A stretch of DNA of 64,000 nt, from NCBI GenBank assembly GCA_002269645.1, contig NIVC01002532.1:11195-75194 (forward strand), given 5' to 3'. Of the stretch, positions 1-64,000 are shown piece by piece (positions within the stretch are counted from its first letter, which is position 1; each line of letters begins with the position of its first letter). This stretch comes from Macrostomum lignano. Taxonomy: Eukaryota. The notes under the pieces are model-generated. The model saw only the letters and a program-made list of their open reading frames with translations, searched no databases and was not told the origin of the DNA. The translations under genes and the position numbers were made by a program.

Positions 1-2070
1 GCCGAACTTGGTCGCTCCGCCGACGTTGCAGTCGTCAGGGAAGTTGAGGAAGCTCAGCTGGTCTCCGGATCCGATGAAGTTCCACACGAGCGCCGCATCG
101 AGCGCCGCCGCGTTGAGGCTCAGCCGCAGTCGGAGCAGGTTGCGGATGTTCGCGTCCAGCGACACGACGGGCAGGCCGAGTCTCGCGGCCAGCAGGCTGT
201 AGACACCGATGTTGCAACCCGCGTCCAGGAAGGTCGCGTTCGGCACCTTCAGAGCCAGTCTCATGGTTGTATGGACCAGCTCACGCTCCCATTCGTGACT
301 GGTCTTGATGGCCTCAGAAATCATGTCTTTCCCAGGGTAGACGAACATCTTCACCTTGGTGTTATTCATGTCCAGCAGATCGGCGGTCGCGCTGCCAGAC
401 CGCACAACACCGAGGATTCTCTCATCGAACGGGTTCTGCAGCCGGCACATGGGGAACCCGCCCGCCGCTTTCTCGTACGCCTTGGCGCCGCTGCACAGGA
501 CGTGGCGGAGCGCCGGCTGCTGGAAGTCCACATTGCGCAGCTCATTGTAGATTTTGCAGTTTGTTTTTATTGTTGCCGGTGTTACACTTTAGACTATCCG
601 GGGTTTTTTTGTCTGGCCCGGATATCCGAACGCACATACGATATCCGCCCGGATACTGCCAAGCAAAAAACCTGCTTTGTTTTGTCCTTCCCGGATATCT
701 TGAGCTGCTTTGCATTGTCCGGGCACTTTGAGATGTCTCTCCCGGACATCCTACGGCACTGACTCTGCTATCCGGCCCGGAGATCACAAGAAGGAGAAGT
801 TGTCTTGGGACATCCGGCTGTAGGTTGAAAGAGAAGGGTCAGCCTGCGGAGACAGAGGTTTGCTTTAGGACATCCGGCTACTGATATCCGGGGCCAGAAA
901 TAGCAAAATTTCGACATCACTTTTCGCAAATTAGGAAATAACTTTTTTGCTACTTTTTCAATGGCAAACATCCGCGTCATGCTTATTTAACGGTGTATGT
1001 TTCAATATCAATTTCGCGCTTCACACACTCCAAAAAGAACTAAAATCAAAGCTAATATTCTCAACCGAAAAGCAGTCTGTTACTCCATTCACCAATCTAA
1101 TTCGATAAATCAAAAACTGGCGATCCGCTGATTGAAGCGTGATGAGCCACAGCCTTCTTCCGATGCTTTGATTGAGATGCTTTCCGTTTTCATGTTTTAA
1201 GAAACCAGCCAGCTGATAAGTATTATTGTCGAGACATTTGATGATGCGGTAGACGTCTTCTGCAGATTATCTCTCTCTTTTGTACTGAAATGTTCCGGCA
1301 GTTCAACATGCTCGTCGCTAAAAACGCTTACGTAGGACTTGGACAAGAAATATATTCCAACTATCTGAAAAGAATGTGTATTATAATTTGCGCAAACATT
1401 CCTTTGCGGGCTATTAGCTCGTACACTGATATTCATGGCATGTACGCTTGTGCGGGTACATTTAACGACAGTCTATTATCGATTTATTCTTAGACTGCAT
1501 CTTATCCGCCCCTCCCAAGCACTCTGAGTCAGTCCCATTCTCGCTTAATGATGTCATTCTGCCCCACGCATTCACATGCGCCTTATCTTGTAAATACGAG
1601 CTAATTTGACCAACTTGCCACCCTAATCTTTATTCACCCCGGACAATTCATGACCTAGGATATTTCAAAGCCCGATTTTGTTGTGCCTTGGATTATCTAG
1701 GGTAGGTTATCGCAAAGCGACAATAATTTTGCTTTGCGATGGCCCCCGGATAAATTAAGACCCCGGTGAACAGAAAGCCTAACAGGGTTGCCGGTGCTCT
1801 TGTTTGCAACTCTGTTTGCAGCGGTCGCGTAGCAGCAGCCTTCGCGACCACTGTTTCGTTTTTTCTACTCGAAATCTGTCTTTCACTTTCCTTTGAAGTT
1901 TCTACGATTTGGATTGGAGTCGGTATATGGGCATCGGAAATGAAATGCTTTTTCGAAGACCGCGGTTCGATATGGTCGCGCCATCGTACCCTGGAGTACA
2001 AAATGTACGCCATGAAGAGGGCGGTGGCGCACAAGGCGAGCAGCATAATATTTTGCTTTTGCCGAGCCAT
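1..2070 (-). CDS. FkbM-family (Methyltransf_21) SAM-dependent methyltransferase, paralog A, type II membrane anchor; interrupted by 1.2-kb insertion; runs off the left edge
   Basis: ATG at 2070 (MARQKQNIMLLALCATALFMAYILY, hydrophobic anchor) reads to ~1787. The minus frame below ~586 reads TNCKIYNELRNVDFQQPALRHVLC...KMFVYPGKDMIS...WERELVHTTMRLALKVPNATFLDAGCNIGVYSLLAA, clearly homologous to the ORF at 3549-4685. The two parts join in frame. It may be functional (spliced) or a pseudogene. Confidence 0.8.
582..1786. mobile_element. Putative non-autonomous DNA-transposon insertion with 10-bp target-site duplication
   Basis: Direct repeat GTTGCCGGTG at 572-581 and 1787-1796; removing the insert plus one copy restores the ORF. 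Many CCGGATATCC/GGACATCCGG-like subterminal motifs at 596-900 and CCCGG motifs at 1637-1765; hairpin ATCGCAAAGC...GCTTTGCGAT near 1709-1740. Terminal inverted similarity is only weak. Confidence 0.6.
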
Positions 2071-2281
2071 CAGTGGGAAGTGAACTTCAGTTGTCCCAAA
2101 TCCTGCAGTCACTTTGAACTCTGGCCACGACACGACTGGCTTCGTGAGCTTCAGGCAGAAGTATTTCAGTGCGATGCATTATTATTCCAACTCTGCTCAC
2201 TCGCCAGCAAGGACTGTTGCTCTGATTCAAGCTCACCAAACCCTATTGGCTGCTGATCGAACAAAAGATTCGGTTAGAAAA

Positions 2282-2337
2282 GACTGCGCATACTAGACTG
2301 CGCAGACTGCGCATACAAGACTGCGCAGACTGCGCAT
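2282..2337. promoter_or_regulatory. Cluster of ACTGCGCA motifs in the intergenic region of the divergent methyltransferase pair
   Basis: Five ACTGCGCA copies within ~55 bp, plus TGCGCATGC at ~2540, resembling NRF1-type half sites; regulatory function is inferred only. Confidence 0.25.
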
Positions 2338-3548
2338 TAAGGAGAGCTTACGAAAAACCTTTTACTACCCCCAGTGCAGTGTGCGATTTTTCTTAGTATA
2401 GAAAGATTGGCGATCACGCTACGCTCGTGTAGACGGCCGCTGCCAGGCATAAGCGCTGAGCTCAGGCACAAAACAGTGTGGGATAGGAATTTCCCTTGCT
2501 CCTAAGTCCGGCGCTAAGTCATAAATGATATTTGCGAGCTGCGCATGCAGTATTGGAAAACGGCAGAGTCGTGCCAATCTACGCATTTTCCTAAGCTCAT
2601 TGCATGTCGCGCAGTGCTCCAGAGGCTCCAGAGGTACACTGTAGAGAGGTTCAGAGTCAGAAGAGAAGCATACGGCAAAGCATTAGTGAAGCATTGGTGC
2701 CAGGGCAGCTGGTTACGCGCAATTGTTTAATCGTTGCAGCAGTCCGTACTGAGACGGTGCAAGCCAAACGGCAGTGACTGCAGCATAACTGAGCGGGAGA
2801 GTTGAACGTTTCATTCCGCACAAGACCAGCTACCACTGCGAGATCGCCTCGTATTACTGCCGTATTGAGAATTACGAGTCGAAGTAAGAGATAAAAGGCA
2901 AATTGGGTACACAGAGATTCACGACTTGTTACACCGTCTCGAGCCTAGTGCATTTACATTGCAACTCACAAACTGAGAGACATCTTGCCGCGCCAAAACA
3001 AAATCTCATTCAAGTGCAATAAGCTACAACCTCACGGCGGGCAGGCCCTCACGCTATGAGTACAGTACTTACATTAAACTTATAGAATCAGTCAATAGAA
3101 ACGCATAAGATCGTTAGCTCATCAAGAGTGACGCAATCCAGTGGAGCCACAGTATTGTCAATCGTTCCTCTGCCCCCCTCCAAATTGAATTGGGAGGAGA
3201 TGGGGAAAGCTAAGGCGAGAAAAATTCCTATTAAATGACTTCAGCAAAAGTGGACTGAAGCCGGAATAATGAAGTTCCGGGAATAAAATGCTCAAACGCC
3301 GCCAGTAGTTCCAGAAATGATTTTCTATTTTGACGCAAAGTCTTGATGTCCAATCTAAAACTCTTTGGTCATAAAGTCAGCAATTTCTGTACGCAAGCAC
3401 CTAAACCAATACTACAATGTGTTGTACCAGCTGCAAAGCTTTACCTGGCTTTAATTGATTTGGAATGCCAGAATGGCAAGATAAAGAGCAGAGGCGCAGC
3501 CATTAAACTCCGCGTCAAGTCAGCCAAGTCTGGGATCTGACATCCGGC

Positions 3549-4685
3549 ATGGCTCTCTCAAGGCAGAAAATTCTGGCTCTCCTACTTACTGCCTGCTGCG
3601 TCGCCTTCTGGGCGCTATTGGAAGAGAGGCAGCCAGCAAAAAGGACTCAGAAGAGCTCGAAATTCAACAGCATCAGCTGCAGGTTGGACTCTACGCTTTG
3701 CGACGCTCTGGTGGAGAGCAGCAGCGGAGCAGCTCAGCATGTAAGGTGCCACAGCCACCTGGAGCTGCGCGAATTTGACTTTCGTCACCCTAAGTTCAGG
3801 AGCATCCTCTGCAAAGATAAAAAAGCATTTGTGAGAGCTGGAGGGAGCTACCCGCTGTGTCGGCTGCAACACCCGTTCAATATTCAGTTGCTGGACGTTG
3901 TCAGGAGAGGAAGTCTGGTCGCGAAACTCCTTGATTTGAGGAATGAGTTTATCCAAATGTTTGTGTATCCTGAGAACGACGCAATTTCTATGCAGATCAT
4001 GACAAGCAAGAAGTGGGAGCCAGAAATTGTGCATACAACCATGAGACTGGCTCTGAAGGTGCCGAACGCGACCTTCCTGGACGCGGGTTGCAACATCGGT
4101 GTCTACAGCCTGCTGGCCGCGAGACTCGGCCTGCCCGTCGTGTCGCTGGACGCGAACATCCGCAACCTGCTCCGACTGCGGCTGAGCCTCAACGCGGCGG
4201 CGCTCGATGCGGCGCTCGTGTGGAACTTCATCGGATCCGGAGACCAGCTGAGCTTCCTCAACTTCCCTGACGACTGCAACGTCGGCGGAGCGACCAAGTT
4301 CGGCAGAGCCGTGATCGACTCGATCCCCGTGATGCCGGTAAGGAGCGAGCGGCTGTGCGGCCTCATCGGCACGAGGAACGTCGTCATCAAGCTGGACATC
4401 GAGGGCGGAGAGGCGGACTTCCTGAGGACGTCGGGCTGTCTGTTCAGCCAGTTCAGAGTGGCTGCAGTGCAGATGGAGTTTCTGAGGCAGCACATGGTCG
4501 GAACTGACAGAGCAACGATAGTGGACTTCTTCGCCAGCAGAAACTACTCCGCCTGGCGGACTCCGGGCTTGTCAGCGCTGGATGTCAAAAATGCCGAACT
4601 ATGGGAGGACTGCGATATATTGTGGATTCATAAGGACTTTGACCACCTTATTTACAGCGAAGGATTTACACTTTCCACTGGCTGA
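3549..4685 (+). CDS. FkbM-family (Methyltransf_21) methyltransferase, paralog B, intronless, N-terminal signal anchor (378 aa)
   Basis: Motif I FLDAGCNIGVYSL, VVSLDAN, and IKLDIEGGE typical of FkbM-like methyltransferases; hydrophobic N-terminus ILALLLTACCVAFWALL. Confidence 0.9.
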   Translation: MALSRQKILALLLTACCVAFWALLEERQPAKRTQKSSKFNSISCRLDSTLCDALVESSSGAAQHVRCHSHLELREFDFRHPKFRSILCKDKKAFVRAGGSYPLCRLQHPFNIQLLDVVRRGSLVAKLLDLRNEFIQMFVYPENDAISMQIMTSKKWEPEIVHTTMRLALKVPNATFLDAGCNIGVYSLLAARLGLPVVSLDANIRNLLRLRLSLNAAALDAALVWNFIGSGDQLSFLNFPDDCNVGGATKFGRAVIDSIPVMPVRSERLCGLIGTRNVVIKLDIEGGEADFLRTSGCLFSQFRVAAVQMEFLRQHMVGTDRATIVDFFASRNYSAWRTPGLSALDVKNAELWEDCDILWIHKDFDHLIYSEGFTLSTG

Positions 4686-5214
4686 TGCACCTTTGCTTTG
4701 TATTTCAAATTGAACATTTAACCTACAAGATTTGTCAGGCTTTCAAGGTAGCTCGTTACTGCTCCCATTGAGATCAATCTGATGAGATCAATAAATGGCA
4801 GCAGGAATACAAAAAAACGAACATGAAAAACTAACCCCCTTTAAATCCATGCCAAGTATGACATTCAAGATCACACCGCCAATAAAGAGACGCCACCTAA
4901 CTTTTCAATGACCACTTAGAAGCTGGACGAGACACAAAGTCTTACATTTTGAGACTGAACTTGCATCTCAAAGCTTTGACTCATTGCTAGTATTAATTAC
5001 ATATCAATTGCTCATCCTGGATGTAACTCGCCCGCTCTGCGTCTGTATTGGCTCATTTTTCCTGCAATTTCCGGATTCCGTCTGCCCTGCTCGCCCTACG
5101 TACCCAAGCGAGCGATGCCGCCTTGAGACGGAAATTTTTTTATTGATTTTTCTCCCTAATTACTACGAGTGTCTACAATCATACGACTAAACGGCGTTGC
5201 CCTCTCTTTTTTTA

Positions 5215-5566
5215 TTAGAGGCAGGGGGTTGTGTGCACCCTGGCGCACTTTAAGCGACATAGGCACACAACCGGCGAGAGGCATTACTGCCCATTCCGCC
5301 GACTCCCCTGAGCAGGCACACAAGCGCGCGGATACGTACGCAGGCACACACTCACACAGGAGTGTACAGCGGCCCTAACTTTATTTTATCGTTAGGCATG
5401 TACACTTCACTGCGCCTTGGGGGGTTGGCTCTCAAGGCCGTTAATTGCACGAGCAGAGCCAAGCCGAGATTCCAATTCAGCCCCAAATTAATGTGACTGC
5501 ACTTGGAATCGAGCCTGGGTCGCTGGCACACCAGAGCAGCTGCGCTACCGCTGGGCTACGGCCCCC
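5215..5566 (-). mobile_element. tRNA-derived SINE, copy 1
   Basis: Minus strand begins GGGGCCGTAGCCCAGCGGTAGCG...CCAGGCTCGATTCC (A-box TAGCCCAGCGG, B-box GGCTCGATTCC); collinear similarity over ~300 bp to 32380-32681. Confidence 0.85.
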
Positions 5567-6429
5567 CTGCGTTGCCCTCTCTGGTAAGGTACATAATAAA
5601 GTACATTTACTACTCTTTTAAATAATAAGCGTTTTTGATTCGCATAAGAAATTCGAGAATTTATTCAAATTTAATTCTAATTGAGAATGGCTAAACTGGC
5701 TTCAGGTCAGGCCTGGCAATTGCTATATTTGTATGCTTTCTGATTGTGAAATAAAATATAAAGAAAGCCACTAAGCATTCCCATGGATATTTATTACTAA
5801 ATACTACACAAGCAACGCTACAGCTAAACAAAGCAGAGCGCTAGGGTGACAGGGAAAAATCTCGATGCCAATGAAACAGTCGAATTTCACTGGTGCATGC
5901 GACTCTAATTAGGTAACTACTGACATCTAAGAGCAAAATAGCTGTAAACAATCCTATATACTAAAAATGAAATGTCTGTAACTAACTAGCTATGCGATAG
6001 ATTTCAGAAAAAATGGCTCAACCGATTTTCTTCAAACTTGCACCATTCGATCAGAAATTTTCCTGGGACGGTACATGCATCCTGGCTAAGAAATTGCTCA
6101 ATTTTAAAGGGATTAAATATTCGAAAAACATGCTTTTTTGCAAAGGTCAAGCAGCTCTTTCGACCTGGAATGCATTGTAAGAATGCTAGAGAAAAAACTG
6201 ACTGGCTCAATTCCGATTGTGATAAAGATTGCATCACAACAATTTGAAAACAGTGTCGATGAAATGCACACCCGACTTGATTAAAATTGCGTAACTATAT
6301 TGCTAACTTAAATTGAGACTGATACTGGCTGACTGAGAAATTGATTATGTCATAACTTTCTACTCCAATTGACTTGCTGTAAGAATTGAATTATAAGGGC
6401 CACAATTCATGTTCTCCAAATGAAAAGAG

Positions 6430-6495
6430 ATAGCCCAGATGCGAACAGACTGGGATGCTAATGTAGTGACCTGGGTTCGAATCTTAGTAGTGCAA
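6430..6495 (+). mobile_element. Degenerate tRNA/SINE head fragment
   Basis: TAGCCCAG (A-box-like) followed by GACCTGGGTTCGAATC (B-box); no full cloverleaf. Confidence 0.35.
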
Positions 6496-6534
6496 AAATA
6501 TTTTTTTATTAAAACATTAAAAACACAAAACTGC

Positions 6535-8790
6535 TAAACATAAAAGAACCACAATGTCAAACATAGAAGAGCCACCATGTTGAACATTAAAGAGCCACCA
6601 TGTCGAAAATTAAAGAGCCACCATGTCAAGCATAAAAGAGCCACCATGTTGAACATTAAAGAGCCAACATGTCAAACATTAAAGAGCCACCATGTAAAGC
6701 ATATATGTGACTCCATGTCAAACATATACGTGACTCCATGTCAAACAAAAAAGAGCCACGATGTAAAACATATACTTATGACTCTTTGTCGAACATAAAG
6801 AGCCACCATGTAAAGCATATACGTGACTCCATGTCAAACACATACGTGACTCCATGTCAAACATTAAAGAGCCACCAAGAAAAAAATTAAAAGCCACTAT
6901 GTCAAACATTAAAGAGCCACCATGTCAAACATTAAAGAGCCACCATATCGAACACTAAAGAGCCACCATGTCAAACATATAAGTGACTCCATGTCAAATA
7001 TATACGTGACTCCATGTCACACATAAAAGAGCCACCATGTAAAACATATACATATGACTCCATAACAAACATTAAACAGCCACCATGTCGAACATTAAAG
7101 AGCCACCATGTCAAACATAAAAGAGCCACCATGTCAAACACTAAAAAGCCACCATGTCAAACAATAAAGAGCCACCATGTCAAACATATACGTGACTACA
7201 TGTCAAACATATACGTGACTCCATGTCAAACATAAAAGAGCCACCATGTAAAACATATACTTATGACTCTTTGTCGAACATAAAGAGCCACCATGTAAAG
7301 CATTTACGTGACTCCAGGCCAAATATATACATGACTCCATGCCAAACACATACATGACTCCATGTCAAACATTAAAGAGCCACCATGTCACACATTAAAG
7401 AGCCAACATGTCAAACATTAAAGAGCCACCATGTAAAGCATATATGTGACTCCATGCCAAATATATACATGACTCCATGTCTAACACATACGTGACTCCA
7501 TGTCAAACATTAAAGAGCCACCATGTCGAACGTTAAAGAGCCACCATGTCGAACATTAAAGAGCCACAATGTAGAACATTAAAGAGCCACAATGTAGAAC
7601 ATTAAAGAGCCACCATGTCGAACGTTAAAGAGCCACCATGTCGAACATTAAAGAGCCACAATGTAGAACATTAAAGAGCCACCATGTCGAACATTAAAGA
7701 GTCACAATATTTAGAACATTAAAGAGCCACAATGTCAAACATTAAAGAGCCACCATGTCAAACATTAAAGAGCCACCATGTCAAACATTAAAGAGCCACC
7801 ATGTCAAACATATATGTGACTCCATGTCAAATATATACGTGACTCCATGTCACACATAAAAGAGCCACCATGTAAAACATATACATATGACTCAATAACA
7901 AACATTAAACAGCCACCATGTCGAACATTAAAGAGCCATCATGTCAAACATTAAAGAGCCACTATGTCAAACATTAAAGAGCCACTATGTCAAACATTAA
8001 AGAGCCACCATGTAAAGCATATATGTGACTCCATGCCAAATATATACATGACTCCATGTCTAACACATACGTGACTCCATGTCAAACATTAAAGAGCCAC
8101 CCTGTCGAACGTTAAAGAGCCACCATATCGAACATTAAAGAGCCACAATTTAGAACAATAAAGAGCCACCATGTCGAACATTAAAGAGCCACCATGTCTA
8201 ACATTAAAGAGCCACCATGTCGATTATTAAAGAGCCATCATGTCAAACAATAAAGAGCCACCATGTTGAACATTAAAGAGCCACCATGTCAAATATTAAA
8301 GAGCCACAATGTAGAACATTAAAGAACCACCATGTAGAACATTAAAAAGCCACCATGTCAAACATTAAGGAGCAAAAATGTAGAAAATTAAAGAGCCACA
8401 ATGTAGAACATTAAACAGCCACAATGTCGAGCATTAAAGAGCCACCATGTCGAACATTAAAAAGCCACCATGTCAAACATTAGAGAGCCACCATGTTGAA
8501 CATTAAAGAGCCACCATGTCAAACATTAAAGAGCCACCCTGTCGAACATTAAAGAGCCACCATGTCGAACATTAAAGAGCCACCATGTCGAACATTAAAG
8601 TACTGCCATGTCGAACGTTAAAGAGCCACCATGTCGAACATTAACGAGCCACGATGTCAAACATAAATGAGCTACCAAGTTAGACATAGAAGAGCCACCA
8701 TGTGAAACATATATGTGACTCCATGTCAAACATTAAAGAGCCACCGCTTCTAACATTACTGAGCCACCATGACAAACATAAAACTGGCAC
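6535..8790. repeat. 23-bp minisatellite with two interspersed unit types
   Basis: Units ATGTCAAACATTAAAGAGCCACC and ATGTCAAACATATACGTGACTCC, roughly 95-100 copies. Confidence 0.95.
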
Positions 8791-8899
8791 GATGTCATAA
8801 CACAGGAGAGACATTTTCAAACGTAATAAGAAGCGTCATGCCAATCATAAAGCAGCCACTAGAAAGCTAAGGAAATGTTGCACTATATACTTTTTGTCT

Positions 8900-9090
8900 G
8901 GTGGATGCTTGCTATTTAAGGATAGATACTTGCTATCAATTGGATGCTTGCTATCTGGGGGTTCTTTCTATCTGGGGTGCTTGCTATATGAGGGATGCTT
9001 GCTATCTGGGGGTGCTTGCTATCTGGGGGTGCTTGCTATCTGAGGGTACTTGCTATCTGGGGGGGGGGGGAGGGGGATGCTTGCTGTCTT
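8900..9090. repeat. ~19-bp degenerate tandem repeat
   Basis: GATGCTTGCTATCTGGGGG-like units. Confidence 0.8.
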
Positions 9091-9567
9091 GGGATGTTTT
9101 ATTTTTGCATTGTGCTTCATTTGAGCAGTTTTTCTGTTGTCTTTGTGAAGACTCTATTTGGCTGTCTTTTTGTTACTTGTAGAGAACAGAAGTTCTATCC
9201 AGATGTCCCCCATCGGGGGGCGAAGATTGCTAGTTCTTACTAAACTGGTTCTGACAGATCAAAATCGATTCATTTTATGGGCATAGCAAGTAAAATAGTT
9301 TGTTGGTTGGACAAAAACAAAATACCAACTAAAATGGTGCAGCTTTTGGGACTACGTGGCAAATCTGAGAGCTCCGTGACAGGTTTGATAAAAATTCTAC
9401 ATGGGGCTGCTCAGAGCAGGTGCTACTGAAATCAAAGGTATGTTCGCACATCCGGTGTTCTCTAAGATGAAGTTCATATTGAAAAAATTAATACTACAGC
9501 AGAGAGCAGCTCAGAGTCTGCATTCTCTTGGAGTCTCAATAATCCCAAAGTCTCATGGCCAGCGAGC

Positions 9568-12500
9568 TCACAGCTTCAGGTTGCGCAGGTCGCAGGCTGC
9601 CTCGAACATTGTGGCCATGCTCCAGGCCTGGGCTTGGCAGCTGTGTGGGCAGGGCTGCAGTTCATTGGGGGGGGGGGGGTTGGAGTTGGTCATTGCACGA
9701 GATCGCCTACTAACAAGTAGTTAATAAAGCATCTTGAAGCGAATATCTTATAGCGAGTACAAAAAGGTCAAGACCAGCTTGGACGGTGAACTATGAAGGA
9801 ATGAAAAACATTCGCAGGAGGGTTGTGAAAACCTTGGGCGACATCGTTGAGACAATTCAACAGACTCACACACGCGCGTATACGGGGTGTACAGGGTGAC
9901 TTTCTAGACTGCCTGTGCCTCATCGGGTGTGAATCGCATGACGGCCGATCTCCCAGCCGACTTTTGTGCACAAGCTTCAAGTAAATGTGGCTGCGCACAA
10001 AATAGAACCAACTCTGCCCCCCTACACACACTCTGCCCCCTACACATGCTCTGCCCGCCTAAACACACTCTGCCCCCTACACATGCTCTGCCCCCACTAC
10101 ACACACTCTGCCCCCTTACACATGCTCTGCCCCCTTACACATGCTCTGCCCCTTACACACGCTCTGCCCCCCTACACACACTCTGCCCCTTACACATGCT
10201 CTGCCCCCTTACACATGCTCTGCCCCTTACACATGCTCTGCCCCCCTACACATGCTCTGCCCCCTTACACATGCTCTGCCCCTTACACATGCTCTGCCCC
10301 CCTACACACACTCTGCCCCTTACACATGCTCTGCCCCCTTACACATGCTCTGCCCCTTACACATGCTCTGCCCCCTTACACATGGTCTGCCCCCTTACAC
10401 ATGGTCTGCCCCCTTACACATGCTCTGCCCCCCTACACACACTCTGCCCCTTACACATGCTCTGCCCCCCTACACACACTCTGCCCCTTACACATGCTCT
10501 GCCCCCTTACACATACACATGCTCTGCTCTCTGGATTCTTTACTTGCTACTCTCCAGTAGGCGGTTTTTCATACTGTTGTAGCTGCAGCGGTACTTTTGA
10601 GCAGTGATTAGATGGAAGCTACAACTAATCAATATGAGCAGAAACAGCTGCTGAAGCCTCACCTCTCCATCCCGGTTGGTGAGCTCGGGCAGGCTGTGCC
10701 AGTCGGAGGCCTCCATGGCGGCCTGGCAGCGGGCCAGCACGGCCTGGACGTGACCGACCTGGCCGGAAGGCGGCTCCGAGAAAGCGAGCCGGGCGCGCAG
10801 GTAATAGCCCACCGGCCACAGCCACTCGGGCCCATTGTGATAGGAGAAGCCGCCGGCCACGCTGAAGTCGCCGGAGTCGTCCGAGTTGTCGTAGCGGCCG
10901 CGGTAGGCCGGGTCGGCGGGGTCGAGCGTCCGCATGCCGAGCGGGCCAAGCAGCCGGCGCTCCGTCAGCTCCAGGGCGGCGCGGGCTCGCTCGGCGCTGA
11001 ACAAGAATGGTGCCGTCACCATGGCAACTAGAAAGTTTGGCCGCAACTGCCGGCCTTCGGGGTCGTCGGCGGGATCCACGTCCGGCAGCCAGCGGTCGCG
11101 GTAGTGGCCGGACTCGGGCAGCCAGAAGCGCGGCTCGAACTGCTTGGCGAGGTCGGCGGCCCAGTCGGCCCAGGAGACGAGCCGGCCGCCGTGCTTGACG
11201 CCCTCGTACGGGTAGGCGGACCTGCGCAGGAGCGATAGGCAGAGCGGCACTCAGATAAAATGGACACGAAAACGGCACCAAGGCCAAGAAGCATCTCAGA
11301 GTCACTTGCGCCGCCCCAGAGTTGTTGCAGGTAACACAGGTAAAAAGGAAAGAAGTTACTCTAGACTACTCTCTAAAACGACGAGATGTTACGGTACATG
11401 TCGGCTGAAAGTCGTCTTTGCGATGCTTTTGCAACGAATCTTGAGGCCGTAGAGCCGTATCTGAGGCGTGCTGGAGTCGCTGTAGAATCTTTGAGCTGCG
11501 TCTAAAGCGCATCTGCATCAATTTTATATATTAGAAACGCACTTCACATCTATAAAAACTTGATTTAGGTTTTTTAATTTACGTTAACTTGCGGAGTATT
11601 AACAATAGCCAGGACAACAGATACAGGAATTAACTAGATGGGCCACTCAGCACATTTGCGTGCAATAGGTGCATTATTTTGGGCAACTCCCAACGGCAGC
11701 TCAGAGCTGCCACCTTATTGCTGCAGGGTAAGTTGAAGCTCTGATTAATGAAGCATTGGCAGAGCAAATAATCAGAGCCTAACCTGGGAAATTTGGCCAG
11801 CCGGTCCACCACGGCAGCGCACAGTCCCGTCAGCTCAACAGCGCAGCCGTGACGGGGCGTGGCGGGCACGCCGCGGTTGCCGGCCCGCTCCGAGCCGCCC
11901 ATTTTGTCCATCCAGGTGCCGCAGTTCCAGCGGTTGCCGCCAACTACGAAGGGCCAGCTGAGGCCGGCGGTGACGCGGAAGCCTTCGGGCCGCATGTGCG
12001 AGTCCAGCTGCGGCCCGGCGTTGCGCTCCACAAAGTCGATGCCGTCAGCGTGGCGCTGCAGGGCCTCCTGCATCACCTGGAGAGGCAGGTAGGAGCTTAG
12101 TTAGTTAACGCTGGCTATGACACTGCGTCAATTGACTTAGCGAGGAACCGAGGTACGCTTGCAGCTGCCTATGATGCTAGAAGATGCTCCATGTGTGCTC
12201 AGAAAGACAGACAAGAACAGTTATTAGCAGGGCATTGTACTGTGCATCGCACAATGCACCAATGCATCTTGGAAACTCCGCAGAAGAGCGTAAATTGGCT
12301 CACAACACCAGCAGCTGCGCATTGGACTCTGTTGCTAACCAAAAAACAAAGCTTGCAAATTTTGCAGGAGAAAAGCTCACCTGGTGCAGCGGCTGCACGC
12401 AGTCAAACACCGGCTGAGAATCGTCGGTTGGGAAGAGGCGCAGCACGGGATCGGCAAGGACGCTGGCACCGGACGGCGCCATGGCAACGAACTCGCAGAC

Positions 12501-15500
12501 GCAGTGCAGCCAGTACCACACGGCATCGCGGCAGTTGTACCTGGCGCCGACGCCGCCGCCGCACAGGTTGGGGATGAGGCCGTGGCGCAGGGCGCCGGCG
12601 TAGGCCAGCAGCACCGAGCGGGCGTCGTCCCAGCGGCCGGTGAGCAGCAGGAGGCCGCGCAGGGAGATGAAGGTGTCGCGGCCCCAGTTGCGGAACAGGC
12701 CGGCGGCGAAGTGCGGGAAGCCGGCCGCGATGGACAGCCGCGGCAGCTGGTCGGCCAGCGCCGGCGCCAACGGCGGCAGCGCCGAGTCGGGCGGGTCGCC
12801 GACGAACTGCAGGGAGCCGAGAGACAGACAGAACAGCAGGCGGGAGGCGGCCGGACAGGCGGGCAGCAGCACCGAGCGGGCCCGCGCCAGCAGGGCGTCG
12901 TGAATGCGTATGACAGCCGAGCCAAAGTAGGACGGGATGAGGTAGCGCGGGACCTGCCGCATCGCCTTCAGGTACTCGGACAGCCAGGCGGCCAGCTTGG
13001 GCGCGAAGCCGCACCTGTGGTGCAATGCAGGGAGCTGAGGCTAGTCCCCTGTGTTTATTCCCCTTCCCCTTCGACTATAAGACGTATTGGCTATAATGCC
13101 AATGCCTAAATACCAAGCTGCCAGGACGAACCGCTACTGGCGCAATCCAGGGTCTGTGTACACCTGCAGTACAGGCATTTACCAAGTGTAAACTGGCACT
13201 ACAGCTGCATCCTCACCTCTCAATCCGGCCCAGAACATAGTTGGGCAGCCAGTCACCCTGCCGCAGATTGCCGCACACCGGATGTCCCAGATCCTTGCGC
13301 AGGTTGACCTCCCGCATCAGCCGGCCCAGCCGGTGCAGCCCGCAGTAGACGAGGTCGCCGAAGCTCGGCACATTGTAGATGCCGCCGCCCTCCTCGGCTG
13401 CGCAGCGGAACAGCAGGTAGGACAGGTGGTGAGCGTTCAGGCCGGACACGGCGTCCTCAAGAGATACACCGGACTCGGGCGACTTGCAGCTGAGCAGAGA
13501 CTTCTTCAGGGCCAAGCAGGCCAGCTCCGAGGGCTTGTCGAGCAGAACCCGGATAGCCACCACCTGGCAGGAGTAAAGTAAACAGCTAACTTGAGCACTG
13601 CACGCATGCATTGGGCGTTGGCACTCATCAGCGAGAATTACACAAGCCACAGGCCGCTGACGAAATCGTAGCAGGGAAACCCACAGGTGCCAGTCTAGCT
13701 ACTCACAGTGGCATGGGAAATCCACAGGTGCCAGTGTAGCTACTCACAGTGGCATGGGAAATCCACAGGTGCCAGTGTAGCTACTCACAGTGGCATGGGA
13801 AATCCACAGGTGCCAGTGTAGCTACTCACAGTGGCATGGGAAATCCACAGGTGCCAGTCTAGCTACTCACAGTGGCATGGGAAATCCACAGGCGCCAGTC
13901 TAGCTACTCACAGTGGCATTGTATTACAACTCACCGCTCCTGGCGGCAGGTGTTTGAAGTGCAGGCGGCCGTCACCAAAAGCCACAAGCTGCGACTTCTC
14001 CAGCGGCAGGCGCTCCCGAGCCTCGATCGAGCAGCCCGTCAGGCCGTTGATGACGCTGGGGTCGCGGACGAATTTGGCCGGTGTCTGGCTGAAGGTGAGC
14101 TCGAAGATCACCTCACCAATGCTGCCGCTGATCGGCAGGGACGGCACGTGCGGCCGCGAGTCGGCGGTAGGCGCGGAGAAGGCGGTGTGGGCGATGAGGA
14201 TGACGCTCTGGTGGCTGGCGGGATTGTGCCGGGTGACGGCCACCACGGAGTCGGTCACCTGGTCAACAAACTGCTCTTCGAAGCCTTCGGCGGCCAGATG
14301 GGCGTGCAATTCGTTCAGCAGGCGCTTGCCCTTGGTCACGGCCGGCTCCTTCTCCACCTGGTGGGGCAAATTAGAGTTTAATTTCAGCGGCACATGCGAT
14401 TTCCTGGCATTCAAACAGCACCTACCAGTAGCACCGAGTCATTTTTTGTTCTCAACAAGTACTACTGGTAGTAATAGGATGCAACTCTTTAAACTTTACT
14501 TTTCAAGGCTTAAATTCGCTTTGGCATTTTAGTGCACTATTTAGCACTGAATTGACCATCTTGCAGGCTCAGAACATCCGCCAAGTTACCTGCTGCACAG
14601 TCTGGTACAGACGAGTCTCCTGCACCACGTGGATGTGATGCGGCACAAGCTCGTCGTAGCCGCGGTTGCTGCCCGTGGCGCAAGCGGCCATGGCCACCAG
14701 GGCTGAGGCGGGCAGCAGGTTGTGTGCAGAGCGGGCCTCCACGGGGCTCGGATTGTCGTGAGTGGCGTCGAACAGCAGGGCGCGCGACACCGCCGAGCAG
14801 ATGGGGTGGCTGCGCTCGCGCTGCAGGTCGCCTACAGGCGGGCCGCCGTATCTGCGATGGTTACCGGGCTTGTTAGAGAACTCGGTGATCCAGTGAGAGA
14901 TAAGGGACTGAGTGACGGATACTTGCAAAATACACAAGTGGAAGTCCAACAATTCATAAGACACCAGATTGATAAGGGACTGAGTGACGGATACTTGCAA
15001 AATACACAAGTGGAAGTCCAACAATTCATAAGACACCAGATTGATAAGGGACTGAGTGACGGATACTTGCAAAACACACAAGTGGAAGTCCAACAATTCA
15101 TAATACACCAGATTGATAAGGGACTGAGTGACGGATACTTGCAAAACACACAAGTGGAAGTCCAACAATTCATAAGACACCAGATTGATAAGGGACTGAG
15201 TGACGGATACTTGCAAAACACACAAGTGGAAGTCCAACAATTCATAATACACCAGATTGATAAGGGACTGAGTGACGGATACTTGCAAAACACACAAGTG
15301 GAAGTCCAACAATTCATAATACACCAGATTGATAAGGGACTGAGTGACGGATACTTGCAAAACACACAAGTGGAAGTCCAACAATTCATAAGACACCAGA
15401 TTGATAAGGGACTGAGTGACGGATACTTGCAAAATACACAAGTGGAAGTCCAACAATTCATAAGACACCAGATTGATAAGGGACTGAGTGACGGATACTT

Positions 15501-18500
15501 GCAAAACACACAAGTGGAAGTCCAACAATTCATAATACATCAGATTGATAAGGGACTGAGTGACGGATACTTGCAAAACACACAAGTGGAAGTCCAACAA
15601 TTCATAAGACACCAGATTGATAAGGGACTGAGTGACGGATACTTGCAAAACACACAAGTGGAAGTCCTACAATTCATAATACACCAGATTGATAAGGGAC
15701 TGAGTGACGGATACTTGCAAAATACACAAGTGGAAGTCCTACAATTCATAATACACCAGATTGATAAGGGACTGAGTGACGGATACTTGCAAAACACACA
15801 AGTGGAAGTCCTACAATTCATAAGACACCAGATTGATAAGGGACTGAGTGACGGATACTTGCAAAACACACAAGTGGAAGTCCAACAATTCATAATACAC
15901 CAGATTGATAAGGGACTGAGTGACGGATACTTGCAAAACACACAAGTGGAAGTCCAACAATTCATAATACACCAGATTGATAAGGGACTGAGTGACGGAT
16001 ACTTGCAAAACACACAAGTGGAAGTCCAACAATTCATAAGACACCAGATTGATAAGGGACTGAGTGACGGATACTTGCAAAATACACAAGTGGAAGTCCA
16101 ACAATTCATAAGACACCAGATTGATAAGGGACTGAGTGACGGATACTTGCAAAATACACAAGTGGAAGTCCTACAATTCATAATACACCAGATTGATAAG
16201 GGACTGAGTGACGGATACTTGCAAAATACACAAGTGGAAGTCCTACAGTTCATAATACACCAGATTGATAAGGGACTGAGTTACGGATACTTGCAAAATA
16301 CACAAGTGGAAGTCCTACAATTCATAAGACACCAGATTGATAAGGGACTGAGTGACGGATACTTGCAAAACACACAAGTGGAAGTCCAACAATTCATAAT
16401 ACACCAGATTGATAAGGGACTGAGTGACGGATACTTGCAAAACACACAAGTGGAAGTCCTACAGTTCATAATACACCAGATTGATAAGGGACTGAGTTAC
16501 GGATACTTGCAAAATACACAAGTGGAAGTCCTACAATTCATAAGACACCAGATTGATAAGGGACTGAGTTACGGATACTTGCAAAACACACAAGTGAAAG
16601 TCCTACAGTTCATAAGACATCAGAGTGATAAGGGATGGAGTGACGGATAGCTTGTAAGCCGGTGCCAACACTGCAACTCACTTGTAAACCTGCCTGCCCA
16701 GCTCAAACGGACTCCAAGCGCTTAAAGCCTCCCGAATGCACGAGCTGATGCCCAGCCGGCTGATGAAGATATTGTCCAGCCTCTCCGAGCCGGTGAACAG
16801 CTCGCCAGTAACGTAGAGGTCGGGCCGCACAGCCCGGGCCCTGTCAAGCATGTGCTGCGCCACGTGCAGCGGAGTGGAGTGGCAGTTGTCGAGGCGGACA
16901 GCATGGAACACCCGGGCGGTGCTCTCGGTGTACTCGGCCATGCGCTGCCACAGGTAGGGGCAGTCGTCGGGACCCCGGCCGTAGCGCAGCTTCACTGAGT
17001 CGCCCCAGACGATGAGCTCACGGCGCAGGAATATGTTGCAGTCGGGCTGCTCGGCAAAGTTGCGCATCGGGTCGTCGTTCATCACCCAGCCGTTGTGCGC
17101 CATGACGCGGACGGCCCGGTCAGGCGAGTCAAGGACCTGCCGCTCGCAGCTGGACAGGGGGATGTCAGGCCACTGGTGCAGGAAGTAGTTCCACACCATC
17201 GGCGTGTCCGCTGTGACCCGGCCGAGCAGCTCGCCATCCGGGTTCACGAACCTGGGGAAAGGAGCAACGCGATGGGTTCATCTTTTGCTGACGAAATGTA
17301 CCACCAGCTACAAGCTACACAGTTTGAATTCGCGCCAAAATTTAACTTCTTAGAAACTTCAAACACTGTCAGAAAGCATTAAACAATGTCCCATTTAGCG
17401 CGCTATTATTAAAAAGCGTGCCGAAGGAGTCTGATGTTGACATTTTATAGAATGTATAAAATGATTTGAAACGACCTAGTTAATAAAGCGAAAGAAATAA
17501 CGGAAGAAGCAAACGTAACAGGAGTTAAAGTAAAGTCTTTAAATTCGAGAATCGGCTCGAGCTTCTTTTTCGGTACCAAAAATGAAGCCCAAGGGCATTC
17601 TGGCTATGATTTTAATTGGACTTATCTAAGAGCAGGCTGATTACCAAATCCGAAAATACAAGAAATACCACAATCAGTCAGTCACCTGTATCTGGCGCCA
17701 GCAATAGCATTGTCCACAGCAGCTGAGATGTGAACCGCAATCTCCTTGGCTCGCTCGGCATTAAGATAGTCCAGGTGCTGGCGCAGGCTGGCAGCGGCCC
17801 GGTCCACGGAGGCGGGCAGGTGCCTGACGGGCAGGTAGTGGTACTTGGCGGCCAGGTCCATGCGCACCCTACAGCCGTGCCTGCGATAGGCCGGGTCTGG
17901 CTGCAGCAGCAGCAGCTCTGGGGCCAGCGATTCCAGCTGGCCGGTGGTGGGGCAGTGCCCGGACACCAGGTAGGCGGAGAACTCGGCCACCAGGTTGTCC
18001 ACGTGGCACAAGTAGAAATCGGAAATATTTAGTCCCTCCAAGATAGCGCGCAGTTTCTGCTTGGCCTAAAATGGGTACGACAGGCTGCCCTTGATTGGCT
18101 GACCACTTGGGTAGCTACTGAAACCCAAGCTGCTTAAACCCAAGCTACTCAAACCCAAGCTGCTCAAACCCAAGCTGCTCAAACCCAAGCTACTGAAACC
18201 CAAGCTGCTTGAACCAAAGCTGCTCAAACCCAAGCTCCTCAAACCCAAGCTACCCAAACCCAAGCTGCGCAAACCCAAGCTACTCAAACCAAAGCTACTC
18301 AAACCCAAGCTACTCAAACGAAAGCTGCTCAAACCCAAGCTACTCAAACCCAAGCTGCTCAAACCTAAGCTACTCAAACCCAAGCTACTCAAACCCAAGC
18401 TGCTCAAACGAAAGCTGCTCAAACCCAAGCTGCTCAAACCCAAGCTACTCAAACCCAAGCTGCTCAAACGAAAGCTGCTCAAATCCAAGCTACTCAAACC

Positions 18501-20617
18501 CAAGCTGCTCAAACCCAAGCTACTCAAACCCAAGCTGCTCAAACCCAAGCTGCTCAAACGAAAGCTGCTCAAATCCAAGCTACTCAAACCCAAGCTGCTC
18601 AAACCCAAGCTACTCAAACCCAAGCTACTCAAACCCAAGCTGCTTAAACGAAAGCTGCTAAAACCCAAGCTACTCAAACCCAAGCTGCTCAAACGAAAGC
18701 TGCTCAAACCCAAGCTGCTCAAACCCAAGCTACTCAAACCCAAGCTACTCAAACCCAAGCTGCTTAAACGAAAGCTGCTAAAACCCAAGCTACTCAAACC
18801 CAAGCTGCTCAAACGAAAGCTGCTAAAACCCAAGCTGCTCAAACCCAAGCTACTCAAACCCAAGCTACTCAAACCCAAGCTGCTTAAACGAAAGCTGCTA
18901 AAACCCAAGCTACTCAAACCCAAGCTGCTCAAACCCAAGCTACTCAAACCCAAGCTACTCAAACCCAAGCTGCTCAAACGAAAGCTGCTCAAACCCAAGC
19001 TACTGAAACCCAAGCTGCTCAAACCCAAACTACTCAAACCCAAGCTGCTCAAACGAAAGCTGCTCAAACCCAAGCTGCTCAAACCCAAGCTACTTAAACC
19101 CAAGCTACTCAAACCCAAGCTACTCAAGCCAAGCTACTCAAACGAAAGCTGCTCAAACCCAAGCTACTAAAACCCAAGCTGCTCAAACCCAAGCTACTTA
19201 AACCTAAGCTGCTCAAACGAAAGCTGCTCAAACCCAAGCTACTTAAACCCAAAGCTACCCAAAACGACCAAAATCCAGTCACTGAAGCTCCTCAAACCTT
19301 CTCCAGATGCTCCTCCGTGGAAACTTTGTCTCCAAGGCCGTCAGCTTTGTAGTCGCCCCTAGCGATGCACTCGGACCAGTGCACGATGGCCCGATCAACC
19401 AGATAGGCGGGTCGCAGGTGCGGTGTGTTCACCAAGTTGTAGGCGCACTCGGGGTGCTCGGCAATCCAGGGCGAATCGTTGGCCGTGTGGTTGAAGACGA
19501 GATCGGCCATAGACAGCAGGCCGAGCTCCGTCTGCAGCCGTTCGATCAGGGCCGAAATCTGCGGCCAATCGGCGGCGAAGGCTGGATTTGGTTTGAGCTG
19601 GTCGCGCAGCGAGTAGGCAGAGTGGGAGTAGCCCAGCTCCTGCAGCGGCGTGAAGTGAATCATGTTGTAGCCGCAGGCTGCCGCCACAGACAGGCGGGGC
19701 AGCCAGCCGGACAGCGGGCCCAGGCTCTTGGCCAGGTAAGTCTGCACCTTCAGGCCCTGTAAGTGGGAATGGTAGAAGGAATCACTTAAGTCAGCTGAAA
19801 TGCCAAGCTGACCAGCAGAGCTACTCGTATTACTAAGGAACGAATTCCCGAACTCAAAATAGATTTCTAATTCATCATTAGCCTGATGGCTTTCGAAACC
19901 TTATAAAGATCCTCGCCTTAACAACAGATATGGAATGAAAAGCTGGTGGTGTCCTTAGGTGCAAAAGCAAAAATAGATTGCTTTGATAAAATTTTGCCTT
20001 TTACTTTTCTGGTCACTACTAAAGTCCAACTACCAAGGCGAAGTGTGCAACTCAGACAATGAAGTCAAGGCCGCGGTGCACTCTGTGAGTGCTGTGTGCT
20101 CACGGATCAGCAAAATAAGCAAAACTCCTTAACTGACGCCTTGATCTGCACCCTGCAAACCAACTCAAGGACTCATTCAACATGCTGGCAAGTTTCAATA
20201 AGTTCAAGCACGAACCTCCAGCGGCACGGAGAGCGGCAGCTGCGGCTCTACCACGAAGCTTCCAACGGCCACAGCAGCCTGGGTCGCCGCCTCCTCGCCA
20301 CCGACAGCCGGACGCAGAAGCCGGAAATCAAAGCAGCCAGCCTGGCAGATGAGCAGATCGGCGCAGGCATCGAAACAGTCCAGCGGGTGAGCCGAGGTGA
20401 AGCCCAGGCGGCGCCAGGCGGATCGGCTGAAGGCCGCATCGGCAGCGGGCGGGTGGTTGGTCTCGAGCAGCAGGTTGCTGTGCTGGCCGACCAGGCTGTG
20501 GTGCAGGGTGAAGCGCAGCAAATCGCCAGCCCGCAGGCGGTGCAGGGCTCCCTCTGTGTTCAGGCCGTCGCTGAGCGGCAGCTCCAGCACCTCGCCGGCG
20601 TCGCTGTTGGTGTCCAT
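9568..20617 (-). CDS. AGL: Glycogen debranching enzyme (amylo-alpha-1,6-glucosidase / 4-alpha-glucanotransferase), 11 exons, ~1471 aa
   Basis: Exons (minus): 20617-20216, 19756-19298, 18065-17686, 17251-16682, 14851-14590, 14357-13935, 13563-13217, 13014-12381, 12076-11784, 11221-10663, 9654-9568. All are GT-AG with consistent phases (sum 4416 nt). Motifs [69 protein letters not shown]. Confidence 0.97.
10000..10525. repeat. 18-20-bp minisatellite in AGL intron 10
   Basis: CTCTGCCCC(C)TACACATG units; source of the spurious PLHMLC/THALP ORFs. Confidence 0.95.
13682..13918. repeat. 41-bp tandem repeat (~6 copies) in AGL intron 6
   Basis: CACAGGTGCCAGTGTAGCTACTCACAGTGGCATGGGAAATC. Confidence 0.95.
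14899..16650. repeat. 72-bp tandem repeat (~24 copies) filling AGL intron 4
   Basis: Unit starts at 14899 and 14971 (GATAAGGGACTGAGTGACGGATAC...); explains the 642-aa and related periodic ORFs. Confidence 0.97.
18120..19258. repeat. 15-bp minisatellite (~75 copies) in AGL intron 2
   Basis: AAACCCAAGCT(A/G)CTC with AAACGAAAGC variants. Confidence 0.97.
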
Positions 20618-20794
20618 GAGTGAGGCCTCTGCAAGAGTCAGGCCAACATATCAGGACATAGAGGGGTGCAGACACAACAGATCGAAACAAATAAAGCTAC
20701 TCATCACAAAGAATGAAACTTTTACAGCGGAATAATCAACAGTGGTTACATGAAGGGCAGATAGTGATGACGTGGAGGGCCAGACACTGGGTGC

Positions 20795-21650
20795 ATAAAG
20801 GGTCGGACAGCGGGTACATGGAAGGGCGGACAGCGGGCGCATGGGTGTGGACGGTGGGTACATGGAAGGGCGGACAGCGGGCGCATGGGTGTGGACGGTG
20901 GGTACATGGAAGGGCGGACAACGGGCGCATGGGTGTGGACGGTGGGTACATGGAAGGGCGGACAGCGGGCGCATGGGTGTGGACGGTGGGTACATGGAAG
21001 GGCGGACAGCGGGCGCATGGGTGTGGACGGTGGGTACATGGAAGGGCGGACAGCGGGCGCATGGGTGTGGACGGTGGGTACATGGAAGGGCGGACAGCGG
21101 GCGCATGGGTGTGGAAGGTGGGTACATGGAAGGGCGGACAGCGGGCGCATGGGTGTGGACGGTGGGTACATGGAAGGGCGGACAGCGGGCGCATGGGTGT
21201 GGAAGGTGGGTACATGGAAGGGCGGACAGCGGGCGCATGGGTGTGGACGGTGGGTACATGGAAGGGCGGACAGTGGGCGCATGGGTGTGGACGGTGGGTA
21301 CATGGGGGCGGAAAGTGGATACATGGGGGCGGACGGCGGGTACAGGGGGCGGAAAGTGGGTGCATGGAGGGGCGGACAATGGGTACCTAGAGGGGTGGAC
21401 AGTGGGTACATGGAGGGGCGGACAATGAGTACATAGAGGGGCAGACAGTGGGTACATGGAGGGGCGGACAGTGGGTACATGGAGGGGCGGACAGTGGGTA
21501 CATGGGGGCGGACAGTGAGTACATGGGGGCGGACAGTGGGTACATGGGTGCGGACGGGTGGGTACATGGAGGGGCGGACAGTGGGTACATGGGGGGACAG
21601 TGGGTACATGGGGGCGGACAGTGGGTACATGGGGCGGACGGGTGGGTACA
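20795..21650. repeat. 44-bp G-rich tandem repeat grading into ~21-23-bp degenerate units, upstream of the AGL ATG
   Basis: GGTACATGGAAGGGCGGACAGCGGGCGCATGGGTGTGGACGGTG. Confidence 0.95.
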
Positions 21651-22235
21651 CTGAGGGTGCGGATAGGCTTCTGAGCGATAGGCTTCCGGCTTCCGGTGCT
21701 GATGTGATTTAAGAGCGAGAGAAATGTTTCCAACGGGGCGCCCCCACAGGTGCCTGGCACTAGCAAACACAACAGAGGAGCGGCGGAGAAGTCTAGCTGA
21801 TAGTCTCAGACAGACAATTTCGGGTCAGGCTTATCAAGCCAGCCAAGAGCTAGCAAATTACTTGTGACTGACGGCCACAAAAGCGTAACAGAAATAAATC
21901 TGAGTAAAGCAAACAGCTTAGCAAGCTGCACTTGTCAGAATTCTCACTCAGGAACACAGGCGGAAAAGCAGAGCAGATCTCCCGCGCCAATGAGTGCACT
22001 GGAGTTCAATCCGGCGTGTATTTTTTGCAAAACTGCAAACTTAGGAAAAATTAATTTATCAAAGGATTTTCTAATTCCAGGCGGCATCAGGCAGCAACAA
22101 CAATGTTGCAAAGAATCGCAATTAAAACTAATTTAACTAGCTAACAGATAGCAGTCACTGGGCAGCATAGCACGGAACAGGGGAAGGAGGGAAAAATGCT
22201 GAGGCTGCCGTTTCCTAAACTATAGCAACAAAATA

Positions 22236-22400
22236 ACTGCATGTACAGGTGATTAGCCAGCACTGCGGCCAGGCCAAACTGCATGTACAGGTGATTAGCC
22301 AGCACTGCGGCCAGGCCAAACTGCATGTACAGGTGATTAGCCAGCACTGCGGCCAGGCCAAACTGCATGTACAGGTGATTAGCCAGCACTGCGGCCAAGA
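22236..22400. repeat. 42-bp tandem repeat (4 copies)
   Basis: ACTGCATGTACAGGTGATTAGCCAGCACTGCGGCCAGGCCAA. Confidence 0.95.
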
Positions 22401-22497
22401 CAGGGGCCAAACTGCATTAACAAAAATAGCATTTATGCAGGAACATCAAACTACAATGAGTGCACTATTCAGATCAGAAAGTACATGTAGCAGGCAC

Positions 22498-22730
22498 AAT
22501 TGAACTAAGCCTTGCAAGCATGATCGCATTCGAATACTCTCAGAATGTTAAAGTTAGCCGACAAAAGTCCCAATTGAACTAAGCCTTGCAAGCATGATCG
22601 CATTCGAATACTCTCAGAATGTTAAAGTTAGCCGACAAAAGTCCCAATTGAACTAAGCCTTGCAAGCATGATCGCATTCGAATACTCTCAGAATGTTAAA
22701 GTTAGCCGACAAAAGTCCCAATTGAACTAA
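22498..22730. repeat. 74-bp perfect tandem repeat (3 copies)
   Basis: Units start at 22498, 22572, 22646; partial at 22720. Confidence 0.95.
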
Positions 22731-23011
22731 AAATTCATTTTAATGGCTGGCCGACTGGAAATCAAAAGCCACGAAAGCGCGGCGAACTCAACGCGGACAA
22801 ATATTGGGTGGTAGAAAGCTTATGACCGAGCACGGTAATCTAGCTGCATAGCAACAGCAATCAGTTCCCTTGGATACAAGAGCGTATTTACAGGGCCTAC
22901 CGCTGCTGTCTTCTCTATATAAGCATCCCAAAGGCAGCCAGAGTCAATTTGTTCAATGCAGCAAAGATTAGGAAAACACTGGGCATTGATAAGCGGCTGG
23001 GAATGCCCGGA

Positions 23012-25520
23012 TCAACGCAGGCCGCTCAACCCGACGCCGCTCAGCGGGCCGGCCTTCCGCCCGGAGCCGCCGCCAGCCGTGGCCGCCGCCTTGCGCTTCT
23101 TGGCGGCCTCCTGCGACTCGACCAGCTGCTGCTGCCTTAGCCGGAACTCGGCCATGGGGTCCTCGAAGCCGCTGTAGAACTCCAGCACCCCCCGGACATC
23201 GTCCACTCGCTCGGCCAGCAGCATCCGCAGGAAGGCGGCGAGGTCGATGAGCTCCAGGTCGCGGTCGTCGCCGCGCCAGCGCCGCATCGCCAGGCAGTTG
23301 CGCGGCTGCAACTGGCAGGCCTTGGCGTCCCAGTCCACGAAGATCACCTTGGACAGGTCCCGGTTGAGGCAGGACAGGTCCTTCAGGTGCACGCCGTCTC
23401 GGTAGCGCGTGGACTCTCGGTAGAGCCGGTAGTGCAGGAACTGCCGGTCCGGATCCACCTGCGGACGAGTGGAGATAAACTATTGATAACTACTGTCCAC
23501 AATTCAGATTCTTGTTCTAAGTCAACAAAACTTGATGCACAGAAATATTTCAAGCATTGATGGATAAAAGGTGTGCACAGCATGCGACTCTGGTAGGTCG
23601 CAGCTCTCACCCTGTGTTTTAAACACAAACAAAACTGCTGCCCTATCAAAACAGAGTGAACTGCACTTGGAGCTCACCCTGTGCTTCTACCGCAGCTAAG
23701 AACTGCTGCCCTATCACAACAGAGTGAACTGCACTTGGAGCTCACCCTGTGCTTCTACCGCAGCTAAGAACTGCTGCCCTATCACAACAGAGTGAACTGC
23801 ACTTGGAGCTCACCCTGTGCTTCTACCGCAGCTAAGAACTGCTGCCCTATCACAACAGAGTGAACAGCACTTGGAGCTCACCCTGTGCTTCTACCGCAGC
23901 TAAGAACTACTGCCCAATCACAAGTGAACTGCACTTGAAGCACAGCTTAATTTGCCCCATTGGCTGTTTTTTTAGATTGACGCAAGCTGCCTGTTCGCAG
24001 CTCTGCTCAACAGACGAACTACCAAAGCAGCAAAAACTGTCAGCAGAAAAATCCCCCCATAGTAGTTGACGCGCGAAAAATGGCTTTGTATTTCCAGTGT
24101 TTTAAAGCGCTGGGGGGAATTGTTAAGTAAAGTATTACTTAAGAAGTACAATCTTCTGCAACATTGCCACAATGCAATTTAGCCAGCCACAATGCAATCT
24201 GGCGAGCAATAGCCTCGCTGCTAAAGTGTGCTCATTCAATCAGCTAAGGGGTTCGCATGCCACAGAAAACGCTATATAAAAAGCTGACCTGCTTGAGCAC
24301 CGGGTCCAGGTTCATCATGGTGTCCTTGGTGTAGACCACAACTTCAAAGTAGGGCGCCACCTGCTGCAAGAAGACGTCCAGACCAGGCCGCTTCTTGAAC
24401 CGCCAGCCGGTGCGAAACGACCACTCGCTGTGCAGCAGGATGCCGGTGACCTCCAGCACCAGGGTGTAGGGCGGCTGGTAGTAAGGCGGCTGAGCCGGGT
24501 CCGGCAGCAGCTTGTCGGAGATCGGATCCTTGATACTGCGGTTGAAATCGCGCATGTTGGCCAGGGCGCGCAGCAGGTAGGCGACGGGCAGCGGCCTGTC
24601 CGAGAATCGGTCGGGCACGGGGCGGCCGGACTCGTCCGCCTCCGGCTGGCCGAACGAAATCAGTGTGCCGGCGGCGCCAACCGAGACAAAAGCGCCGAAC
24701 AGAACCAGGCTGAGCTTCCAGCTGTTTTTGCCTGCGGGGTGGTCATGATGCCCCTTGGCTCAGCTCCAACTCCAGACATTTGCACCCGCTTCAACCCCCC
24801 CCCCAAGTTAAACCGCACATTCTTATTGGTGTTTCGAGCTGACGTCATCAATGCAAAGCCAGCCAGCCTTCTGGGACCTTTGAGACATTCAATAAAGATC
24901 GCAGTTTTTCAGCTTCTTCATCTCAAATAAATGAAGACAGATCCTGAAACATGGCCACTGATTGTAGCAAATGCGAACTTCTACGTGTTTCCAAAGTGAG
25001 ATTCGAACTCGCGGTAGGCCAGGACCGGTTATTTAGTTCTTGTGCTCGTAGTCAACTGGCCTTAACCTCAGAGCCAGGACCCTATCCGGTGGCGCACACG
25101 TTTGAAGTTCTATTTAACTATCAGCCCGCAGCCATCTTGCACACACTATCAGAGATTCGCTTTCCCTATCCGGTGGCGCACACGTTTGAACTTCTATTTC
25201 ACTATCAGCTCGCAGCCATCTTGCACACACTATCAGAGATTCGCTTCCATTCTCTTGCAACTCTTCAGTAGGCGATCGCTTAATAGCGAACCTTAATTAC
25301 CTGTCCATCGACTCTCTTCAGCGGGAGGCGGCGGCGGCTGCTGCTGCGGCGGGGACCGCGGCTGGCCCTGCGGCTCAGCGGGAGCAGCAAAGCACCGGCA
25401 GCAGAGCAGCTGGCCGGGCAGAGGGGCCAGCAGCGCCAGCGGGCGAATTGGCTGACAGCCACTGCTGGCAAGCAGGCTGAGGAGGCGAGCGCCTCGGGAC
25501 CGGGACAGCACCGAGAGCAT
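23012..25520 (-). CDS. TIMM50: Mitochondrial import inner membrane translocase subunit Tim50, 3 exons, ~369 aa
   Basis: Exons 25520-25301, 24731-24289, 23458-23012 (phases 1, 0). Arg/Leu/Ser-rich presequence, single TM ([24 protein letters not shown]), [42 protein letters not shown]. Confidence 0.96.
23654..23910. repeat. 68-bp tandem repeat (~4 copies) in TIMM50 intron 2
   Basis: Units start at 23654 and 23722. Confidence 0.93.
25080..25250. repeat. Two-copy tandem duplication (~90 bp) in TIMM50 intron 1
   Basis: CCCTATCCGGTGGCGCACACGTTTGAA...CTATCAGAGATTCGCTT occurs twice. Confidence 0.9.
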
Positions 25521-26001
25521 GGGAGACTTGGCGGAATGCGCCACTGCATGAAAGGGTGCGCGCAGCACTGGCAGTCATTTCTGATGGTTTCTACTTGAAT
25601 TTGTTTAGCAAGGTTCGAGAGAGAGTAGTAGAGTATAGCATGCTACAATAAGAAATAGCATAATTTGATATAGCAAAGCAAAAATAATATGGCACAAAAT
25701 AGTATCTACAAACTATTATAAAAAATACTAGTGCACTAGTTGGTTGTCTAATGCACAATTAGGCATTGGCTAATTTGGCTACAATCAAGCAAGTAACTAA
25801 ATAAATTAATGCCTTCAAACTATTTTATATATAAGGGGACAATGTAAATAATGTAAAAATGATCTAGCCATTAGGGCATCAAAACTAAATAAGTTTATAA
25901 TGACAAGTAACAGAAGTATCCACATTAGCTATTAGTCTTAGTCTATGCTCATATTAGATAGGTCCATATTGATAGGACTAATATATTGTAAGCATATCAT
26001 C

Positions 26002-26041
26002 CATGCGTAACCTTGGGAATCACTTGGCCGTTTCTATTGGC

Positions 26042-26103
<62 letters not shown>

Positions 26104-26215
26104 TGTCCCTATTGGCTGAGAGCAGTCATGTGACTACTATTCCATCCAATAGCAACCTACATGTGTGTTGCCAATAGAAATGGCCAGGTGAATCCCTAGG
26201 TTGTGCCCAAGCATG
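26002..26215. mobile_element. Palindromic MITE, copy 1, with internal (CA)n expansion
   Basis: ~40-bp imperfect terminal inverted repeats (GGCCGTTTCTATTGGCAACACAC / GTGTGTTGCCAATAGAAATGGCC); an inverted copy lies at 63260-63426; (CA)~29 at 26041-26099. Confidence 0.85.
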
Positions 26216-26227
26216 AGGGAGGATTGC

Positions 26228-26622
26228 TTTCACAAGCTCGAAATTTCACAAACTCAAAAACCATTTTAGCAGCCACTTTCACAGACCCGAAACTTCATAA
26301 GCTCGAAATTTCATATCCTCGAAAATTTTAGCAGGCAACTTCATAAGCTACTTTCATAAGTAGGCAATTTCATATCCTCAAAAATTTTAGAAGCTGGCTT
26401 CACAAGCTTAAAATTTCACAACTTCGAAAATCATTTTAGCAGCTTTTGAAGTTGCCTGGTAAAATTTTTGAGGATATCAAATTTCAAGCTTGTGAAATTT
26501 TGAGCTTATGAAGTCGGCTGCTAAAATTTTTCAAGGTTGTGAAATTTTGAGCTTATGAAGTTTTGGCTTTGTGAAAGGAAGTGCTTTTTGAGGACTTGTG
26601 AAATTTTGAGCTTGTGAAGTGA
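26228..26622. mobile_element. Foldback-like element with modular inverted arms
   Basis: Left arm has repeated CTTCA(C/T)AAGCTCGAAATTTCA modules; right arm has their complement TGAAATTTTGAGCTT(A/G)TGAAG. Confidence 0.7.
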
Positions 26623-26723
26623 CCCAAGTATGATAAGCATAGGATATCCCCTAGGCCTATCCTTACCTTAACCTTAGGCTTATTAAACATTACTTAATAG
26701 CCAAGATAGACCTAGGCCTAAAA

Positions 26724-26953
26724 CAGGGGTTGGCAACCTCTGGCCCACAGGCCAGATCTGGCCTGTAAAGACTTTCTCTGGCCCACGAATTTCTTCTATC
26801 TTCATTATTACAATCTGGCCCAGACCTTTATTGTAACTTTATTAGGTAAAGACTTAGAGGCAAAATAATGGGGGGGGGGGGGCAACCTGTGGCCTATAGT
26901 CTTAAACTAAAAACCTATCTGGCCTTTAAGTAGAAAAAGGTTTCTAACCCCTA
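26724..26953. mobile_element. hAT-like MITE
   Basis: TIRs CAGGGGTTGGCAACCT / AGGTTTCTAACCCCTA; near-8-bp TSD GCCTAAAA before and GTCTAAAA shortly after; related left end at 62345. Confidence 0.65.
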
Positions 26954-28754
26954 TCTAGTCTAAAATGAAAGGTAGTTTTTTCTATAAGTAAATAGCTTTA
27001 TAATATAATTGATTTTTAATTATTGCAATTAATTTGAAAAAAGCAAATATAAACTAGAAAGAAAAAAAACTACTTTGTTATAAAAAAACTAGAAACTAAC
27101 AATTAAAAAATAAGGTTTCTATGTTACATTTTTAAAATAGAAAAACAATTAGTAAATTCTAATAAATATAAAAAATAATACAAAGGTATTAAAATGCAAA
27201 ACTAATATAATTTTGACTAATCTTTTGTTTTTAATTTTTAGATATATACCTCAAATTTTAAGGAATTCTCATTGTTTTGATTTTTTCAAAATGTTAGGGC
27301 CTAGTCTAGCTTAGCCTTTATTGTGCTAGGCCTGTTTTACTTATATTGAAACTTAGATTTAAATTACACCTATTCTATCAATAAATAAAAAATGATAAAA
27401 AATAAAAATGAAAAACAAAAATGGACAGAAAAAATGGATAGGGCCTAGGCCCAAAAATTATTTAAAAAATTAAGAATTCAAGCACTAAGTGTCTATCAAT
27501 ATCACTTTTGATAAGTTTTTTACATTGCATTAGGCCTAGGCATTGTCAGGCTCTTAGTCTTCATATGCCTACTAGTCTTACTTAAAAAAGTTAGCTATTA
27601 TAGTTTATTTGTTTATTTATACATATTCAAATTTAGGCCTTACTAGTAACAATTTTAATTAAGATGAAAATGGGTCAATAAAAGTAGGCCCTAAAATATT
27701 TATAAAAAGTGAAAACCTAGTTTTTGGACAAAAGTGATCACAGTGCCTAATAATACTAACAAAAATTTTTTTTAAAAATGTTGAAAATTGAATATAAAAT
27801 ATGCTAAAAAAGTTTTGTAGACCTAACTTTTTTATTACTTAACCAATTTTCAAAGGTGAGCCAGACATTAGACCTACCCTGGCAGGTTTAGGCTTTATCA
27901 TCAAAAATATTAAACAAGGCTTAAACAGAGACAACAGTTGTGGACTAGCTAGGCCAACGCCTAACTGCTAACTCTAATGAAAAAATAGACAAGAATAAAT
28001 ATAAAATTAATTTGATTGTCCTGCAGAATTGTTTGTTAAACTCACTGTATGCACATTTCTAGCTATTGAAATGAAACTTTCCAAAAATGAATATTGTCCT
28101 TATGCCAACATTTTAGAAGTGTTTAAGATTTGTCTCATCTGTCTAGGTCCTATTTATGTGTATTATAGTATAGGAATAGGCCTAGTCATGATAAGACGTA
28201 AGAGTGAGATAGAGGAAAGAAGTAAAAAATAAATTAAATTTCCTTAGTAAATATGAGTAAGTTAAGGCAGCATCTTCACTGGGGGAGACTTTGTCTTAGG
28301 GTCATGACCTTTTGATACGCTTTGGTTAAAACTTAAAAGTGGTCAAAAAGTGCTACCGACCTGCGTGAAAACCCAAAATATTAGGAAAACTTGATTTATT
28401 TCCGGCTTGTTGATAAGTAAACAAAAGGCGGTGTATAGTGCGCTTCTGATCATTTTCATTTTGACAATCATAATTTAGTATTGTATTTTTTATTTTTTGT
28501 TTTATAATTATGGCAGAACGCTGTTTTGTATGTTAAAGCAGTAATTCAACTTATCGTTTTTTAGTAATTTTCGCGGGGAAATTGAGATTCGACTCGGCAG
28601 TGGGCAGGCAGGCTTCATCATCGCTATCACTTGCCTAAGCCATTATAATAATCCTCAGGCGGTTGTAGTATTGGTAATGTTTTAACAAATATCCGCTTGT
28701 TAAACTGCGTAAATTAAGCTTTTCGTCGACTAAAAAACTTCCATTTTCGTGGCA

Positions 28755-28887
28755 ATGGCGATGATGATAGGGGGGAATACACTTTTCCCACCTAATTTAA
28801 ACTCTGCTGGCGGCGTCGCTGCCGCTGCGCCTGTATCCCAGGCACCAGCAGCAGACTTTGTAACTTCATTTGGAGGCACAGTATACT
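28755..28887 (+). CDS. Probable first coding exon of Argonaute
   Basis: CpG-rich island within AT-rich DNA, ORF MAMMIGGNTLFPPNLNSAGGVAAAAP.... A phase-0 donor GTAACT after 28859 matches the acceptor at 31829; a canonical GTAAGT after 28887 is phase 1, so the exact boundary is unresolved. Confidence 0.45.
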
Positions 28888-29558
28888 GTAAGTATTTATT
28901 GTGTTAAAAACGATTCACCATGGACAAGTTTTTATACACAAGTTTTTAAAAATTAAAGTTACTTGACAGACTGTTTAGTGTACTGTTTAGTAATACTGTA
29001 ATAATAGTTCTTGTGAGGTTAAGATTTAGTTAGTTTACTCTTAAGACTAGGTTTTTGCTATTGTGATTTTTTGGTTTGATTATGATATAATATATAATAT
29101 TGTATTTAATAGCTATTCAGGCAATCCTGAAGTTTCCCACATTTAATTATTTTACGCATTTTTATGCACATTTCAGCCACAGAAAAATGAAATCTCTTGC
29201 AATCATACTATCTAATAATGCAAAATAGGCTAGGCTAAGCCTTACAAACAGGCCCTACTTTGTTTGTAATTAGAGTAAATTGTATTTTTAGTTTTATCAG
29301 ATTAATAGTAGGCCTAAGTTTTGTCTAGTTGCAGTTTAACTTAACATGATCTTGACTTAAATTTTTATAATTTTTTAAATAAGTTAGCCTAGTCTAGCCT
29401 AAGTTACCTAACATTGCTTATTGGTATTGGTATAAATGTATCAAACTCCAGATCATATTGTATATGCCCTAAGGGTGTGCATTTGCCTTGTATGCCAAAA
29501 GTAGGCATGCACAGTTGGCCTATATTACTATTAAGAAAATAGTATGCATATGAATCTA

Positions 29559-30817
29559 CAAGGGCTGCTTAATAAGTTTGTGGAAAATCCCATTTCTGCT
29601 CATCCAATTTGCCCAAAATTTTACCTGCATAAGCATTAACCTAATGACATTTCTCAACATAATTTCCAGCCAATTCCATAAATTTTTTTCATGTGATGAA
29701 ACCAAGCTTTAAAACAATGTCTCAATTCCAGCTGTGAGACACTTTCCAGCTCAGTTCTCAGCACATTTTCTAGCTCTTGATGGCAGCCAAATCATTTTCC
29801 CTTCAAGTTCTTCTTGATCATGTGGTAGCAGTGTCAGCTGAGTCAACTGGAAAAACTGCTGGGTCATCTTGGCAGGTGCATTGTTGTGATTCAGTAGAAT
29901 CCTGCATTCTCTCATCTTTGGATGCTGCTAAGCAAGACTTTTGAGCACTTGCGGCAGACAAATGGTTGAATACCATTCACCAGTCACTGTGGCACAATCC
30001 TCGAGCAGCACGGGTGGTAGGATGCTGCATCATCTGAAGAAAACCACTGCTATGACTTTCCCAATGCTTCACTTGAGACAAAACTTGATAGGTGCATCCT
30101 CATCTCTTGCAATCCACTGCTAGCTCTGCTCTTTGGTTTCTTGGTCATAAAAGTAAACCCAGGTTTCATTACCAGTGATGATGTTATCCACCAAATTTAA
30201 AGCTCCTGTATCAAACTTTTTGAGCAAGTTTGAGAACTCAACCCGAGCCCATATGATCTAGTTTGGGTCCAGGTGGTGGGGGACCCAGCATGCGGACACC
30301 TTCCTCATGCCAAGGTGATTGTGCAAGATGGAAATGATGCTTAAATCCAAAATCCCCACACTTTTCTTGAGCTCTTGAACTATTATGTGTCTATCCTCGT
30401 CTAGTAGCCTCCAGACTGGCTACAGTTGTGTTAGTAATGGCCACATTTAGATGACCTTCTTGGTCATTGTTGTCCAGAGACATGGAGCTGCAGCAAAAGC
30501 AAGCAAACCATTTGTGGACCATTGTCAGAGATGAGGCTTCATTGCCAAGGGCTGCTTGAAGTGTCTGTATGCACTTGGAAGCAGACTGGCTAAGACAAAA
30601 TTAGACAAGAATTACGACTCACCTATTTTGATCAGTGAGACTCAGCATAACCTGCAGAGTTTCACTGCTTCTTTGGCCACTGCATTGCAGCATTTTAGCC
30701 AATCAAGCTGAAATTTTGCATAGCTGTTATGAACATGTGGGAAAGTATTGTGTTAAATTTTGTGAGAATTGGGCAAAGGGAAATGGGATTTTCTACAAAC
30801 TTATTAAGTAGCCCTCA
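29559..30817 (-). mobile_element. Full-length decayed mariner (Tc1/mariner, DD34D-type) transposon
   Basis: Flanked by TA on both sides; ~38-bp TIRs (CAAGGGCTGCTTAATAAGTTTGTGGAAAATCCCATTTC / GAAATGGGATTTTCTACAAACTTATTAAGTAGCCCTCA). Minus-strand remnants LGNEASSLTMVHKWF, LGMRKVSACWVP, IITGNETWVYFYDQETKEQS*QW, GKVIAVVFF, LLNHNNAPA with stops and frameshifts. Confidence 0.92.
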
Positions 30818-31829
30818 TAGTATATACCTTATAGAATCATGCCAAAGAGTTAGTGTTAAATGGAAAAAAGAAAAAAATTTTTTTAAGCATAAATTCCAAG
30901 TTTTACAGTTTTTTAAGCTTGTAATTAGGCATTTGAACAAATTTTTGTATAAATAGATTTTGTGCTATAAATAGTATAGGCAAAAAGCAAAAAAAACCTA
31001 ATTATTAGGCAAAAAGGTCCCCTATGCAACCCAAAAGGTCATTTATTGTTGCAACACTGGTGTAGATTTGAGAGTCTGAGTGTGTACTCAAATTTTTTTT
31101 GGCATATATTTATAATTATTCATTTTTTGTTTGGGTGTGTATTAAGCATAATCTGAAATATGGTAAATGCAGTCTCTCAGTTTAAATTATTCTTCATAGA
31201 ATTATGTAGTATTATATTAGAATTGTGAATTATTTATGAATTATAAATTATATAGAATTAGCATCACAGTTAAACAAAGTGTCCATTAGCCAGTACTTGG
31301 CTAGCCACTACATGGCCATAGTACCAAGTAATGCATCCCATAGTTCAGGTGATATCCATAGTTCAGAATACTCTGTATATACCCTGGAAAAAGATGGCCA
31401 TTTTTGGTGTAAATTTTTGGGTTTAACTAAATCTAGCATTGTGTTGCAGCTGAAATGAGTGCAAATTTAAGCAAAAAATTAAATGATGACTAAAACCATA
31501 TGCAAGGTAATATCCTGTTTACATGTTTAACACCATTGTAAATTAATTTTATCCTCTTTTTCATAATCATAAACTTCTTTTTTAACTAAAACAAAGTGGC
31601 AACATTGTAACTAAAATAAAATTTTTATTTGTAAATTAAAAACTTTTGAATACAAATTCTGCTGCAATTGCCCTGGCAAAAATTGATGACTTACTATAAC
31701 TGTTACTATCATAGAATGTATCTCTGCTTTTTATTCAATAAGCATTTTAAAGTCAATTTTTCAATCTCGTAATGGCCTAAAATTTATTGGCATATTATTA
31801 GTGGCTTGGGTGTCAATAATGTATTTTAG

Positions 31830-34800
31830 AGCCAAAATAATCCCTTTAGCACAATGCAACTCTTGTTCCCCAAACTGCTACTCCCAGTGCCTCCTGGCGG
31901 CTCCCAGCAGCAGCAGCCACCACCGCTGGCACTGCCTGGCGGCAGCTTCAATCCGCAGGCACCACCGCCTCAGAGCTCCGGTGGCGCCTCATCCACGGGC
32001 GGCGCTGGCGGTGGTGGCAGCTCCGGGCCCGGCTCCGCCTTCGGCGGCGGCAGCGACTCGGGCGGCGGCGGTGGTGGAGGCGGCGACCAGCTGTCGCCTG
32101 TCATCGTCTTCCAGCCGCCAATGCGACCGGGCCGCGGCCAGGAGGGACGGCCAATCATGTTGCGGGCCAACCACTTCGAGATCCGCCTGCCCAAGGGATT
32201 CCTGCACCACTACGATGTGGCCATAACGCCCGACAAGTGTCCGCGCCGGGTGAACCGGGAGATCATTGACATCATGGTGAACTCCATGCACCACCAGAAC
32301 TTGTTCTTCAACCAGCGGCCGGTGTTTGATGGCAGGAAAAACTTGTACACCAGGTGAGACCCTTATCTTATCTGCTATTCGAGGCAAGGGGGCTGTGCGC
32401 ACCCTGGTGCACTTTAAGTGACATTGTCACACAACCGGCGATAGACATTACTGCCCTTGCGCAGACTTCCCTGAGCAGTCACACACTCACAGCGGCCCTA
32501 ACTCTATTTATCCTTTGGCGTACACTTCACTGTGCCTTGGGGTTGGCCCTCAAGTACGATAGTTGCACGAGCAGTTGCAAGCCGAGATTCCAATGTAGCC
32601 CCAAATAATGTGACTGCATTTGGAGTCAGGCCTGGGCCACTCGCACACCAGAGCCTGCGCTAGACCGCTGGGCTACGGCCCCACTTAATCTTACTGTTAG
32701 TGACCCACTACTTGGCCAGTAGGTAGCTATGCTCAGTCCGCTGGCTGACCCCTTAGCACGCACACATTTGCGCACATGGCACACGCCCACATAGGGCGCA
32801 CAGCGGCCAGGCTTTCTCGTTGCCAGACAGCCTTAGGGGTTTGGCCCTCATCGGCGAGAATTGCACACGCTCAGTATAAATTTCCTTCATGAATCAAAGG
32901 CCTAAATATAATTTGGTCGCGCATAAGAATAACACCAACCTTGACACGAGAGCCAGACTCAATAACCACTTGTTTACAAACATGCTTATTTTGTTTTAAA
33001 ACAGAGGGTAAAGGAGGGAGCTGCAAGTTTAGATAAAAACTATTTAGTGGACTTGTGTGCATTCAGTGTTGGGTTATCAAAGCCTTGGCATTTCTTCTGC
33101 CGCACTGCATGCACTGTGATTCAGCTGAGTCTCGTAAAACTGGCCCGCCCCCGCAGAGACCCGCTACCGTTTGGCACCGACCGACGCGAGCTGGAGGTGA
33201 CCCTGCCCGGCGAGGGCGGCCGCGACCGCGTCTTCAAAGTGTCATTAAAATACCTGGGCGAGGTGTCGTTGTTTGCACTGGAGGAGGCCCTTGAAGGCCG
33301 CAGGCGGGGCATCCCGATGGACGCGGTGAACGCGCTGGACGTGATCATGCGGCACCTGCCCAGCCTGCACTACACGCCCGTGGGCCGATCCTTCTTCCAG
33401 CCGCCGCAGGCTGGCAGCGAGCACCCGCTGGGCAGCGGCCGGGAGGTCTGGTTCGGCTTCCACCAGAGCGTCCGGCCCAGCCACTGGAAGATGATGCTCA
33501 ACATCGACGTGTCCGCCACCGCCTTCTACAAGGCGCAGAGCGTCTGCGATTTCCTGCGCGACGTGCTGGACTCGCACGACCTGGAGGAGTACAGCAAGAA
33601 ACCGCTGAGCGACTCGAACCGGGTGAAGTTCACCAAAGAGATCAAGGGCCTGAAGATTGAGATCACTCACGGCGGCCAGATGAGGCGCAAATACCGAGTT
33701 TGCAATGTCACCCGGAAGCCCGCCAGCGCTCAGACATTTCCGCTGCAGATGGAGAACGGCCAGACTCTGGACTGCACAGTGGCCAAGTACTTTGCTGAGC
33801 GGTACCGGATGCGGCTGCGCTACCCCATGCTGCCTTGTCTGCAGGTAATGACCGGGTGAAGGGTTTCCTGTGCGCTGCAGACTGGTATGAAGGGTTTCTT
33901 GTGCGCTACATACTGGGATGAAGGGTTTCCTGTGCGCTACGGACTGGGATGAAGGGTTTCCTGTGCGCTACGGACTGGGGTGAAGGGTTTCCTATGCGCT
34001 GCAGACTGGGGTGAAGGGTTTCCAGACTGGGTCCAGGATGCAGTAAGCACTCATTCATCCTTGTAGACAAGCAGTGAGCAGCAAGCCACAAATTTGTTGC
34101 CAAGCCGTCACCGTGAACTGTTTCTCGCCCCATTCCCTGTCTGCAGGTGGGCCAGGAGAACAAGCACACCTACCTGCCACTGGAGGTGTGCAACATAGTC
34201 AGCGGCCAGCGCTGCATCAAGAAGCTGACGGACTCGCAGACATCAACCATGATCAAGGCCACTGCCCGATCCGCCCCCGATCGCGAGCGCGAGATCAACA
34301 ACCTGGTGCGCAATGCGAACTTCAACCACGACAGCCACCTGCAGACATTCGGCATTCAGGTTTGTCACCGTGGCATGCTTACGAGGAGCACCGGCCGGTG
34401 TTGCCTGCATTCTGGCTGTTTCTAAGCAATTTTCTGGCTTGTGTTTCTTTTTTTGTCGGATAATCTGCTTTGACGCAGGTGGACGCTGAGCGGCGGCAAT
34501 TTTCGATGCGGCAGCCTTAGTGTTTAATGCCTGCATGTAGATTGCAGGCTGGAAGATTTCACTTCCCAACCTCAGTCAGCTCTACATGGGGCTATTTTTT
34601 ATACTCGAGCGCACCTGCTGGTGCCCATTTTCACCCTGAGCCTGTTTTCTTTGCTGATTTTCCAAATTGCTGTGAAATGGCGAGACTGCTGCTCGCTTCT
34701 TGTGGGAAACAGCGGCAGTGCTCCGGCCCCCTTACCTCTGCTTTAATCCGCCTCAGCCTATGCTTTACGAGCTTATCGTGTCAGCATTTAATGATCTGCA

Positions 34801-37520
34801 AAGGCGATTTTAGCCGGAGCTCAGAGCATTGATGCAGCGACTCAGAACTACAAAGCTTGAGCTCAGAGCATTGATGCAGCGACTCAGAACCACAAAGCTT
34901 GAGCTCAGAGCATTGATGCAGCGACTCAGAACTACAAAGCTTGAGCTCAGAGCATTGATGCAGCGACTCAGAACCACAAAGCTTGAGCTCAGAGCATTGA
35001 TGCAGCGACTCAGAACTACAAAGCTTGAGCTCAGAGCATTGATGCAGCGACTCAGAACCACAAAGCTTGAGCTCAGAGCATTGATGCAGCGACTCAGAAC
35101 TACAAAGCTTGAGCTCAGAGCATTGATGCAGCGACTCAGAACCACAAAACTTGACCTCAGAGCATTGATGCAGCGACTCAGAACCACAAAGCTTGAGCTC
35201 AGTGCATTGATGCAGCGACTCAGAACCACAAAGCTTGAGCTCAGACAGAGTATTGATGTAGCGACTCAGAACTACAAAGCTTGAGCTCAGAGCATTGATG
35301 CAGCGACTCAGAACCACAAAGCTTGAGCTCAGAGCATTGATGTAGCGACTCAGAACTACAAAGCTTGAGCTCAGAGCATTGATGCAGCGACTCAGAACCA
35401 CAAAACTTGAGCTCAGAGCATTGATGCAGCGACTCAGAACCACAAAGCTTGAGCTCAGTGCATTGATGCAGCGACTCAGAACCACAAAGCTTGAGCTCAG
35501 ACAGAGTATTGATGTAGCGACTCAGAACCACAAAGCTTGAGCTCAGAGCATTGATGCAGCGACTCAAAACCTAGTAAATGTTCTTAGTACATGTATAGCC
35601 CGCAGTAAGGCTGCTGCCAGATCTTAAAGTACATTTACCCCGCCACTCCGCAGGTCCAGACCCGCATGGCGGAGATCGGCGGCCGTGTGCTGCCTGCCCC
35701 GAAGATCCAGTACGGCGGGCGCACCCGGGCCCAGGCGGTGCCGCAGCAGGGAGTCTGGGACATGCGCGGCAAGCAGTTCTTCGCCGGCATTGAGATCAAG
35801 GTGTGGGCCATCGCCTGCTTCGCTCCACAGCGCACCGTGCGGGAGGACATGCTGCGTCAGTTCACCCAGCAACTGCAGCGGATTTCGCAGGACGCCGGCA
35901 TGCTGATCAGCGGCCAGCCCTGCTTCTGCAAGTACGCCAACGGCCAGGACCAGGTGGAGCCGATGTTCCGCTATCTCAAGAACACTTTTGCTGGCCTGCA
36001 GCTCATTGTGGTGGTGCTGCCTGGCAAAACACCGGTAAGTGCTCAAGGCCTGCTGATAACTAATGCTCAAGGCCTGCTGATAACTAATGCTCAAGGCCTG
36101 CTGATAACTAATGCTCAAAGCCTGCTGATAACTAATGCTCAAGGCCTGCTGATAACTAATGCTCAAAGCCTGCTGATACCTGATGCTTGAGACCAACCGC
36201 ACCACCTACAGGTGTACGCCGAAGTGAAGCGAGTGGGCGACATCCTGTTCGGCCTGGCCACCCAGTGCGTGCAGGCCAAGAACGTGAACAAAACCTCGCC
36301 ACAGACGCTCAGCAATCTCTGCCTGAAGATCAACGTGAAGCTGGGCGGCATCAACTCCATCCTGGTGCCTGGCATGCGGCCGCCCGTGTTCCGCGAGCCC
36401 ATCATATTCATGGGCGGTGACGTGACCCACCCGCCCGCCGGAGACCGCGCCAAGCCGTCCATCGCCGCCGTGGTGGCCAGCATGGACGCCCACCCCAGCC
36501 GGTACGCGGCCACGGTTCGAGTCCAGGCCCACAGGGAGGAGAAAATCACCGAGCTGTGCGCCATGGTGCGGGAGCTGCTGCTGCACTTCTACCGCAGCAC
36601 CCGATTCAAGCCGACTCGCATTGTGTACTACCGGGATGGGGTCAGCGAGGGCCAGTTCATGGCGGTGCAGTCCCACGAGCTGCGCGCCATCCGGGAGGCC
36701 TGCACCCGCCTGGAGATGGGCTACCAGCCCGGCATCACCTTCGTGGTGGTGCAGAAGCGGCACCACACCCGCCTGTTCTGCGCCGACACCGCCGACCGCA
36801 TGGGCCGCAGCGGCAACATTCCGGCTGGCACAGCCGTGGACCAGACCATCACCCACCCGACTGAGTTCGACTTCTACCTGTGCAGCCATGCCGGCATTCA
36901 GGTAGGCCCTCAGTGCCTGGTGTACTCGCCTTGTACACAGCTGAATAGGGGCTCAAAGCCTCACCCCGCAGGTAGCCACCATGAGACAGGTGGCAAGTTA
37001 GGCTGAGCCCCCAGTTCCCAGGATAGCAGCTCTGAGTTGCGGTAGAAATACAGGGTAGGAGTTGCGAGTCTCGGCACATTCCAAAGGCTAGATGTACTCA
37101 GCCTTCAGATATTGAGTCCTCAACACCCTGGGCTGCAGCTCCCTGTCAATCTTGTTGTTTCCACGGCAATAAAGACGATCCCTAACCTCCGCACCCGTCC
37201 TGCAGGGCACCAGCAGGCCATCGCACTACCACGTGCTGTGGGATGACAACCGATTCTCGGCTGACGAGCTGCAGGTGCTGACCTACCAGCTGTGCCACAC
37301 CTATGTCCGCTGCACCCGCTCCGTCAGCATCCCCGCCCCCGCCTACTATGCCCACCTGGTGGCCTTCCGGGCCCGCTACCACCTGGTGGAGAAGGAGATC
37401 GACTCCGGCGAGGGCTCCCAGAAGAGCGGCAGCAACTCGGACGAGCGGAACAACCCGGCCGCTATGCTGAGGGCCGTCACCGTCCACCCCGAGTCCATGC
37501 GGGTCATGTACTTTGCCTGA
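31830..37520 (+). CDS. AGO2: Argonaute, miRNA/AGO clade, with intact DEDH slicer tetrad
   Basis: Exons 31830-32353, 33157-33844, 34147-34359, 35654-36034, 36212-36901, 37206-37520 (GT-AG, phases consistent). Motifs [15 protein letters not shown] (KGLKIEITH...RKYRV), [40 protein letters not shown]-terminal MYFA. Confidence 0.97.
32380..32681 (-). mobile_element. tRNA-derived SINE, copy 2 (Argonaute intron)
   Basis: Collinear with 5215-5566, same GGGGCCGTAGCCCAGCGG head on the minus strand; a further degenerate fragment lies at ~32800-32870. Confidence 0.85.
33858..34030. repeat. 31-bp tandem repeat (~5.5 copies) in Argonaute intron
   Basis: GAAGGGTTTCCTGTGCGCTACGGACTGGGAT. Confidence 0.93.
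34818..35568. repeat. 42-bp tandem repeat (~18 copies) in Argonaute intron
   Basis: GAGCTCAGAGCATTGATGCAGCGACTCAGAACCACAAAGCTT, with occasional 4-bp-insertion variants. Confidence 0.96.
36039..36180. repeat. 24-bp tandem repeat (6 copies) starting at an Argonaute splice donor
   Basis: TGCTCAAGGCCTGCTGATAACTAA. Confidence 0.95.
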
Positions 37521-37644
37521 CCCCGCAGGTCATGTACTTTGCCTGACCCCGCAGGTCATGTACTTTGCCTGACCCCGCAGGTCATGTACTTTGCCTGACC
37601 CCGCAGGTCATGTACTTTGCCTGACCCCGCAGGTCATGTACTTT
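37503..37644 (+). repeat. 26-bp tandem repeat containing the Argonaute terminal codons and stop
   Basis: GTCATGTACTTTGCCTGACCCCGCAG x5 plus a partial copy. Confidence 0.97.
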
Positions 37645-39998
37645 TTTCTATCTATGCTTAACGTTTTGTCCTTTCTGTGTGCTAATACAAATAATTATGC
37701 TAGAGCAATTTACAAAAATTACCGAAGCAGATATTTCCAATTGCATGTTTAATCAGGAGTTTCAGTTATTTATAATTGAATTGTTTTGCTGTTAGCTTTT
37801 GCACTACTGTTCTGTTTTTGACGCACAGATCTCTATGAAGACTCAGAAAATAACTGTTTTCAAAATGCAGAATTATCTAGATCTCTTTTTATTGCATCCG
37901 GGGCTTTCCAGCTCAGCAGGTGTGGGCAGGTAGAGCTGGGCCAACAGCAGTTTGAAACTGATAGCAGAAATTACTGTTAGCCTGTCTCCTCAAACACAGG
38001 GGCAGCTGAGCAAGTGCTGGCCTGGTTCGCAACCGGCTGCTCTCTGCCCCCCCCCCCCCCGACTCGGTCTCAGTTTGCCATCACGGTAGGAAATTTTGTG
38101 CAATCCTTATCTCGGATTGCCCGCATCTGCTCTAAGAAGATAGTTAATGATTCCCAAGGCACATACTATATTGATTAGTATTGTTTTGACATATTTACTG
38201 TGCTTAATCTGTTGTCTTTGCCTGCTCTCACGCACCGAATTCTTGACCGAGTTTTTTGAACAAGATTTTAACGCCAGCTGCCCGTTTTGGTGCGTGCATA
38301 ATCTGCATAATTATTGTGACATTTGACTTCTGATGACCACTTGCTAATCACGTTACTGTCAGTAGTAAGTCCGCTCGGTCACCGGCTAGTGCAGCTCCAG
38401 TATTGACTCTCTCACCGTGTTGAGCTCGCGCAACAACTGCACAAAATGCCAATGCCCTGCATACATTTGCCCTACTCATCGTAGCAATATGTGCGAATGA
38501 TTTCTGTCTACTGTCGCAGTACCTTTTTTGCTCGAATGGGCCTTTTTAATTGTGAAACATTTATGAACATCTTTGATTTGCTTTCAATTTTTTTAATCAG
38601 CTCGATACCGCTTTGATTTTTCATCCTTTATCATAACAAATAGATTCCCAGTCCTGATCCATAGTTGTGGATTCGTGTTTGAACTTCTTTATCCTCGCTT
38701 TCATGCCTGACATTGTATGCTACCCAACTCTGTACACACCTGACAGCTTCGTTCTCCGTGTACTTTTGTCGGTTCGGTCCGCTAGCCAAGTTCAGATCAA
38801 GTATTCAATGTTGTCAGTGCCTATCGGAGTCTTTGTTCCGCTCTGCTGTCACTCTTTTTCCAATTCAATTTTAGCGGCGCACCAACATTTTCACTCAGAT
38901 TTTATGATCAACAAATTTGCTGTTTGTCCTGCTTTGGTCCAGTCGCGCTCCCGCCTTTTACTGCGTCTGTCGCTGTGCGCTGCTCACTATATACTACTGC
39001 TAGCATTAATTTCCAATCAGTAGCATGTAGCGCGCATTGCTTGTATTCTGTCTGAGGCTGAGTTCTACCTGGCTGCGGCCGTCTGTGATACCTGGCTGTC
39101 TGTCCGAGCCTCCATCTCTGCACTGCTATTCGTTTCACCTTGAATTTCCCAAGCCTGTAATCCGCACACATTTATCCATAGCCATTTTAACCTGCGTGTC
39201 AGCAATTTTACCGCCTGTCTGCTACTGATTTTCGGTTCAGGTATTCGCTGCGCTTTTGTCCGCTTTCTCTATGCGCAATTTTCACCTTAGACCTTCTAAT
39301 CCGTTTGTTTATCTAGCCTGTTCAATCAGCTGATTTCTTACCTTTCCACTTCTAGCACTGTCTGATCCAGTTAATACAGTTGTGTCCTGTCCACTTTCTT
39401 TGGAGTGGTCGGAAAGTTTTGCTCAGCAATGGAAATTATCATTGAGCACAGTGCTCTCCGCCTTTGTCATTTAGTTTACATGGACACGGGACATAAATAA
39501 CACAGGAAGCCGGGACTTTTTGATCCGAGGGCAGGCGAGTGTCAAAACCTTTGCTGCTCTCAAGCTGCGGCTCCAGCTGCAGTCGCTCACCGCCTAATCA
39601 GCGCTCAACCGCAGCGCTGCAGGGTAGGCAGCTGCTGATCGCTGCCGTTCAGCGCCCTTGAAGGCGGCCAGCGGCTGCAGCTCCGCCGCGGTGCACTTTT
39701 TGTATTTTAAGTGTCTTGGGGGGTGCAAGGCGCTGGCCGCTAACCACATTAAATAGCTAATGCACTACGCTACTCATAGTGGCTCTCGGCTGCATACAGG
39801 CGTGAGCAGTCTGAAACCCACCGGATGTGCCTGTACTGAAATGCCCCATGAATTCCAATCTCCCATCGATCGTTGCTTTCCATTGGGGAAAGCTCTGTAA
39901 CTATTGGGTTGCAGAAACTGCTGCCTGCACTCCGAGGCCCTGTGCTCAATACGCATTCAAAGCATTGCGTCATCATCGCAGTTCAGTTTGCTTGTCCT

Positions 39999-42480
39999 TC
40001 AGTCCAGCGCCTCCGCAATGGTGTCCTGCTTGGCCACCTTGAGCCGGGCGAAGTGCTCAAAAACGACGTCGTCCGACTTTTTGGCCTCGCTGGAGCCGTC
40101 GACGGGCTTCGGATGGCTGAGGATCAGCGGCACCTCCAGCACCGCGTCCCGGCCGCCGAATCCGGTGAACACTCGGGCCTTCACCTGCGGACGGGGGGAG
40201 GGGCAGCTCAGGCGTGAGCGGGAAGTCGTCAGTTTGCATGCGGCTGTGCTGGCGCAACTTCAGGCGCACATTCCTACGCTACAACCGCAGTGCACGCACA
40301 CTCAAACAAGACTCAAACTATGTGCACCTGCCCTGACTTTCCCTCATCGCTGGGCAGCGCACACGGTGTTGTACTCACTCTACTTATCAGACTAATGTAT
40401 CCGCAATGCGAAATCGAACTCCATGAAAAAAGCAAAACTACCGCTGCACTCTGGCCTCTATAAAAACAGCGCATCTTTTACAGAAACACAAAAGAAACCC
40501 AGCCTCATTAATCTGTTAGTTTGCAGCACGGTGTTCTAATAAAAAAGTCTGCAATACGATTATAAGCTGATTAAATTAAATCCGCGTCTCCCGTCAACTC
40601 ACCACATATTGCACGATGATGCCAATGTTCTCCTTGTTGCGGAAGTCCCGGATGAGGGTGGAGCTGGCCAGGTTCGTGTCCTGGTACTTCATCTTCCCGT
40701 CCAGAGCCACACCAGCCTTTCCGGGTTGAGGATATTTGGGAGGGGTGGGGAAATTTCAAACAAAAGCACTAAATGTACTTGAGCTGAAAGCGGATATGAT
40801 GCAGTACATCATGCTACATATACGCTCGCACGTAAAAGCTAATACCCGTCTAAAGGACTTCCAAGCAGCCTTGTGCAGCATGATTTTCAACTGCCGCACT
40901 GGTTCTCATGTAGAAATTAGGTTGAAAACAACGGATATGAAGGCACAGTGGCAGATCAGAGACCTGCAAAGCACCTGTAACCCCCCACTCTATAAAGCAG
41001 GTGGGGCAGCTCCCGCACCTTGTTGCGGTTGTCAGCCAGGTTGGGCCGCAGCTTGAACGTCTCGCACCAGCCAGCCTGTCCAGGGGCCAGCGGAAAGCCC
41101 TTCTCCACCGACTCGCTGCAGATGACGTTCTTAATGGCCTTCTCCTTGAACAGCGTGATCTCGATGAGCTGCAGCAGCTTCAGGCTGAGGCCCTTCACCA
41201 CGTTGCTTGAGTAGTTGTCGATCACCACGCTGACCAGCACTGGCTCGCCGTGGTGGTGCAGCTCCTTGGCCAGCGAGACCTCTAGCCGCACGCTGCCGGA
41301 GTGCAGGTGGAAGGCCTTGTTGATCTCCGCCAACGGCCTGCCGACCTCTCCGGGCTTTGGGGACACGCAGGTCAGCCGCCGGATGGCCATCTTCACGGAC
41401 GAGTGGCCCTGCGGCTGGTCGTCTTTGCGCCTAGCAACGAACACCTGCACGTAGTATTCGACTCCGCAGGGCTCCTCCTCCTGCGAGCCGTCCGACACCG
41501 CCGTGCTCTGGATCATCAGCGACGGCGGGATGTCGTGCGGCAGCTGGAAGCTGAACGGATGCGCGTTCGAGAACTTCGACAGCAGGCTCGACTGCGGCGG
41601 ACGGGAGTGAAGTTGATGACTGCGGTGAGCTCAGGTTTAAAGCGCTCATTCTCATCTCTCCCATTGTTCTCCCTATTCCCAGGGTCACCCAAGCCACAAA
41701 GTTGCAGGTTGCGGGGCCGCGGAACAGGGGGCGGAGGGAGGCAAGGGTCCCTGATATTTGAGAATACTGCTGATCTGCGATGGCACCAAATTGGCACAAA
41801 ATATTGCGGTCAGGTCTGGGATCTGGGGACTCTTGCCCCCATAGGAAAACATTGCGGTCAGGTATGGGATCTGGGGACTCTTGCCCCCATAGGAAAACAT
41901 TGCGGTCAGGTCTGGGATCTGGGGACTCTTGCCCCCATAGGAAAACATTGCGGTCAGGTCTGGGATCTGGGGACTCTTGCCCCCATAGGAAAACATTGCG
42001 GTCAGGTATGGGATCTGGGGACTCTTGCCCCCATAGGAAAACATTGCGGTCAGGTCTGGGATCTGGGGACTCTTGCCCCCATAGCAAAACATTGCGGTCA
42101 GGTCTGGGATCTAAGGAATCTTGCCACCATAGCAAAAAATACATCTACGCTCAATCAGCGCCAAGGCCTTGTGGACGAACCTGCAGCGGCGTGAGCTTCT
42201 TGGCTGGCGTCTCACTCGGGTAGACCTGCGTGGCGGCGAAGAAGAAGTCCTTCTTGAACGAGACGCCGTTCATGACATTGTCCATGTCGCCCCGGCCGTA
42301 CCGGTACTCGCACTTGATGTGCGCGAACACCTTCTTGTCCGGCCCGATCCCGGGGTCCACCAGCACCGCCCCATCGATCAGGTCCATGGTGGCCAGATCG
42401 TCGAAGTAGTCCCGCTTGCCCAGGTAGCAGGTCAGGCGGCTGTTCGAGCTGCTCTTTTTGAATATCGGCCGGCCCGACAT
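39999..42480 (-). CDS. Arrestin (beta/visual-arrestin family), 4 exons, ~390 aa
   Basis: Exons 42480-42181, 41591-41019, 40716-40603, 40184-39999 (all phase 0). Motifs [60 protein letters not shown]. Confidence 0.93.
41800..42135. repeat. 48-bp tandem repeat (~7 copies) in arrestin intron 1
   Basis: AAAACATTGCGGTCAGGTCTGGGATCTGGGGACTCTTGCCCCCATAGG. Confidence 0.95.
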
Positions 42481-43059
42481 TGTGGCTGCTTCTGCTGCTG
42501 CGGGCTGCCGGGCTGCTGGGGAGATTTCTTCTGCTCCTGTGAGCAGCAGAGCGCGCCCCAATTTTATAGCAAAGCTCCTCCTGGTGTCGAGTTTCTTCCG
42601 GGCTGCTGCCTCACATGCCCCACCTGCCACACCTGTGATCACTTTGACAGACGTTTCGATGCCTCCATCGGCTAATCCCGAACTCTGATCTGCGGCACCT
42701 CGCGAAGCAGCAGCACCCAAGTTGTGGGGAGAAACCCAACTGCCGACTGCAAGCTCGACATCTGATCTGGTGGCGGTGCTGCAGTTGCGTGACTGAACAA
42801 CTCGATGCGACCCAGGCCTCTGCTGCTGCTGCTTCCCTGCTTCTGCTTCTGCTTTGCGAATGAATGCTCTGCGCTTCTCTCTCTTTGACTGAGTTTATTT
42901 TTTATGATAAGAGTTTTAATTATTGCTGCGCTGGCCCCGGTTGCGTGCGGCATCACGAGTTGCGGTGCGAATTCGCACTTAGTTGAGGAACGCGTGGCGG
43001 TGCAGATCTTCTATGGAATTGCCTGTTCAATGGATTTCTGACGGATGATGTGCGGTAAC

Positions 43060-43737
43060 TGGTAGATCGTGTTGGTGAATTGATGAGTGAGTGAATGAGA
43101 GGAGTAGATCGTGTGGGTGAATTGATGAGTGAGTGAATGAGAGGAGTAGATCGTGTGGGTGAATTGATGAGTGAGTGAATGAGAGGAGTAGATCGTGTTG
43201 GTGAATTGATGAGTGAGTGAATGAGAGGAGTAGATCGTGTTGGTGAATTGATGAGTGAGTGAATGAGAGGAGTAGATCGTGTTGGTGAATTGATGAGTGA
43301 GTGAATGAGAGGAGTAGATTGTGTTGGTGAATTGATGAGTGAGTGAATGAGAGGAGTAGATCGTGTGGGTGAATTGATGAGTGAGTGAATGAGAGGAGTA
43401 GATCGTGTTGGTGAATTGATGAGTGAGTGAATGAGAGGAGTAGATCGTGTTGGTGAATTGATGAGTGAGTGAATGAGAGGAGTAGATCGTGTTGGTGAAT
43501 TGATGAGTGAGTGAATGAGAGGAGTAGATCGTGTGGGTGAATTGATGAGTGAGTGAATGAGAGGAGTAGATCGTGTTGGTGAATTGATGAGTGAGTGAAT
43601 GAGAGGAGTAGATCGTGTTGGTGAATTGATGAGTGAGTGAATGAGAGGAGTAGATCGTGTTGGTGAATTGATGAGTGAGTGAATGAGAGGAGTAGATCGT
43701 GTGAGTGAATTGATGAGTGAGTGAATGAGAGGAGTGG
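43060..43737. repeat. 42-bp tandem repeat (~16 copies) upstream of arrestin
   Basis: GTGAATTGATGAGTGAGTGAATGAGAGGAGTAGATCGTGTTG. Confidence 0.96.
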
Positions 43738-44593
43738 AATCCATTTAGAATTTTGATTTACTAGAATCAATTTAACCAAAGTTTAGAATTTTCCAAAGTT
43801 AAGGTGGCTCTGAATTCCTGTCGCAGTGGTGGAATTTCATTTACCTTATTTTCATAATTTTATTTAGATTAAGCATATATATGATGAGTTCCAATGCTCC
43901 ATCAATGCTTATCCAGTATGTGCTTTATTTTCATTAATTATAAGATCAATCTTAGACTGAGGCTTTGAAAATCGCATGAATTAATTTTTATCCCAGCGAA
44001 ATTTCGAAACTCTACAATAATATCCAATTGCGATTCACTGCAGCTTGACGAATTTATTGGGAAATCACTCGATAGTCACGCTCAACCCCTGCTATTCATC
44101 TCGGGTGCAGGCCTGCTGACGCCTATCTGCGGCTCCAGGCTTTGCAGTGCAGAGCGGGGCCATGATCTGGCCATAAACCCAGCCCTGCACAAAGAAAGCC
44201 ATAAAACTTGGCCTCAGACTGCAGTTTCCGCCTCCCCCGGCCTGGGGCAGGAAAGTTGGCATGAGGCAGCACAGGCATCGATTTCTCTTCCCAGCGCTAA
44301 CTAATTAGGCCTGGCTTTGAGGCTGAGTGATTCAGAATGAAGGGTTCAGCCAGTGTACACCCGCTGCGTACACTTGGGGATCTGGGTGGCGGTGAATGCG
44401 GGCAGCCTGGCGTCCTCACGGCCTTCCATCCATCATGCAGTGCTGGGCGGGCATTATAGAGAGCTGCAGAGTTGCGGGGGTCCGGCCGCAATTCCTAACC
44501 CAGATTACTGTTGCTAGCTGCGTTCGGGTGAAATCATCTGCATTGAATTGCTGATGACTTGGCCACTTTAAATACCGAATTTCACTGTCAGAA

Positions 44594-46086
44594 ATGAGAC
44601 TCACGGATTGTGCTCAATTCCAGCGTCTGCTTTTTGGCCTGCCGCTGCTGCTTCTGCTGCAGCTCGGCTGTGGCAACTGTGAGTTCAGCTTGTTGTTTTT
44701 GACTAAACTCCAGCACTAACTCTAAACCCAACTTAGAACGCGCTAACACCGCCTAACACCAAATACTATGGTACCCTCATATTAACGCTTCAATACCAGA
44801 AGCACCGTGCTTGAGTTCCCCGTCTGCGGGAATCACAAAAACGCTTCAAATTGTCTAGATGCAATACGCCCTAGTGATTTAGCATTGCACACCAAATGTC
44901 CCGTCTCACACGCCACAAAACATGCCGTCTCACACGCCTCAAAACACCCCGTCTAACACGCCTCAAAACACCCCGTCTAACACGCCTCAAAACACCCCGT
45001 TTCACACGCCTCAAAACACCCCATTTAACACGCCTCAAAACACCCCGTCTCACACGCCTCAAAACACCCCGTCTAACACGCCTCAAACCACCCCGTCTCA
45101 CACGCCACAAACCACCCCGTCTCACACGCCACAAAACGCCTCGCCTCGGCAGGCCAGGACTTCTCCGTCGACACGATCGAGGGCTCGGACAAGAAGCTGG
45201 AGGTTCAGCCCCGGGCCATCGTAAACGCCACGAAGCCGAAAGGAGCCCAAAGTTTTCACTGCATTGTCTGCGACGACATGCTGGATGCCAACTGTGAGCC
45301 GTGGGACGAGTTCAGCCACAGCAAGAATTGCTACGAGGATCCGCGCATTGACAAGAGCCAGGCAGTGGGCTGCAGGAAGATGGTGCAGCAAGGTGAAGGG
45401 GATTTCGCACTTTGCAACGCAAGCCAGTCATCGCATTCACTAATTACGCAGCAAATCTGGGTCACATGACTGCCTCAGATGCCAAGAAAACTTAGGGCTA
45501 AAAATAGCCAATAATTACATGCACAAAATAAAGTGGGGCAATGCTTCGCCAACTCTCGCACTTTAGGCAGCAGAAGTACATGAAGGCTTGAAGACACAGC
45601 GAGTCGGAGGCATCCAAAACTCAACGATTTCTCGCAAACTTTGGATTTTCGTATTTCAGGGCAAAAAAATGACAGGTATTTTAGTATTTCCAAGCCTTGA
45701 TCGACATGAGCCTTGCTGCAAATATCCGGATGAACTTGCGAAGCTCTTCTACTGCCCTGCTGCTCTATTGGGTTTCGGGCGCATGCCGCATAAGTGTCAG
45801 AAATCCATAAAACCGAATCCTATGAATTGATATCCGTTTTAAAAGCGGCAGAAGACAGCAATTCCCCTGCATTCCAGTGCAAGGCCGGGTCTACGTCAGC
45901 AGGCAGTGCACCAACCTGGTGTCCGACAGCGTCCAGGGCTGCGTTGACCGGGTCGGCACCAAGAAGATCAAGGTGACCTACTGCCACTGCCGCGGCCGCC
46001 AGAACTGCAACACGGCTGCCTCACTGCGGGGCGGCCTGCAGCTGATGGGGCTGCCGCTGCTGCTGAGTCTGGCGGCTCTGTTCTGA
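44594..46086 (+). CDS. Ly6/uPAR three-finger protein, Quiver/Sleepless-like, predicted GPI-anchored, 3 exons, ~177 aa
   Basis: Exons 44594-44678 (signal peptide MRLTDCAQFQRLLFGLPLLLLLQLGCG), 45153-45392, 45878-46086 (phase 1, 1). Cys pattern CIVC...C...C...GCRKMVQ...SRQC...GC...YCHC...CN followed by a hydrophobic tail. Confidence 0.85.
44905..45140. repeat. 24-bp tandem repeat (~10 copies) in Ly6 gene intron 1
   Basis: ACACCCCGTCT(A/C)ACACGCCTCAAA. Confidence 0.93.
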
Positions 46087-47171
46087 GCAGCTGCTCACTC
46101 CAATAGATTCACTCGAGTGTTGAATATGACTGACAGGTCTCTGCTCTAATAAGTTTCTCTTTTATAACTTCCTTTAAACAGCAATAGCAATCATTTATCA
46201 ATGCATGTTATAAACTCGCCTTATGCTTTTATAGGTTTCCAAGTTCTTTAATTTTGTAGTAATAAAAATACCCTTTTCAACATAGCAAATGAGACAGCTA
46301 GTTTCTATTCTGTATGCCGAAAAATGCCCACCCGATTCAGGTAAAATAACAAAATTCCAACAATCAAGTCTATTTACTCCACATGTTCAGTTTTTACTGA
46401 TGATAAAATGACAACTCATTTTATAGTTTTATAATATTAGCAACATATATATAATACACCGTTTCTACTTGTGCTATTACTACACGTGATCTCAAACTAC
46501 CTGACGAAGAGCAATCAGACATTTTACCCCACGAATACCTTGTACTCGCATCTACGAGTAGCTAGCAGAGCCTGTAGCGGTCACAAAGTACAGTAAAACT
46601 GCCATACCTACCAGTACTGAAAAGTTTGCCGTCTTTTTTATGCCATTTCTCCTGCCTTTTACTGTCAATTCGCTAGTGGCTTTCTCAGTAATTTTTATAA
46701 CAAATATGCTGTTCTTTGCACATTACTGACAGTAGCACATTGATATATATATAACCTGTTTGTTCTTCGAATAAACAAAAATAAATAACAGATCAGTAAA
46801 GAGTGGACTCGGGATTTGCTGACTGGCGTCAACACTGGATGCGAGGGAAATAAGCATAATTAGTCTGGGCTAAGCACGCAAGATAGACGTAGTGCAATAC
46901 TCTAAACTTCTAGTGCCATAAAACTGAGAAAATTTTCACGGACAAGCTGGGCTTTCCACCTCAAGATTAAAATAGAAAAAAAACAGCAAAAATTACAGAA
47001 GCCACATCAGCCTGGTGTGGCTCACCACTAAAAGACAGACTTAGGCGGGGTTGGCTATCAGAAACCTCCATTTCTTAGAAACAAAAATATCAGAAGAATG
47101 TCAGACTCGGAGATTCAGCGTTGACCTTCGCATGGCCCTGACAGGTGCTCAGCCAGGTGCTCAGCCAGGGC

Positions 47172-47812
47172 TCAGCGCAGCACCAGCAGCTCAAAGTCGT
47201 TGCTGCGGTGCTCCTTGCCGCCCCAGGGGAAGGAAGCGGCCTTGAATGACTCGGCGAAATAGCCGTAGACCCGGCTGCCGTTCACGGCGCCCCTGGCAAT
47301 GAAGAGCGGCTCTCCGGTGTCGCTGCAGCCTCCGGCGATGGCGCCAGACGGCGGAGGCCCGGAGCCGTCGGAAGGCTGCCAGTCGAACGCCACGTGACCG
47401 AAGGAGTCGATGGAGGAGTCGCAGAGCACCTCGTACTCGGGGAACGAGAGCTCGGAGCCGGCGTGCGAAGCGTGGCAGCACTTGTGCCCGCGGGCGGCCT
47501 GAAAGCGGTGGCGCAATGCTTTGCGGTCGGATTCAACACTGGCTGCAGACTGCTGCCCTCAGTCATCTCAAAGTCATCTCACCTTGCCAGGCAGCATGTG
47601 GTAGCCATGGTGCGCCCTGGCCACGAAGGTGCCGGCGGAGTCGCGGCCCTCGATGGCGCGGTCGGGAATCCGGCCACCTCGGGCTACCGGCACCCAGCTC
47701 AGGTACAGCTGATTGCGGCGGCCCACGCCGAACTGCGCCTGCTTTGATGGGGACGAGTCTAGCGGTGGAGCTTTCTTGCAGTCACCGCTGGACTCGTAGC
47801 TTGGCGGTTGGC
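47172..47812 (-). CDS. DM9-repeat protein (two DM9 repeats); 5' exon(s) not resolved
   Basis: Exons 47812-47583 and 47498-47172. Motifs LSWVPVARGGRIPDRAIEG...FVARAHHGYHMLPGK...EYEVL and FDWQPS...PSGAIAGG...GEPLFIARG...PWGGKE...FELL match the DM9 consensus. Confidence 0.8.
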
Positions 47813-47819
47813 CTGGAGT

Positions 47820-48800
47820 GGACATTGCGGATGCTCGCATGCGACGGGTGGATGGGGTAGACATTGTACATGCGGTGGATGCAGTGGACATTGCAGGCAT
47901 AGATGTGGTGGACACAGATGTCGTGGACATAGTAGATTAGGTGGATGCAGTAGACATTGCACATGCGGTGGATGCAGTGGACATTGCAGACATAGATGTG
48001 GTGGACACAGATGTCGTGGATACAGCAGATGAGGTGGACATTGCAAATGAGATGGATATAGCAGATGAGGTGGACATTGCAGATGAGATGGATATAGCAG
48101 ATGAGGTGGACATTGCAGATAAGGTGGATATAGCAGATGAGGTGGACATTGCAAATGAGATGGATATAGCAGATGTGGTGGACATTGCAGATGAGGTGGA
48201 TATAGCAGATGAGGTGGACATTGCAAATGAGATGGATATAGCAGATGTGGTGGACATTGCAGATGAGGTGGATATAGCAGATGAGGTGGACATTGCAAAT
48301 GAGATGGATATAGCAGATGAGGTGGACATTGCAAATGAGATGGATATAGCAGATGAGGTGGACATTGCAGATGAGGTGGATATAGCAGATGAGGTGGACA
48401 TTGCAAATGAGATGGATATAGCAGATGTGGTGGACATTGCAGATGAGGTGGATATAGCAGATGTGGTGGACATTGCAGATGAGGTGGATATAGCAGATGT
48501 GGTGGACATTGCAGATGAGGTGGATATAGCAGATGTGGTGGACATTGCAGATGAGGTGGATATAGCAGATGTGGTGGACATTGCAGATGAGGTGGATATA
48601 GCAGATGAGGTCGACATTGCAAATGAGATGGATATAGCAGATGTGGTGGACATTGCAAATGAGATGGATATAGCAGATGTGGTGGACATTGCAAATGAGA
48701 TGGATATAGCAGATGTGGTGGACATTGCAAATGAGATGGATATAGCAGATGTGGTGGACATTGCAGATGAGGTGGACATTGCAGATGCAGTGGACATGTT
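47820..48800. repeat. 18-bp/36-bp higher-order minisatellite in the DM9 gene intron
   Basis: Alternating GCAGATGAGGTGGACATT / GCAGATGAGGTGGATATA units. Confidence 0.95.
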
Positions 48801-49395
48801 TTCATGCTCGAATGCAGCCCTACATCATTATTGAAGAAATAAAAAGACAAGTCTAAGACTTCTGCTAAACAAATCCAACTAGGGCTGCAGCTAAGAAATA
48901 GCATTTATATTATCGCTAAATTTGGATAAGATTTCGTATTTATTGAAAAATTACTAAGCCAAACGAGATACACTCCAGACAGCATCCCAGTTAGTTGCAG
49001 GAGCTGTCCGCAGTGTCCGCAGTAGCAGGATGATGGGGGAGAGGTCGCAGAGGTCTGAAATACTTCAATTCTTTTGTCACCTGATCCCGCTGAAGGCTCG
49101 GCAGGACAAGAGATTGACTCGTACTAACAATAGTTTAGTACTGAGAATGAAGTTGCAAAAGGCATTCTTGCTTCTCATAAGCAATTAATTCACAGATGAG
49201 GCGCTTAGGAGGCTGCTCTGCGATGGTGGTTCAGTAAAGTTTTAAGAAAAACAGATTCAGAGGGTACAGAGCGACATTGTGAGGAGTTTGGCTTCTACAA
49301 ATTTGAAACAAGGACCACAAATACCGTAAAGATTTGCCCTGGCTCAGCTTAGCTAACTAAACAATGTAACAGTCCGCTTGGCAGCAGTTTAATAA

Positions 49396-49835
49396 GTGAT
49401 TCACTCACTACTTTACTGCAATTCATTCATTCACCACAAAGTGTGATTCACTACTTTACTGCAATTCATTCACCACAAAGTGTGATTCACTACTTTACTG
49501 CAATTCATTCATTCACCACAAAGTGTGATTCACTACTTTACTGCAATTCATTCACCACAAAGTGTGATTGACTACTTTACTGCAATTCATTCACCACAAA
49601 GTGTGATTCACTACTTTAACTGCAATTCATTCACCAAAAAGTGTGATTCACTACTTTACTGCAATTCATTCACCACAAAGTGTGATTCACTACTTTAACT
49701 GCAATTCATTCACCAAAAAGTGTGATTCACTACTTTACTGCAATTCATTCACCACAAAGTGTGATTCACTACTTTAACTGCAATTCATTCACCAAAAAGT
49801 GTGATTCACTACTTTACTGCAATTCATTCACCACT
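49396..49835. repeat. ~39-bp tandem repeat (~11 copies)
   Basis: GTGATTCACTACTTTACTGCAATTCATTCACCACAAAGT. Confidence 0.95.
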
Positions 49836-50083
49836 GATTTTGATTCACCCTATGCTTCAATTAAGCTCCGCACAGCGACAGCCCCAATGCGAGTTTATAT
49901 CGCAGCAAAATAAAAATCAAAACAGGCTTCACACAAAATCCCACATAAAAGCAAAAGTAGAGCAAATATACAAAGACTCTATCGCTATGTGAGGTGTCAA
50001 ACGCATGAATTCGAGCCCACAGTCCCACAGCTGCCCAGCCACAGTCGAAGCCGCTCCCCCGAAACACTCAAATCGCCGGTGCC

Positions 50084-51468
50084 TCAGGCCACCCTGGAGC
50101 AGATGGTGTCGGTGAACTGGGAGCAGGTGGCGCCGCCGCCCAGATCCTTGGTGCGGGCGCGCCCGTCACCAATGCTGTCCAGACAGGCCTTCTCGATGCG
50201 GTCGGCGAACTCGCCCAGCTGCATGTGGCGGAGCATCATGACGCCTGACAGCAGCAGGGCAGTGGGGTTGGCCAGGTCCTTGCCCGCGATGTCAGGCGCA
50301 GTGCCGTGGACAGACTCGAAGATGGCGCCGCTTTCCCCGATGTTGCCGCTGGGGGTGACGCCGAGGCCGCCCACCAGGCCGGCGCACAGGTCGCTGAGGA
50401 TGTCGCCGTACAGATTGGGCATCACCAGAACGTCGAACTGGGTCGGGTCCTGCGGGGTTCCGGTTCAATGTTGAAGGCATTGGGTTCACTAGCAGCAGCA
50501 GAACCAGGTGTAGGACCCTCGGCATACTCGTGCATAAGCAATAAAACCCATACCTATTAAGCAACAGCAGGAATACCCATGAAGAAAACCCATGACCTCA
50601 CCTGCACCATGTTGAGGCAGACGGTGTCCAGGTAGGCCTCGGCAAACTCAACCCCGGGATGCTTGTGCGCCTCCTCGCGGCAGCACTTCAAAAACAGGCC
50701 GTCGCTGAGCCGCATGATGTTGGCCTTGTGCACCGCCGTCACCTTGCGGCGGCCTTCGCGGAGCGCGAACTCAAAGGCGAACTTGGCCACGCGGCGCGAG
50801 GCCGTCTCCGTTATGAGCTTGATGCTCTGCACCACGCCGTCAACGATGATGTGCTCGATGCCGGAGTACTCGCCCTCGGTGTTCTCCCTGATGGTCACCA
50901 GGTCGACGTTCTTGTAGGGGGTGGGGTAGCCCTCCAGCGAGCGGCAGGGCCGCACGTTGGCGTACAGGTTGAACTCCTTGCGCAGCGCCAGGTTGAGGGA
51001 GCGGTGGCCCTTGCCCACAGGCGTGGCCAGGGGACCCTTCAGCCCGATGCCGTGCTTGTTCACCGAGTCGATGGCCTTCTGCGGGATCCGGAACTGCCCG
51101 TCCGGGCCCTTCACCGGCGTTACATCGACCTCGTCCCAGGCGATTGGCACCTGCGGGGAGGAGGGCGGCATCTCCGATTCGTGTGCTCCAACGATGCGAA
51201 TTAAAGATAACTTCAGGCAAACACAGGCACAGGGTGCACAAGAAAAACGACAAAGAAAATATTTCTATTGCCTTCTCTATCTGCTTCTCACCTTGGCGGC
51301 AGCGAAAATCTTCTTAACAGAGTTGGAGATCTCGGGCCCGATTCCGTCACCTGGAATCAGCGTGACGGTGCGGGTGCCACCAGCAGCGGCAGCTGACAGA
51401 CCCCGACTGGCCTGCAGCAGCTGGCTGGGCCGCTTCATCAACTGGAGTAACAGCTGGTGGCTGGGCAT
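50084..51468 (-). CDS. IDH3A: NAD-dependent isocitrate dehydrogenase 3, alpha (catalytic) subunit, 3 exons, ~363 aa
   Basis: Exons 51468-51292, 51150-50602, 50449-50084 (phase 0). Motifs [81 protein letters not shown]. Confidence 0.96.
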
Positions 51469-51644
51469 TTTGTAGCTGGGCTGGCAGAGCAGCAATAGAT
51501 GCGGGTGAGACAAAGCAGTTGGCCCTATAATGCACAAAATTCCCGCTGGCCACTTTATGGAGCCAGTCGCCACGGAGAGCCCACCACACTTCAGGGAACC
51601 CGCCTCCTTAAGAGATCCTACCTTTACAGAGAGCTTGTCTCCTC

Positions 51645-52050
51645 ACAGAGCCCGCCTCCTTCAGAGCCCGCCTCCTTCAGAGCCCGCCTCCTTCACAGAG
51701 CCCGCCTTCTTCAGAACCCGCCTCCTTCAGAGAACCCGCCTCCTTCAGAGAGCCCGCCTCCTTCAGAGAGCCCGCCTCCTTCAGAGAGCCCGCCTCCTTC
51801 AGAGAGTCCAACTTCTTCACAGAGCCCGCCTCCTTCACAGAGCCCACCTTCTTCAGAGAGCCCGCCTTCTTCAGAACCCGCCTCCTTCACAGAGCCCACC
51901 TTCTTCAGAGAGCCCGCCTTCTTCAGAACCCGCCTCCTTCACAGAGCCCACCTTCTTCAGAGAGCCCGCCTTCTTCAGAACCCGCCTCCTTCACAGAGCC
52001 CACCTTCTTCAGAGAGCCCGCCTCCTTCAGAGAGCCCGCCTCCTTCGCTT
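51645..52050. repeat. ~18-bp minisatellite between KIF6 and IDH3A
   Basis: CAGAGCCCGCCTCCTTCA units. Confidence 0.95.
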
Positions 52051-52670
52051 CCATCCGAGAAACCTTGCTTCTCTTTATAGATACCATTTCCCTCCACAAA
52101 CGGCCCGCTTCCCACTACATTGCTCACTAACCTTATAGCAATGCATTCTTAGCCTAGCCCAAAGAATGAAAACGTCATCAAAAAACAAAAAGATGCAGGA
52201 AATATTGCAATTAGCTAAAAACTGCTCATTAATTATTACACCCTTGCTCTGATAAGGCGAAGCAACTTGGTTGCATAAAAAACTCACCCATAAAAATCGG
52301 AAACAATTTCAATAATAAGGCAGCAAGTTTATACAGTTAAAAAGGCCTCTCTGTACAATAAATTAGAAAACAGAAATGATAAAACGAACGCAATAATTAC
52401 ACGTATCATTAATATTACTAAACTATAAGGCTGGGAATGAGCTAGGCCAGCTTCCAGAACGGAAGAGTCAGCAAGAGGAATGCAAAATTCAATTCAAGGC
52501 TTCGCAAATCACAAACTAAGACTTGCGAACTGACAAAATTGTGCGACAAAAAAGGAATATAAAGTAAAGCCAAAAATCAATCGCGCGATCATCAGAATAT
52601 AAAACTGGATGGACGGATTCGGTGCATTAATCTATAACTGCAGACTGCACAGCTGGATAATTGACAGGCC

Positions 52671-55600
52671 TCAGTGCCTCTGCGACTGTTTCAGCAGGTT
52701 CTGCCTGGCCCGCATGAAGGCCATGATTTCCGCGTCCGTCTCCTTGTCGCCTGAAATTGGCGGGTGAGGCACTGTTAAGCAGACTTGGCCGCGGTTAGTA
52801 CGAGGCTAAATAGGCTGGCGTCACCCATCCCTAACTTTAGGATGCCGGATGGTCAGCAGCTCGAAGTTCAACAGAGCATTTCTTTCCGAGAGTTGCCATG
52901 GCATCGCTGATCACAGAACAGCCACAAAAGCACTGACCAGTTGACCAGCTGTCATGGCATCGCTGATCACAGAACAGCCACAAAAGCACTGACCAGTGAC
53001 CAACACAGATCTGTTTGCTGATTTGCATTAGTTAAACTGTATGGCCAACCGCCACAGGTGGATGTACACACATCCATAAATTTTCCCCATGCATATAGCT
53101 GGCCAATTTAGCGCTTATGCAATGTACAGCCCAAGTCACCGAATAGGTAAAATGCTCCCTTTTCGACTATCAAGGCTCAGCATACTCCGGTGCCCCAAAG
53201 CCTCACCAGTCAGCTGAATTCCCGCAGCTGCATCGCCAGTAGATCCTGTCCGCTGCTTGCCCGGCCGGCTGCCCGCGCCGCTTGGCGGGCGGCTGCCGCT
53301 GCTTGCCGCAACCGCCCGGCCACCAGCGCTGCCTGGAGGTGTCGGCCAAGCGGCAGTGGTGGCTGCGGCGGCTGCGGCGTTAGCGCTACTCTGCTCAGCC
53401 CACCAGGCTTTAAAGTCCTTGACCAGGCGCACCTTGAGCATCTCCAGCTGGTGCTGCTGGTGCTCGATCTCCGCCTTCAAGGATTTGAGCCGCTGGAAGC
53501 TGTCCCGATACTCCGCCTTGCTCTGCTCCATGTCCGCCCGCAGCGCTGCCTCCTCGCTGCTGTCGGATTCGCTGCCGAGCGCCCGCCGCAGCCGCGCCCG
53601 CTCGAGGCCGGCCTTGAGCCGCTCGATGGCCTGGCGGGACTCGTTGACGCTGGCGCCCAGCTGCTTGGCCAGGCCATAGTTGTCCCGCAGCCGCTGCTTG
53701 TGCCGCTCGATCTCCGGGTTGCCGGCGTAGTCGCGCTTGAACAGCTCGAACGCCTCCTGCCGGCCCAGCGACAGCTGCCCGCCCAGGATTCGAGCCTTGG
53801 CCGACTGCTCCAGCTGCTGGCTCAGCCGGTCGGACTCGCCGCCTGTGGACTCAGTCGGCTGATGCAGTGCGGGCGGCTGCTGCCGCTGAGGCTGGGCTGC
53901 GACCGAAGGCAAGGAGGCTGAGTGGGACATCGATGCCGCAGTATCGGCCGGCTTGGAGAAGGTGCGGTTGAACTTCTTGGGCGACTGGTCCAGCTGCAGA
54001 TTGGCAGCCTGTAGAGGCGAATGAAGGATTCGGATTTAGCCAGATTTTTAAATAATAGAGGAATATCTAAAAAGGGACATAATAAACATTATTGTCTCAC
54101 ATTGGCCCCCGGAGACTCGGCCATCTGCTGCAGCATGACGGAGGCCTCGGCGGCCCGCCGCTTCTCCTGCTTGAGCATGCCGACAAGGATGACGATTTCG
54201 TTGTCCCGCTGGCTGATGGTCTCGCGCAGTTCGCGCACCTCCTTGGTGGCCAGCGGCTCCGGCGCGATGGTGACGATCTGCTGCGGGGGCGCCGGTTCGG
54301 CGGGGGTCGCAGCCGCCTTGGCCGCATCCCGGATGAGGCGGAAGCACTGGCCCAGCTTGCGGCCGTCGAATCCAACGCTGGCCAGCGGGCTGGCATTGGT
54401 GTCGGCCAGGAAGGCGTCGACGGCGGCGCGGCACAGCTGGAGCTCCTCCTCGGTCAGTTCGTCGTCCCGCTGCTCGCCAGTGAGCGCGGCGATCTCCGCC
54501 TTCAGCTGGGCCACCTCGGAGCGCAGGCGGGAGATCAGCAGGCTGGGGTCCAGCTCCTCGTTGAGCACCGCATCGTTCTTGATGATTGCAACTCGCTGAG
54601 CAAAGCGGCAGGTTGAGATGGTCTCGCCCAGGTTGGCCGACTCCACTGAGAGAGTGGCGATCATGGTTGTCATGCAGTTGCCACCCAGACTGTCCCTCAA
54701 CACCGAGGTCATCATGGAGTTGCGGTAGGGCACGTGGCTTCGGGACCGCTCGGACAGGGCGACGATGACCTGCAGGATTGGCAGGAAAATTTTTTTCCTG
54801 ATGTTGGTAAACAGCAGGAATACAAAGGATTTTCCGCCAGATTCTACAGCAAGCTGGAGTGAGAGTCGGAAATATCTACTTCAACCCTCAGCTCAACCAG
54901 GCCTTACTGAAATAGCAAGCACTCGATTCTTAGAACCTTGTCGGAAACTTCAATGCGGTAAAAAGATTGTTGAAATATTGTTTTTAAATCATCAGGCTTA
55001 CCTGCTCCAGGTAGTGCAGGGACAAATTGATGTACTTGGCCTCGGTGAGCAGGAGCCCATTGACGCCAGTTTTGCTGACCCGCTCGCTTCCGGCCAGGTC
55101 AACCAGGTGCAGTTTGGCGCGGCGCACTGTGGCGGAGCCGACCTCCTTCACAGTGAGGTGGGCGGTGAAAATGCAGTGGGAGCGGGTGGATGCCTGGTTC
55201 ATGGGCGTCTCTGCAATCATGCGGTTCGTGTCGCCTACAAACAGCAGGTTGAGGGCGTCCTCCTCGCTGGCGGCCGGGTGCACCGACAGGTTCTTGAGGT
55301 GGATCTGCTGGCCGGCATCCTCAAACAGCGTGACCTTGGGCAGGTCTTCCAAGCGGGCAGCCTCATGCTTCGGGTCAAGCAGGTCGTAGCCGTTCTCATT
55401 GTAAATCTCCAGGTAGGAGACGCCCAGGCTGAACTCGAACTCGGGACGCTGCTCGAAGTAGGCGAATATGTAGGACAGAGTTCTCGGGATGATGCCCCGG
55501 TCAGCGTAGCGCTCGGCCCCGCCAGTCACGGTGAAGGTCTTGCCGCTGCCGGTCTGTCCGTAGGCAAAGATGGTGCCATTGTAGCCGCTCAGCACATTGT

Positions 55601-55847
55601 TGATGACGGGCCGGGCCACGTGCTCGAACACGTCCTCCTGTCGGCAGTCGGTGGCAAACACCCGCTCGAAGCGGAACTTGAAATGTTCCTTCTTGTTGTT
55701 CACCGAGCCGTCTGTGAGCTCGCGCGGGCACACGAAGCTGATGCGGGGCTTGCCCTCGGCGTCAGAGTCGACATCGTAGTTGCTGAGCCGGGCCTTGGAG
55801 GAGGGCGGCTTCAGCCGGCAGAAGATTTGGATTGTCTGCTTCACCAT
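52671..55847 (-). CDS. KIF6: Kinesin-9 family motor KIF6, 4 exons, ~798 aa
   Basis: Exons 55847-55002, 54769-54101, 54008-53207, 52750-52671 (phases 0, 0, 1). N-terminus MVKQTIQIFCR, P-loop GQTGSGKT, ETPMNQASTRSH, LVDLAGSER, PYRNSMMTSVLRDSLGGN, and C-terminal LTGDKETDAEIMAFMRARQ as recalled for KIF6. Confidence 0.95.
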
Positions 55848-55987
55848 CAGCTGCTGCTGCTGGTTGGTCGCGCAGCAGTGGTTTTTGGGGATTGAGATAA
55901 GCCTGGAGACACTGTAGTGACGGCATGGCACCGGAGGGTTAGGAGACACTCGAGGGTAAGCAGGAAAGGATAGATATCCCATAATGG

Positions 55988-56262
55988 GATGGGAGGACAC
56001 TGGATGGGATGGGAGGACACTGGATGGGACGGAATGACACTGGGTGGGACGGAATGACACTGGATGGGATGGAATGACACTGGATGGGATGGAATGACAC
56101 TGGGTGGGACGGAATGACACTGGATGGGATGGAATGACACTGGATGGGATGGAATGACACTGGATGGGATGGAATGACACTGGGTGGGATGGAATGACAC
56201 TGGGTGGGATGGAATGACTGGAATGGTGGAGGATGGAATGGTGGGATGGGAGACACTGAACT
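55988..56262. repeat. 20-bp minisatellite between TMEM168 and KIF6
   Basis: GACACTGGATGGGATGGAAT units. Confidence 0.94.
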
Positions 56263-56552
56263 GATGGCTGCTTCAACTTATCTGTCAGAAATCGGGGCTA
56301 AAAGGAAGCAAAAAGCGGCGAACTGATTATGATATCAAACAAATATCAAACAAAATTTGATATCAAACAAAAATCCATACAAAAAATGTTAAATGTATTT
56401 AATTGATGCACAACAAAAAACTGTATAGTGCAAAATTCACAGCGCAGTGCAGCAAAAGTGTGGACTAGTTGATGAATCTAAAAAGTGATGCGATAAAAGA
56501 GCGCAATAAAAGCATTGAATTAAAGTGACTAGCAAAGCCATCTCATGCGAGG

Positions 56553-58768
56553 CTAAATGGTCAGCAGTGAGAAACCCAGGCCGGTGTCCAGCAGTGGAGG
56601 CGGGCACAGCTGCATGCGGCAGCGGCGGCAGGCGGCAAAGCCCGACCACAGCAGGCGGCGCAGGCGGCTCGGCAGGTCGCAGAGGCGGCAAGCCGGAGCC
56701 GGCGGAGCGAAGGCGGACCAACCGGGAGACACGGCGTACACCAGGCCGACCTTCGGCCGCGCGCCCTCTGGCGAAGCTGGCGGCATCGGCGGCAGCTCGG
56801 CCAGGCGGCTGGTGAAAACCGGTGTGAACCGGTCCAGCAGCCCCGTGTGCGTCTGTAGCGCCACGCTAACCGACTGCGGCAGCGCCCGAACTGCCGGCAG
56901 CCACCGCCTGCCGTGCTCTGCGTCCGACACCACCAGCAGGCGACTGCTGCGGCTGGCCGGCGACTGAAAGCATGGGTGAGGCGGCTGAGTGAAGCACCTG
57001 ATTGTTCATCTTCCCCACAGATCAGCACCTGATTGTTCATCTTCCCCACAGATCAGCACCTGATTGTTTATCTTCCCCACAGATCAGCACCTGATTGTTC
57101 ATCTTCCCCACAGATCAGCACCTGATTGTTTATCTTCCCCACAGATCAGCACCTGATTCCCCATCTTCCCCACAGATCAGCACCTGATTCCCCATCTTCC
57201 CCACAGATCAGCACCTGATTCCCCATGATCCATCACAAAGGGCCAACCTCATTCCACAGCCGCAACAAGCTGTCCAGGTCAAAGCCAGGCTCCCCAGGTG
57301 AGGTCAGCCAGTCGCCGCGCAGGCCGGAAGGTCCGCAATAATACACAATATAGGTGTGAAAGAGGCGGCCATTTGAGCCGGTCTGGTCGAACAGATCCCG
57401 CAGGCGATGCTTCAGCAAGTCGGCTGGCAGAGCGGCGGGCAAGTCGCAGGCGTGACAGGAGATGCCGCGGCAGGCGAGAAAGCGGCGGACCCGCTGCAGC
57501 AGAGCAGGCGGGCTGTCGCAGGGCGGCTGCCAGGCGGCCGGTAGGACCAATGCGTAGGCCAGGCAGGCGGAGGCGGCCGATTCGGCGGAGTCAGTGAGCT
57601 GGCAGCAGGTGGACAGCGCCGTAGCGTCCAAGCTGATGACGAGAGCAAAAACACCAGCGGTCAGCGGATCGCCCGCGGGCATTCGGAGGCCGCCGTCAGC
57701 GCCGCAGCCAAAGGCAGTCAGGAGACAGTCAGCAGCTAGACAGGCGCTCAGCAGCCAGACGCCCAGCTGTGCCAGCGGGTAAGCTTCAGAGCGACCATCG
57801 TCACTGTCAATCGGCCGGCGCAGACGGCGGCTCAGTTGCCATAGCAACGCCAGCCTGATACAGCGCAGGCAGAGCCACGCAGCGGCAGCCACAGGAAATG
57901 ACGCACTCGCTCCGCTATGCCGAAGGCTGCAGGACACGCACAGGAAGGCATCTGTGGCAGCGAGGCAGGCGAAGGCCAGAAGGCGGACGCGCGGTGCTCG
58001 GGCCAGGGGACTGCGGAACAGGCGGAGCGCAGGACCAGGGCTGGTCGGCAGGCAGTAGAGGCAGCAGCGGCAGCAGCAGCGCAGGAGGGGCGGCCCGAGG
58101 ATCCGCGCAGCAGCCAATGCCAAAGGTGCCGCACGAAGCTGCGGCGGGTCGCTGGTGCGAACGGCAGACCAGATAGCAGCCAGAGCGGCGGCAGTGAAGG
58201 GCGGGCCCAGGCAGCTGTGCATGCGCAAGAGGAGGCAGGAGGCAGACAGAGCGGGCACGGCCAGCCACAGCCAGACTGAGTGTCCGGGAGGCCACAGCAG
58301 GCAGGCAGCAGAGCAGAGGCCGGCCAGCTCGCAAACGACGCCCCAGACCTCCCAGGCGACGCCGCGAGCAGCATCGGCAGCGCCGAGCAGCGGATAGATG
58401 AGGCGGCTGACCATGAGGCGGATGGCTAAGAACATGGCCGAGAGCAGGTGCAGCCAGTCCGCCACCAGGTCGATGCGGCTGGCGCCGGGGGGCGCTGGCA
58501 GAGCGCCGGAAGCCGCTACGGCCCCTGCCAGGTGGCCGAGCCACAGGCGCAGCAGGAGGCGACCGCCAATGGAGAAGCGACGAGCCAAAGCCAGAGTTGT
58601 TATAGCAACCAGGCTGAGAGGCAGCAAGGCAGTGTAGATGTGCATGCTGCGGCTGTGCAGAGCCAGGGCGCTGCCAGTGAGCATGAAGCCGAGAGACATG
58701 CAGTGCGCCACCACGGAGAGTGGCAGGTTGCGGGGCAGGCTGTGCGCCAGCTGCTGCAGAGCTGCCAT
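56553..58768 (-). CDS. TMEM168: Transmembrane protein 168 ortholog (multi-pass N-terminus, soluble C-terminal domain), ~643 aa from ATG 58768
   Basis: Exons 58773/58768-57248 and 56963-56553 (phase 0). Many hydrophobic helices; TYIVYYCG..G.W, SRLLVVSD, VYAVS, and C-terminal PPLLDTGLGFSLL match the recalled TMEM168 tail (PTVLDTGQGFKL). A short upstream coding exon is possible. Confidence 0.8.
56996..57225. repeat. 31-bp tandem repeat (7 copies) in TMEM168 intron
   Basis: CACCTGATTGTTCATCTTCCCCACAGATCAG. Confidence 0.95.
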
Positions 58769-58786
58769 GTCGTCTGGAATAGAGAG

Positions 58787-59520
58787 ATTCAAGTACTCAG
58801 TTGGACGGCTTGCTCGCGTGGGTTGGAATCAAGATCACTGAATACACTCCAGAACTACATATGCTTCTACAGTTGGACAGCTTGCTCGCGTGGGTTCAAT
58901 CAAATCAAGATCACTGAATACACTCCAGAACTACATATGCTTCTACAGTTGGACAGCTTGCTCGCGTGGGTTGGAATCAAGATCACTGAATACACTCCAG
59001 AACTACATATGCTTCTACAGTTGGACAGCTTACTCGCGTGGGTTCAAATCAAGATCACTAAATACACTCCAGAACTACATATGCTTCTACAGTTGGACAG
59101 CTTGCTCGCGTGGGTTGGAATCAAGATCACTAAATACACTCCAGAACTACATATGCTTCTACAGTTGGACAGCTTACTCGCGTGGGTTGGAATCAAGATC
59201 ACTAAATACACTCCAGAACTACATATGCTTCTACAGTTGGACAGCTTGCTCGCGTGGGTTGGAATCAAGATCACTGAATACACTCCAGAACTACATATGC
59301 TTCTACAGTTGGACAGCTTGCTCGCGTGGGTTGGAATCAAGATCACTGAATACACTCCAGAACTACATATGCTTCTACAGTTGGACAGCTTGCTCGCGTG
59401 GGTTGGAATCAAGATCACTGAATACACTCCAGAACTACATATGCTTCTACAGTTGGACAGCTTGCTCGCGTGGGTTGGAATCAAGATCACTAAATACACT
59501 CCAGAACTACATATGCTTTT
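58787..59520. repeat. 72-bp tandem repeat (~10 copies) directly upstream of the TMEM168 acceptor
   Basis: GAATCAAGATCACTGAATACACTCCAGAACTACATATGCTTCTACAGTTGGACAGCTTGCTCGCGTGGGTTG. Confidence 0.96.
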
Positions 59521-62344
59521 ACTTTTTACTTTATATGAAAGGATAGTTGACTTCAAATTATTACTAAGATTCTAATAATGCAAAAATTTTGCTCGAATAA
59601 AAATTGGCTCAAGGTTGAAGATGAAAACGGATACCTTATTGGCCAGTGGGCATGGCAGAAAAATGAAACAACGGCTACATTGTTTCATTTCAGTATGTAC
59701 GAGTATGGTGCAAGTAAGACTTTTCTTTTCACGAACTTAAAAAGTTATTCAATCGCTGCCAAGCACAAGGACATTTGCTGCTCACTTTTAATATATTTAT
59801 TTTATTGTTAAGATAAAATGACAGATGGTGGAGAGTCAGAGATAGGAAAGGGGAGTCAGAGAGACAGATGAGGGAGTCAGATCGATACAGGAAGAGGAAG
59901 ATGGAGTTTTTGTTGTCTTATGCCTGCGTTTCCACAAAAATGATATTTTTCCCTGGTTCTAGCATGTACTATCTCCGTTCTACTTCTATTACTGCAATTT
60001 TAAAGGCATATATCCAACTGTCAAACATCAGCTAAACTGAAATTCCTCCATTCTGTCATCTTTTGGGGTCCTAGACACATTTATTATTACTATAGATGTT
60101 TCAAAATCTATGCAACTAAAACCAGCATGTAGTAGTTATGAGCCCAATATTTTTCAAGTAGCTAAATATACCAATCTGACTAAAAGTATTTACAAGGTTG
60201 CTATTGATCATTTTGCAAACTTTAATTGACTAAAATTTCAATCTCTAGTTCTCTACTAGATAAAAATTCTAGCTAATGGCTGATAGTTTTTTATTTCTTT
60301 CAGTTATTTTAGTTGCGCAGGCCAAACTTTTGAGTGGTAAAGTATTGCCACAGCAAGGATTGAACCTTAGTGCTAGAAAAAGAAGTGAAAACCATAAAAA
60401 ACAGGTTTTCTATATGTACATATACATGATGTAGTTAGTATGTTATTAAACTAGTAAACAATGATGCAAATTTTTGAGGTGCAAAAAAATGGCCCTTTGC
60501 TAATCACACCACTGGCCACTGTGTCATCCTGCCTTTGTTATTTGGGGTTCAGTGCCATTAGGACATTGTCACTAGGGCCTCTGCATTTGCTGTGACCCTA
60601 TTACCAGCCTACTGCCTATGCCTCAATGTGACAGGGGTCAACAAGTAGCAGGACTGGGTGCTAAGTCCCCTTGCTTGTATAGAGCATGGGACAATGCCAG
60701 CTGATCTGTCTCAAGACATAACAATAGATATTAAGTATTTTTACTAATAAGCTGTTTTTGCTGATGACATTGTTACTATAATGACCAAGCACCAAACTGG
60801 CTTGACTTATTGAATCAGCTATAAGGAAGTTTTAGGAGGGCATAACAGAAAAAATAGATGCCTATTCTGCTAATCCTTGAAAATTAAACTAAGTCAAGCT
60901 TAACTTTTATATAAATAAAATGATGTACATAGCTTGTTAGCTTATATATGCTTTTATGCAATATGCTTGATTTTCCAACCTTGTTTTTATAACTCAATCA
61001 TTGATAAAGGAAACTTTGGAAGAAACTGTTGATTTGATTTGATAATCCTAAAAAATACAAAGGATATATTTTAAGTTCATTAGGCCTAGTTCTGATTAAA
61101 TTTGTAATTATATACTTATATTTCCTTATTGACAAGAGTGCAAATATCTATTTTAACATGAAAATATTTGTTGGTTTTTTTACCATAGCTGTTTTGAAGA
61201 CTAGTTAAATAACAAAACACAGGGTTTTATTTTCAAAAAAACAATGTACCAATAGGAGTTTTAATGAAATTTTCAAAATGATTTTGCAAAAGCTATTTGT
61301 ATTTTATTGTTTGTTTTGACTTTTTAATGGGTTCTATACAGAGATCTATGCTATGGCCCAATAATTCAGAATACTTGTACAGTCTATCTGTTATTCAGAA
61401 CAATTTTTAAAGGCAATTTAAGAGATGTGTAGTAGCTCTTAGCCCCTTTTATGTCTTTTTAAAATTGCATTAACTATATAAAAGGTTAGCACCTAAATGC
61501 ATTTACACTAAAATCAGTTGAGACATCAACTTACATAGCTGATAATAAGTTGAATTATGTACAAGCTGTGTAAGCATAAAAATTTAGCCTCATTGGGTAG
61601 CGGAATGAACAAGATAATATAAATGCTACCAAAAAGAATCATCCTTAGGGCTAGGACAAACTGTTTCTGAGCAAACAGATTAAAGATAAAATATAGGTTG
61701 AAAAAAGTGAAAAAAATACCCCTATAAGCAATCAAATATAGAAAACTAACTTAACCTAATAGTATTTAACTGTATGCAACCATGCAAACCCATTATATGG
61801 AGTTTCACTATAGAAATCAGCTCCAAGTTTGTCTTATTTGCATGCATAAAGGAAATAGCATGAAGCCAATTGTTGAAACTGTACCTATAAGGATTTTGTT
61901 TTTTATGCCAAGCTGTGATCTTAATGATAAACAACTACTAGTTGTAGTGTGCACTAATGCAAAACTCTGCTATTTGACATTGAAGTAAAAAAATAGACAG
62001 AAAATGCTTTGCCTCAACAATTGTACTTTTCAAGCATAGAAATGACTATTTTAACATGCTTAACAACCATGTGCATCTCCATTGCCACATTATAGATACT
62101 TATTGCAAAGGCTTTGGATTATAAAAAGTCACTGCATATCCATGCAGGCAACTTTCATTTGACATCAAATATCCTTTGCCTAAAGCTCAACATGTAACAA
62201 CCTACATGCACTACTACTATATGCTTAGCAAAGATATGCTTTACAATTGCAAATATAACTCAAAAAAGAGAAAACCTTTTATTTCAGGTTGCCATGGACA
62301 ATAGGTATAGAAATCTATGTATCAAATTTCTTTATACTTTAGAC

Positions 62345-62410
62345 CAAGGGTTGGCAAACTCTGGCCTGCAGGCAGATCTGGCCACAATACCTTTAAGTCT
62401 GGCCTGCAAT
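62345..62410. mobile_element. hAT-like MITE end related to 26724
   Basis: CAAGGGTTGGCAAACTCTGGCCTGCAGGCAGATCTGGCC versus CAGGGGTTGGCAACCTCTGGCCCACAGGCCAGATCTGGCC. Confidence 0.6.
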
Positions 62411-63259
62411 ACTCTTACTATCTAACAATATAAAAGTGTCCGGCATATCAATTTTATGTTGAAGCATTCAACTTTACAAGTAAAATCAGCTTTCACCCTG
62501 TCATTCCTGTATCAGTTTTAACTATGGGGTTGTTGGCATGCTTTGGGTTGTGGGATTATTGGAATGGCTTGGTCAAGGGTTTGGTTAAGAGAGGAGAAAT
62601 GGCTTGTCCAAAAGAGCAGGTGTAGAGAAAGTTGGACATGAACAAAGTGCCAATGTACATTGGTGGATCACCCTTCTCTTCTTCACTCTAGCTCTAGCTG
62701 GCTTTATGTCCAAACTCTAGTCTAATCAAAAAGCCTCTCTACCTAGTCTAGCCAAATATTTTAAATCTAAATCAAACAAAGCAACCCCTTGCATTTTTTT
62801 CTTGCTTTCAATTCCTAATATACATCAGTTGCAGACTTGCAATATTATTAACTGATCTTTTTTGCTGCTATGAATTACTTGTACATCTTTGCTCAAATAT
62901 ATCTACCAGCCTTGCATTGTTTCATAGTAAGTCTTGTTCATATATAATGTTTGAAAGATCTTCTTACTTTTTAATGCTTGGAAAAAATTAAAATGATAAA
63001 ACTCAAATATATCATAGCAATGAATAGCAATACAATGTCTTTTTATTTGCTTACTCCAGTAAAACTATATTATTCCTGTTATTCGTAGACTATGGCTTCA
63101 GTGCCATAGCAAAAGTGTAAGGTGGATATGGAGCATTGAGCATTTAACCCAGCATGGACTCAGCAATAACTTTTTTGTTGAATGCAATGGGAAGATAATG
63201 TCTTATCTCTATGGCAACTGTTGCAGTCTTCAAAGAAGCAATGTACGCGCCACTAGGAG

Positions 63260-63426
63260 CATGCTTGGGCGCAACCTAAGGATTCACCCGGCCATTTCTA
63301 TTGGCAACACACGCATAAAAGTCGCTATTGGACGGAATAGTAGTCACGTGACTGCTCTCAACCAATAGCGACTTACATGTGTGTGTTGCCAATAGAAACG
63401 GCCGAGTGATTCCCAGGTTGCGCATG
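63260..63426. mobile_element. Palindromic MITE, copy 2 (opposite orientation to copy 1)
   Basis: Same TIRs and core (CTATTGG...GTCACGTGAC...CCAATAG) as 26002-26215. Confidence 0.85.
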
Positions 63427-64000
63427 TATGACTAGGAGTCTGTACATAGACATCCAAGTATGCAAGGATAGATGATGCTTCCCAACAGAGTGCCATCAGC
63501 AGGCTAACTATATAGCTCACCCAGCAGACTAGCAGCTTTGTCCATTAAAAGCTGTGGTAACTCTTGCAGAAAAAGCCACCTGCACAAGTTTTGAGGTATC
63601 TTTCCTCATTGCTAAAAAGATGAACCATTTACCAATGGAGACTTTATTAAGGACTGCTTACTAGCAACTGCCAATGTTATGTGCCCTGACTAGTGATCTG
63701 CTTTCTCCTCCATCAGCCTCGCCACTCGGACTAGCTCAAGAAGAATAGCAGAGATGTCTGCAGATATTTGTGCATCCTCTAAGACTAGTTGTGGGACGAT
63801 GGAGCCAGTAAGTGGCATAGAAAAAATGCGAGCGAAGCTGGTGGGGAGGGGGGTGGGGGGTGGGGGTGGGAGTGGGGGGTGGGGAAGCGGGGGGTGGTAT
63901 AGTGGGGGGCGGCGGTAGCCCCCCCCCCACTATACCACTAGACTAACTAATGCAGGGCGTGAGGGGCGGCCAGCCCCATATACACTAGACTAACTAATGC

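What the first reader, a model, noticed from the sequence alone, without database searches (positions are those of the whole stretch)
1..4304. Perfect gene-conversion tract between inverted, otherwise divergent methyltransferase paralogs
Seen: bases 1-273 are the exact reverse complement of 4032-4304, with no mismatch found on manual comparison, and this covers the SAM-binding motif. Immediately N-terminal of that point the two proteins are only ~40% identical (ELRNVDFQQPALRHVLC vs ELREFDFRHPKFRSILC). Seen: paralog B switches abruptly from AT-richer to GC-rich codons at ~4030 and back at ~4580, whereas the visible stretch of paralog A below ~550 stays GC-rich on both sides of the breakpoint. 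Inference: a recent, directional A-to-B ectopic conversion of the catalytic core made B a chimera with its own stem and substrate-side region and a homogenised active site.
Basis: partly seen in the sequence, partly recalled or inferred. Interest (0 to 1): 0.7.

Follow-up and report, generated by a model that had tools for sequence, protein, structure and literature searches.

The report
Gene-conversion mosaic in flatworm methyltransferase paralogs
Two head-to-head, anciently diverged methyltransferase genes of a Macrostomum-type flatworm share a perfectly identical catalytic-core segment kept alike by ongoing gene conversion, and one of them is also a deletion-made fusion with a third paralog; this is a clean but ordinary case of concerted evolution.

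Summary
Window 1-273 is the exact reverse complement of 4032-4304. Identity then drops sharply to 54-64% DNA and 49% protein.

The genes are FkbM-like class I SAM methyltransferases with N-terminal signal anchors, in an animal genome whose only close relatives are Macrostomum lignano sequences. A syntenic copy of the locus (L001, M. lignano contig NIVC01000543.1) carries three paralogs, A', B' and C', and resolves the mosaic:
- B shares only the core (window 4032-~4468) with A and C.
- A and C share about 825 nt, running through the stop codon and 91 nt of 3'UTR.
- At three synonymous sites in the tract, both window copies carry one base and all three L001 copies the other. So conversion continued after the two loci split.

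- The predicted distal breakpoint at 4570-4600 does not exist.
- Window B is B-type up to 4466. From 4469 it is A/C-type, and its 3' flank is C-specific.
- Window B is therefore an in-frame B::C fusion, missing 1,934 bp relative to L001.
- The A-to-B direction fits the GC3 pattern but is not proven.
- Window A is interrupted by a 1,205-bp insertion.

This is a known kind of process, of modest interest.

The parts
1..273 (-). Paralog A, visible part of the shared catalytic-core tract (left arm of the inverted repeat). It is cut by the window edge.
   Evidence: 273/273 match to the reverse complement of 4032-4304. It encodes HTTMRLALKVPNATFLDAGCNIGVY...GGATKFG.
274..352 (-). Paralog A segment that is C-type: the 5' extension of the A/C tract.
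   Evidence: 97.4% identical to L001 C', against 91.0% to its own counterpart A' and 64% to B. BLAST of window 1-352 against L001 6045-6395 gives 98.9%.
353..581 (-). Paralog A-specific coding sequence (N-terminal subdomain, NCKIYNELRNVDF...).
   Evidence: 96.6% to L001 A' and 54% to B. Translation.
582..1786 (.). 1,205-bp insertion interrupting the paralog A reading frame. It is flanked by a 10-bp direct duplication (GTTGCCGGTG on the + strand, at 572-581 and 1787-1796).
   Evidence: Absent from L001, where A' is one uninterrupted 432-codon ORF. Single copy, with no terminal inverted or direct repeats. No Rfam family or tRNA match.
1787..2070 (-). Paralog A 5' coding part: start ATG at 2070-2068, signal anchor and stem (MARQKQNIMLLALCATALFMAYILY...RAPAT).
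   Evidence: ORF. 89.7% amino-acid identity to A' residues 1-117.
2134..3548 (.). Spacer between the head-to-head genes A and B; presumed divergent promoter region.
   Evidence: Collinear with L001 8735-10009 in the same relative orientation, so there is no inversion between the two loci. The promoter role is an inference.
3549..4031 (+). B-specific N-terminal coding part (signal anchor, stem, N-terminal subdomain; codons 1-161).
   Evidence: 98.7-98.9% to L001 B' and 48-65% to A/C. GC3 0.56-0.62.
4032..4304 (+). Right arm of the perfect inverted repeat; first part of the shared core tract (SAM-binding motif I LDAGCNIG, SLDAN).
   Evidence: Locus-specific shared variants at 4079, 4130 and 4175.
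4305..4468 (+). Remainder of the core tract shared by B with A/C. It carries B-private markers at 4314 and 4462-4466.
   Evidence: 98.8% to L001 B' and 97.0% to A'/C'. The partner in window A lies left of the window and is not visible.
4469..4685 (+). C-terminal coding part of A/C type (stop codon 4683-4685); the C-derived half of the B::C fusion.
   Evidence: 97.2% to L001 A' and C', 56.8% to L001 B'.
4686..4776 (+). 3'UTR segment shared by the A and C lineages (end of the A/C tract).
   Evidence: 97.8% to both A' and C'. A' and C' are 100% identical here.
4777..5205 (+). C-specific 3' flank. It shows that the 3' end of window B descends from paralog C, not from A.
   Evidence: 94.4% to the L001 C' flank against 43% to the A' flank. 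BLAST of L001 5150-6394 against window 5205-3955.

Best explanation
The window holds part of a small cluster of ancient paralogs. They encode FkbM-like, class I SAM-dependent methyltransferases with N-terminal signal anchors, in a Macrostomum lignano-type flatworm genome.

The ancestral cluster had three genes. A lay head-to-head with B, and C followed B in the same orientation. Their N-terminal halves, and B's C-terminus, diverged until synonymous sites were saturated.

The segment encoding the Rossmann core is kept nearly identical among all three genes by repeated non-allelic (ectopic) gene conversion. Conversion here means double-strand-break repair that copies a patch from a paralog without crossover. 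A and C share a longer tract of about 825 nt, running through the stop codon into the 3'UTR.

The left boundary of the A/B tract is the same in two diverged copies of the locus, so the mosaic predates their split. Locus-specific shared substitutions inside the tract show that conversion continued afterwards. The 273-nt perfect match in the window is the most recent homogenisation.

In the window's lineage, a crossover between the directly repeated core tracts of B and C also deleted 1,934 bp. That left an intact in-frame B::C fusion gene (window 3549-4685). In the same lineage a 1,205-bp insertion interrupted A.

What is shown:
- the mosaic map
- the shared variants
- the missing segment
- the fold class

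What is inferred:
- the repair mechanism
- the direction of transfer
- whether the genes are expressed
- the biochemical substrate (possibly methylation in the secretory pathway)
For: - Perfect 273-nt inverted match with a sharp edge.
- Paralog divergence just outside the tract: pS = 42.2/61.2 = 0.69 and pN = 0.35. Inside the tract there are no differences. Selection on the protein cannot explain identical synonymous sites.
- The syntenic locus L001 has A' (10010-11308, +), B' (7628-8734, -) and C' (5664-6722, -). Its A'/C' inverted repeat is 825 nt at 99%, and B'/C' form a direct repeat spaced 1,934 nt apart.
- Segment identities, for 4032-4304: paralogs within a locus are 99.3-100% identical, while counterparts between loci are 98.5-98.9%. 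Sites 4079, 4130 and 4175 split window copies from L001 copies, and no site there groups A with A' or B with B'.
- Outside the tract, counterparts are 96.6-98.9% identical and paralogs 48-65%.
- Fusion: window B is B-type up to 4466 and A/C-type from 4469, with a C-specific flank at 4777-5205. L001 6390-7810 has no match anywhere in the 64-kb window, which holds only two family copies.
- GC3 rises to 0.85-0.87 in the tract of all copies. Singleton paralogs are uniform: P0003 at 0.85/0.84/0.79 and P0002 at 0.58/0.58/0.59.
- Family and fold: all 7 relatives hit PF05050 (best E 9e-8). The AlphaFold2 model's best PDB matches are all class I SAM methyltransferases.
- M. lignano has three homeologous subgenomes with about 2% SNP divergence and many long indels (PMC10733133). 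This matches the window/L001 relationship.
Against: - The part of window A that would pair with 4305-4776 lies left of the window and could not be retrieved. The full length of the repeat in this copy is therefore unknown.
- Only two copies of the locus were available, so the concerted-evolution signal rests on three sites.
- The B/C switch (4467-4468) sits at the very end of the shared tract rather than clearly inside it. This fits a crossover only if the CTGCA/TTTTT difference at 4462-4466 arose later in the L001 A'/C' lineage.
- No read-level data were available. 36% of the Mlig_3_7 assembly length is reported to lie in scaffolds chimeric between subgenomes, so an assembly contribution to the 1,934-bp difference cannot be excluded.
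- Direction of conversion and gene expression were not tested.
Confidence: 0.8

Rival explanations
1. Assembly or polishing artefact. The perfect identity, and/or the missing 1,934 bp, come from repeat collapse, a misjoin between paralogs or subgenomes, or consensus polishing with mis-mapped reads.
For: The window starts inside the repeat. The M. lignano reference is known to contain many chimeric scaffolds. The window's own contig could not be found for an independent check.
Against: An independent contig (L001) shows the same inverted A/B mosaic with the same left breakpoint. Cross-mapping during polishing would blur differences between loci as well, yet three sites are fixed differently in the two loci. 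The fusion junction is seamless and in frame, and the flanks stay collinear. The shared tract of about 440 nt is short compared with long reads.
Confidence: 0.07
2. A single old chimeric-gene event (segment duplication or shuffling) created the shared core. Strong purifying selection, not continuing conversion, has kept it identical.
For: The left breakpoint is identical in both loci, so the mosaic is older than their split. The tract shows 0 nonsynonymous against 4 synonymous differences between counterparts, so it is strongly constrained.
Against: Synonymous sites are identical between the paralogs in the window. The three changes that did occur between the loci (all synonymous third positions) are each present in every copy of one locus. 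Without exchange this would need parallel mutations. The tract boundaries do not match the intron positions of the intron-containing paralog in L004, which lie near residues ~130-137 and ~217-222, against boundaries at 161/162 and ~307.
Confidence: 0.06
3. The elevated GC of the tract comes from GC-biased gene conversion in a recombination hot spot, not from an A-type donor. Direction then cannot be read from composition at all.
For: GC3 is about 0.87 in the tract of all three paralogs, above the adjacent flanks of B (0.56), C (0.67) and the part of A just before the tract (about 0.70). Singleton paralogs show no core-specific GC3 peak.
Against: A's non-shared upstream region already reaches GC3 0.83-0.97, so donor composition alone is sufficient. 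The three recent locus-specific changes show no GC bias: G/C, C/G and A/G. This is a refinement of the best explanation rather than an alternative to conversion.
Confidence: 0.25
4. The inverted identical segments are the substrate of a programmed inversion or cassette-swap system that shuffles N-terminal modules onto C-terminal modules.
For: The genes are head-to-head with the repeat in their 3' halves. A crossover between the arms would therefore swap C-termini between genes without breaking the frame (geometry).
Against: The spacer has the same orientation in both loci. No recombinase gene lies in the cluster region: in window 1-9000 and L001 4500-12000 the only long ORFs with recognisable content are the methyltransferases themselves, and the family-searched ORFs further along the window are ordinary cellular genes. 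The one rearrangement seen is a deletion, as expected from accidental non-allelic recombination.
Confidence: 0.03

Closest known systems
Concerted evolution by ectopic gene conversion between inverted paralogs (for example the arms of human Y-chromosome palindromes, or RHD/RHCE hybrid alleles); cited from general knowledge
   Same: Oppositely oriented copies on one chromosome. Patches of identity with sharp edges. Copies within a locus are more alike than counterparts in a diverged locus. Hybrid genes arise as products.
   Different: The tract here is short (about 0.44-0.83 kb) and sits inside genes that are otherwise saturated with divergence, rather than in long, near-identical duplicated arms. 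Three paralogs take part, with nested tract lengths. The comparison is between subgenome copies of a neopolyploid flatworm.
Fusion genes made by unequal crossover between tandem paralogs (haemoglobin Lepore delta-beta fusion, red/green opsin hybrids, CYP21A1P/CYP21A2 chimeras); cited from general knowledge
   Same: Direct repeats, loss of exactly one repeat spacing (1,934 bp), and an in-frame hybrid with the 5' part of one gene and the 3' part and flank of the next.
   Different: The parent genes share only a ~440-nt converted tract, not full-length similarity, so the conversion tract itself supplied the homology for the crossover. The population status (fixed or polymorphic) is unknown.
FkbM-family SAM-dependent methyltransferases (Pfam PF05050, Methyltransf_21)
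   Same: A motif I-like xLDxGxNIG, the DIEGGE segment, and a predicted class I Rossmann methyltransferase fold. All seven relatives hit PF05050.
   Different: These are animal proteins with an N-terminal signal anchor and a cysteine-containing stem or N-terminal subdomain. The window protein scores below Pfam's gathering threshold (20.4 against 22.7 bits). Substrate and activity are unknown.

Membership tests
Interlocus (ectopic) gene conversion / concerted evolution | A tract of (near) identity with sharp boundaries, flanked by much higher divergence in both copies | tested here: met
   273/273 identical, then 54-64%. In L001 both boundaries of the B' tract are visible.
Interlocus (ectopic) gene conversion / concerted evolution | Identity extends to synonymous sites, so protein-level selection cannot explain it | tested here: met
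   0 synonymous differences in 91 codons, against pS 0.69 in the adjacent 96 codons.
Interlocus (ectopic) gene conversion / concerted evolution | Paralogs within a locus are closer than counterparts between diverged loci, with shared derived variants per locus | tested here: met
   Sites 4079, 4130 and 4175 split window copies from L001 copies. Within-locus identity is 99.3-100%, between-locus 98.5-98.9%. Only two loci were available.
Interlocus (ectopic) gene conversion / concerted evolution | Donor and acceptor (direction) identified | tested here: inconclusive
   GC3 fits an A-type origin of the core and a C-type origin of the C-terminal/3'UTR part. GC-biased conversion is an alternative, and there is no outgroup.
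Interlocus (ectopic) gene conversion / concerted evolution | Both copies and their identity confirmed at read level | not testable with these tools
   No reads were available, and the window's own contig was not retrievable.
Unequal-crossover (NAHR) deletion fusion gene | The ancestral arrangement has directly repeated homologous segments, and the derived copy lacks exactly one spacing | tested here: met
   The L001 direct repeat B'/C' is spaced 1,934 nt apart. The unique sequence between them (L001 6390-7810) is absent from the window.
Unequal-crossover (NAHR) deletion fusion gene | The hybrid has the 5' part and flank of one parent and the 3' part and flank of the other, in frame | tested here: met
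   B-type at 3549-4466, A/C-type at 4469-4776, C-specific flank at 4777-5205. The ORF is an intact 378 aa.
Unequal-crossover (NAHR) deletion fusion gene | The junction lies inside the shared homologous tract | tested here: inconclusive
   The marker switch at 4467-4468 is at the extreme 3' end of the tract. It lies inside the tract only if the L001 A'/C' TTTTT variant at 4462-4466 is derived.
FkbM-family methyltransferase (PF05050) | Significant match to the family profile above the curated threshold | tested here: inconclusive
   Window B: E 6e-4, 20.4 bits, below the 22.7 cut-off. All 7 aligned relatives match, best E 9e-8. P0003 carries a precomputed PF05050 hit.
FkbM-family methyltransferase (PF05050) | Class I Rossmann-like SAM-methyltransferase fold with a glycine-rich motif I | tested here: met
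   AlphaFold2 model with core pLDDT of 80-93. All top 50 Foldseek PDB matches are SAM methyltransferases, prob 0.99-1.00, although TM is only about 0.3-0.55. Motif LDAGCNIG at residues 177-184. Weak motif-I match to 7wzg.
FkbM-family methyltransferase (PF05050) | SAM-dependent methyl transfer to a defined substrate | not testable with these tools
   Needs biochemistry.
Programmed DNA inversion / cassette-switch system | Both orientations of the segment between the inverted repeats occur, and a dedicated recombinase is present | tested here: not met
   The spacer has the same orientation in the window and L001. No recombinase-like ORF in window 1-9000 or L001 4500-12000. The ORFs further along the window that were family-searched are ordinary cellular genes.

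The most novel reading that the evidence does not exclude
The cluster may be a modular diversification system. Conversion would keep one constrained catalytic cassette identical across paralogs, while the N-terminal (and B's C-terminal) modules evolve at a near-neutral or faster rate. Crossovers in the shared cassette would then make new module combinations such as the intact B::C fusion. Between the two loci the N-terminal modules show dN/dS of about 0.9 to above 1, against 0 nonsynonymous changes in the core. If these enzymes methylate secreted or surface glycans, this would be a route to rapid change of surface chemistry in a neopolyploid animal.
Probability: 0.1. Interest if true: 0.5.

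Novelty: new member of a known kind. Interest (0 to 1): 0.27.

Why it matters
The locus is a compact, well-resolved example of both outcomes of non-allelic homologous recombination. One outcome is patchwise conversion that homogenises a catalytic core. The other is a crossover that fuses two genes. Both can be dated against the subgenome split of a recently polyploid flatworm.

For annotators of Macrostomum genomes it is a practical warning: these paralogs will attract multi-mapping reads, and gene trees will depend on which segment is used. It does not reveal a new mechanism.

Tried and rejected
1. All three routes failed.
   - The exact protein of window B is not on record.
   - A search with the neighbouring F5/8-type-C gene of L001 returned only the L001 protein itself.
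   - A search with a glycogen-debranching-enzyme exon of the window returned no Macrostomum protein; the best hit was 50% identical.
   The window's own contig and a third subgenome copy therefore stayed out of reach.

3. A PDB sequence-profile search gave only a marginal motif-I hit.

4. Classifying the 1,205-bp insertion as a transposon did not succeed. It has no other copy in the window or L001, no terminal inverted or direct repeats, and no Rfam or tRNA match.

5. A literature search linking FkbM enzymes to animal Golgi glycan methylation found nothing relevant. The substrate idea remains my own inference.

6. Rejected: 'selection alone', because synonymous sites are identical.

7. Rejected: 'exon boundary', because the tract edges do not match the intron positions in the L004 paralog.

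8. Rejected: B::A hybrid by inversion, because the 3' flank of window B is C-specific, not A-specific.


Full report
**Observation**

Window 1-273 is the exact reverse complement of 4032-4304. The match is 273/273, with the first mismatch at position 274. The repeat finder reports the same pair, extended to 348 nt at 93%. Beyond the edge, 30-nt blocks fall to 50-73% identity. The left arm is cut by the window start, so 273 nt is a minimum.

The adjacent 96 codons are 49% identical at protein level. In those codons pS is 0.69 (42.2 of 61.2 synonymous sites differ) and pN is 0.35. So these are ancient paralogs carrying one young-looking patch.

**What the genes are**

Gene B is an intact 378-codon ORF at 3549-4685 on the + strand. 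Gene A is on the - strand and only partly visible. Its 5' coding part lies at 2070-1787 and its continuation at 581-1.

B gives a sub-threshold hit to Pfam PF05050, the FkbM methyltransferase domain (20.4 bits against a 22.7 cut-off). All seven aligned relatives hit the same family, best E 9e-8.

An AlphaFold2 model has mean pLDDT 68.8, with the core at 80-93. It shows an N-terminal helix at residues 5-26, a disordered stem and an alternating beta/alpha core. All of its top 50 PDB matches are class I SAM-dependent methyltransferases, with TM-scores of only 0.24-0.57.

The shared tract covers residues 162-~307. It includes motif I (LDAGCNIG), SLDAN and DIEGGE, which make up most of the Rossmann core. 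A secretory-pathway location and a glycan substrate are my inference from the signal-anchor architecture. A literature search did not add support.

**Source**

The only close relatives are Macrostomum lignano proteins. The rest of the window carries ordinary animal genes interspersed with many minisatellites: glycogen debranching enzyme, a NIF-type phosphatase, Argonaute, isocitrate dehydrogenase and a KIF9-like kinesin.

**A second copy of the locus resolves the mosaic**

Protein P0001 led to locus L001, on M. lignano contig NIVC01000543.1. L001 is collinear with window 1-12,000 at about 95-97% identity, with large indels. M. lignano is a neopolyploid with three subgenomes differing by about 2% in SNPs plus many long indels (PMC10733133). 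L001 is therefore most simply a homeologous copy, although an allelic or other-strain copy is not excluded.

L001 has three paralogs:
- A' at 10010-11308 (+)
- B' at 7628-8734 (-)
- C' at 5664-6722 (-)

Multiple alignment and segment identities give this map, in window-B coordinates:
- **Up to 3953:** all three genes are mutually about 48-55% identical.
- **3954-4031:** A-type and C-type converge, while B stays distinct (64%).
- **4032-~4468:** all copies are 96-100% identical.
- **4469-4776** (C-terminus, stop codon and 91 nt of 3'UTR): A' and C' are 100% identical, while B' has its own sequence (57% coding, 36% UTR).
- **Beyond 4776:** each gene has its own flank.

In L001 the A'/C' inverted repeat is 825 nt at 99%.

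**Evidence that conversion is ongoing**

Five sites vary among the five sequences within 4032-4304. Two are singletons. At the other three (4079, 4130, 4175; all synonymous third positions) both window copies carry one base and all three L001 copies the other. No site groups A with A' or B with B'.

Within-locus identity (99.3-100%) exceeds between-locus identity (98.5-98.9%) only inside the tract. Outside it, counterparts are 96.6-98.9% identical and paralogs about 50%. This is the signature of concerted evolution after the two loci split.

The left A/B boundary is at the same nucleotide in both loci, so the mosaic itself is older than the split.

B-private markers at 4314 and 4462-4466 survive in both loci. 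Recent conversion patches have therefore been shorter than the whole tract.

Window A at 274-352 is closer to C' (97.4%) than to its own counterpart A' (91.0%). This points to a separate A/C exchange.

**Window B is a B::C fusion**

Window B follows B' up to 4466. From 4469 it follows the A/C type, and from 4777 to 5205 it carries the C'-specific flank (94% identical, against 43% to the A' flank).

The B' C-terminus, the B'-C' intergenic DNA and the C' N-terminal half (L001 6390-7810) have no match anywhere in the window. The window contains only two family copies.

B' and C' are direct repeats spaced 1,934 nt apart. The divergent parts of B' and C' are saturated (pS 0.72), so the three-gene state is ancestral. 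The window state is best explained by an unequal crossover in the shared tract that deleted 1,934 bp and left an in-frame hybrid.

A B::A hybrid made by inversion is excluded by the C-specific flank. The spacer has the same orientation in both loci.

**Composition and direction**

GC3 by segment (before the tract / tract / after the tract):

| Copy | Before | Tract | After |
|---|---|---|---|
| Window B | 0.56 | 0.87 | 0.66 |
| B' | 0.55 | 0.85 | 0.59 |
| C' | 0.67 | 0.87 | 0.66 |
| A' | 0.83 | 0.87 | 0.66 |
| P0003 (singleton) | 0.85 | 0.84 | 0.79 |
| P0002 (singleton) | 0.58 | 0.58 | 0.59 |

The step at 4032 is real and is specific to the mosaic genes.

The decline after about 4450 is gradual. 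It also occurs in A' and C', which are identical to each other there, so it is not a conversion boundary.

The pattern fits a core that originated in an A-type gene and a C-terminal/3'UTR part that originated in a C-type gene. GC-biased conversion is an alternative, and no outgroup was available. Direction is therefore unproven.

**Selection**

Between the loci, the tract has 4 synonymous and 0 nonsynonymous differences. B's N-terminal 161 codons have 0 synonymous and 5 nonsynonymous (Fisher p = 0.008). A's non-tract parts have dN/dS of about 0.8-1.2. The numbers are small. They indicate a strongly constrained core joined to weakly constrained, or diversifying, N-terminal modules.

**State of gene A in the window**

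Relative to A', which is an uninterrupted ORF, window A carries a 1,205-bp insertion at 582-1786. It is flanked by a 10-bp duplication. Read straight through, the frame stops 33 codons into the insertion.

The insert is single-copy, lacks terminal repeats and matches no RNA family. Frame-preserving GT...AG pairs exist, but there is no expression evidence.

**Rivals**

- **Assembly or polishing artefact.** This is unlikely for the mosaic, because an independent contig shows the same breakpoint and the shared variants are locus-specific. It cannot be excluded for the 1,934-bp difference without reads, since 36% of the reference assembly length lies in chimeric scaffolds.
- **Selection alone.** Excluded by the synonymous identity.
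- **A single ancient chimera without continuing exchange.** Contradicted by the three locus-specific sites.
- **An exon-boundary explanation.** It fails because the tract edges do not match the intron positions of the L004 paralog.
- **A programmed inversion system.** It has no support.

**Comparison and verdict**

The locus behaves like classic interlocus gene conversion between inverted paralogs, combined with a Lepore-type unequal-crossover fusion between tandem paralogs. It meets the tested defining features of both. The unresolved points are the direction of conversion and the exact position of the crossover.

It is a new instance of known processes in a neopolyploid flatworm. It is useful as an annotation caveat and as a tidy datable example, but it is not surprising to a specialist.

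Three details are not supported: the predicted distal breakpoint, the 'own substrate-side region' of B, and the two-gene one-way scenario.

**Dead ends**

Attempts to fetch the sequence left of the window, or a third copy of the locus, failed.

Noticed in passing
window 582-1786 (duplicated 10-mers at 572-581 and 1787-1796): A 1,205-bp single-copy insertion interrupts gene A relative to the uninterrupted A' in L001. It has no terminal repeats and no RNA-family match. It contains four copies of a ~23-nt motif ending in CCCGGATATC (604-785). A GT...AG pair at 1783/586 would splice it out in frame, so it could be a young intron-like element rather than a simple disruption.
   Followed up: partly
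window 6536-8802: A 23-nt minisatellite of about 98 copies (consensus AAACATTAAAGAGCCACCATGTC). It lies within a ~3.3-kb stretch (5950-9233) that has no collinear counterpart in L001. Arrays with shifted self-matches in steps of 23 nt also lie upstream of the unrelated paralog gene in L002/L003 (about 7700-9850). Whether they are the same repeat family was not checked.
   Followed up: no
window 10012-10514 versus L001 2024-3480: A 19-nt repeat array (CTCTGCCCCCTTACACATG) lies near the 3' end of the glycogen-debranching-enzyme gene. It is about 0.5 kb long in the window and about 1.45 kb in L001.
   Followed up: no
window ~9,500-20,000 (- strand): A multi-exon glycogen-debranching-enzyme gene. 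Its non-coding stretches hold large minisatellites: 72 nt x 24 at 14899-16654, 15 nt x 76 at 18113-19252, and 44 nt x 19 at 20805-21650. The protein search with one of its exons returned no Macrostomum protein, even though L001 carries a called 1,474-residue homolog.
   Followed up: partly
window 23012-24618 (-), 33047-33859 (+), 50557-51171 (-), 53136-56276 (-): Exon-sized ORFs with clear Pfam domains: NIF-type phosphatase, Argonaute N/L1/PAZ, isocitrate/isopropylmalate dehydrogenase, and KIF9-like kinesin motor. This is an ordinary animal gene neighbourhood.
   Followed up: partly
window 26000-32000 and 60000-62000: AT-rich blocks (GC 0.32-0.37) in a window that otherwise averages about 0.5 GC. 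No ORF of 200 codons or more lies there. Their nature is unknown.
   Followed up: no
L001 10575-10660 (A') versus window 274-352 and L001 C': In the 78 nt just upstream of the core tract, A' differs from window A at 7 positions, while window A matches C'. Some A' states resemble the B type (for example CTGAGA). This hints at very short additional conversion patches.
   Followed up: no
L002 and L003 (contigs NIVC01000049.1 and NIVC01003749.1): The distant paralog P0003 is encoded identically on two contigs that are 97.9-99.6% identical over unique sequence. This is another example of retained subgenome copies in the same assembly.
   Followed up: partly
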